A DNA stretch of 64,000 nucleotides from Paraspadella gotoi. Its lineage: Eukaryota; Animalia; Chaetognatha. Position numbers and translations under genes: made by a program. Below the pieces are notes generated by a model. It had not been told where the DNA came from and did no database searches. It saw only the letters and a program-made list of their open reading frames with translations. This document shows positions 1-64,000 of this stretch, piece by piece; positions within the stretch are counted from its first letter, which is position 1, and every line of letters starts with the position of its first letter. The stretch covers positions 460,272 through 524,271 of the forward strand of contig CM119269.1 in NCBI GenBank assembly GCA_051294375.1. Reading direction: 5' to 3'.

Positions 1-1610
1 ATCCAGCGATCGAGTTTTCTTTGTCCATAAACGCGGCGCCGTCCGACTTAATGTTGGCTGCCGGCGCCGACCTTCAATGCCCGGCGCTGTCCAGCCTGTC
101 ACGGCGACGCCTTCCACGCCCATTGCGGCTCGGCACTCCTTGGCGCGGCATTCATGCCTGGCACTGGCCAGCGACCAGCGCCATCCAGTTTGGCCTCAAC
201 GATTTAACAACGTTGGCCTCTTGCCCGCTTTTTTTTTCCTTGCTTCCCCTCCTCTTCCTCCTCCTCCTCCTCCTCCTCCTCCCCTCCTCAACCCGCACAT
301 GTATCCATATCATGACCCCTCCAGTAATTTCATTTTTTCTCTGTCCTTGACTTTTCTCACTCTCTCTCACTTTCTAATTCTCTCCTCTAAACATTCGTGC
401 TGTATTTTCAATTACATCCCCTATGCTCTTCCTTACATCAATTACATCCCTTCTTTTACAGTTTCTGTCTCTTCCCTCTCTCTCTCAATTCTCTCTCCCT
501 CCACTCTCTCTCCCTCCCTCTCTCTCTCCCTCTCTCTCTCGTTTTTCTTCCGCCGCCAATTTATGCTAAAAAATGACGCGAGTGGAGAGTCGACGTGAGG
601 CCAGGAGGGAAGGGGGGCGATGGATGAGGGGCGATGGGGGTGAAGTTAGGTGGTAAGAGGCGTGAGGGGACATATGATGGCGATATTAGGACCACAGGAG
701 TAAGGGGCTATAAGTAAATTTTTATATTTTTATATTGTTTAATTCCTTTCTCCATTGTATAATCAAAATCTCAGCTCAACATGTTCTCTTGTTTTGACAT
801 TAGACATTGTTTGTACTGAATGAACCATGTTGAATTCCGCACGCAAGTTCCGCACACATGTTGAATAACTTGAATTCCGCACACAAGTGGGCGGAAAGGA
901 TGCGATGCAGGGGCAAAGGAGGGCAATAAGGGGCGGAGGTAAAGGACTACTATTGTAAAGAGTTTCCTCTTTACGCTCGCGAAATCAAACGTTCTTGATG
1001 TCGCCCGTCCTTAAAGTTGACCTTAAAATATTTGACCAAACGCTGGAATTAAGAGAAAGCGAGACATGGCCTTTTCAACAACTATATTGGGTGAAAAGGG
1101 TGAACACTGAATGGGGGTCGAAGAACCAATAAAAGGCATAGAGGATGCTGGTTACTAGAAAGGTATTGTTAAGGGCCTACAAAAGATGGCGAAGGCCAGA
1201 ATGATAATAAATAAAAACGAGAGGAGATATTGTTTTTAAAAAAAAGGAAGCAAGAAATGAAGCGACTGGAAATAAGTGGTTAAAAAGCGCGCTTCGTACG
1301 ATGTAGGGGGGACCACAATTGTTTTATGGCCACGAAAGAAAAGTCCACAATGGTTTTAATTTTATGGCTACGAATGAAAAGCCCACGATGATTTTTCTAT
1401 GAAATAAAACATGAAAATAATACAGAAAATGGAGAAAATAATTACAATTTTCCACCAAATTAACAAATTCATAGCAAATTCGCTTTCAAAAATAATAGTG
1501 ATCTTTTGATAAAAAAAAATTATCATAATTAATGCATTTGGTCGCAAATTGCATACTGCATACTGCATATATGCAATGCATAGCAACTTTTTGCAAGGAG
1601 ATACATTTCC

Positions 1611-1641
<31 letters not shown>

Positions 1642-1832
1642 AACGGCATTCAACGTCATCGTAAATAAAGTTTTCTTTTCAAAATCCAAATCGTATATTT
1701 TCTTCTTTTTTTTTCTGTCTTTTTTTTTTCCACGGTTTCAAATGGGAACAGAAAAAAAAAGTGGTGATGTTTACAGTCGCTTGTGGGCGGTAGGGATGGA
1801 GGCGGCGGAGGCGGCGGAGGCGGAGGCTACGG

Positions 1833-1866
<34 letters not shown>

Positions 1867-2050
1867 TTCGTGAGGGTAGCGACGCCGACAAGGGGCCAAG
1901 AGCGTGAAGGCGTTTTTTCTCTCACACAAATCCCGATGTGAATTTTTAGGACTTTGAGGTCAGAAGAGAGAGAGATAGAGAGAGAGAGAGAAGGAAGGAA
2001 TTCAAGGGAAAAGAAATATTTTAAAATGCATATGGTTTGTGTCTGTCTCC

Positions 2051-2104
<54 letters not shown>

Positions 2105-3105
2105 TTCCGATCACCAATCGACATTCGTCTCACGCTTCGTCGCCCGCGTTTCGACGCTCGACGCCTTTTGACGTTTTACGCCGCCGCAGCCGCCGCCGCC
2201 GCCGCCTTCCCTTTTTTATGACGAAACGCCGAGAAAAAATTTAATGTATGAAATATCAAATGTTAAACATTAAAATGTTTTCGCCCAAAAAGAAAAAAAA
2301 ATATCGTTTTTTAGGAAAAATAAATTTGTAATTTTGACGTTAGATGGGAGAGACTGCAAGAGAGGGAGGAAGAAGAGGAAGAAGAGGCTCATTAGCTCTT
2401 TACCAAATTAATCGATAACATCGTTAATCACCCCTGCTACGAAGGAATAAATGAATGAATGAATGAATGAATTCATATGTTCATAAGGCGCTAAGTGGGC
2501 TGAAAAGCGCAACTTCTTTAACCCCTCTAGCAGCCATGGGCTGGGAACCAGGCTTGAGAGTTTTACGGTCGTCCTCACGCTTCCAGCAGGCGGGGTGAAC
2601 TTAGGCAATGCCCGACTACATATACAATAGACATCTATTCATCATTTAATTTTAATTGCTCGTCTATCAAGTTGCTCATTCGCGATTCATCAGTCATCCC
2701 TCTCGTTCATTCCTCATTCATTCGTCAAAAAAGCAAATAGCTTCGCCCTCCGCACGCAACTTCTGCTTCGCGCGACTCAAGCAGAAAATAAACTGCGGTT
2801 TTTGCAAAAAGACGAACAAAAGGGAAACAATAAAAGAGAACGACTGAAGGGGGGAGAGAGAGAGAGAGAGAGATAGAGAGGGAGAGTTAAGGAGGGAGAG
2901 AGGGGGAAAAGAGAGTGATAAGAGGAGGGAAGAAGGAGAGAGAGTGATTTAATAAAAAGGAGTGAGTTAAGGAGGGAGAGAGAGAAAGGAGGGAGAGGAC
3001 AGGGTGGACAGGGGGGGGGGGTTTAAAGGGTAAGAGAGAGAGAGAGATAGATAAAGAAAGGCAGAGAGGGAGAGGGCGAGAGGAGCTGCTAAGGACTATG
3101 GACAG

Positions 3106-3365
3106 TAAGGTGCAGTGAAACTTTAGAATCAATATTTAGCAATTATATATTGAAAACTATCTTATTAGTAAAAACTAATCTATAGTTTTTTTTATTTACT
3201 AATATATATATTATATTATATTATATTATATATATTATATTTACTACTTTACTAACTTAGATAAGATAAAATAAATTTACTAAAGTATTCTTATCAGTTT
3301 TTATTTTTATGTTCTCGTTGCTAAATTTTAATTTTATAAAATTTTATTATTTTCATATCACAGTC
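3106..3365. mobile_element. Degenerate, internally deleted copy of the MITE at 53893-54372
   Basis: 5' end taaggtgcagtgaaactttagaatcaatatttagc resembles tagggtgaaatgaaagtttggaatcaaaatttagc at 53893; 3' end ttattattttcatatcac resembles 54350-54368; no clean TSD. Confidence 0.6.
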
Positions 3366-4499
3366 TGTCAGGACTAGGGATGTGGCTAAATACAGGGTGT
3401 GAGTTGGAAAGACGAGGATTTTTTTGGGACTGGAGAGGTTTTCTTGTCGATATGAAGTAAGATGAGTTGCTTGTGAAATACTATCCAGGAAAAAAGGATA
3501 TCACTTTTTAGTAGAGGTTATCTACTCGAAAACTTGTTTGATTTTAAAAAAATAAGAATATTTCTGAATCTATATTAAATTTTTTTTTCAGTAGCGTTTT
3601 TCTAATTTTTCGTATTTCAAATCGTTACTGGCAAAAAAAGATCGCTCCCTCAAATAAAAAATGGTAAAAAAATCATATTTAATTTTTTACCATTTTTAAT
3701 ATTTAATATTTATTTTAATTTTAAATTAGGTTAATTATTTTTTTAGTTTTTTTTTAATTTAGCAATGTTATAAGCATTGCACCTCTTTTTGGTTCATTAA
3801 AGTATCTTTTTATCTCTTAAAAAAGAGGGAAACGTTGGTGGCAGGGCTGAAAAGAATTGCGTTAAAGGTGTGAAAAAATATTTCACCATCATACCTCAAT
3901 TCGCTGTATGAGAGCATGCCCAGTAGTTGATGCCAAAAGAGGGTAAACCAAATATGATATGTTTTATATATATTTTATTGAACAAATGAACTTTTCAACA
4001 ATAATGTGATGTACTTTTTTCCTATATAGTAAGCATACATCTTGGGAGATTTTTTGAAGACATTGATTAAAATATACTTCCTTGTAAACATTTTAAATTA
4101 AAATTGAAAAGATATTAAGTTTACCAAAATTGTAAATGGTTGCTTGGAAATAAGAGACGTGAATTTTTCTATCACAGCGAGAATTCGAATATTCACTTAT
4201 CCCGAAAGAGGAGGTCGTGGGGGGGGGTCAACGGCGAATTGCCTGAGAGAAGAATTGTTGTCGAATGTTATTGTTGTCGTTGTTGTTGTTATTGGCGAAA
4301 GGTTGCCTTTCTTTTTCCGCCCTTCCTACCAACCCCACGTCGGCCAATAACAATAACCACATCGTCCGGCTACAAAAAAAAATGGGGACGACCTTACCCG
4401 CTTTAACTTTCCTAAACGTGAGACCGAACCTTCCCTTTTTGAGTAAACATTCCCTGCTGCCCCTCGACTTTGTCCGCTCCGCCCGATTGACCGCCCCTT

Positions 4500-5045
4500 T
4501 TGGTCCTCCCCTTTCGCCCTCTCCCTCACTTCCTCTTCCTTCCCCTGTCCCTCTCCCTTCTTCCTCTCCCTTCCCCTTCTTCCTCTCACTTCCCCTTCTT
4601 CCTCTCCCTCCCCCTCTTCCTCTCCTATCCCCTTCTTCCTCTCACTTCCCCTCTTCCTCTCTCTTCCCCTTCTTCCTCTCCCTCCCCCTCTTCCTCTCCC
4701 TTCCCCTTCTTCCTCTCACTTCCCCTCTTCCCCCCTGTTGTTTCCTCGTAAAACGAGTTGACCCTTGGAAACAAAACTGCAGTTGCTCCTCCAGGGGAAG
4801 TGTGGGAGGAAGAGGGAGGAAAGGAGAAGAGAAAAGAAAGAGAGAGAAGGAAAGGAGAAGAGAGGGAAGGGAATTGGGGAAGAGAAGAGGAGGAAATGGA
4901 AAAAGAAAAAGAATGAAGAAAGAGAAGCAAGGAGAAAAGAGAAGGAAAGGAAAGGATGAATATAAAGAAGGAAGAAGAAGAAAGAGGAACTCGTTTAAGT
5001 TTCCCGCCATTACGTTTTCTATCACTACTATGCGGAAGAAGAGCT

Positions 5046-5140
<95 letters not shown>

Positions 5141-5355
5141 GCCTCTTTTTTAACAGACGAGTTGTTCACGTAAACGGACTGCGCCTGCAATTGAAGCGCG
5201 ATAGAGAGGGAGTGTCGGAGGAAGAGACTGAGAGAGAGAGAGACAGAGAGTGAGAGAGAGAGAAAAAGAAAGAGAGATAGAGAGAGAGAGCTTTTAATCG
5301 GTTTTAAAACAAAAAGATTTTTTTTTCATTGAAGGATTATTCAACAGCCCTTACA

Positions 5356-5406
<51 letters not shown>

Positions 5407-5438
5407 TGACAACTGAATCCGCTTGTCCAAAGATTGAA

Positions 5439-5523
<85 letters not shown>

Positions 5524-6249
5524 CTCTCTCCCTTCCCTCTCCTCTCTCTCCTTGGACTAGATACCCTACAGTGTTTTTTTTTATACACTTGACAAACAAA
5601 ACTCAAATTCTCATAAAAAGAAAAATAAAAAATAGTTTTTTTGGCAAAAAAAATCCATTCTGGTTTTTTCGTTTATCCAACTTCGTTTCTCTAAAGACTA
5701 GAGCCGATTTTTCCTCAGGCTTCCTAGTTTTCTTTTCTTTTCTTTTCTTTTCTTTTCTTTTTATTTTTTTTTTGTTTCTTTTCTATTCTTTTTTTTCTTT
5801 TTTTTATTGATTCTTTCTTTTCCTATCTATTTTTTTTTCTTGTTAACTTTTTTCTTTCTTTGTTTACTTTTCTTTTTTATTTTATTTTCTTTTCCTATTT
5901 ATCTCTTTTACCTTCTCTTTCTCTTTTACCTTTCTTTCTCCCATACTTCTCCCCTCCCATTTTCTCCCTTCTCTTTCCTTCCTTCATTTCCTTTCTTCTT
6001 CCTCCTTTTCTCTCTCTTTTCTTTCCTCCATTCCTCCCTCTTCCGCCCCAACCCCTCCCCCCGCCGTAAACACATGTTCCCCGTTCATGAAGTCATACTT
6101 CATGTTTGGCTTTTCTATGGCGCAACCATAGACGCCCGCGCACCATACCGGCCTTTTCAGCGTTCCCTTTTTTCGGCGAGATGGATTTATAGCTCCGTTC
6201 GGCGCGCGAAAGACGATCATAAAAGAGTCGGGGCGGGATGGGGGAGGAA

Positions 6250-6300
<51 letters not shown>

Positions 6301-7566
6301 ATTGAAGGCATTGACAGCGGCGGTGGCGGGCGGCGGCGGCGAATTCACAAAGCGGTTTCAGTTTTAACTTATTTTTTTCTTCTTTTTTTGATGATGAATT
6401 TCCATCAATTTTAATGTAACAATTCTGTAACAAGTGTAGCAGACTAATTTGTGGTTCATTATCAAGTATAATAGCAAAAAGAACAATGCGAGCATTCTAC
6501 CACTAACCATAAAGTCAACAATAATAACAATATATGATGCCCCCCCCGTGAGACAAGTTTCAAATTATTTTGCCTGAGGCAAAAAAAAATGTGGAGGTGT
6601 ACAAAGTGAAAGTTTTTGTTGTAGAAGATTTGACTATTGGTAGAGCTGACAACCGCCGCACGGTTACGAAGCGTTGATCTGGTATGGGTCGTGTACTGGT
6701 GGTGACAGCGGCGGTGGATTAGTTGGAAGAGGCGGCGACAGCGGCAGCAGCTGCGGCGGCAGCGGGAATAGCGGCAGCATCAGAGGTCGTTGAGTCGAAA
6801 TAAAACGGAGACATCCAAAGCCACTTTGCAACGACGAGACCGACAGACTGACTGAACGACAGACCGACCGACCGACCGACAGACCGACAAGTTGGCGGTT
6901 AAACTTAAAGAGAAGTCGAAATGGAGATCGACGCCTCATTAACTTGAGACTTGACTCTTTACAAAGTCTTTATAGAAGGTTTTTTTTGGGAGGGGAGAGA
7001 GAGAGAGAGAGAGAAGGGAAAAGAGAGAGATAGAGGGAGGAGAGAAGAGAATGAGGGAGGGAGAGAGAGAGGGGAGAGATAAAGGGAAAGGGGAAGAAGG
7101 GAGGAACATAGAGAGATAGAGGGGGGAAGAGAGAGAAGAGGGAAGAGAGAGATAGGAGAGGTGGAAGAGAGAGAATAGAGAGAAAGGGGAGAGAGAAAGG
7201 AAAGGGGAAGAGAGGGAGGAGCATAGAGAGATAGAGGGGGAGGAGAGAGAGGGAGAAAGAGAGAGATAGGAAGAGGAAGAGAGAGAATGAGGGAGGGAGA
7301 GAGAGAGAGGGAGGAGATAAAGGGAAAGGGGGAAGAGAGGGAGGAGCATAGAGAGATAGAAGGGGGGAAGAGAGAGAGAGAGGGAAAGAGAGAGATAGGA
7401 GAGGTGGAAGAGAGAGAATAAAGAGAGAGGGGGAGAGAGAGAGAGAGGGGAGAGAGAAAGGGAAAGGGGGAGAGAGGAAGGAGCATAGAGAGATAGAGGG
7501 GGAAGAGAGGGAGAGATGGAAAAGAGAGAGAGGAGGACGAGAGAAAGAAAAGGGGAATAGAGAGGG

Positions 7567-7627
<61 letters not shown>

Positions 7628-7645
7628 GGGGAAGAGAGAAAGAAT
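4500..7645. repeat. Cluster of (GA/CT)n, (GAC)n and (GGC)n microsatellites plus a GA-rich minisatellite (~6990-7560)
   Basis: Directly visible, e.g. (AG)n 5048-5132, (GAC)n 5357-5405, (GCG)n 6250-6300, and the recurring unit gaggagcatagagagatagagggg. ORFs here are low-complexity artefacts. Confidence 0.95.
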
Positions 7646-8654
7646 TAACTGCGGTTCATAGTTCACCGAATATCTAATTTACTACATACGACCTTTGAGT
7701 TGGCGATATACTCACGCTCAATAAATCTACAGAAGTTTCAATAAATTAAAAATTATAGTTAAATCTTTTGATAATTTACTAAAGAAAAAAAATGTAGAAT
7801 TATTGAAATATGAATGAATATCAGATTCTGTACAAAATAAGTACAGCACTAAGCTCGTATTCGGGATATTCCCAAGTTCTTGGGGACTGGAACCGGGAAC
7901 AAGGTTTACGGCCGTCCTCACGCTTCCCGATGAGTAGGCTCCTTTGGGGAGTTATCAGGGTACCTTACGGTCTACAGGTAACGTTATTAATTATTTAATT
8001 AATATTAAAAAATCAATGAGCCAGCTGGTAACGACTGAAGGCGTCCGACTAAACAATAAAATTTAAAAAAGACAAGAAATAGGCGACAGAGAGAGAGAGA
8101 GAGATTATAATGGGTTAACCTTCGCATGTTAAAATTTAGCGCGCTGCGGAAGCTTCGTTCTTATTAGTGAATCAAAAACTATTTTTCTTCGCGATTGGTT
8201 TGGGGATTTTCGCGTTGAATCACCACTAGAAACGAAAACTTTTAGAAAACTATGTATGTAAGATGAAATGAAAGGTGCTTTAAACGTCATCACAAGCACA
8301 GCATGTAAATTTTCGCTATAGGAATTTTTCAGTTTTTCTCTGTAATTGCTTTACCACTGATGAAAAAAACAAAAAAGTGTTATTTTTTTAACTTAGCACA
8401 GTATTTCTATAGCAAAAATTTACATAATATCGTAAATGAAATGTTATTTTTTGTTTTCTTTGCAGAAAACATGTTTCGCATTAATGAAGGCTAATTCTTG
8501 TTGAATTTCAACAAGACACCCACCAAAACATTGGTTGTTACAACTAAAATAAAATATATTAATTTTTACGAATATTTAAGCTGAATGACCCTTCCTCTTA
8601 AACCTTGAGTCAAATTTCGCAAAAACAAACAAACAAAAAAGCTCCAACGCGGAA

Positions 8655-8832
8655 GGGATGACGCAACCGCATGAAATTCTCAACTCGTCCAATCAGAATC
8701 CGCGGCTGTTGAATGAATCGACTAATCAGAGAAGGTATAGCAGAAACTAGTCACCGATTTTAACCAATCAGCGACGGGGCATGGCTCGATTCGACTAATC
8801 CACGAGCGGGAATCTCTTTCGGTGACGTCATA
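8655..8832 (+). promoter_or_regulatory. Proximal promoter of IRE1: CCAAT boxes and bZIP sites
   Basis: CCAATCAG at 8689 and 8764, two CTAATC variants, ATGACGCAA at 8658-8666 and palindromic TGACGTCA at 8823-8830, all ~270-440 bp upstream of the IRE1 ATG. Confidence 0.55.
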
Positions 8833-9094
8833 TATTGAAGCCCAAAAAGACAAAAATAGATCGAAAAGTAGAAAAAACCAGTTTCTCGAAAATTACGGAA
8901 TCAACTTTCTTTCCGCGGGCGATCAACTCTAAAGGTTTTTACTGTACACCAACAAAAGCCAGGATTTCTGTACAAAGAAAAAGCCGAAGAACAAACCCGT
9001 CAATTCAATTTGCAAAGATTCTGTCGAAACATTTAGATTTTACTGTACCTAATGACACGTTACTGTATCAACGAAACTTTTTTCTCGCGAGGAA

Positions 9095-16844
<7,750 letters not shown>

Positions 16845-18159
16845 CTTTTTATGTTTCATTCATCTGTTTGTGTAATCCTATTTTTTTCGAATGTAATAAA
16901 ATATCAATTTAATTCATTTTGATGTTTATTAGATATTTCAAATCGACGCCGCCTTAGCTGATTAACTTAAAGGCTACATTTATTTCTAGAAAAAAAATTA
17001 TTATTGCGAGAAGATAGATATTTATAATTATATATTTTAAAATTGAAAAAAAAAAACGCGTTGTCGATTTATAAATTCCTATTGATTTTATAAATTGTAA
17101 TTTTTTAGTAAGATCAGCTAGTTTAATTTGTATATATTTAAATATTCTTTTTGGAAAGGATTTAACATGATTATCATATGATTGTTATTAATATGAGTAA
17201 TAGCTTCGGTGTCAATTCCATGGTTTAAATGATTTGTGATTACTGAATTAAATGAAAACAATAAGTCTAACGTAATAACAAAAAATAATCTTGACACGTA
17301 GCTATTTTTAAAAATATATATATATATTTTTAACAGATAAATGATATCAAAATAATGATAAATGATAAATCATAAATGATATCATCTGCATTCCCAAATA
17401 TTTTTCAAAATTATTAACGTTTCATAAAAAACCAATAACATAAAAATCAAATATAAATAATTCATGAATACGTGTTTTACAGCCGCGGTATATAACTTCT
17501 TTTTTTCTGTCTCGACCCGGGAGACTAGAATCAAACTCTTTCAAGGATCGAAAGGGATGGGCGGAGGAGATAGAAAAAAGAAAGAAAAAAGAAAGAAAAA
17601 AAGAAAACTTAATAAGTTTAATAAAGATCGAATGGGAGGATTTTTTTTTCCTTCGCTTAGGTCAGATTAGTTTTCTCTCTCGATCGATTTTTTTTTCGTT
17701 TTGCTTCTCGTATTTCGTTGTCTTTCGGTGTTTTTGTTTTTTTTTGTTCTTGGATGAAAATTCTATGAACTTTTCGAACTTTAAAAATAAAAAAAAATCC
17801 TAAAAAGTCGATATCGATAAATAAGTTTTGTTTCGTCGAAATATCTCGTCTAATTTTGGGATTATTAGATCTCAATTTGAGAAAAAAAATTCTTGACAAC
17901 TTTCGACAATTTTGGTTTAAAACTTATTTATTTTGGGATTTATTTTCAAGAAATTCTACGCTCCTACTTTTCTACTTCTGTAATGTGCACAGGTTATTCA
18001 AAAAAAAAAATCTTAATACTTATGTTATTTACATCGATATAAAGGGCCAAAAAAAAACTGACTTTTAATTAGCTTCAGGTCTGCGACTTGTCAGTTTTAT
18101 ATTAAATTATATTTAAGGAGTGTAACGAAAATTCGTTTTTGAACAACAATTTAATAAAT

Positions 18160-18205
18160 TTATAAGGACATGTTTCGACTCTGTTTCGAGTCTTCATTAG
18201 CAATA
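18160..18205 (-). ncRNA. Degenerate minimal hammerhead-ribozyme motif (Penelope-type), core G5 mutated
   Basis: Minus strand reads CTAATGA-a-GACTC-gaaaca-GAGTC-GAAAC-AT-GTC. Confidence 0.55.
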
Positions 18206-18562
18206 TTAAATTATATTAAATTATAACGGTTAATTTAAGTGGAGAGGTTTTCAATTGACTAGCCGCAGGTCACTGGTCTCGTCACCGCGGAATTTTTTTG
18301 CCTGATAACTTTTAGATAAAAAAATAATTTACAATCATATAACAATAATAAAATACCATAATAATTTAATTCAATTGCAGACTGCATGATGTAGTGCAAA
18401 CAAAACAAAACTTGAATCGACGAAACAAAATCGATGTAAACAAAACAAAAAACCTAAAGTAAAAACGAAACAAAAATATTTTTTTATGAATTTAACTAAA
18501 ATTAAAACGACGCGTAAACCATAAACCATAAACCATAAACCAAAAAAAACGAAACTAGAAAT

Positions 18563-20895
18563 ATGAAAGAATCGCCGAGCAGCGAACTTTCTCCCCTCTT
18601 ATCATCGGAGGTCGCTAAGTGGCGCCTCCCTCACGCCCTCGGTCGCGCCTCCGACGCCGAATGTCGCCGACAGAGGGACATGGCGTCGTCGCGTCTCTCC
18701 CGAGCGCCGGGCGCCATGAAACTCTGCTTCCTTCCGTCAGAGGGCGGGGAGTTTCTCCAGTGGTTCGTCACGGACGGACAATGGTGTGTCGGGTTTATGT
18801 CGGACGATGACGACGACGAAGACGACGATGCGATGAAAGTGAACGTGAGGCGATTGGATCCTCACTGTGAATACGTGACTCGAGCAGAATTCACTCTCAC
18901 CGAGGATGTGATGCGGAGAGTGAAAAACGTTTGCGGTGGGATGCATCACTCGATTTGTTTGAGGAACAGGTGAAAAGGTTGAAAGATAATTACGACTAAT
19001 AAATGTATTTTAATTATATTTAAGTTGATTATTTTAAATACAACGATTTTAAAAGGCGATTTATCAGTTGGTTTTATAACTTTTAATTACGCCCTGATAC
19101 GTAACTTTCAAGTTGTTTCAATACAACACGTCTGCTTGATGATAATAAAATTGTTGATATAAAAAAAATTATTAGTATTCAGAGCTATTTTTAAATAATA
19201 AAATTATATATTTGTTTAAAAAAATAAGCTTCCTTGTCTCATAAACTCTGAGAAGCAATGATGGTTTAAGGCCTTCTTATCGCTTTCAAGCTTATACAAG
19301 CTTATAATCAAGCAAATCCCAGTAATTCCTTTTAATCAAAACTCGGTGGAGCTTATGTAAGGTATTTCATTCAACGAATTCTTTGTTCTTCCGAATTATA
19401 ATTTATTATCATTTTACACATCATCGAAGGAAGTTCCTGCGACGAGATGGAAGAATTATTATTAATATTATTATTATTAATGTTATTAATATTACCCTTT
19501 CCCTTCATCACAACCCAGCGAACACTTGGCCAAATACATATATTGCGGCTCGTGGTCGAGTCTTCAAATGAATCCCGACTCTCACCTTCGCAACTTCTTC
19601 GAACCACACCTGAAGAAGGTCGCACATCTCGTCAACGTGGCTCCGAGTGACTTGGAGGAAGAGAAAGAAGAGAAGAAACGGGATGAGGAGGTTTTGTATC
19701 CCGAGCTGAAGGTAAGTTAAAGGTAGGGTTTGGAAAGAGAGAGAGAGAGAAAGAGAGTGTGTGCGTGTGTGGTTGAGAGAGACAGAGAGAGAGAAAGAAA
19801 CTTTTCAATTATCCTTTCAAATATAAATGGTTCGAAATTCGATATTGAAGAGACAGTAATTATTGTTATGAGTTAGTGACAGAACCGCTCAATATAAACT
19901 GTCCCTGAGCAGTCCCTGATCAGTCCCTCTTAACTGCTAGGCGACCACCGGGCGAAAACCCCAATGGCCGCTGATGAATGGATTTTAGTCCACCATAATA
20001 TTAATATTCACCTTACAAAGTTAACTTACCCAATGTTCACAGTCCCGCCCTTCGTGGGTGTGTCAATTCAAGTCGAGGTCCACGACCCTCGCCCGCGTCA
20101 CCGCCGAGGCTTGGAATGTCCTTTTTCTCGGTCCGTCCGGCGCCGGGAAATCTCACGTCATCAACGTCATGTTTAATCAAAGAGTCGCGGATTCCGGCGC
20201 CGCCGGCGACAGTGTTACGACGAATTGCACGGTTCTGCAGGTGAAAACGAGGCTAAACGAACGATGTCTCGTAAGATACATTACATATAAATCCGTATAA
20301 ATACTGATAGGATTGTAAATGTATTGCACATTTATACAATACACACGTTTATAAATATTCAGATAAATTTGAAATATAAATGTTAGTTTATGAATATTAT
20401 ATATTATATAATATTATATTAATATTATATTATATATTATATTAATATTATATTAATATCATATTAATATTATATATATTATATATCTGATTGTGAATGA
20501 TGTTGTTGATGATGATGTTGTTGATGATGTTTGTCCACATGATCCTATTTTTTGGTTCTGATTCCATCTGCGATGATAATAATAATTAATCAAAATTAAT
20601 CTTCGTGAACATCAAATTCACGGCATCTCACTCACTCTCACACTCTCACAGGGTTCATGGCGAGGTCGTCCCATCAACATCATCGACACAGTGGGTTTCT
20701 CTAATTCCCGATCTTCGCCCCAAGAAATTCTCGAAGACATAAAATCCACTGTGAAGAACAGCATCGTCTTGATAGACGTCGTCGTCGTCGTCTGCTCGGA
20801 GAGGATCGCCGAGAGTCACCAAAAAGCCTTGAAGAAGTGTTTGAAGTGGCTTCAGTATTCAGCCAAGAGAAAGGCCAGGTTATAGGACTCTCTCT

Positions 20896-20965
<70 letters not shown>

Positions 20966-21673
20966 GATAGAAGAATAGAATAAATTTTAATTTCCTTTTT
21001 TAGTTGCGCCGCGAGTACTCGCGGAGCAACTCTATAAGTCACTTTTCGGTCGGTCGGTCGGTCGGTCCGTCGGTATATCTGTCCGTCGGTCTGTCCCACT
21101 TATCAAATCAAATCTAAGCGACTACTGGCGCCTCTTTTTGTTTTTAATGATAAGTAAAAAAAAAGTAATGCGGCGCAATACCTTGGAATAACCGTTCCTT
21201 GTTTTTAAAGTAAGCTATCAACGAAAGAACGAGGCGTGTCTCTCTAAATTATTTTTTAAATATCTATCTCGCCTCCAGACTTTGGACGGGCTTACGTGGG
21301 TGACAAGATAACAACAGATCAAGACACTGCTATGTCAGTGCTATGTCACTCTTCTCTCACCCCCTCCCTTCTCAGATTCGTCTTCCTCTACAACAAAGGC
21401 GACATCCTCGCCACTCCCGGAGACAAAGAGCGATGCCTGGCTGACATGGGTCGCCTGTTAAGCGTCGATGTCAGTTTCGAATCAAAATGGCGCCGACCTG
21501 ACGACCAGTTCGACTCTTTGCCGACGGCGCGAGTCTCCTCTTTTCCTCCTTTGGCGCCGTACGAAGAGATCAGGGAAGATCGAGATTTACTCATGGGTCA
21601 AGTTTTGGGTCTGAGACGAATCCCCGGATGTGAGAGGATCGAAGTCTCGAAGGGGGCGTGTCTCATTTTGTGA
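18563..21673 (+). CDS. LRAT/NlpC-P60-like (non-catalytic) domain + AIG1/GIMAP-like P-loop GTPase + C-terminal CaaX; 5 exons (18563-18969, 19519-19711, 20043-20240, 20652-20878, 21376-21673)
   Basis: All four introns are GT-AG and phase-compatible. G1 LGPSGAGKS, G2 DSVTT, G3 IIDTVG, G4 YNKGD; ends CLIL*. The spliced N-terminal half has QWFVTDG and SICLRNSEHLAKYIYCGSWSSLQ. Confidence 0.85.
19843..19996 (-). mobile_element. Short interspersed repeat, truncated copy of the family at 42294-42499
   Basis: The reverse complement shares atggtggactaaaatcc...cagcgg(g)ccattgg and tatattga.cggttctgtcac...ataattactgtctcttcaat with 42294-42499. Confidence 0.75.
21001..21100 (+). mobile_element. Helentron/DINE-1-like (HINE) short element; relatives at ~61251-61290 (+), ~61574-61640 (-) and ~62390-62420
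   Basis: Terminal palindrome agttgc-g-ccgcgag-ta-ctcgcgg-a-gcaact, then ctataagtcact and a (GGTC)n microsatellite; actctataagtcacttt+ggtcggtc recurs at 61254. Confidence 0.5.
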
Positions 21674-22129
21674 GATTTGTTGAGTCACGCGTCCGAAAAT
21701 CACGTTTTGTTTTAAATGTATAAACCGAGGAAATTGTATGCATGTCGTAGTCTTTTAGGGGTGTAATATGTTTTTTGATTTATTCCGGACCAAAAATAAT
21801 AATGAATAGAGAATCGTGCTAGTGAAGATGCAAATAGAATTTACAAATGAATTTCAATAAATTACAAGTCAGGGGGAAGATAGCTTATTTAGTAAATGAA
21901 TGGATAACTTTTATATTGGTTGTACCAATTTCATAAAATATTGCAAAAAGACTGATTTCAAACGGCAGTTTAGAGGTTATCTCGATCTTAATAATTATAA
22001 TAATTATTTATTACGGGTAAAACTAAAAGGACGTGAGTTTTGGTGTAGTTTTCGAGCATTGTTCATTTGTTGACCTTAATCGTGACGAAAACTCTCCCTA
22101 ACGGGATTTTTGAGTAACTAAAAATATTT

Positions 22130-22760
22130 TGTTCGACTTCTTCGCTCTATCATTTTTTTATAAAAGAGCAAGCTCTTCTTACTCATAGATAGATAATTAG
22201 ATAGAATATACTCTCTATAGTATTTATAGTAGTCGCGAATTACGCGCTAACACATCAAAGCCTTCGAGCCCTCTTTGAAACGTGATGGAGGACGATTCCA
22301 ACACACTCCAAGTTTTGATTCGCTTATCAAAAACGTGGTGGAAGCCACGACACCACCACGTCAGCACAATGACTCAGTTGTCTCTACTCGACGAGCCAGG
22401 CGGAGGCCTCTTAACAGGCAATGGGCACCAGGTGCATCAACCTCTGCTGAAGAAGCTTAACTCGTCTCTCCAAGAATCGGGCGTCCGTCAAAGGACTGCT
22501 TCAAAAAAGCAAAAGCAACTAGAACGGATAGCCGTTCTCCTCATCGTCAGGTGAAAAGAGGGCTCTCGGCAGGTGCATCAGGCTTGACAGACAGGTGCAT
22601 CAGGATTGACAGACTTTCGAGTGGCGCGAGGTATTTTTCCGAAAGGATCTTTACCTGGCCTAAATCAGATCAACTCGAGCCCGCCGGCCACGCCTTTCCT
22701 TTGTCCTACTTTAACGTCTTCAAATCTACAATAATAATTGTTGTACATTCTTAAAATGAA
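22130..22760 (-). mobile_element. Possible degenerate LTR-retroelement 3' remnant
   Basis: 22130-22252 is bounded by TGTT...AACA; the adjacent minus-strand sequence gives broken DVKVGQ and Pro-rich text resembling an integrase tail; no PBS or clear PPT. Confidence 0.3.
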
Positions 22761-22879
22761 ATGTTTTCCAAATAATGTCTCCTCTCATTCCCAACTGCCT
22801 TTCATTTTCCTTCACACTCTCCTTCAAAGTTCAATATCTTTTGTCCTCACCTTCAGCTGTCCTCACCTCTGACCAGAGA

Positions 22880-22940
<61 letters not shown>

Positions 22941-22973
22941 TCTTTAATATTTGCTAAAAATTAGTTTTAATTA

Positions 22974-23018
22974 GCGCTGATAAGGACTCGTAAATCAGAG
23001 TTGAAACATGTCCCGTTT
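22974..23018 (+). ncRNA. Degenerate minimal hammerhead-ribozyme motif (Penelope-type), core G8 mutated
   Basis: CTGATAA-g-GACTC-gtaaatca-GAGTT-GAAAC-AT-GTC. Confidence 0.5.
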
Positions 23019-23719
23019 TTTATTGTCAAAAAATCGTTGATTGCAACAAATAAAAACTTTGTTTTCTCTTAAATTATTGTTACAAAATTTATTGAAAATA
23101 ACTAAAGCTCTTAACACATTTAAGTTGACATACGTACTTTTAAAGCTCTATCAGAATCCATTAAAAAAAATTGAAAAATTCCAAAAAAATTTTTAACTAT
23201 ATATAGTAATAAAAAAATCTTTAAATGCTTCCGTGCGCTTATTAATAAGATAATTTTTTAAAATTATTTTTATTTTCATATTCTTTAACAGTCACTTTAT
23301 CATTATTTATTTGAGAGAACTTCTAGTTTTCAACCTGTTCCGGCCTAATACGTATCTTGCATTACATCATCATTACATACAAGCAGTACATTTATCGTGC
23401 AAACAGAGAGAAAGATAGTGAAATCGAAAGTTTAAGCTAGAATAGTAATTAAAAAATTAAGTAATAACTTTTATAAATACTTATTTTTTTATTTTTGTTT
23501 TTTACATCAATTAATTAATAAGAAAAAATACTTTAGGTAGTGGTCATTTCATACAATTGAAACATTCTTTAAAAAATTATACCACTTAGTTGATAGGTAA
23601 GCCAGGCACTCTAAGTACGTCTTACAATAAATATATATATCCTTATAATACCTACTAATAAAGACTTTTTTAAGTTCTGCGCCAATAGTATTTAGTACTC
23701 ATTATTACGTAAAAGTAAA

Positions 23720-23786
23720 TGCCGTTCCAGGATTCGAACCACCGACCTTTTCAAGTCAAACGTAAAACCAAAATTGCCATGGGAAC
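23720..23786 (-). mobile_element. tRNA-derived SINE head overlapping the end of the XK-like ORF
   Basis: Minus strand has an A-box-like TGGCAATTTTGG and a B box GGTTCGAATCC (23730-23740). Confidence 0.5.
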
Positions 23787-25872
23787 GACGAGATAACAAA
23801 TCGCCAAAAAACTCCCTTCATCAGTGAGAGCCTTTTCTAAAAAATAAATCCATGAACGAGACAAATCGATTTGCGATTTGAAAAATGATAATCTCACTGC
23901 AAAAACTTTTTGGTGCCTCGAAGACGAATTATAAAAATTAATGCGACATTCGCGCAAATACCTCGTGATCCAATACAACATAGTGAACTCTTTCAGTTCG
24001 AATTGCGGCACAAATTTTCTGGAGTCTAAATGATTATCTGAGATCGATAGTCTTCCTCTCGGCCGTTTCGACGTTGTGGCCGTGAAAAAGATCAAAGCAA
24101 AATAAGAGCAGAAAAATAAAGCAAAGACAGAAAAAATCATTACAATTTTCGTTATTTTTTTCTTTTTTAGATTTGGAGGAATCGCGACATTAAAGGCGCC
24201 GAGAAGAGGAAAAAATGACAAACAAAAGAAAAAGATATAATTATCTCTGAGAAAAATGAAAGTGAACAATTTCATACTTAATTTTTTCCACGTCATAACG
24301 GCTTCCTCCTTAGTCATGTTACACGGGCACAGACAAAAATCTCTCAATTGGTCTGAAAAAAACATTTGAAAAATCGTTCTGTTGCCATTTAAAAACCGCG
24401 TAGGGTAAACATAACATCGGAATCAGAAATAATATAAAGATTAGCTTTTTTGTCTTTAATAACTTGAGCCCCTTTTGCAGTAATATTGCGACGAATGTCA
24501 TAAAGAGCGAGGGTAAAAAACCTGCAATAAGTTTTGCAATCATGTACATTTGCGCATTGAATGCTTGATCTTGTGCTGAATTATCATTTTTTACAAAGAA
24601 AGAAAATTGAAAAGTTAGGAAAATTATACACATGACAGAAAATGAGGGTGTTAAAGTAAGTAGTAACCTATTCAAAGTTATTCTTTTAAAAAGGTTTACA
24701 ATTACCGATATTGTCCCAATTAATAAATCAATTAATACAATTAGACTCAAAAGTTTGATACTTGGATCGAAAATAATGTAATTGCCAAGATTTATAGATA
24801 CATTGGGTTTGGCAATTGCAAATCCGTATGGATTCCCAGATAAAAAGCTTTTATATGTTTTTGGAACTTGGCAATCTTTATGTATATTTTGAAAAGACTT
24901 GAATTTTATTTTATTCAGTTTGTCATTACCAAACACATTGCTTGCAAACATACACATTAAAGAATATTTCTTCAAGATTGAATTCCATAATTTTGTATAA
25001 ATTATTAGTTTTGGAGCGCGTTCCATTGTTAAATAATTTCTGCCCCATAGCATTTGATTCTCAATCAAATGTTCTTCATATTGATATGCCCTAAGTTTAA
25101 TTTGTTTCTCAATATTAAAATTGATAGATAACATGAGTAAACTGTAAAAAGGAACAACTACAATTAATAAATGTTTACAATTTTCTCTATGAACTTTTTG
25201 AAAACTTAAGCTTCTGAGTTGATCCAAAATTTCTCTAAAATCGTTTACCGTGAAAACTCGAAACAATAAAAATGGAGTAAAAATAATCATAATAAGAATG
25301 TTTGTCGTTGTAGACGTTATTACAATAATGTAAAGACTTATTGATATACCGATGCTACCTTGAATGATATCAAAAGCTTTGAAAATCAACTCACAGTTTT
25401 TCTGAGGATATCTCTTTTTACTTTCACGATATGAGGCAGCCGCTTTTGCTAAAGTCACTTTTGATAAAACCAATGATAAAACGAGATATCGTTGATTAAA
25501 TGTCCATTTACAGTAAAAAGTCATGAAATCCGAGTTACGATACGCAATAAAACATTCGCATTTCTGGTTTGTTTGAATCAATGTGCCATTATCTAGTACA
25601 TTGTATACATAACCATTTTTTAAATCATCAAAGAAATTGAAGCAGAGTTCCGAGGTGCCACTCGTCAAAGAAATAGTCACTGTGGCCGCCTGAATGAGCA
25701 ACTGTGGGAAAGACTCGAAAATAGAGTGAATCATAGACATCATAAGATTAAACGATTCCTTGACTTCTACGATATTTTGGCCATCTTTTCCAAAAGCGCC
25801 CCATTTTAATTTATCTAGTCGAAGCCAATGGAAGGGTGCTATCAGTAATGCAGTAGTATCTTCCGTGGTACA
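23751..25872 (-). CDS. XK-related multi-pass membrane protein, large downstream coding segment (one frameshift in an A-run near 24360)
   Basis: FESFPQLLIQ matches the XK-family ESxPQLxLQ motif; many hydrophobic segments; the frame stays open upstream of the annotated Met, to ~25872. Confidence 0.65.
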
Positions 25873-26483
25873 TCAGGGAAGTGTTTTGCGCCCCTACCTC
25901 TGGACTTTGTACTTTAATGATCTAATTGAACAATTAAAAAGCTCGGGTTATGGTTGTCATATAGAACAAGCTTATTTTATGCAGATGACATTGCATTACT
26001 ATCCCCAACAATAAAAGGCATGCAAGTTTTATTAAATAATTGTGCTAAGTATTCTTAACGGTTCTGTTTTACATTTAGCTTTAAAAAGACTAAAGTAATG
26101 TATTTTGGAAACTCTTCTTTATCTATTACAAATAATTTTTTTTTCTGAATGGCAACCTAATAGAGTTAGTAAACAGATGGACTTATCTTGGATTTAACCT
26201 ATCAAGTGAAAAGGGATCTTTATTTGACCCTACCAAAGAACTCGCATCTTTTTATCGATCGAGCAATTGCATAATTAATACTTTATACAAACGGTCTGAA
26301 GAATTACTCATAAAATTGTTTTACTCTAATTGTATTCCTATTTTGCTTTATGGTTGTGAAATAAAGATTTTTTTAACTAAACAAACATAATATAGCGATT
26401 AATGATAGCATACAAAAGATCTTTGGATTTAACAGATGGGAAAGTATTCGTGAATTACGTAGATTTTTTGGGTACCAGGACAT
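25855..26483 (+). mobile_element. 5'-truncated, degenerate non-LTR retrotransposon (RT fragment), left part
   Basis: VHQGSVL..YLWTLYFNDLIEQLKSSGYGCHI, YADDIALLSP (frameshifted), WTYLGF, FGFNRWESIRELRRFFGYQDI; internal stops. Confidence 0.85.
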
Positions 26484-26896
26484 CAATAACGTGATGTCAA
26501 ATGTGGTCAGATAATATTCGATATATTTCACAGCAAATATTGATACAGAAACGAGACGTTGATCCTAGAACGGTGAGAACAAGAGTGAGACTCAAAGCAC
26601 GCTAAGTCTTCTACAACAAGGAAATCGAATTCTCATTCACAATTTCTTCTGTTCACTTATTCAAATGTTTATTGGCTCACCCGACCTTTCCTCCGGCTCT
26701 CATTGGTCGGGTGAGTTCATGGGTAAGTCTATGGGTAAGTTCCTCGATCCTCTCTCTCTCTCCTCCTGCCGCTTCGCCGCTCCTCCTGCTGTCCTTCTGT
26801 TGTTCTCCCGCCTTTGGCGTTTGGGCGAGGCTTCCCCTTTCTCCCTCTCTCTGCATCACGAGGTCTTCGTGTTCCTTCCCAGGCTCCACGTTGATG
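26484..26896 (-). repeat. 3' LTR (copy A, 413 bp)
   Basis: caataacgtgatgtc...ccacgttgatg is near-identical to the two other copies; preceded on the minus strand by G-rich ggaggcggggtgg (PPT-like). Confidence 0.95.
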
Positions 26897-27007
26897 CCAC
26901 CCCGCCTCCAGGGGCGAAGGAGGCGGGTTTTATTTCGCCGAGGAGCCCGCGCAGCGCGCCGCCGCTACTGCGGCGGATGCTGCCTCCGATGCCGATAGCG
27001 TAGTCCG

Positions 27008-28780
27008 CTACGGCCTCGGCTTGATGTGCGCGCATTTCATGGCGCAGGGGCAGCAGCAGCAGCATAAAAGGATCGCGATGACGACGAGGATGGTGATTAT
27101 CGCGATGGTCGGGGCGATGTTCGTGAAGGTGCTCCACCAGGACACGAGGGGGCTTTTCCGAATATTTTTCGAAAAAAAAGATGATGTGATCCTTCGGTAT
27201 TTCCCCATGCGCTGTGTGAATTCATGCTGTTCCGTGACGTATTTCGCGTGCATGTCGATGAAGTTTCCCACGTCCTCGTAAATTTGCATTTCTCTTGAAA
27301 CGTGGTTTTCCCGGTTAGGCAGGGTCGTGCGTAGTACGTTGTATTTCGTGAAAGGGTTTCCGTTTTTTGTCAACAACTGTCCTTTGACTTCGTACACTGG
27401 TGGTGGTATACACGGTGTTTCCAGCGACGAATCGACCAGGTGGCCAAAATGGAGTGCTTAAAGGCGTCGTGGCCTCTAAAGCTTACGGGCAGGTCTTGGT
27501 AACATTCCTGCGTCTCTCTCGCGTAGGGCGAGCGTTCGTGTGCAGGTTGCGGTGTAAGCAATTCTCCTCGCAGGATCGCATTTTCCCGGGATCGATGAAT
27601 GTGATTGCGGCTGGAGATTTGTGTGCCTTCTCGGCCGCGGCGCGCGCTTCCGTGCTCGGGAAATGCAAAGTTCGTGTCGGAGGGCGTCGGTCAGTCGATC
27701 GAGCCTTGCCTGTTCCTGGAGGCTAGCGCTGATGCCTTTTCCATCAAGGCGTCGAGGGCGCTGTCGTCCCTTTTTATGTTTGTACCCATTTGCTTTGAAA
27801 TAAAAAAGTGTGGTGATGACATCCTTTGGCGTCGATTTCGCAGCCTCTTAGTTGTTGAGGGCCGCTGAGCCGCACGCGCGAATGCCCCTTTAGTTGTGGG
27901 CTGCAGATGATGTTGCATTTCTTCGAATGACGTCAGCTTGATTGATGTGTCTTGAAAGGCGGCAATGCAGTTGGCGAGGCACTCGCGTCCCTCGCCGAAA
28001 ATCCTTGGGTCTTTCGGCATGCTTCCCATCTGGGCATTTGCTTCCTCTAAGCGCTCTTAGTCGATCCGCGTCTGTAGGTGATCTGATGATTCCATCGGTG
28101 CTTCTAAAGACGCCTCCCCTGTAGGCGAGCTGATGCGGCATTCCTCGTCGTCCCAGGCGATGATCCGCCTGGGTAGCTACATTCTTGACTCGCCAGGTTG
28201 CAGCGCCCGAGTTTTGATTTTTTTGTTTTCCAGCTTTAATCTTTCTTTTATAGAGAGTTAGATTCGAAACTAGTTTTGCGTTTTTCGCTCTCGTATAGGT
28301 GGCCATGAAAGCTTAACGATTTTCCTGTGCATGCTCCGGTGGCGTCGTTCGTGCCAAATCCTGTGCGTAATGATGTTTTCTCCTGGTGACCTTCATGGAT
28401 AGTGGGCGTAACACGCCTCCCCATCTGCGATCCGGGATTGGAATGGATTGCAGTTTCACGACCTTTCCTCTGTGCAGGTCCAGGCAGATATCCCTTGGGA
28501 GAGAGAAGTGGTCGATTACATCAATGTTTTCATATTGAATCGACCATCTTCCACAGTATCGTCCGGTTGCTACAATTGTAGGTCGCAGCCGACGGCGTCG
28601 TGTTCGTTTGATTCTGGGGCGAAGAGTAGGTTTGTAGTTTCGAATCTTTCTTTCGTTCCTCTTTTCGTCTTGCATCTTTTTTTCTCACTCCAGTGCAATC
28701 GCTGTGTGGTCGGTCGTTTCGGTCGGGTTAAACAAAATTAGACAAAAGAAAAGCCCCAAGTCAGCGCGACCGCCGTCATG
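27008..28780 (-). pseudogene. env: Partial env, copy A (frameshifted, ends before the N-gap at 28819-28843)
   Basis: Same peptides as copy B (GRYCGRWS, CLANCIAAF, CYQDLPV, TM + CCCCCPC) broken by 1-bp indels. Confidence 0.85.
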
Positions 28781-29358
28781 TGACCGCTTTTTCTGGAAAA
28801 GAGTCCGATAGCGTCATTNNNNNNNNNNNNNNNNNNNNNNNNNGTCATCCACCATCATCGCATTCAATGAATGATTTCATTTATCAATTGAATGATTATC
28901 ATCACATCCAGATGATGACTATCATCGCATCATTCATTTGATTAGTCATCACATCAGTTACATTTGTATCATATCATCGCATCAATTGTTGTATTATGCA
29001 TCGCATAATGATTTGGTATCATCTGACATCCACATATTTGGTTTATCATCCAAAGTAGGCTCGATTCCTTTAGGTGCTTTTAAGATTTTTTCTATAGAAT
29101 CTGATAGAGCTTTAAAGTAGTACGTTATTAATACAATTTTTAAAATTTTTTGTTTTATTAATGAACAAAATTAAAAAAAAAATTCAGCAATAACGATCAT
29201 GTGATGTTGATTTTTTAAGGTTTTTTCTATTTTTAACCCAATTTATTGCCAAAATTTGAAAAAATTATAGCTACTAACTTTTCATTTAACTTTTTAGCTC
29301 TACAAGAACGCGTTCTTAAAAAATCACATTTTTAAAAATTTTTTGTCATTTGTTATAT

Positions 29359-29764
29359 CAATAACGTGATGTCAAATGTGGTCAGATAATATTCTGATAT
29401 ATTTCACAAAAAATGTTGATACAGAAACGAAGTTGATCCTAGAACGGTGAGAACAAGAGTGAAACTCAAAGCACGCTAAGTCTTCTACACAAAGGAAATC
29501 GAATCTCATTCACAATTTCTTCTTTCACTTATTCAATGTTATTGGTCTCACCCGACCTTTCCTCCGGCTCTCATTGTGGTCGGGTGAGTTCATGGTAAGT
29601 CATTGGGTAAGTTCCTCGATCCTCTCTCTCTCTCTCCTGCCGCTTCGCCGCTCCTCCTGCTGTCCTCTGTGTTCTCCCGCCTTTGGCGTTTGGCGAGGCT
29701 TCCCCTTTCTCCCTCTCTCTTGCACACGAGGTCTTGTTGTTCCTTCCCAGGCTCCACGTTGATG
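29359..29764 (-). repeat. 3' LTR (copy B)
   Basis: Near-identical to the other LTRs; its left flank (…gttatat) differs from that of copy A. Confidence 0.93.
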
Positions 29765-29876
29765 CCACCCCCGCTCCAGGGGCGAAGGAGGCGGGTTTTA
29801 TTTCGCCGAGGAGCCCGCGCAGCGCGCCGCCGCTACTGCGGCGGATGCTGCCCTCCGATGCCGATAGCGTAGTCCG

Positions 29877-31755
29877 CTACGGCCTCGGCTTGATGTTGCG
29901 CGCATTTCATGGCGCAGGGGCAGCAGCAGCAGCATAAAAGGATCGCGATGACGACGAGGATGGTGATTATCGCGATGGTCGGGGCGATGTTCGTGAAGGT
30001 GCTCCACCAGGACACGAGGGGGCTTTTTCCGAATATTTTTCGAAAAAAAGATGATGGTGATCCTTCGGTTATTTCCCCCATGCGCTGTGTGAATTCATGC
30101 TGTTCCGTGACGTATTTCGCGTGCATGTCGATGAAGTTTCCCACGTCCTCGTAAATTTGCATTTCTCTTGAAACGTGGTTTTCCCCGGATTAGGCAGGGT
30201 CGTGCGTAGTACGTTGTATTTCGTGAAAGGGTTTCCGTTTTGTCGAACAAACTGTCCTTTGACTTCGTACACTGGTGGTGGATAACACGGTGTTTCCAGC
30301 GACGAATCGACCAGGTGGCCGAAAATGGAGTGTTAAAGGCGTCGTGGCCTCTAAAGCTTACGGGCAGGTCTTGGTAACATTCCTGCGTCTCTCTCCGTAG
30401 GGCGAGCGTTCGTGTGCAGGTTGCGGTGATAAGCAATTCTCCTCGCAGGATGCCATTTTCCCGGATGATGAATGTGATTGGCTGGAGATTTGTGTGCCTT
30501 CTCGGCCGCGGCGCGCGCTCCGTCGCTCGGGAAATGCAAAGTTTCGTGTCGGAGGGCGTCGGTCAGTCGATCGAGCCTTCGCTTGTTCCTGGAGGCTAGC
30601 GCTGATGCCTTTTCCATCAAGGCGTCGAGGGCGCTGTCGTCCTTTTTATGTTTGTACCCATTGCTTGGAAATAAAAAAGTGTGGTGATGACGTCCCTTTG
30701 GCGTCGATTTCGCAGCCTCTTAGTTGTTGAGTAGGGCCGCTGAGCCGCACGGCGAATGCCCCCTTTAGTTGTGGGCTGCAGATGATGTTGCATTTTTCGA
30801 ATGACGTCAGCTTGATTGATGTGTCTTGAAAGGCGGCAATGCAGTTGGCGAGGCACTCGCGTCCCTCGCCGAAAATCTTGGGTCCTTCGGCATGGCTTCC
30901 CATCTGGGCATTTGCTTCCTCTAAGCGCTCTTAGTCGATCCGCGTCTGTAGGTGATCTGATGATTCCATCGGTGCTTCTAAAGACGCCTCCCTGTAGGCG
31001 AGCTGATGCGGCATTCCTCGTCGTCCCAGGCGATGACTCCGCCTGGGTAGCTACATTCTTGACTCGCCAGGTTGCAGCCGCCGAGTTTTGATTTTGTTTG
31101 TTTTTCCAGCTTTAATCTTTCTTTTATAGAGAGTTAGATTCGAAACTAGTTTTGCGTTTTCGCTCTCGTATAGGTGGCCATGAAAGCTTAACGATTTTCC
31201 TGTGCATGCTCCGGTGGCGTCGTTCGTGCCAATCCTGTGCGTAATGATGTTTTCTCCTGGTTGACCCTTCATGGATAGTGGGCGTAACACGCCTCCCCCA
31301 TCTGCGATCCGGATTGGAATGGATTGCAGTTTCACGACCTTTCCTCTGTGCAGGTCCAGGCAGATATCCCTTGGGAGAGAGAAGTGGTCGATTACATCAA
31401 TGTTTTCATATTGAATCGACCATCTTCCACAGTATCGTCCGGTTGCTACAATTGTGAGGTCGCAGCCGACGGCGTCGTGTTCGTTTGATTCTGGGGCGAA
31501 GAGTAGGTTTGTAGTTTCGAATCTTTCTTTCGTTCCTCTTTTCGTCTCGCATCTTTTTTCATCCAGTGCAATCGCTGTGTGGTCGGTCGTTTCGTTACAA
31601 TTAAAAACCGTGACGCTTTTTCTGAAAGAGTCGATAGCGTCATTTTGTGCATTAGTGGCGCCGGCTTGGCCTTTTTTTCTTGCTGTTGCGTTGTTTAAGG
31701 CGTTGAGCGCGACGATTATCGTAATGAGTGTGAATTTTGATAGTTGGTGATTCAT
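29877..31755 (-). CDS. env: Envelope glycoprotein (~620 aa), class-III (chuvirus/gB-like) cysteine pattern; frameshifted in this assembly
   Basis: Signal MNHQLSKFTLITIIVALNAL; VFNC..C; C-x10-CG (GCDLTIVATGRYCGRWS); ICLDLHRG; GACTG; CYQDLPV; C-terminal TM IAPTIAIITILVVIAILL + CCCCCPC. Indels fall at different places in copies A and B. Confidence 0.8.
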
Positions 31756-32238
31756 TTTTTTTTTTTTTTTTTTTTTTTTTTCTTCTCGCTTTTTTTTTTT
31801 TTTTTTTCTCTCCATTTTTTTTTTTTGTTGAAACGTTCTCGATTTCTGTTCTGCTGGGTCTGGTCTTACGTTTTCTCTTCCCTCTTTCTTTTTCTTCTCT
31901 TCCTCTTCCTTCTCCTGCGTCTGTTTCTTTCTTTTTCTTTCTTTAGTTTGGCCCTCCTTGCTCTTTTTGGGATGCCCTTTTGCCCTGTTGGCCTTTTGGG
32001 TCATTTTCTTCGTCTTTCGCCTTCTTTCTTTTTTTTTCTTTTTTTTTTGCCTAGCTTCGATGATTCGCTGCGTTTTAAAGTTCGCTCGCGAGGATGATGA
32101 TGATGATTTTCTTCGTTCGCGGCGATGATGACGGTTTGTTGTTGTTGTTGGTTCTTGTTCGTTTTCCTTTTAACTAACTCTATTTCTACTGCTATTTTCT
32201 TTTCTTTTATTTACAGTTTTTGTTTTCTTCTTTTCTCA

Positions 32239-35200
32239 TTAATTTCTGAAAGCGGGTGATTCTCCCGTCGCCGCTTTGAGTCGTCGTCTGTGGTAGACGA
32301 GGTTTTGCCCGGATACCGTGACTTTGAAGTGATTTCCATCACGTTCCACGATCTCGTGCGGCCCGGTGTATATCGTCCGTATTTTGTTTCCTGATGGGGC
32401 AGCGCCTGTGCGTATCAGGTCTCTCCTTACGTATACGAGATCGCCGACCTTGAGGCGCTTTGGGTCGCGCATTCTATTTCCCCGTCGCGTTGCCTTGAAT
32501 CTGCCAAATCGCTGTTCCGCTATGCGCTGGTGGGCGGCGTCGCGGGTGTCGGCTCGTTCTTTCGCGAAGTCCGCGAGGGAGAGATAAGTTTTTTCTTCTG
32601 GCGTTTCGACAATTCTTGGCCTGTTTCCAAATTGAAGCTCGTGCGGGCTCATGTCGGTTTTCCAGCCAGTTATCGGCGTTGCATTTAGCGCTAGCATTAG
32701 GTGTGCTATTTCTTTTAGCCATCCGTTTGGGTTATCGTTTAGCGCCTTTCTCAGGGTTTGTCGAATTCGTCCAATATCTCTTTCTGCGCGGTTACTGTTT
32801 TTTCTTGATACTAGGATTCGCCTTCCACTCATGTCGAGGAGTTCGAGGATACTGCGCATCTCTTCGCCGTTTAGCGAGGTGGCGCCGTCGAAATTTATCT
32901 CTAGGTAACTTCCGTGGAGGAGAAAAATATTTTTGTCTAAGGCGGCGATGATATGGGCGGCGTCGGCTCGCTTGATCGGCATCGCCCATGTGTAAGCGGA
33001 GGCGTTGTCCGCTGCCACGAGGACATGTTGGAAACCTCCGCTCGGCGGGAGGTGCATGACGTCAATGGATAAGGATTCCCACGGGGTCATGGCGTAAGTG
33101 GGTCCCGGTTCGGTCTCGTTGAAGTGCATCTCGTCAGTTGCTCGTCGGCAGGTGTCGCACTCCAGGACCACGGAAGTGCATGCTCCATATAGTCCTGGGG
33201 CTGCAATGTAGATGGCTGAGAGATAGGCCGTTCGATCGCGTCCTGGGTGGCCCAGCTTTTCGTGGAGGCGTCGAACTATCTCTTTGAGGTTTTTTTGTGG
33301 AATAATGTGTCTAGTTGTTCTGTTTATTCCGCGAAATCCTACGATGAACAGCATACCATCTTGTGCGACTCGTAAGTCCTCGGCGTTCTTTGCGAGGAAG
33401 ATTTGCATCGGGTTTAGCGTTTTTGCCTGGGTTGACCGGAAATGGGCCCTGAGGGTTTCGGCGTCGTGATGGCCGATGATATGTGCGGCAGCCTTTACGT
33501 CTTCGTCTTGTTCTTGCCATTCTCTCACGTCTTCCCGTAGCGGGAGTAGGCGTGGCTCGCGCGTGTGTGGTTGAGACATTTCCTCGTCTAGCTCTTGTTC
33601 GGTGACGTCGATCGATGCTTCGATGGCTGAGTCGCCGATTAGTTCGCGTTCTTGGTTTTCAGGTTGCTGCTGGCTTTCGGCATTTGGTGCTGCATCTCCG
33701 CCGACGTATATCGGTGGTCTTGGAGTCTCGTTGTTGAAATTTGTTGTTACTGTGTCGGCCGGGAGATCTCGTGGGTGGATTGTATTTATTTTCTGCGTTG
33801 GAGGGCGACCGCGTCGTCCGGGTCTGCCCCCCTCCCTCCTTAAATCCTCACTGGTTAGGACGACAAGGTCTGTCGGCGTTTCACTATCCGCTGGTGGCGC
33901 CGCGAGTCTCTCGTGAGTGTCGGAGTGGGCTGGAGAGGCGGGTGGTCTCGCATATCCTTCCACGGGTGGCGAGGGTGTTGGCGACGGTGGTCTGGTGGCG
34001 TTCCTCTGTTCCGGTGGGGAGGGGAGGGGGGTCGTTGGGCGGCCTGCTTGTTTTATTTGTGCTGGTCTTTGTGTGCCTACTGTGACTGTGTCTGCGGGCA
34101 GTGATGCTCTTGGCCGGCTGGTCTGTGTTTCAGGGTTTGGTCTGCGCCCCCGGTTTCGTCTTTCTCTCTCGGCGCTAAGGACGAGGTCGCCGAGAGTTAT
34201 GTTTGTGACTTGGATTCTTTCTGCGTCTGCGATTGTGGGTCTCAGTGTGGCTTCGTTTTCCGTGTCGCTGATTAGAGAAGCTTGGCCTGTTGTCGATCTG
34301 AAAATCTTGACTTTTCTGTTTTCTTGTTTTCCATAGGTTCTTTCAAATTTGCACCCTGTCGGGGTCGCGAACTCCTCCTCAAGCATGATGATGCAGAGAC
34401 CTGTCATCTCGGCGAGGAGCTCGAGCTCTGGGTGGCCTAGATTCCAGTCTTTTGCCGAGATTGCTCTGATAAAGGTTTCTGCGTTTTTTGTTTTTGGCTG
34501 TCCGTAGTTCCTTCTGATATTTTCTTTTCGTTTTTCGAACTTTTCTCTCACGAATTTGAAGAAATTTGATCTGAATGGTTTTTCATCGATTTTCAAAATT
34601 TCAGCGATTATGGCGAGTGTTGGCGCGCCTCCCGTTCTCAATTTGAGATGGCCGGGCCAGGTTTCTCCAGTGATGGGATTTTCGGTGAAACCCGGCTCGT
34701 AGCTCCCGTCAACGTCGAAGCCGGCGGGGAGAAAGGGGGTGTCTAGGGGCGTTATTTGCCCCTGTTCGGTAAATCGAGTTAAAAAGTCAGCGGGATTTTG
34801 TTCGCTTTTTACGAGGATGATCTCGGTTGGGTGGCATTCCTGCTTTATCTCGGTTATCCAGCGTAGCACATTTGTCGGTAGGAGTTGCTGCTTGTCGTGT
34901 TGAAGGTCCATGATACGCTTGAAGTATTGAGAATCTGTTACCAAGGATACTCTTCGTCCGCAGATGTAGCCTTTGAACTTTCTTATCATCATGTTGAAAG
35001 CCAGCGTTTCGAGGAGATTTATGTGTTTGATCCTGTACTCCTCGGGGAACGATTTCGAGTGGAAGCAGAGTGGGTACTCCACGCCTTCGGCAGTGGCTGT
35101 TATCAGCCCGCCCATGGCGCTCGTGCTGGCGTCCGCGTATATTTTGTAATCGCCGTTTTTTATCCTTGCGTCGTTTAAAAAATTTAAGCCCGGAGTTGAC

Positions 35201-38200
35201 TTTATTTCTTCGACCAGAGTTCGTAGGGCTTTCTTGTGTGTTTCTTCAAAGCGGAAATCAGCCTTGTCAACTAACGTCAGTGCGTGCAGAGGCTGCGCCA
35301 AGTAGGAGAAACGATGGGTGAAGCAGCGGTAGTAGTTCAGAGAGGCCAGGAGAGCTCTGAGATCTTTCTGCGTTTTCATTTCCCGCAGTTTCACTTCTAC
35401 TTGTTCCAGTTTTTCTTGTTGGGGTCGCAGTTTGTCCCGGGAGATGCTGAAGCCCAGTATCTTGATGTCGTCCTTGCGGAGAAGGACGCTTTTTGTCCAT
35501 TTGAGAACGACGTTTTCCCTTCGACATATCTCCAGGAATTCTCTGAGCCGCTGAGCCATCTCCTCGGGCGACTTTGCTGTTAGGATTAGGTCGTCAACGT
35601 AAATAAGAAAGCTTTTTACGTCTCTTCCTAGGTCGGCAAAGATTTCGTCGAGGATTGCTTGGAGCACGTTTATGCTATTCACGCCTCCCATTGGCAGCTT
35701 ATTCATTTTCCAATTGTGGCCGGCGCCGGCGAAAGCTGTTACAGGTTTGCAGTGATCTGTCAGATTTACTTGGTGAAAGCAAGCCAAGATGTCGACGGAG
35801 CATTGGAGCTCGTGTGGTTTATATTCTTCGAGTATGGAGGCTATCGTCTGGGGTTCTGTCGCGAAGGTTGATATGTTGTTATTTACGGCCGAGAGATCGC
35901 AGATAAGGCGCCATTGTTTGGCGAATGTCTCGTCGTCCATCTTATCTTGATTTTCGGCGATGTGGTTTGGCTTTTTTATGAGAAAAGCGTTTGAGTAAGC
36001 TTCGCCTGATGTTCTTGAGACGACTCCGGCCTTTTCGTAAACCTCGAGATATCTTTTTAAAGCCGCTTTCTTTACCGGCCCTTGGTTTACGAATCTAGGT
36101 TTTGGCAGGTTTTCTTTTGTGAAACCAAGATCGACCTTGTAGTTTAGGAATCCTTCCTTACAGTCGTTTATCGTCTCTCCAAAAACATCTCTAAATTCCC
36201 AGACTACCTCCCAGACTATCTTTGCTTTGTCGACTAGGGAGTTGTCTACTTCTTTGAATGGTCGGAGAAATTCTTCTTTTCCTCTATCGTCATGTTTCTT
36301 TCTTCGCCTTTCTCTGGCAAGGCGTGCTGCTTCCAGTTCGGCATCGGAAGGGGTATGGTGTACGATCGTTGTTGGTGGAATGTTTTCTTTTCTGACTTTT
36401 CTGAGTCTTGGGGAATCGCCAGATAAATCCGCTTGGACTGGTCTTGCCGTAAGGCTTGTGGTGAGGCCTAGTTCGTCCTTCGCTTCCTCTGTTATGATCG
36501 GCCTCGCTTCTCCCCAAAACCCAGGTCTTCCGGGTAATTCGATGCCATGACGGAGGTCATCTCCTGTTGCAGAGCAGGTTGTGCTGCTGTCGGAAGATTC
36601 GATTATCCATTTTGCCTCTGCTAGAGATTTCCAATATGTTTTTGCTGCTCTTACGAGAGTCCTTCCGTTTTCATCTTTTTCAGCGTATAACGGGATCTGC
36701 GTCTCTTCGTCGATGCAGCGGTGAGCGAGCCATCTCGCGGCTTTCAACGCTGCCTGCTTGTCTTTGAAGAGGTGTGTTATGGGCTTTCCTGCCATCCGCG
36801 CAATTTGCATCCCTTTTGTTTGTGCTGGCGCCACCACCCACATTTCATTTGCGGGTCCCGGGTCTGTAGTGGTTGTTCCTATTATGATGTCCTTGTCTTG
36901 TTCATCCGGAGACACAAAGAAAATGGTGTCGAGTATCCAGTTTTGGAACATCACTCTGAGGTTTAACCTTTCTCTGATGATCACTACGCCATTTCCGGTC
37001 GTGACGCGCACTGGCGTTCCTGAATAGATTTTTCTGTGTAGTGACCATTCATCCACGAATTTCTTTGGGATCGTATTGATTGAGGCGCCGGTGTCGTAGA
37101 GACAGCTTGCAGGTGCGCCACCTACAACCGCTGGTATATAACTATTTCCTGCGGCGGCCACGCCTCTGTGGGTGTCGTCACGTGGTTGCGGAGGAGTTTC
37201 GTCGGTGGCCACATTCCATCCCAAACCCGTTGGCAACGGCGGAGGAGCTAGTTCGCCCTTTTCATTTTCGGGAGTTGGGCGTGGCATGGTGAAGATTTCG
37301 GGCTGGTGGCATTCAATTTCAACTCGCCTGATCGTAGCTTCATGCATCGATTCGCCTTCGTGGGTTCCGATTACAGAGTAAGTGGGGTTGTAGATTAACC
37401 TCCTCCCTTTCGCTGGTATCTGTCTTAGTCTATTCCACTTTGGCTTGTTCTGTACGGGTGCTCCTTCGGCATTGGTTTCCTTTTTGGCAGATTCGGCTGT
37501 CTTTTCCTGCTCATCCTGATTTTGGCTTTTTTTCTCTGCCCTATTTATCGCTTTTCTGCATAGTTTTTCACAGATTTTCAACCTTTTTGTTTGGGCTTCT
37601 CTTTCATCTGCTTCAAGGTGTCGCCATCTGCTCGACGTTTCCGTCAACATTGACATGGTAAGGATGCAACTGTCTTTGGCGTCCAAGGGTTTGAACAACT
37701 TGTGTAATCTACTCGCCGCCGATTTTCCCTTGAAAGACATTGCGATATCAGTGAACTCGGATAATCTCTTTGAGGGGCGGATGGGCTTATATTTTTCGGC
37801 CATAACCTTTATTTTGTTTGCCACTCTCTGGGCTAGCTTTGTTTTTTCAGGCTTACTGCTCGTTTTCTCTTGTTGAAAAGGTTTTGAGTAATTTTCTGAT
37901 TCTTTATTTTCATCTTCAAACAGGCTTTCATGATCAAAATCATCGTATCTACAATCTCTACGTTTTACATCAAATTTGTTGTATTTGTTTTCACGGAAAC
38001 GGCCTCTCCCATTCCAGCGTCCACGGTTTTCTTGTTCGCGGCGGTAGCCTCTGTTTCCTCCCGAGTTTCCTCCGCCTCGTTGTTCGCGTCCGCGCCATCT
38101 CGAGTCGTTCGCTGGGGCTTGGGTGGCTCCTTTCTTCAGGTCGTTTACCGACTTGACGAGCTTCTCTAACAATTCCCTCTGGTTGTTATTTTCCTGCAGC

Positions 38201-39519
38201 ATTGTTCCTTGGTAAAGGGCGTTGGCGCTCTCTACTGGGTTTTTGTCCTCGAGGCCCTTTTTTAGCAACGAATCAGTCAGGAGTTGTCGATCGTCTTCCT
38301 TCACGGTGTTTATGAATCTGCGAGCGCGCGCAGCTTCTTCTCGTCTGTCGACGTAGCCTCGCAGGAGCCACTCAATACGGTTTCCAAGTTCGCGACGCTT
38401 CCCTTCCGCTACGAGGCGTCTGAATTCCATGGCTTCGGATGTTATCCCTGGGGAGTATGGTTCCAGGGCCTTGGTGAGGAGTCGTGCAACGTGTCTTGCG
38501 ATGGAGGGGCGTTCGTCCTCTGCAACACGGTCGAATTTCCTGTAGACGGTGTTGACGAGCGCCAGTCCGCTTTCGGCGTGCTCTTCTGGGTCGATCGTGA
38601 CTATGATTTTATCGGCGACTTCTGCGGCGCCGATGGATGTTCTTTCACACATCTCTACGAGGCCGCGCCACAGGCTGCCGTCTATTGGGTCGATGTAGAC
38701 GCTGGCCTCTTCATCTCGGGCCAGCAGGGCTTGGAGTTGCTCGTTTACCTTTTCTTCATCGAAATCGCAGGCTCTTAGGGTTTTGTAGATGGCTCTCAAA
38801 AAATTTCGCGGTTTTTCATCGTTTCGGCGGCGATCTAGTTTGATCGTTGGCGTTATCACCGTGGCGGCGTTTTCGGCGCCTGCCTCCCCATGCCGGCCAT
38901 TTGGGTCCGCGGTTTCTGGTGCTGATGGTGCTGGTCGACGTGGTTCGGGGTGTTCGGAGTATCCGGGTGGCGCCGCTGGTTGCGTGTTTCGTTGGCGAGA
39001 GTTTTCGATCATTGTTTCGAGGCGGTTGAAGCGCTCATTGAAACCTGCAACGATGTCCGCCGTCCTGATTGCCGAGTTGACGGCCTGTTCCACTCGTCCC
39101 TGGAGTTGCTTCACGTCGTTTGAAAGCGCGGTGACGTTTCTGACTGCATCGTTTACCAGCCAGAGTGTGTCCCGGGTTACCTTCGCGTTGGTTTCCCAGT
39201 TGAAGGCTGGTTTACCACCGTTTAGGACTTTGTTTATATTTTCGGAGAGGCCGATGACGAGATTTTCCGACTCCGCCAGGTTGTTCGTCGACACTGCGCG
39301 ACGCGGGGTTCCACCGGCGGCGCCCCTTTCCGATTCGCTGCGGGGTCTTTCACCGATGTGAAATCTGTCGAGTTCCTCCGCGACGTCATCGACTACTTCC
39401 GCGCCGGGTTTTGGCGGTAGGTCGTCGGGGTTCAGTAAGCCAGTTGGCCTGTTTAGGTCGCTATTTGGAATGTTTCTTCTCTCGTCTTTTTTGTCGTCGG
39501 CGTGTTTCTTTCCGAACAT
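32239..39519 (-). CDS. gag-pol: Single-ORF Gag-Pol polyprotein (2426 aa): Gag, protease, RT, RNase H, extra insert, integrase
   Basis: Protease LYDTGAS; RT WRLICDL, LPMG, YVDD; RNase H ADAS..E..TDS..ADFLTR; integrase HEKLGH..CDTC, SIDVM, FDGA, RAER, GPY/F-like YTGPHEI; PR-RT-RH-IN order; intact ORF. Confidence 0.97.
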   Translation of the reverse strand: MFGKKHADDKKDERRNIPNSDLNRPTGLLNPDDLPPKPGAEVVDDVAEELDRFHIGERPRSESERGAAGGTPRRAVSTNNLAESENLVIGLSENINKVLNGGKPAFNWETNAKVTRDTLWLVNDAVRNVTALSNDVKQLQGRVEQAVNSAIRTADIVAGFNERFNRLETMIENSRQRNTQPAAPPGYSEHPEPRRPAPSAPETADPNGRHGEAGAENAATVITPTIKLDRRRNDEKPRNFLRAIYKTLRACDFDEEKVNEQLQALLARDEEASVYIDPIDGSLWRGLVEMCERTSIGAAEVADKIIVTIDPEEHAESGLALVNTVYRKFDRVAEDERPSIARHVARLLTKALEPYSPGITSEAMEFRRLVAEGKRRELGNRIEWLLRGYVDRREEAARARRFINTVKEDDRQLLTDSLLKKGLEDKNPVESANALYQGTMLQENNNQRELLEKLVKSVNDLKKGATQAPANDSRWRGREQRGGGNSGGNRGYRREQENRGRWNGRGRFRENKYNKFDVKRRDCRYDDFDHESLFEDENKESENYSKPFQQEKTSSKPEKTKLAQRVANKIKVMAEKYKPIRPSKRLSEFTDIAMSFKGKSAASRLHKLFKPLDAKDSCILTMSMLTETSSRWRHLEADEREAQTKRLKICEKLCRKAINRAEKKSQNQDEQEKTAESAKKETNAEGAPVQNKPKWNRLRQIPAKGRRLIYNPTYSVIGTHEGESMHEATIRRVEIECHQPEIFTMPRPTPENEKGELAPPPLPTGLGWNVATDETPPQPRDDTHRGVAAAGNSYIPAVVGGAPASCLYDTGASINTIPKKFVDEWSLHRKIYSGTPVRVTTGNGVVIIRERLNLRVMFQNWILDTIFFVSPDEQDKDIIIGTTTTDPGPANEMWVVAPAQTKGMQIARMAGKPITHLFKDKQAALKAARWLAHRCIDEETQIPLYAEKDENGRTLVRAAKTYWKSLAEAKWIIESSDSSTTCSATGDDLRHGIELPGRPGFWGEARPIITEEAKDELGLTTSLTARPVQADLSGDSPRLRKVRKENIPPTTIVHHTPSDAELEAARLARERRRKKHDDRGKEEFLRPFKEVDNSLVDKAKIVWEVVWEFRDVFGETINDCKEGFLNYKVDLGFTKENLPKPRFVNQGPVKKAALKRYLEVYEKAGVVSRTSGEAYSNAFLIKKPNHIAENQDKMDDETFAKQWRLICDLSAVNNNISTFATEPQTIASILEEYKPHELQCSVDILACFHQVNLTDHCKPVTAFAGAGHNWKMNKLPMGGVNSINVLQAILDEIFADLGRDVKSFLIYVDDLILTAKSPEEMAQRLREFLEICRRENVVLKWTKSVLLRKDDIKILGFSISRDKLRPQQEKLEQVEVKLREMKTQKDLRALLASLNYYRCFTHRFSYLAQPLHALTLVDKADFRFEETHKKALRTLVEEIKSTPGLNFLNDARIKNGDYKIYADASTSAMGGLITATAEGVEYPLCFHSKSFPEEYRIKHINLLETLAFNMMIRKFKGYICGRRVSLVTDSQYFKRIMDLQHDKQQLLPTNVLRWITEIKQECHPTEIILVKSEQNPADFLTRFTEQGQITPLDTPFLPAGFDVDGSYEPGFTENPITGETWPGHLKLRTGGAPTLAIIAEILKIDEKPFRSNFFKFVREKFEKRKENIRRNYGQPKTKNAETFIRAISAKDWNLGHPELELLAEMTGLCIIMLEEEFATPTGCKFERTYGKQENRKVKIFRSTTGQASLISDTENEATLRPTIADAERIQVTNITLGDLVLSAERERRNRGRRPNPETQTSRPRASLPADTVTVGTQRPAQIKQAGRPTTPLPSPPEQRNATRPPSPTPSPPVEGYARPPASPAHSDTHERLAAPPADSETPTDLVVLTSEDLRREGGRPGRRGRPPTQKINTIHPRDLPADTVTTNFNNETPRPPIYVGGDAAPNAESQQQPENQERELIGDSAIEASIDVTEQELDEEMSQPHTREPRLLPLREDVREWQEQDEDVKAAAHIIGHHDAETLRAHFRSTQAKTLNPMQIFLAKNAEDLRVAQDGMLFIVGFRGINRTTRHIIPQKNLKEIVRRLHEKLGHPGRDRTAYLSAIYIAAPGLYGACTSVVLECDTCRRATDEMHFNETEPGPTYAMTPWESLSIDVMHLPPSGGFQHVLVAADNASAYTWAMPIKRADAAHIIAALDKNIFLLHGSYLEINFDGATSLNGEEMRSILELLDMSGRRILVSRKNSNRAERDIGRIRQTLRKALNDNPNGWLKEIAHLMLALNATPITGWKTDMSPHELQFGNRPRIVETPEEKTYLSLADFAKERADTRDAAHQRIAEQRFGRFKATRRGNRMRDPKRLKVGDLVYVRRDLIRTGAAPSGNKIRTIYTGPHEIVERDGNHFKVTVSGQNLVYHRRRLKAATGESPAFRN

Positions 39520-39630
39520 CTTGACCGCGTTAGAAACGGTAGAAAGTTATTTTTCTTTTATTTAACGCAACTTGACGAAAACACGTTATGGTAGCGTGTC
39601 GTGGTTCTTTTCGGAGGTAGTGGGGCTGAT

Positions 39631-39648
39631 GATCTTTGTCTGCCACCA
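39631..39648 (-). promoter_or_regulatory. Primer-binding site, tRNA-Leu-like
   Basis: TGGTGGCAG directly follows the 5' LTR and is complementary to the tRNA-Leu 3' end CUGCCACCA (9 nt only). Confidence 0.7.
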
Positions 39649-40068
39649 CAATAACGTGATGTCAAATGTGGTCAGATAATATTCGATAATATATTTCGAT
39701 ATATTTCACAGCAAATATTGGATACAGAAACGAGACGTTGATCCTAGAACGGTGAGAACAAGAGTGAGACTCAAAGCACGCTAAGTCTTTACACAAAGGA
39801 AATCGAATTCTCATTCACAATTTCTTCTGTTCACTTATTCAAATGTTTATTGGCTCACCCGACCTTTCCTCCGGCTCTCATTGGTCGGGTGAGTTCATGG
39901 GTAAGTCATTGGTAAGTTCCTCGATCCTCTCTCTCTCTCCTCCTGCCGCTTCGCCGCTCCCTGCTGTCCTTCTGTTGTTCTCCCGCCTTTGGCGTTTGGG
40001 CGAGGCTTCCCCTTTCTCCTCTCTCTGCATCACGAGGTCTCGTGTTCCTTCCAGGCTCCACGTTGATG
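39649..40068 (-). repeat. 5' LTR (copy C)
   Basis: Near-identical to copies A and B; adjacent to the PBS. Confidence 0.95.
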
Positions 40069-40175
40069 ACATTTTCACTATATTTAACAAGTGTAGAAAG
40101 AATTTTATTAATGATCTATTTGTCAAAAAACACTGTACTCAAAGAATAGTTTTTTTTCTACTATTTAATTAATTA
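40069..40175 (+). mobile_element. Right part (3' end) of the LINE fragment interrupted by the LTR element
   Basis: Removing the element and one ACAT restores the in-frame ...FFGYQDI-FTIFNKCRKNFINDL. Confidence 0.8.
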
Positions 40176-40544
40176 TTCTATTTTTTTGGGGGGGTTTCTA
40201 GACCTAGTCCTGATTGATGTTAATGACTGAATCAACCATGTTGAATTCGAAATAAAATGCATATTTTAGTTTGATTTAAAATTAAATTTGTTATTAAGTT
40301 TAATAATTAGGTTTAAGGTGAGTAATAAAGTTTAGGTTAAGGATTAGAATTAGAGATTAGAGTTAAAGTTGGATTAAAGTTTTTGTTTTAAATTAGAGTT
40401 AGTGATAGATTAGGTTTTGGAAATAGGTTTAAAAATTAAATAAAATATTTTTTCAATTATGTTTTAATATTAAATTTAAGAACAGAAATGAGGCGCTTTT
40501 TAAAAATAATGCATTATTATTTTTTTTTTTTTTTAACTTTTAAT

Positions 40545-40858
40545 TTCCGTTGATCTAAAAAAGAATCGATTGCTACGGGATGGAACCAAGACCCAATAAG
40601 TGAGACGCAATGACCAGTGCGAATCGCCAAGGCGTTCCTGTCAGCCAAGGGAACAATCTCCTATGCGCCAAATTGCAGTCAATCCATACAGAGAAGAAAC
40701 GAAGCAATGAAGGCAAATGGACGAGAACAGAATCCCGCCGATAATTTGAAATATTTTTACTTTAGATGTCAGAAAATCAATTGTCAATTTTATGTCTGAT
40801 CCGCTGTCAAACAAGTTTAACAAGACGTTAAGACCAATAAAATGGCTGACAAATCCAT
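40545..40858 (-). CDS. Probable first coding exon of the XK-related gene (needs indel correction)
   Basis: MDLSAILLVLTS-LNLFDSGSDIKLTIDF resembles the XK N-terminal DxxSD helix, followed by hydrophobic helices and SHLLGLG. Confidence 0.5.
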
Positions 40859-41798
40859 TTTTGATTTAAAAAAAAAGAAATGGTTCTTTGACGAAGAGAT
40901 GACGTCAATGTTTGGCTTTTTTAGAGTTTCATCAGCGATGTTAGGATGGGATAGAAATAAAAAAATTGATAAAAAAAAAAATACAAAGCAGTTTCTATTC
41001 ATTAATAAATATTTTGGTATTATTTCTGCAAATATTCCTGATGAATATTGACCATATCATGGCATGAAGGCATGGAGATTGGAGAAGGCATGGATACAAA
41101 ACATGAAACATGAGCGAAAGTGAATTGGTGAATGGTTATCACAATCAAGACAAAATAAGAATCTATTTAAAGATATAAACCCCCAAAAAAATCGAAATGA
41201 GCCAACTCTACTCTTAATTTTAAAATGTGATTGAATTAAATAGATTATTTTTCTTTCGGTTTTGTTCTTCTGAAAAAGAAAATGTTTTAGTTTTTTCCTC
41301 ATTCCTTCCAAAAACAAAAAAATAAAACTTCGGAACGAATGGAAAGAAAATTGAATTTTCTCTGAGTCAATGTATATATGGAAAAGAAGATCCTTTTTTG
41401 GGTTTCAGATCTAAATATATATTTTGATTTAATGAAAAACAAAATATTATACAAAACAGGGTCTATTTTTAAAAACTAAAAATTAATTATCACGTTTAAA
41501 CATGAACTGATTCTTTTTATACAATTCTAGAGGAAAGGAAAGAATTTTTGAAAATCTTTGAGTGGAATCCTAATCTGTGATTCATTCAAGTGCGATGTCG
41601 CCGGAGGTTCACGCAGAGTCGCCGGTGTGGTAATTGGTTGGCGACTTCGCCAGGGCCCCCGCGGTGTCTCCAGTACCCTACTGGCGACCAGTATAAAATA
41701 TAAAAGTAGCGAATAAACGAAAGGCGGGAGTGAGAGGAGACGCTCGCGACTGACTTTGAGGCACGGGGATGAACGCCTTCGGCCTCGGCCTCCGTGAC

Positions 41799-42073
41799 CA
41801 GGGGCGGCGAGAGGGGGGTTTCATTCGCCTCAGGCGGAGGGCCCGGGCCCGGGATGGCCCTGAGAAGAGAGATAAAAAGTAGGAAAGAAAGGAGAAAAAA
41901 TGAAGAAAAAAAGAAAAGAAGAAAAAAAAAGAAGAGGAGGCAGAAGTTTGAGCACTGGAACGATTCTCAAAGCAGAAAGTCGGTAATCGAAAACTAAAAA
42001 CTAAAATTATAGAGAGCAGGGAAGGGGCGGCCAGGGAGCCAGTGGGGGGCCCGCCATTTCTCTCGCCGCCCTG
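41799..42073. mobile_element. Possible non-autonomous hAT-like TIR element
   Basis: cagg(g)gcggcgagag at 41799 is inverted at 42060-42073 (ctctcgccgccctg); TSD not recognisable. Confidence 0.4.
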
Positions 42074-42293
42074 ACCCTAAGTCATCCATTCCCCCGGCAT
42101 GCGACATCGAACACCTAACCCAAGACCGGCCCTAATATAGACAAATATTAGAATTTTTTTATATTAAACGACAGCCTTAAACAAAGGAGTCTGACAGCAT
42201 AATTTTTAAAGAAATATGTTGTACAGTGTACACTTATTACATATTAAACCATTATATTTTTAGTTCAAATTCTGTGGCATTTATGTATTTATC

Positions 42294-42499
42294 TATGGTG
42301 GACTAAAATCCACCAACTGTTCGTCAGCGGCCATTGGTGCGGAGGCAAGTCATTAACCCAAAGGTCCGGGTTCTAGCCCGTGGTCGTCTGGCAGTTACAC
42401 GCCTGTAACATGGTGTTACAGCCTGATCCGAAGCTCAGGGACTGCTTATATTGAACGGTTCTGTCACAACACATAATAATAATTACTGTCTCTTCAATC
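42294..42499 (+). mobile_element. tRNA-derived SINE-like repeat
   Basis: A-box-like gggccattgg and B-box-like ggttctagccc; a second copy at 19843-19996. Confidence 0.6.
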
Positions 42500-42516
42500 T
42501 GTATCTTTTGAGCTTA

Positions 42517-44638
42517 AAGAGATTTTGCATTAATTTTGCTACATAACATTCAGGAAGTAATGACCTCGAAAGAGAAGCTATAAAAAAAATAAATAATCAA
42601 TTGTAAATTTTTTTTCGACTGAATATTTTTTTCTCTGAGGCTACATTTCGTTCTTAAACTCATTTCATCTTGTACTGTTTCATCGAAACTTTTTTTTGTA
42701 CAACAGACAGAATTTTAACTTAATGCATCAATCCAATCACAAGTAATTGGTGATTAAAGCTAAGGTGGGACGGACAGACAGACGGACTAAAAATAAAATG
42801 GTGTATTGTTAGCGGTAGCCGACCAAATTCAAATTTTAATGGAACAGCATTAAACTAATCCATTATTGGTATAATTATTGTGTTAAATATTTTTGCAAAA
42901 ATGTTCCGAACCATGAGTAATTCGCTAATTTATAATGTCAAAAATTTTGGGGATATTTTAAGTTTTTTTTAATTGATTCTGATAGAGCTTAAAAGTTAAG
43001 CAAAAAATATAATTACAACTTTTTAAAATTTTGATGTCTTATTACTAAAAATTAGTAAAAACTGCTAAAATCATCGGATGATGATGATGATGATGATTTT
43101 TAAGGTTTTTCTCAATTTAAACCACTTATCATCAAAATATTGAAAAAAAATTGTACTTTGATTAAGATAACTTTTCATAAGCTATTTGAATCTGCTTTTA
43201 AAAATAAAAAATTGCCAAAAAATTTTGACATTTCTATCTATAATAAATATTAAAAAATTAATTACTAATACTTCTTGCCATTTTAGAAAAATTTTGCTCC
43301 ATTGAAAGTTTTCTCAGAAATGTATGAAGTTTCATTTGGAAAGGTTCCAAATCAAACTTCTGACCCACCCCATTGACGAAGTTTGGCTCTAGTATTGTGG
43401 CGGTATATTCACACCGCCTCACGTCCACCATCCTTCAGCCAAATCCATTGGCTCAGAGGGAAACACACCATCCCAGGACGTAGTGTTCCATCCACAGTCC
43501 TAACGACTTCCCTCTTCGTTGGCCAAAGCGAGACCGTCCTAGAGGTAACCGCGCCAGTGACTGGAGGCGTCATTAGGGTCGGAAGCCACAAAGCCAACAG
43601 TGAGATGCCCCATCCCAGTGGGCATCACAGGCAACCCGGCTGTTGCCATAGTTATTTATGTTTTTGTAGAACTTCTCAAACTCAATCAGAGCCATATTAA
43701 AAATTCAATTGTGTGAATATTCACAACACACTTTCAACGTTTATATAGATTGGTTTTAAATCTAGTTCGTTGTATTATGATTGTATGCCTTTAAAATTTA
43801 AATTAAATAAATTAAATTAAATAGTTCTTCCTCATTGAGATCATTGATGTGTCTTTCTGTTTAAAAGCTCTCAACCCAAATAATTTAAAAGTAACGAGTC
43901 AACATTCTTTCACTTTCAGGTTTGAGTAGATTAATGTTAAAGGGTGAAAAGTTAAAAGGTAAGTTTAAATCTTGTTCCAGCCGAATCCTTCCAATCCATC
44001 AGTCATGTGTCCAATTTCTTATCACCCCGATGCCGATGCAGCAGTTTTATTCGACTGCTCTGTTTTGCTTCGAAAAACCGGATCTTTTTAATTGAAGCGT
44101 AAATTAGACTCTTCACTTGAGTTCAGTCTAGAAGAGAAACTTAATTTTAAAGTAAAAATCATTAAGTAATTTAAGGGGATATATTTCGTATGGACCGTCG
44201 CCTAATGAAGGGATGACTAATTGACTAATTGACAATTGTCCATTACCAGATTACGTTAATTCTTTGGGCACATTAGTGGCGTGAGAGCTGAGATTAGTTC
44301 CACTTCGTAACTACATAGTCAATAGTCAGTCTTCCTGATTGGAATTCACAACTTCCCTGCATTCCATCAACGGATTTTCAAACCATACTTTTTAACAGGA
44401 TAATTTTTATTCGATTCTTAATCCTTTTTTAATTTAATCTTGCGAAACCAGTTTGTCGGCGTCATTATAAACTCTGCGGTCTGAGGCATTCTTCCCCAAA
44501 TAGGGCGTCATCGTCTCTTTTTGGAGGAATCGGGCGGAGAAGCACCTATGCAGGGAGAGAAAAAAGTGGTTTGGTCGCTTTCTTTCGCAATGTCGCATTA
44601 ACTCTTTCTTCTTCTCTCTCTTCTCCTCTCTCTCTCTC

Positions 44639-44696
<58 letters not shown>

Positions 44697-46184
44697 CCCT
44701 TTCGCTCGTATGACTTTTTTCATAATGACAGGATCTCTATTTTCAGAGCCGAAATTCCGTAACAAAATGACGGAGAACGCGCGTTAGAGCCGTAGAATCT
44801 CTCTCTTGGGNNNNNNNNNNNNNNNNNNNNNNNNNAGAGATTTTGCATTAATTTTGCTACATAACATTCAGGAAGAGAAACTATAAAAAAATAAATAATC
44901 AATTGTAACATTTTTTTTTGACTGAATATTTTTTTCTCTGAGGCTACATAGCGTCTTAAACTCATTTCATCTTGTACTGTTTTCATCCGAAACTTTTTTT
45001 TGTACCCACAGGACAAATTATACTTAATGCATCAATTCCAATTCGACCAGTTTAAATTGGTGATTAAAGCTAAGGTGGGACGGACAGACGGACGGACTAA
45101 AAATAGAATGGTGTATTTATGTTTTTGTAGAACTTCTCAAACTCAATCAGAGCCATATTAAAAATTCAATTTGGTGTGAATATTCCATCACACTTTCAAC
45201 GTTTATATAGATTGGTTTTAAATCTAGTTCGTTGTATTATGATTGTATGCCTTTAAAATTTAAATTAAATAAATTAAATTAAATAGATCTTCCTCATCGA
45301 GTCATCATTTGATGTCTTTTCTGTTTAAAAGCTCTCGACCCAAATAATTTAAAAGTAACGAGTCAACATTCTTTCAACTTTCAGGTTTGAGTAGATTAAT
45401 GTTAAAGGGTGAAAAGTTAAAAGGTAAGTTTAAATCTTGTTTCCAGCCGGATCCTTCCAATCCATCAGTCATGTGTCCAATTTCTTATCACCGCGATGCC
45501 GATGCAGCAGTTTTATTCGACTGCTCTGTTTTGCTTTCGAAAAAACCGGATCTTTTTTAATTGAAGCGTAAATTAGACTCTTCACTTGAGTTCAGTCTAG
45601 AAAGAGAAACTTAAGTTTTAAAGTAAAATCATTTAGTAATTGAAAAGGGACGTGGTTGGCGTCGCAGATCCCTTTTTCCATCCCACCTTGGCGCATGGGA
45701 TTGTTGGGAGGGCGGGGGTGTCCATTTTCTTTAAGGGTGGCGTGGTTTTTGTAAGGGCCGTCGCCTAATGAAGGGATGACTAATTGACTAATTGACAATT
45801 GTCCATTACCAAGATTACGTTAATTCTTTGGGGCACATTAGTGGCGTGAGAGCTGAAGATTAGTTCCACTTCGTAACTACATAGTCAATAGTCAGTCTTC
45901 CTGATTGGAATTCACAACTTTCCCTGCATTCCATCAACGGATTTTCAAACCATACTTTTTAACCAGGATTTAATTTTATTTCGGATTCTTAATTCTCTTT
46001 TTTATTTAATCTTGCGAAACCAGTTTGTCGGCGTATTATAAACTCTGCGGTCTTGAGGCATTCTTCCCCAAATAGGGCGTCATCGTCTCTTTTTGGAGGA
46101 ATCGGGCGGAGAAGCACCTAATGCAGGGAGAGAAAAAAGTGGTTTGGTCGCTTTTCTTCGCAATGTCGCATTAACTCTTTTCTT

Positions 46185-46236
<52 letters not shown>

Positions 46237-46238
46237 CT

Positions 46239-46281
<43 letters not shown>

Positions 46282-46375
46282 TTCGCTCGTATGACTTTTT
46301 TCATAATGACAGGATCTCTATTTTCAGAGCGAAATTCCGTAACAAAATAGACGGAGAACGGCGCTTAGAGCCGTA
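42517..46375. repeat. Direct duplication across the N-gap 44811-44835 (42517-44810 vs 44836-46375), probably two haplotypes
   Basis: Collinear near-identical sequence; copy 1 has ~845 extra bp (42808-43651) and copy 2 has ~100 extra bp (~45650-45750). Confidence 0.85.
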
Positions 46376-46512
46376 GCGAATTCCCGGGGTGAAGAAGCAA
46401 ATCGGTGGAACCGGCGTCGGCTGAAGGGAATCTCGTGAAACTCGTTTCTTTGGGGGGCCCCTCGGTCCCCTCGGCCCGGGTCTCCCTCCTCAAAAAGCGT
46501 CCCTCTCGCCGA

Positions 46513-46524
46513 GGATATAAAAGA
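46513..46524 (+). promoter_or_regulatory. TATA box of the IF gene
   Basis: GGATATAAAAG in GC-rich context ~280 bp upstream of ATG 46797. Confidence 0.55.
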
Positions 46525-46796
46525 GGACCCTCGCCGGGGATCCCCGCGGTCCTTTTCCGAAAAGCTCAACATCGCGCGCGCGTCTTTTCGCTCCTCCCTA
46601 ATTTTTTCAATTTTCGTGATCCCGAGGGTCTTACTCGCAAGACAACGACGGTCACTTCGTTACGACGTAATTTGAGTCGCAAAAAAAGTAAGAACCCCCC
46701 AATCACTAATTTTCCCAATGATCGATATTTACGAGGTAATGTTTTAAAAAAACTAAACTTTTCCTTAATAGCACTTCTTGCATCGCTATCGAAAAA

Positions 46797-49447
46797 ATGA
46801 GTTACGCTCAATCTCAATCCTACTCCGTCTCCTCCTCATCCGGCGGCGGCGGCGGCGGCGGCGGCGGCTCGGTGCAGATGAGCATGAGCGGCGGAGGCGG
46901 CGGCTCATCCGGCTTCTCTTCCATGAGCGGAGGAAGAGGTGATGTTTCCTTGTCCAGCTCCAGGAAGGTAAGTAATCCTCATCCACTTCTTCTTAAAGTT
47001 GCCCCAAATGACGGAGGTAACCCTCAATCCTTATTTACAGACGGACATTACCCGTACTAGTGGCTCCAGAGGCGGCGGCGGTGGGCAATCGATGCTGATG
47101 GCCCTTTCCTCCCTCGGCGGGGTGAGTCCATTTCGTGAACTAGTATTTGTTAGAAAATCGTGATTCTGACTTCCATCGCGATTGCTTTTTCAGGGTACGG
47201 CTGCCTACGCGGGAACTCACGATCTTGGAAGCAATCCGACTTCCGTCATTGCCAACCGGCAGAGGTTAATTTTCCAGAATGAAATCGTTGTTAATAATTC
47301 TTTCATAGCTAATTTTCTTTTAAAACGGCTTTTAGGGAGAAGCATGACTTGGAGGACTTGAACAAGAAGCTGGCCGATTACATCTCCAGCGTGGGCTATT
47401 ACAAGGCCAAGGTCAAGGAACAGGAGCAAATCATTGCCAATTTCAAGGGTGAGTCAATAAAGCGAAAAAAAAGTTATAAGACGACTATAAATGATATTTA
47501 TTTCAATCTCTCGCTTTCTCAGGCAAGTTCGAATCGATGGAAGCCAACCTCCGCGCCATCTACGATCCCGAGATGGAGAATCTGCGCGGAACCATCGACG
47601 CCACGGCGCGGGAGAAGGCGCAGGTCGAACTCAAGGTGGAGACTCTGGAAAACCTCTACAAGGACTTTCGCTCCAAGTAAGTTTTTGTCTCTTAATCTTT
47701 CCTCGCGTCAGATAAATTGCATTAGTCTTAACTCATTAATCAATTGCTGCGTCCAGGTACGAGGCTGAGCTCTCGGCCCACGAAGTGACGCGCGCCTCTG
47801 TTCCTAAACTCCAGCGTGAGCTTTCGGAAAAGGATGCTCAAATCGATTTCTTGGCTAAGACGCTTTCCAGCCTGGAACCACAAGTAGGTTTCTCAAATAT
47901 GATTTCGTTACAATCGTAATTATTGCGTATAATTAAAACACGTCTCGCATTGCACCGCGCGATGTGAAGAAATGAAAGGTTTCTAATATTCTTTTTTTTT
48001 TACCGAATTTATTACTTGGTTGGTTCGCGAGACCAAAAACAATTTTTCATCAAGACAGTCGATGGTACGAGAAAGATCTCGACATTTCCGCTCTTTAAAA
48101 CTTTCTTCTCTCGTCTTCTTCACCGCTCCCTCAACCATCAGGTGGGGGCGCTCAAGTCGCAGATCTCGACTTATCAGAAAGAGTCTATCGACGCGAAGAT
48201 GGGCGCCGACGCTGAGATCGTCCGTCGCGTGGAACTCGAGTCCAAACTCGTCACCAAGGAGGAAGAGATCGCGTTCCTCAAGAGGCTCTACGAGGAGGTG
48301 AGGTTTTTTTTTGAGAGTAAGTTCAGTCAACCGCTTCTTTCTCTCCACGGCGTTTGGGAATTTTCGCTTGACTTTAATTTTTCCCGCCTCGATCTATTTT
48401 TTAACTTGGCAAAAAAACTCATCGGCTTTTTTCGCAGACTCATTTATCAACGGCAATGTTTTGTCGGACCTTTTTCACGTATTACCCTGACTCAATTTTT
48501 TTCTAACTATGATTTCTTCTTTTTTTTCCTTTGGTTTTTACGTCGTTTTGTTTTGATAGTTTTGTTTTGATATTTTAAAAATAAATTTGTCGCTGATCAC
48601 AACTTCGTAATAACTTCAGAAACTACGCATGGCTTTGGATTTGGACATGGACTCCGCCGACGTGCAAGCCATCTACTCCAAGGAGTTGGGCAACGCGCTT
48701 TGCGACATCCGCGCCGAATACCAGGCTCAGCTGGAGGCTATTCGCCAGGGCGGCGGCGACGATTCCTGGTCAGAAATTTTGGACATTATCGAGGCGCCAG
48801 CGAAAGCTAACAATCCTTCTATCCTCCGTTTTCCCTTTTCTTCCCGTTCAGGTATCAACAAAGGTTCAACGCTATGATGCAAACTTCGGAGAAGCAGGGT
48901 CGCGAACTGGTCATGGCCAAGGAAGAGGTCGTCAAGGCCAAAACCAAGTATTCCGAGGCCGTGCAAAGCACTGGAGCCATGAGGAACGAGGTAGGTCGCC
49001 GAAAGAAAGGTTTCCCCCTTTTTCTTTTTCTTTTCTTTTCTTTTCTTTTATGATCACTCGATTCTCTTCTCTTTGTCAGATCGCTTCCCTCAAAGCGATG
49101 GTCGATGATCTCCAGTCCGCCATGGAAGAGGAGAAGAAGGCTCACTCGGTCGCCATTGGCGACCGCGATGCCCAGTGCGTCGAGTACAAGAAGCAGATCG
49201 CCGCCCACATCATGGAACTTAAGGGACTGATGGACATCAAATTGGGTCTCGACACCCAGATCGCCGAGTACCGAAGGCTCTTGCTGTCCGAGGAGACCAG
49301 GTTGAACAGCGAAACAATTAATAAATAGCAGATGAGAAAAGAAACAAAATAATAAACCAAAGATAACATAAAAAGTTGCTGTTGGTTAAGAAAGAAAGAA
49401 AATAGAAAGAAAGAGAAAGAAAAAGAAAGAAAGAGAGAAGAAAGAAA

Positions 49448-49480
<33 letters not shown>

Positions 49481-49994
49481 AAAGAAAGAAAGAAAGAAAG
49501 AAAAGAAAAATAAAAAAAGTTTAAAAAAAGTATATATATAGAAATGTATATAAAATTTAAAATATGAGATCAACAAAGTTTCAATTTTTTTACATCGAGC
49601 TTATCACTCCTGCTCACATTCGCCCCCAATATTAAAGAATGCGCGGGAAACCGGTTCGGCCGGCGGCGGCGGCGGCGCCGTCACCATGCAATCTAGCAGC
49701 TCGACCTTCAGCAGCAGCGGCGGCGGGAGCAGCGAATGTCTAGCGGCGGCGGGAGCAGCGGATTCTCCAGCGGTTCCACCATGTCGCAGTCTTCTTCAGC
49801 AGTAAGTTCTTTTTTCATTGCCAATGTCATGGAAGGGGAGGAAGAAAGTTTTAGTTTTTTTTTTAACGCGAGGAGAATTTTATTTGCAATATAAAGTGAT
49901 TTAGTAATAGTATCTTTCGTTTTCAACCCGGGCTCTAGCAGAAATATGCGTCGTTGGCTGGTTATTTATCGACTCTTTCATTTAATCTTCAGAG

Positions 49995-50087
<93 letters not shown>

Positions 50088-52549
50088 TTCTCTCTTATAT
50101 CTCTATCTCTTCTCCTCTGGCATGCACACCCATTCCGCTCAAGCTCTCTTAAAAAAATCCGTTTCACGACCAATTATATTCTCCTTGATCGAGCAAACCG
50201 TTCTTTTAACATCCGCTTCATCAAAAAGCACTTTAAGGCACACACACGCACACACACCAATTGAATTTCCAGTTTTCACGATCGATATTCCAAATCGGGT
50301 TACGTCGATCCTCGCCAACCGGTTTTCCGAGTCGTCCACCTTTTGAAGCGCTTCGAGGATCGTAAATCTCCTTTCCTTTCCAACCCTGGCTTCGGTGGTC
50401 GCCGGTGGCGGAAGAATCAGTATCCATTACCGGTGTAGCGATAATTACTAATAACCTAAAATCGTAGCATGGGGTGAACTCCAGCCTGAAGGAATGGAAG
50501 CGATGAAATATGCCCCTTTGCTTCCTATCTCCCTCTCTCTCTCTCTCTTCGTCTTCTCTATCTCTCTTCCTCTCTCGTACCCAGGCTGGAGTTCCTCCAC
50601 GGTGACCACATCCACCTATCGCGGGGCTTCTGCGGCCGAGCGCGACCACTACATGCGAGTTTTCCGCCACTTCGACCGCAACGGAAACGGCATCGACGTC
50701 AACGAGATGAAGACCGTCCTGGATTGGGCCGACGATCAGAGCTTCGGCGGACGCGCCCGACGCAACGCCTCCGACGAATATTGCCGCAGCCTCATGGCGA
50801 CCGGAGACGCGGACTCGAGCGGAAGCCTCGATTTCGAGGAATTCCTCAAACTCATGATTTTTGAGAAAAAATTCAACCTGATGAGGTCGTTCCGGTCGGC
50901 CGACGTGGGGGGCAAGGGCTACCTAACTGAGCAAGAGGTGGTGGTCGGACTCAGGTCCGCCGGTTACGAAGTCGCCGACACCGCGGACCTGCTCCGAAAC
51001 GCCGTCCACGAAGACGGCAAAGTCCGATACGAGGACTTTGTTCGCAATCTTTAAAATAGAATAGAAAATAGATAAATGAATAAATAAATCAATAAATAAA
51101 AATACGGGTTAAAGCAGATTTAGAAGGCACTTTTTGACACGGCAAATTTTCACAATTCCTTCTTGATCAGTTTTGTTTTTTTGTCTATTGTTTTTCGGAT
51201 TTTTTTTTTATAATAAAAATACATTGGATCGGATAATACTTTTTTCCTTATAAAAAGTATACCTACTAAGCACCTTATGTTGGTAGAGAGATTTTTATTA
51301 ACTAGCTTCTACTTTCTTTCATACAACTTTTTTTTCTTCCTTATTAAATAATTTTTTGATTCGTAATTAAGGAGAGTCGAGGCAAAAAAGGAAAAAAAAA
51401 AAGCGAAGGGAAAAAAATCAGTTACGCGGGAAAGATTTTCGGTCTTTGCTCAAGGAATGTAGCTGAGCAACTTTAGACGAGCACGAAATAAAATAAAAAT
51501 TAAAATAATTTCTTTCTCTTCGTCACTTATTTTTTTTAATTCTCCCGATTTTCAAGTTTTGAGCGAGAGTTAAAAATCCTAAGATAACGCCGCCCCCTTT
51601 TGGCCTGAAGCTTCCTAAATATCGCAAAAGATGATTTCCACTCGCTCATTAACCCCTCCCTACCCTTTTTGGTTCCATTTATATCTTGCCCCTACGCGAA
51701 ATCCCTGCAAACCCACTTGATAACGCCCTTCTCACTTTGAAGCGGAAAATGGGACAGTCGGAGATCCAGGGCGGCGGCGGGTCCGAATATGTCTCGGCCA
51801 CTTTCGTCCTCTTCGGGACAAAGTTTGTGTTTTGTTATTCGTCACCCGGAGATATTCCGCGCCCTTCCTTGTTCGATTGCTCCCTCGCGATTCGTTTAGT
51901 TGTAGAAATTACATTTTATCGAGCTACCTTTTTTTATCGAAATCAGTTTATTCCCGTGCCACATAAAATTATTTTGAAAAGGCCGCAGGCTGAGACTTAT
52001 TGTTGATTAATTTTAAGTAATTGAGCATATCTCTTCTGGGGGATCTCCAGTGCCCGAATTTTGATAAAAGGCTCATTCCGCGAAGGGATGGCTCGAAAAG
52101 TGTTTAATATATATACGACGAATAAAAAAAGGATTTAACAAAATTCAAGTATAATTATATAAAGAAAAAGGAAGATTTTTTTTAATGCTTTAATTTTTAG
52201 TTTAATTTATTTTTTAATTTGTTTAATTATATTTAATTTTGTTAAATTCTTATTGTTGGGCCTTATTTCTTCGTCTAACTACTGGAGTTTTTTTCTCTCT
52301 GGTAGAAAAGATCTGACCCGACGTCGCGACCCAAAGTGAACGCATTCTCCGACTTTAAAAGTCGGGGTGATTGCGTCACAACCCTCCTTTTCACATCTTT
52401 TTTTTTCTCACTGACAAATTCGTAACGTTTTCGATTTACAGTGTCCAGCAGCGGAGGGTCTGGCGCATCAGCAAGCGGTATTCATTTTTATCATTTTGAT
52501 CAAATTACAAGTGACACTTGATAATTATTGTGACGTTTTTTCTGCATTC

Positions 52550-52587
<38 letters not shown>

Positions 52588-54834
52588 TCTCTCTCTTCTC
52601 TCTCTCTCTCTCTGTTTTTACACTGATAACCGCTCATAATAGAAACATTGTGGCAGCAAGACTTAAAGCTGACCTCACTGCATGTCCGTCCTCCAGCCCT
52701 ACGTCTCAATGGCATGAGCAGGCTAGCATCAATCTCATTCCATCCGCTGACGTCCCGGGTTCAATCCCTGGGTATCCGGTTCTTGGCTTAATGGTGGACG
52801 GTGCCCGGTATAAACCATTGGCCAGTGACAGGAGGGGCGGTCACTGAGGGTCGCAGCTCCCTATGCCAGGTTGTGAGAATGAACCCCGCGCCCGGGTATC
52901 CACAGTGCTATCCTCCGTTGGCCATGAAGTGGTGAGCCCTACTCCGCACACGGCACCGTCTGCGCAACCGTGCGCCCGACGCTTACGTCGCTTAGGGTAA
53001 TGCATATCACGCCTATGCCCTAACTTCTCTGGTAACGCTCCCAGACTCGCTCGCTCCGGCGATCGCCCAGCATCGGCTCTCACTATGGGCAATGAGATGC
53101 TAAAAACCTTCTCTCAGAATGCTCCATCAGGATTGAGGCTCCCTGTGGAGAAGTCTGGTGGGGGGATTCCTGTGCAGCAAGACTTAAAGCTGGCCTCACT
53201 GGCTGTCCGTCCTCAGCCTCGTCTCAATGGCTGAGCAGCTACATGCATCTCATTCCGCTATCCGTGCGTCCGCGGGTCTCAATCCCTGGGTAATCCCCGG
53301 TTCTGGCTTAAATGTGACGGTGCCCGGTATAAACATGCCAGTGACAGGAAAGGCGGTCACTGAGGGTCCGCAGCCCCTATGCAGTTTGGTGAGATAGCCC
53401 CGCGCACCCGGGTATCACAGGCTATCCTCCCGTTGGCATAACATCCTGGTTTCTCCACGGGTACGTTCCTTCAAATAGGAACGAAGCCCTTGTCGGGGGA
53501 CAGAGGTGAAAAGCCTGAACCAGTGAAGGTGTTCGACAAGAAAGAGAACTATTATTAGAAATAATATAACTTAATAATAATAATAATAATATAATATCCT
53601 CAATAATATCATTAAATAAATAAATTAAACCATCCGCCTTTCTCCTTGAATTTCCTTGCTTTACTCACCCATTTTTCTCCGGCTGCCAACGAGGTTTAAT
53701 CTTACCTGTGCCCCCTCTCTTTTGCGCAGGCGCAATGTCGCAATCGATGGCGCGTACGACGTTCCAGGCGTCGAGCAAAGGAAAGGCGGCCATTTCCGAG
53801 ACAGCCGCCGACGGTCGGTACATCGTCGTCGAGAACAAGCAGGGTTCCGTAAGTAACTTTTTTCTTATTATTTCATTCCCATTACTATCTATTAGGGTGA
53901 AATGAAAGTTTGGAATCAAAATTTAGCAGTTATATCTTGAAAACTATCATATTAGTAAATACTAATCTATAGTTATTTTTATTTTTTATCGTCAGCTTAT
54001 TTTGTAAATATTGCTACCCTTATATATTGTTAAAATTTTTAAATAGTTTTTTTTTTTAAATTCTGAGAACAAATTCAGATTCTTAGTTAAAAGTTCATAA
54101 AAGAAAATGTAAATATTTTTTTAAATTTATATGTTTAAGTAGGTTAAAATTATAAAAACCTATAACTATAAGCTTTAAAATTTAAAAATTTTTATTTTGA
54201 AATTTTAGCATATTATATATTTATTGTTATATATATATATAGCTCACTGGTACCCACTAATGTATAAAATTTAAAAAATTAATTTATGAAAGTATTTTTA
54301 TTAGTTTTTATTTTTATATTGTAAATGCTAAACTTTAATTTTATATAATTTTATTATTTTCACATCACTCTACTATCTATTACTATCTTGTACCATCTTG
54401 ATATTGTTGGAATGGTTTTGGACAGACGATGGACTTTGGTGGATGGAGGATCGAGCGCAAAGTGGACAACAACGAGCAATTGACCTTCGTCTTCCCTCCT
54501 GGCACCAACATTGGAGGCTTCTCCACCATGAAAGCAAGTTTTTTTTATAATATATATATTATTGTATTTTATATTTATATGTATGTATCTCTCTCTTTTG
54601 TTTTTCTTTTTATTTCAAATTATTTTATCATACCTTTTCTCTATATTTTTTTTTGTTAAACTTAATTTCTTTCTATCGCAGGTCTGGTCCCAAGGCGCAC
54701 AGGGAGCCCTACAGGATAACGCTAACTTGATCTGCAACGTTCAATGGGGAGTCGGTTTCAACGCCGAGAACTCTCTAAGGAACCCCGCCGGGGAAGGGGA
54801 AGCCTCGCTCACCCAAAGGACCATGCTCGGTTGA
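46797..54834 (+). CDS. Cytoplasmic intermediate filament protein, lamin-tail-domain isoform (exons 46797-46967, 47041-47121, 47194-47264, 47336-47448, 47523-47676, 47757-47883, 48142-48297, 48620-48768, 48852-48990, 49080-49300, 49638-49801, 49942-49960, 52442-52477, 53730-53848, 54426-54533, 54682-54834)
   Basis: Gly/Ser head; coil 1A EKHDLEDLNKKLADYI; lamin-length coil 1b; rod end KLGLDTQIAEYRRLLLSEETR; LTD KGKAAISETAADGRYIVVEN..DFGGWRIERKVD..FVFP..VWS..WGVG; no NLS or CaaX. Exon 11 needs two 1-bp corrections. Confidence 0.92.
50585..51054 (+). CDS. Calmodulin-like four-EF-hand terminal exon inside the IF gene
   Basis: Loops DRNGNG-IDVNE, DADSSGSLDFEE, DVGGKGYLTEQE and a degenerate EDGKVRYED; long polypyrimidine tract + CCAG acceptor; TAA stop, then several AATAAA at ~51078-51100. 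Confidence 0.9.
52650..53440 (+). mobile_element. GC-rich interspersed element with a tRNA-like head, tandemly duplicated (52650-52925, 53173-53440) in an IF intron
   Basis: A-box-like gtctcaatgg and B box GGTTCAATCCC; the second copy is collinear with many small deletions. Confidence 0.6.
53893..54372. mobile_element. hAT-type MITE (480 bp) in an LTD intron
   Basis: TIR tagggtgaaatgaaa / tttcacatcactcta (12/15); perfect 8-bp TSD CTATCTAT at 53885-53892 and 54373-54380. Confidence 0.85.
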
Positions 54835-55987
54835 AGTCAATTCAAGAGCAGAAAGAGCAAGGGGGAGAATCAAACCCGCCTTCTGGGGTCTGTTTCCTTT
54901 GCGGGGTCTTTAACCCGTCAAATAATCCACGGTTCCCAGACCTAGAGGCTCTTTTATCAGAGAGCTTTCTTTCATTTTTTTCTTTATACTTCAAATCTTA
55001 ATAGTTTATTCATTTTTTTCAATTTCTGGTTATTAGATTGCCTTTTTTTTTTCGTTTATTCTAGTCTGCCTTTCATCCTAAAATTTAATGCTTGTCCCAC
55101 GCATTTTCTTGTTTAACCAAAACACAATCCGGATTGGTCCTGTTATTTTTGTTTTTATGCCTTTTTTGTTGTTCGTCGTGTATTTGTCGTTTTGTCATTT
55201 TGTCAAGAATGCGCTTGATCTGCATTAAATCTTGAAAAATATAAGGAATTGGTGATCCTGATTTCAAGTTCTCGTTTTTTTTTTTAGAAATATAGAATTG
55301 ACTTTAATCAATGTTTCATAAACCGAATTAGCTATTCCAAAGAATTCAAGTTTTCTCATTTTCAAATTCTCTCAGGTTCTCGTTTTCTGTTTTGAACTTC
55401 ATTCTCTGCTATTTAAAGCGGATCTTGATTATTGTAATCTTTAATTTGAGCCGGACAATGTCAAAGGCTTTATGTTTTGTGACAGGTCTGTCATTAGTGT
55501 TAGTCAAGAAACTATAAAAGGGTAGCGCAAGTCAAGTTGAAGTTTTGTTCAAATAATTTTAAAAATATATGAAGTACCATGTCGTCAAATGTTTTATAGG
55601 ACGAGCACAGAAAAAATTAACAGGACTTAGCTAACTAATGGATAGATCATATGGGTGCTAAAGCCTTTTTTTTTAGGTCGGTACCCGTAGATCTCCTTGT
55701 AGAATTAAGAATTTATTTTTAATCTAAATTGGCAAGGAGACAACCGAGACAAACGAAACCTCTCGCAGACGATTTTCTCGAACGAAATCTTTTCTCGAAA
55801 AGGTCAGTTGGTGACTTTTTCCTTCTTTTGTTTTCCCTGTCTTCACTCTTTTTTCTTTTAACTAATTTTGAAAATTTTCCTTCATTTCTTGGCAAAATTG
55901 GAATTAAATTATAAACGCGATTTGAACAAAAATTTTCACTGTGTCGCCACGTTAAAAAAAAAAAAGATTTTCGCTTTCAGTTAAAAA

Positions 55988-57499
55988 ATGAACGCGATTT
56001 TCCTGTTTTTATCTTTCGTGGTTTCTTTTGCCGCGACAACTTTAAGAGAGAAAAAGTTGGTAAGTTTAACTGATGACGAAGTTTTCCAATCTTAAATCAT
56101 AGTAAACCTCGTTTTTCGAATTTCGTTACAGATGCTGCAAGGAACCACAAACTATGCGGTGGTTGACGGCCAGACGAGGTATAATTTTCAAGTTTTTTTT
56201 CAAGGTATAAAATTTTTGGTATTTGACCAAAAAAGTGATTTCATTCAGGATTAAATTAAAAATAGTAGTTATCAAAGCTTATGAATTATACATTATTGTT
56301 CCTCCTCTGATATTTACTTCGTATTATCCTTTACCGGGTCCCCGCTTAAAACTCCCTCAGACTCGTCGCAATCGAGTTTCCGTGTTTGGTTTTTTTTGTT
56401 TTTTTGTTTTGTTTCTCCTTTTATGTTTTTCGATTTGTTTTTATTGATTCTCTAACAACTCGCTGAACAGATGTCTCTCTCCGACAGATGCGGCCCAATA
56501 AATGACAGGTGTCGAATTGGCGTTTCACCCATGAACGACTCCATCGAACGAACCCCGAATCAACGAATCCTTGGCCTTAACTCGAGGGAAGGGATCCGGT
56601 CGTGATTGAAGTCCTCATAGTTGTCCTTTTCTTTATTTACGTCGTTTCCGCTATTTTTATCCTCATCTGAGGTGTCGCTACCGAACTCATTCGTTGCCAT
56701 CGTCTCGTAAATATGCGATAAAAAATGACGCAAACAAATGGCGAATTGCGTAAATTATAAAGATAATTCAATATTCGATCCCAGGTGGCGCAGGAACGAA
56801 TCTCGATCTAGAAGAAAGAAGAAAAAGTTGAAGAAAAAAAAGAAAAAGACAAGAAAAGGAAAGGAACCTCGAAAACGAAAGAAATTACCGTCTCGCCTCA
56901 AGGGGCCAGCTTATTACAAGGCGTTGCTTAAAACCGACAAGTACAAGGGTCTGGCCCACTCCTTCATCTGCCCTGGACCGGGTATTCGAGTAAGAAACCC
57001 TTCGAGATGCACGTCCGTCTATTACAAGTGCGTCTACGAAGGCGGTATTGGCAAGCGGGAAAAGTGCGCCAAAGGTAAACGTGGTCGAGATTCAATTAAT
57101 ACTATCATCCTACAGCCATTTTTTTCAATTAATACTATCATCCTACAGCCTTTTTTTTTTACCAAAACGGGCTCGGGCTATCCTAGGCAGAGAACGAACT
57201 TTTAACTAAGCACTAAACGAATACATTTAATAAAGAAATAAGTCATGAGAAATAAAATTCAATTTTTAGGCCTGGTTTGGGACGTCGACCGTAAGACTTG
57301 CGATTGGAAAGACAACGTTTTCTGCGATAAAACGACGACGACGACGACGACGACGGTTTCGTGGGCGACGACGACGACGACGACGAGAAAAAAACAAAGG
57401 AAAATCCCAATGACATTTGGGAAATTTCTTTTGACCAAACTCGATCGAAAATTCCCAACGCCTCCGGTGAGCTTAACTCGACCAGCTCTCCTTTATTGA
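55988..57499 (+). CDS. Secreted polybasic protein with a chitin-binding type-2 (CBM14/peritrophin-A) domain; exons 55988-56059, 56132-56178, 56488-56508, 56785-57074, 57270-57499
   Basis: Signal MNAIFLFLSFVVSFA; phase-compatible GT-AG introns; six-Cys CPGPG..NPSRCTSVYYKC..EKCAKGLVWDVDRKTCDWKDNVFC; Thr-rich tail. The 3' end could splice further at ~57466. Confidence 0.82.
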
Positions 57500-59095
57500 G
57501 AGACGGGCGAGCGAAAGGATCTTTCTCCAAGCCAGGGACGTGCGGATTTTTTTTAAGGCCAGCGCTTAGTCTCGGTGCCTACAAAAGCTTCTAATGTAAT
57601 TGTTAAAAGGCTAGTAGTGTATCACTGTATTGAGTTAAACGTATTATCTCATTTCTCTGTAATATCGTTAGCGTTCCTCTCGAATCCCTTCACATTCTCC
57701 CTCACAATCAAAGCAATTTCTTACTTTTTGTGTCCGTAAAGAAATTTTAAAAATATTTAAAATCTTTCATCTGAGGGTTGACTCTTCTTAATTTCAACTT
57801 CGATTTTCAACCGAAGCCGTAAGGATCCTCATTATCTGCGTTGACTATCTGAACCCTATATCTGTCGATATATCTATATCTGTCAATATGTCCGTCAAAT
57901 TTATTAATTGGAATTGAACGATTTATTCTTTTTAAGACAACAATATAATATTTAACCATGTAAAAACACAGTTAACGAACTGACTCATCTAAACATTCCA
58001 AAAAAAGACATTTTGTTGACCTTCGGTATAACGGTAACCGCTTTTGCTTACCACCTGCTTTGCTCCCAATGTTCGCCAGCCTTTCTGGATCAAAGACGGA
58101 GGACTTGCCGCGGCCGTGATTCCGTACAGAAAGAAGGAGCCCGCGGCACTTAAGGGGTACGCCCACATTCTCTCCACCAATGGACTTGCAGCAACCACCG
58201 TCATTTTTATCTTGATTTACTTAACTACTATTATCGATTAATTTGAATTAAAAAAGGCGAAAAAAAAATGTTCTGACATCTTTCATGACGAGTTAGTTAA
58301 TCGCGATTTAGAATCGATATTTATTTTTTAAAAAATCACAGTTACACTTACACAAAATACATTTACGTAGGAATGATAAAAATAAAAAATTGTTTAACCC
58401 TCCACTTACAAATACATTTTGGCGCTAGGAAATCAATTTAATATAATTATGAAATAGTTAACAGAGTGAAGCTGCTGATTTTGATTTTGCGCCAATTAAG
58501 GGGGTACAATATTGGTAACCACATATGAAGCACAGGATTTGTGTTCTTATATTAATAGGTGTGAACTGATTAAAATTTTTAAAATAATTTATATGCGAGG
58601 AAACTTCAAAAATTAAAGGTTCTTTACGGTAAATGTACAAGAAAACTTTCTATTTTATTTACATGTAAAATTAATACAAAAGATTAAAACCCAAAAATAA
58701 AAAAAATAAATAAAATGAAAGACAGAATGCATTGGATGGAGAAAAACAAGAACCTTGATAGAAAAAGCAAGGGAAATAGAGAGAGAGATCATAAAAACGG
58801 AACTGAACTAAAACTAAATACATTGTCATAATTCATTTTAGCGATATGATATCATCGGATAAAGTTTACTGGCCCAATAATTTTAATGAGAATAAAAAAT
58901 GGCGTTTGGTAGGATTTAAAAAAAAATACAGAGCATATCGAAGGATAATTCAATTGACAAAATACAGATATGGTACCTTCCCTCCTTTTTCCTCCATCTC
59001 TCTCTCCGTCTCCCTCTCCCTCTCCCTCTCTCTCTCCGTCCTCTCGTTTGAAAGAATTAGTTCCATTAACGCCAGGCGTCCCAACGGACGATCAT

Positions 59096-60041
59096 TCACA
59101 ATGAAGTCACTATCAGCGTCGAGCCTTTTCCTTTTTCTCCGCTCACTTTTTTTCTTCCGCCAAAATCAGAAGCGACTGACAAATCGGTTTCGTCTCCGCT
59201 TTCGCCGCCGCCGCCGCCGCATGCGACTGCGACGCCGCCTCCGACTGCGGCGCCCTCTGAAACATTCGCCCGTTCTTTTGTTTCCTGGTTTTTCTCCTCA
59301 TTCTCCGTCGTCTCCGCCGAATCGTCCCGATCTTCGGTCTCTTCTTCCTCTTCCTCTTCCCCTCTCCCGCAAGACTCGACCGGCGACGGCGAAGTGACGC
59401 TAATTCCCGGCAACAAACTGCGTTCGCCTTTCTCGCGCTTTTCCTCGACCGGTTCCGCCCATTTTCTCGGCGATTTCCCTGCCAGTGACGAGACGCCGCC
59501 TTCGCTTCCGCTTGACTCGCCGGCGTCCAACGAGGAAACGGAGGATACCTCATCGCCTCTCTCGCCGGCGCCTCCGCCGGTGACGTCGCTTCCACCCGAA
59601 GTCAAAGCCTCGTCCGACGAACCGTTGGAGGGGCGGCCGACCGTCGTAGAGTCGCTCGGCCCCGGCAATCCTGGGGGGACGGGCAAGGTGCCTGGAAAGA
59701 GGCTCGGCAAGAATTCGGCGCCGGGATAAATGCGTTGCATGGCGGAGGCTGACGGCGTCGACGTCCGAGGAAGGGAGAAGTGAGCAAATGGCGACGCCAC
59801 TTCGTTCAGGTCGACGAGGTGGCATTCTGTGGAAGGGGGGGGGTCGTTGGGGTCTCTAACATTTCTTTCACTCTTTATTTTATTTTTTCTCCACTCACGC
59901 GGAATGAACGGATCGTTAAATTCCCAATTCACAGCGTCTGTCGGAATCGCAGTCGACAACTTGGTCACGCCCTTCTGATCGCGTCTCGATTCGTCCTGCG
60001 GATAGATGGAAGCGAAGATCAATAAATTTAGGATAAGTTTT

Positions 60042-60112
<71 letters not shown>

Positions 60113-60432
60113 GGCCGACCCTGCCCCTCACCATAACTCCTGACTTTGAGCTCGATGCTTTCCGTATCATCTTCCATTCTCTTCCCTTTTCCTTCTCTCT
60201 GCGATTTCCGATGCGACCGGGATCTCGAACGCCGCCCTTCTCGTCCCTTCGTCGTCGTTCGCTGATCGTCGCCGGCTGTCGGGCATTCGACGCCGCCCTT
60301 GCCCGGTCTCAACGGCTTGCCCGACGGGAGTAAGTGGGGCGGTGGGAAAGCGTCGGGCGGGATAACGGGCCGGTAGAGGGCGGAAGAATAATAGGCGGGT
60401 GGCATCATGTAGCGGCGAGGCAGGGTGGCCAT
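59096..60432 (-). CDS. Unknown Pro/Ser/Glu-rich, probably disordered protein (spliced)
   Basis: GC-rich open frames with plausible junctions (IELK|gtcagg..ccgcag|DESRR; gtgagt..ccacag near 59826-59899) and an upstream acceptor at ~60445; no recognisable domain. Confidence 0.55.
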
Positions 60433-62076
60433 AGGGTGTAGATGCTAGGGGGAAAAAAGAAAGGATTGTGGCCGTTATTATCATAGTTGTATTCGCTAGA
60501 TGTCCCGAAATTTGGGTGAAAAATACATTTAAATATGAAAAAACTGCTAAAATAAACTGTCCTCGAATGGTAAGCTCACCCACTCACAAATTCTATGAAA
60601 ATCTTTCTGAAAACATTTCAAAATTTGAGTTTGAAAAAGTCATGTTAAGAAATCGATTTTTTTTCTGGGGAAGAAGAAAAGAAAAAAATGTGAATGGAGA
60701 AAATGTGATGGATCTGAAAAAGTGAAATGTGGTGAACAGAGAGGAACGTGTATGAACGAGTGAAGTAGATTGAGGGGGAAGATAAACTCCGCGCGTGATT
60801 ATTGACAGAATGCAACACACACACTGGGGGAGAACTTTTTCTTCTAAAATACAAAGTCGTCGCTTTCAGCAAAATCCAACACCAACCGTTAAAACAATTT
60901 AGTCCGCTACAATATTCATCCATGGTTCCTTTTTGTAAAAGTATCATCTCGAAAACCTTAAACATCCTTGGGCCTCAGCATCGCCTTTCCTCCATTTCCG
61001 CCCCCTACCTGCAACCAGGCGGCGTCCCCTATGGCGTATCCAGTCGTTAATTCCGTCTGACTTGATCGGCCCACCTTTGATCTCGGAGACCGGAAGTGAG
61101 TCTGCGTGTAGGCGTGGCACCCGGGGTTGGGTCGGAGATTGGGCTAAAGGAAAAGAATCAAGGAATTCGCGCGCGTCTGGTTGGTGACGGTTTAAGGTTT
61201 ACGATTCTTTTCAGATGCAATCTTTACGTTCGATGTTAGCACGTATTAAATGTACTCTATAAGTCACTTTGTGGTCGGTCGGTCTGTCAATCCTACTTAG
61301 GTTTAAATGCTCATCAGTCCGGTAATATAAAATCAATTAATTTATATTTGGTAAGAAGGAAAGGTACAAAGAGAGCTACCGGTACCCACCTCAAAATAAT
61401 TAATTTAGTGAAATAATCACAAGTCACATTAATTTTTTTTAAATTCTATGGCAAAATCAAGATGTTTTAGCTTCTAACTTCCAACCTTATAATTTTTAGC
61501 CAGGCAAAGTCAAGGCCCATTTGTTTTGTAATAGGTCAGTCAATTAAGGTATAAAAGGTAGTTAAAAAATTATGACTGACTGACAGACTGACCGAAAATT
61601 TACTTCTAGAGTGGCTCAGCGAATATTGAATTGCGGCGAAAAAACCTTGCACTTGTCTGTTTTTGTGTGTATAAAATATTTAGTTCTTTTTAAGAAATAT
61701 CATTTAATCATCAGAAAACAAATAATGAACGTCTGATAAAAGTAAAATAGCAGAGCTATCTATTGACAATAATGAACTCACTCGTTTTAATTATTTTGAA
61801 TTAGACAAATTCAGAGCCTGTCTTTCGCAGCTCCGCCATTTTTCTTTGAAAGAGAAACGTTCGAAAACGACAACGATAATTTAAAACACCGGAGCGAGAG
61901 CGAGAGCCCAGAGCGTTAGCGGGAGCCAAGGCGATTAGAAGGGAAATCACTGGGACTAGGATGGCCAAAGCAGGGTGAAAAAATCACAAATCAGAGCCAA
62001 CTCGCTTTTTTTCATCACATTAGGCAGAAAAAGGAGGTCTTTTAACGAAAGCCAGTCGCAAGAACGAGCGCGCTCT

Positions 62077-62132
<56 letters not shown>

Positions 62133-62880
62133 CTCTCTTCTCTCTCTCCTCTCTCACTCTCTCATCTCTCTCTCTCACCGAGTGTCTGACGACGTTTGCA
62201 TCGTTTTTCTTTGATTTGTCTCCGTCCTCGACTTCATTTTTCGTCTCAAGGTAGCGAAGGTAAGGATTCGACTGAAAAAAAAAAACGTTTCACTTGCACT
62301 TATCTCAGGCTCAGCCAAGCTATCAAAGCTAAAATACGCATGCGCTTTTTGACAGCGGGGAACCGGATCGGATTAAAGCATATTCCAGCTTTATAATCCA
62401 CTTTGTCGGTCGGTCTCACTTCCACCCTAAATTCACTTAAATGATATCAGAATATCGAATAATGAAAAAAAAAATTATGCGCGCGCGCCGCTCGTCTGAT
62501 CACCATTTATCAGAGTTTTCCCAGGCGGAAACTTCGCCGCCGACGCGACAGCGCCGCCTCCGCCGCGTCAGCGACGATAATACCGCGGCGTTGTAAACGA
62601 GACTCGAGGGTCGAAAGTTCGGCGAGACAATTGACTAGCAAATTACTTCGACTCTGATCCATCATGATGGGGAAGGGTTGGGATTTGGTATTACTACGTT
62701 ATTTACTTAAATTTATTTGACCAAAAAATAATAATTTGAAGAATCACATTTTAATTCTCATTTGATTTGACCTTTGATAATAACTTGGTTATGAAATTAC
62801 AAGGTTATTCCGTCCATTCTTCTTAAAGGATAATAACAGCTGGGCGCTGTGAGCTTTCAAAAATGACAGTCTCACACTAG

Positions 62881-62924
62881 CAGTCTCTTCGGAGGCGTGG
62901 CTTCGAATCACACAGCTGCCACCA
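62881..62924 (+). pseudogene. 3' half of tRNA-Leu with genomic CCA
   Basis: CAGTCTCTTCGGAGGCGTGGcTTCGAATCaCACaGCTGCCA-CCA matches the metazoan tRNA-Leu variable arm, T arm and acceptor; the 5' half is not intact. Confidence 0.75.
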
Positions 62925-63265
62925 CATTTAATGAAAAACTCATGGATTTCTAGGGGCGAGTCTACTGAAACTAGAATAAGCTAGGTCTATTTATAACTAA
63001 GGAAGAGGATCGGCGACAAGGGTAAAATATACAGTTCCCATGATTCTGCAAGCTGATTGGTCGAATCCGGTTTCATCCTTGACCAATCAGGATTCGGCGA
63101 TTCCATTTCCGCGGAGATCGCCCGAGTCTCCGATTCGATTTGCTTTTGGCGTCTTGATACTCCTGCGAGGCTAGTATTAGTGACGAAAATAAAGTCTCTA
63201 AGATTGATTCGACTTACCCTGTCGTGCAGGTAAGAGTTGTCCTCGGGCTTTTCCTTTCCAATCAG

Positions 63266-63637
63266 CTGGCGAAAGCTGCCGTGACGTCGCCACCCGTTGC
63301 TGGTACCCGAACAGTCGTCGAAGCTGATGCATTTCGACCTGAGGATCGGCGGATAAATCTACAGATGAAAAAACTTGCATCTTTAGCCTATCTCCACCCC
63401 CCCACCGGCCAAAACGAACCCCATCACCTGGTGGATCTGATGGAGCCCTCCTTCAAGAGAATGCCCGACGCCGATGCCGTGGACCGGATGCTGAGGCGAT
63501 GGGAGATTGTGCCGGAGGAGAGGGATTTAATGCTGGGCGCCGACTCCAACGCCGATCTCTTCCGCCGAAGCAGCACTTGCAGCAGAGGGAAGTGCTTCGT
63601 CATCGCCGTGCGGAATTTCACGTTGCGAAACGTGTAG
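63266..63637 (+). CDS. Possible coding exon of unknown protein
   Basis: GC-rich open frame after a pyrimidine-rich CAG acceptor, with CCAAT boxes at ~63055-63090; no motif recognised. Confidence 0.3.
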   Translation: MAKAAVTSPPVAGTRTVVEADAFRPEDRRINLQMKKLASLAYLHPPTGQNEPHHLVDLMEPSFKRMPDADAVDRMLRRWEIVPEERDLMLGADSNADLFRRSSTCSRGKCFVIAVRNFTLRNV

Positions 63638-64000
63638 CTAGGGTTTTGAATATTAAAATGGGGATGCTATTTGTATATTGGTTAATTAGTGTTTAGTATC
63701 GTGTTCGATTGAACATTAAATTTAACGATGTATCAATGCTCCAAATGCGAAAATCCGTCACCTGAGTCATCGTATTAAAACACAGGGTAAAGAAGAATAC
63801 GGAAATCAGCAAATAAACAAAAAATGTAGATAATCCATAATTGTTAATATGAAACAGCCACGCCGCCTGCCACTCACACGAATGGATTGTAGAGAGAGGC
63901 GCATTGGCGACGAGCGCCGCAAGTGTCGTCACGCGCGGCGTCAATAACGAGTGCACGTGCGGCGAAAACTGTCCGACCACCACCACCGTCGCGTACGGAC

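What the first reader, a model, noticed from the sequence alone, without database searches (positions are those of the whole stretch)
49638..54834. Intermediate filament with switchable tails: calmodulin-like EF-hand module versus lamin-tail domain
Seen: a four-EF-hand exon (50585-51054) sits on the same strand inside the IF gene, between the rod exons and the LTD exons. It has a strong 3' splice site, its own stop and poly(A) signals, and starts in phase 1 with a Ser/Thr linker (GWSSSTVTTSTY). Its first internal Met lies within the first EF helix. A 19-nt micro-exon (49942-49960, KYASLAG; the donor gttatt is also used in IRE1) converts the phase-0 end of the tail exon to phase 1, which fits both the EF exon and the LTD path (52442 and 53730 both start in phase 1). 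Known: invertebrate cytoplasmic IFs end in an LTD or lose it; I know of no IF rod fused to a calmodulin-like domain. Inference: alternative terminal exon choice yields a Ca2+-sensing IF subunit alongside the conventional one.
Basis: partly seen in the sequence, partly recalled or inferred. Interest (0 to 1): 0.88.

Follow-up and report, generated by a model that had tools for sequence, protein, structure and literature searches.

The report
Intermediate filament with calmodulin-like alternative tail
An invertebrate cytoskeletal filament gene carries two alternative tails, the usual lamin-type domain and a calmodulin-like module; relatives' assembled transcripts show both forms, so this animal likely also makes a filament subunit predicted to sense calcium directly, a design we could not find described.

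Summary
Core idea supported; one detail wrong. The window holds a cytoplasmic intermediate filament (IF) gene (long coil 1b, lamin-tail domain, LTD) with an intact EF-hand exon (50585-51054) in the intron between tail exon 49638-49801 and the LTD exons. Relatives settle the architecture: 35 stored proteins are IF rod + this EF module, and several pair with an LTD form identical over 466-521 residues up to the same branch point (P0002/P0003, P0212/P0211, P0222/P0178). The 19-nt micro-exon is not real: RNA-type contigs show three single-base assembly errors in the tail exon, which truly ends in phase 1 and fits the EF exon directly; they also reveal a missed exon (51743-51822). Against: in the one deep run of this organism only LTD joints were seen; the EF exon lay in an unspliced contig, so the fused transcript is shown in relatives but only inferred here. 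Only EF2 has a canonical Ca2+ loop in the window (EF1 too in 6 of 8 close relatives); Ca2+ binding and any effect on assembly are untested. No description found in 10 literature searches; one key 1998 paper was unavailable. New variant of a known kind.

The parts
46797..47264 (+). IF head exons 46797-46967, 47041-47121, 47194-47264 (Gly/Ser-rich head)
   Evidence: joints in X1 and X2; tblastn with P0002/P0003
47336..49300 (+). IF rod exons 47336-47448, 47523-47676, 47757-47883, 48142-48297, 48620-48768, 48852-48990, 49080-49300
   Evidence: joints; head plus rod is 460 codons without a stop; Pfam Filament
49638..49801 (+). Shared Gly/Ser tail exon; its donor (gtaagt at 49802) is the branch point. 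Assembly lacks three single bases; true length 167 nt, ends in phase 1
   Evidence: tables 4, 5, 5c; loose end
49942..49960 (+). Proposed micro-exon: rejected
   Evidence: no joint among 15 of 18 shown; breaks the frame once the tail exon is read as in the RNA run
50494..50584 (+). In-frame ATGs (50494, 50503) and open CT-rich tract upstream of the EF acceptor; basis of the nested-gene rival
50585..51054 (+). Alternative terminal exon: Ser/Thr linker plus calmodulin-like two-lobe EF module, own stop
   Evidence: Pfam; 45% identical over its whole length to the C-terminus of IF-EF protein P0002; AF2 model pLDDT 83.7 matching calmodulin/troponin C
51079..51217 (+). AATAAA signals at 51079, 51091, 51212 behind the EF exon
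   Evidence: use not shown
51743..51822 (+).
   Evidence: X1 joints 49801>51743 and 51822>52442
52442..52477 (+). Cassette linker exon on the LTD path (phase 1-1)
   Evidence: X1 joint from 49801; loose ends to 53730
53730..54834 (+). LTD exons 53730-53848, 54426-54533 (GC donor), 54682-54834 with stop
   Evidence: joints in X1 and X2; tblastn to P0003 LTD; Pfam LTD on P0003 E 1.7e-11

Best explanation
One cytoplasmic intermediate filament gene holds two mutually exclusive ends: relatives' assembled transcripts join the same head and rod either to a calmodulin-like EF module or to a lamin-tail domain, and this organism likely does the same by splicing the donor at 49801 to 50585, giving a subunit predicted to bind Ca2+ and likely to tune filament assembly or cross-linking. 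Step 1 (shown here, RNA-type contigs): donor 49801 is spliced to 51743, 52442 or 53730, giving LTD forms with three linker lengths. Step 2 (shown in relatives, inferred here, about 80%): the same donor is spliced to 50585 and the transcript ends at the nearby poly(A) signals, giving a 672-aa rod-EF protein, probably a minor or tissue-limited form. Step 3 (predicted, about 70%): the N-lobe binds Ca2+ (EF2 always, EF1 in most relatives), while the degenerate C-lobe serves as a structural or docking lobe. [quoted passage not shown]
For: P0002 (rod+EF, 639 aa) and P0003 (rod+LTD, 669 aa) are identical over 475 residues and then diverge. Further pairs: P0212/P0211 521, P0219/P0238 466, P0221/P0239 468, P0222/P0178 468 residues in one block, P0257/P0165 520 in two blocks. 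7 of 43 hits carry Filament plus EF-hand Pfam families; 2 more of 150 listed carry a rod (confirmed). Of 96 stored family members 35 are rod+EF, 25 rod+LTD, 36 neither; they come from several sources (JGI/IMG, Logan, ENA, merc), which argues against one chimeric assembly. The window rod lies in a 100/99 clade of 18 rows with six EF/LTD sister pairs. The window EF exon is 47-55% identical to 8 of these fused modules, the likeness reaching into the linker next to the acceptor. Phase fits without a micro-exon. GC3 0.76 matches rod 0.77. EF2 fits the PS00018 pattern in the window and 8 of 8 close relatives, EF1 in 6 of 8, EF3 in 3 of 8, EF4 in 0 of 8.
Against: The joint 49801>50585 was not seen in this organism: in X1 the three LTD joints (depth 1715, 707, 799) add up to about the depth of the tail-exon contig (3174), and the EF exon lies inside one unbroken contig 50225-51714 that runs through the acceptor, with no loose end at 50585 among 9 of 10 shown; 3 of 18 joints were hidden, and contigs drop rare variants. 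X2 did not cover the exon. The relatives' junctions were seen as proteins only, not as DNA (one search returned two LTD forms and one tailless form). In the window EF1 is one residue short and EF3/EF4 are degenerate; the two distant fused paralogs P0038 and P0086 lack a canonical EF2. No Ca2+ binding or assembly data exist.
Confidence: 0.75

Rival explanations
1. The fused isoform is real, but the EF module is a Ca2+-independent structural or docking tail (a stand-in for the LTD), like the Ca2+-insensitive calmodulin-like domains of muscle alpha-actinins.
For: Only 1 of 4 loops is canonical in the window; EF1 is lost in the window, P0157, P0158 and P0038; EF2 is lost in P0038 and P0086. The lobes are joined by one continuous helix (83-105), with EF2-EF3 spacing 32 against 36 in the calmodulin-like hit P0132 (read). 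A calmodulin-like domain with degenerate loops that binds no Ca2+ is documented (PMC8329775, passages).
Against: EF2 ligands are kept in 9 of 9 sequences of the core clade and EF1 in 6 of 9, at about 50% overall identity.
Confidence: 0.25
2. In this species the EF exon is (also or only) a nested gene, transcribed from inside the intron and translated from ATG 50494/50503 with a hydrophobic, signal-like leader, or trans-spliced at 50585.
For: X1 contigs cover 50120-51714 without a splice at 50585, while the bin 49857-50143 has mean depth 4.3; the frame is open from 50455 and has two in-frame ATGs; the upstream 31 codons score as well as the exon on codon usage (0 of 2000 random sets reach it).
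Against: The leader is the CT-rich acceptor tract, which reads as Leu/Ser and lacks stops by its make-up (GC3 0.58). Other introns are also covered by X1 contigs (51803-52461, 53440-53758, 47856-48171), so unspliced RNA or DNA is present. No loose end at 50585 for a leader either. EF-only hits (P0005, P0009, P0011, P0218) have no shared N-terminus and look like fragments; every complete close homolog is fused to a rod.
Confidence: 0.12
3. The exon is an ancestral alternative end that this species no longer splices in (a recent relic).
For: No joint in X1; one-residue loss in the EF1 loop.
Against: 155 intact codons, strong acceptor, poly(A) signals, rod-like codon use; end branch 0.28 on the EF tree against 0.20 on the rod tree; one difference only between genome and X1 inside the exon.
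Confidence: 0.08
4. The fused proteins in the databases are assembly chimeras of an IF transcript and a nested EF gene.
For: All are predicted from assembled contigs; no DNA of a fused transcript was obtained.
Against: 35 proteins in 10 clusters from four kinds of source, in frame, branching where the LTD form branches; rods from 34% to 81% identical to P0002 all end in the same module.
Confidence: 0.02

Closest known systems
Protostome-type (L-type) cytoplasmic IF proteins, rod + LTD
   Same: Long rod (338-341 residues between the end motifs against 299-300 in keratins), LTD, no basic NLS-like run or CaaX in 5 tails checked. Defining features read in PMC3046923 (part 1 of 2) and PMC10125929 (passages).
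   Different: A second terminal exon puts a calmodulin-like module in place of the LTD. PMC4448529 (passages) describes cytoplasmic IF architectures as conserved within subtypes, protostomian ones being rod plus IG domain.
Lamins with alternative C-termini by alternative splicing (annelids, cephalopods, rotifers) and the PDZ-bearing salmon-louse lamin
   Same: An extra exon gives an IF-family gene a second C-terminus beside the ancestral one (PMC10125929, passages); an IF rod has gained a signalling domain before (PMC4448529, passages).
   Different: Those are nuclear lamins; the alternative ends are short peptides, and the PDZ is N-terminal; here a whole folded EF module replaces a whole folded domain.
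Alpha-actinin / spectrin C-terminal calmodulin-like domain
   Same: Cytoskeletal rod ending in a two-lobe EF module, Ca2+-sensitive and insensitive forms, suggested regulation of the neighbouring domain (PMC8329775, passages).
   Different: Spectrin-repeat rod, antiparallel dimer, actin binding; not homologous to the IF rod. Works-like only.
Calmodulin / troponin C and covalently attached calmodulin-like domains (SCaMC-1 regulatory domain, CDPK)
   Same: Best PDB sequence hits SCaMC-1, troponin C, calmodulin, CDPK at E 1e-8 to 1e-11; fold matches calmodulin/troponin C.
   Different: Only 24-28% identical to calmodulin chains, insert between EF1 and EF2, shorter interlobe helix, degenerate C-lobe.
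S100-fused proteins (trichohyalin, filaggrin) and spectraplakins
   Same: EF-hands brought to IF networks (search listings and abstract starts only).
   Different: They are separate IF-associated proteins; here the EF-hands are part of the filament subunit.

Membership tests
Cytoplasmic IF, L-type | IF rod with end consensus motifs (PF00038) | tested here: met
Cytoplasmic IF, L-type | Coil 1b about 42 residues longer than in keratins | tested here: met
   338-341 against 299-300 in 5 family members and 3 keratins measured; window rod aligns to P0002 without a large gap
Cytoplasmic IF, L-type | LTD in the tail | tested here: met
   LTD isoform:
Cytoplasmic IF, L-type | Assembles into 10-nm filaments in the cytoplasm | not testable with these tools
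   needs protein work
Nuclear lamin | NLS and C-terminal CaaX | tested here: not met
   no basic run, no CaaX in 5 relatives' tails; window ends ...TMLG and ...VRNL
Calmodulin-like EF module | Two lobes of paired helix-loop-helix motifs | tested here: met
   AF2 model and Foldseek
Calmodulin proper | Four canonical Ca2+ loops and high identity to calmodulin | tested here: not met
   1 of 4 loops canonical in the window; 24-28% identity
Ca2+ sensor domain | Binds Ca2+ and changes shape | not testable with these tools
   pattern match only
Alternative terminal exon of the IF gene (this organism) | Transcripts join 49801 to 50585 | tested here: inconclusive
   not seen in X1 or X2 contigs, which drop rare variants
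Alternative terminal exon of the IF gene (relatives) | Same head and rod found with either tail | tested here: met
   (protein level)

The most novel reading that the evidence does not exclude
A whole animal lineage (arrow worms are my untested guess) has evolved intermediate filaments with a built-in calcium switch: splicing sets the ratio of EF-tailed to LTD-tailed subunits in a copolymer, and a Ca2+ rise acts directly on the filament to change bundling, stiffness or disassembly within seconds, without kinases or a free calmodulin.
Probability: 0.4. Interest if true: 0.92.

Novelty: new variant of a known kind. Interest (0 to 1): 0.8.

Why it matters
Intermediate filaments are, by established knowledge (recalled), remodelled mainly through phosphorylation, proteolysis and separate binding proteins; no subunit with its own Ca2+-binding domain turned up in my searches. 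Here nature offers matched pairs with the same head and rod and two different folded tails, in at least six rod lineages. That makes two open questions directly testable: what a folded tail (the LTD) does in a cytoplasmic filament, and whether an IF network can be switched directly by Ca2+. It is also a clear case of domain gain through an alternative last exon, kept over long divergence, and a possible part for engineered Ca2+-responsive protein fibres.

Tried and rejected
Micro-exon 49942-49960: rejected. First homolog search with the EF exon against longer proteins found nothing among 759 candidates; the rod query then found the fusion, so that blank was a sensitivity limit. No RNA holder was listed as such: X1-X4 are RNA by guess only; X3 and X4 laid nothing. 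Contig depths were not used to rank isoforms; lack of cover at 49857-50119 and in X2 over the EF exon proves nothing. The Logan paper (PMC12424806, one passage) says contigs pass SPAdes-like graph simplification; whether that removed a minor joint here is unknown, and a depth-8 variant survived elsewhere. Codon-usage test does not separate the EF exon from the upstream tract. EF-module tree: 17 of 24 inner branches open; holding the 11 IF-type modules together is not rejected (p-AU 0.49), so one origin versus two is undecided. Metagenome scan gave 3 loci of 429 candidates, none EF-tailed, and no shared 5' leader. ESM Atlas: only generic IF clusters at 0.75-0.77, no usable hit for residues 400-639. 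P0268 (on a 1.26-Mb contig) is unrelated in sequence. Rfam: no match in 44000-58000. Earlier findings: none in 3 look-ups. A complex prediction (EF module with head/coil 1A) and a VIA-align search were not run, so no target of the module is proposed from data.
Full report
Observation. The window (no whole genome held) contains an IF gene from ATG 46797 to stop 54834. Between the Gly/Ser tail exon 49638-49801 and the LTD exons lies an exon, 50585-51054, open for 155 codons, with EF-hand matches (EF-hand_7 E 8e-17), an acceptor with 0.87 pyrimidines (second of 17 scored), its own stop and AATAAA signals at 51079, 51091 and 51212. Its AlphaFold2 model (12-sequence alignment, pLDDT 83.7) is a two-lobe EF protein that matches calmodulin and troponin C (sequence hits).

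What this organism's RNA-type contigs show. One search listed 4 runs, 2 holding words of the gene, all RNA by guess only. X1 gives every head and rod joint, and three joints from donor 49801: to 52442 (depth 1715), 53730 (707) and a new exon 51743-51822 (799), all on the LTD path. It also shows that the assembly lacks one base at each of three places in the tail exon (two of them also in X2). Read that way the exon is 167 nt and ends in phase 1; the EF exon and the LTD-path exons fit directly, the rod-EF frame is 672 aa, and the proposed 19-nt micro-exon breaks it. The micro-exon was an answer to an assembly error. Against the finding: no joint or loose end at 50585 was seen (15 of 18 joints shown; 9 of 10 loose ends shown), and one X1 contig runs unbroken from 50225 to 51714 through the acceptor. 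Other introns are covered too, so unspliced RNA or DNA is present, and contigs drop rare variants; this is inconclusive, not a refutation.

What relatives show. A search with the last rod exon returned 3 proteins of 264 candidates, among them P0002 (Filament + EF-hands, 639 aa) and P0003 (Filament + LTD, 669 aa). They are identical for 475 residues and then part. The window EF exon is 45% identical to the P0002 C-terminus along its whole length, linker included. Searching with P0002 gave 43 hits, 7 with Filament plus EF-hand; the full HMMER search with the EF exon listed 150 of 886 hits, 2 of which carry an IF rod (P0038, P0086). With cluster members, 96 stored family proteins split into 35 rod+EF, 25 rod+LTD and 36 with neither (these are sequences, many near-identical, not species). 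Same-gene pairs: P0212/P0211 (521 identical residues), P0219/P0238 (466), P0221/P0239 (468), P0222/P0178 (468), P0257/P0165 (520, two blocks). In a tree of 28 chosen rods (near-identical members left out), the window rod falls in a 100/99 clade that holds six EF/LTD sister pairs; P0038 and P0086 lie in another clade. Whether the module was gained once is undecided. I saw these junctions as proteins only; the metagenome scan gave two LTD forms and one tailless form.

What kind of IF. The rod is about 40 residues longer than in keratins, and the tails checked have no NLS-like run or CaaX: a protostome-type cytoplasmic IF by the features in PMC3046923 (part 1 of 2 read) and PMC10125929 (passages). 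No relative carries an organism name. Arrow worms are my guess (perhaps 60%): the only named hits were vertebrate keratins, so the lineage seems to lack annotated proteomes, and chaetognaths have a stratified epidermis that expresses a gene named Ifea-2 (PMC12460157, passages) and an IF protein (bioRxiv 10.1101/2025.01.31.635879, passages). I did not test this.

Mechanism. Shown here: three LTD isoforms differing in linker length. Shown in relatives, inferred here: the same donor goes to the EF exon, which ends the transcript. Predicted: Ca2+ binds the N-lobe. By the PS00018 pattern (as printed in PMC8329775), EF2 is canonical in the window and 8 of 8 close relatives, EF1 in 6 of 8 (one residue short in the window), EF3 in 3 of 8, EF4 in none; the two distant paralogs keep other single loops. 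The lobes are tied by one continuous helix, so the module looks like a compact attached regulator more than a wrap-around calmodulin. Inferred: since IF chains form parallel dimers and both forms share head and rod, they would co-assemble, and the EF tails would make packing, bundling or partner binding Ca2+-dependent, as suggested for alpha-actinin's calmodulin-like domain. Rivals: a Ca2+-independent tail (0.25), a nested gene from ATG 50494/50503 in this species (0.12; the codon test does not exclude it), a relic exon (0.08), chimeras (0.02). The first two can coexist with the fusion.

Novelty. Nine searches aimed at the architecture or lineage (the tenth was on Logan) listed no paper describing an IF rod fused to EF-hands; I saw listings and abstract starts for most. 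Word look-ups found no 'EF-hand' in the main texts of PMC4829535, PMC4448529, PMC10125929, PMC12460157 or bioRxiv 10.1101/2025.08.21.671432, nor in the 3 supplements of PMC12460157 held as text; its other tables and all bioRxiv supplements were not seen and may list such genes. PMC4448529 calls cytoplasmic IF architectures conserved within subtypes. Erber et al. 1998, cited for chaetognath IF genes in PMC1885248 (passages), was not held and could bear on priority; subscription papers are mostly outside the library. Nearest precedents are lamins with spliced alternative C-termini and a PDZ-bearing lamin. Verdict: new variant of a known kind, architecture well supported, function untested; interest 0.8.

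Noticed in passing
window 49638-49801, 51743-51822 and introns 51803-52461: The assembly has frequent single-base indels against run X1; phase arguments from this window alone are unsafe.
   Followed up: partly
window 49801 > 51743 / 52442 / 53730: Three LTD isoforms differ only in Gly/Ser linker length; relatives P0174-P0178 show the same kind of linker variation.
   Followed up: partly
P0038, P0086 and their clusters: Two distant IF paralogs (34-39% to P0002) also end in the EF module, with different loops kept; no LTD partner was found for them among stored proteins.
   Followed up: partly
P0172 / P0242 / P0250: Another paralog has the same rod with either no folded tail or an LTD, so tail switching is general in this family.
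   Followed up: no
window 47086-47121; P0002 about 59-71: A short hydrophobic head motif (Met/Leu-rich, before coil 1A) is kept in all 13 aligned members that include the head; a candidate assembly or EF-target site.
   Followed up: no
window 32239-39546 (-) and 26482-31594: Ty3/Gypsy-type retroelement: 2435-aa ORF with protease, RT, RNase H, integrase; a downstream ORF 31051-32169 without Pfam match; a 2.3-kb tandem duplication at 96% and about 430-bp repeats at 26484, 29359 and 39649. Described only.
   Followed up: partly
window 43653-44795 vs 45114-46376, N gap at about 44812-44835: Segments upstream of the IF gene are repeated at 94-96% across the gap, likely an assembly duplication.
   Followed up: no
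window about 52650-53430: Two copies of a roughly 300-bp element in an IF intron draw many high-depth X1 contigs with many indels, likely a transcribed multi-copy repeat; no Rfam match.
   Followed up: no
window about 9000-16844 (+) and 20025-21673 (+): IRE1-like gene (kinase and Ribonuc_2-5A exons) and an AIG1-family GTPase.
   Followed up: no
window 24319-25872 and 23751-24422 (-): Two long hydrophobic ORFs (517 and 223 aa), AT-rich, with no Pfam match.
   Followed up: no
window 54533/54534: GC-AG intron in the LTD, confirmed in X1 and X2.
   Followed up: yes
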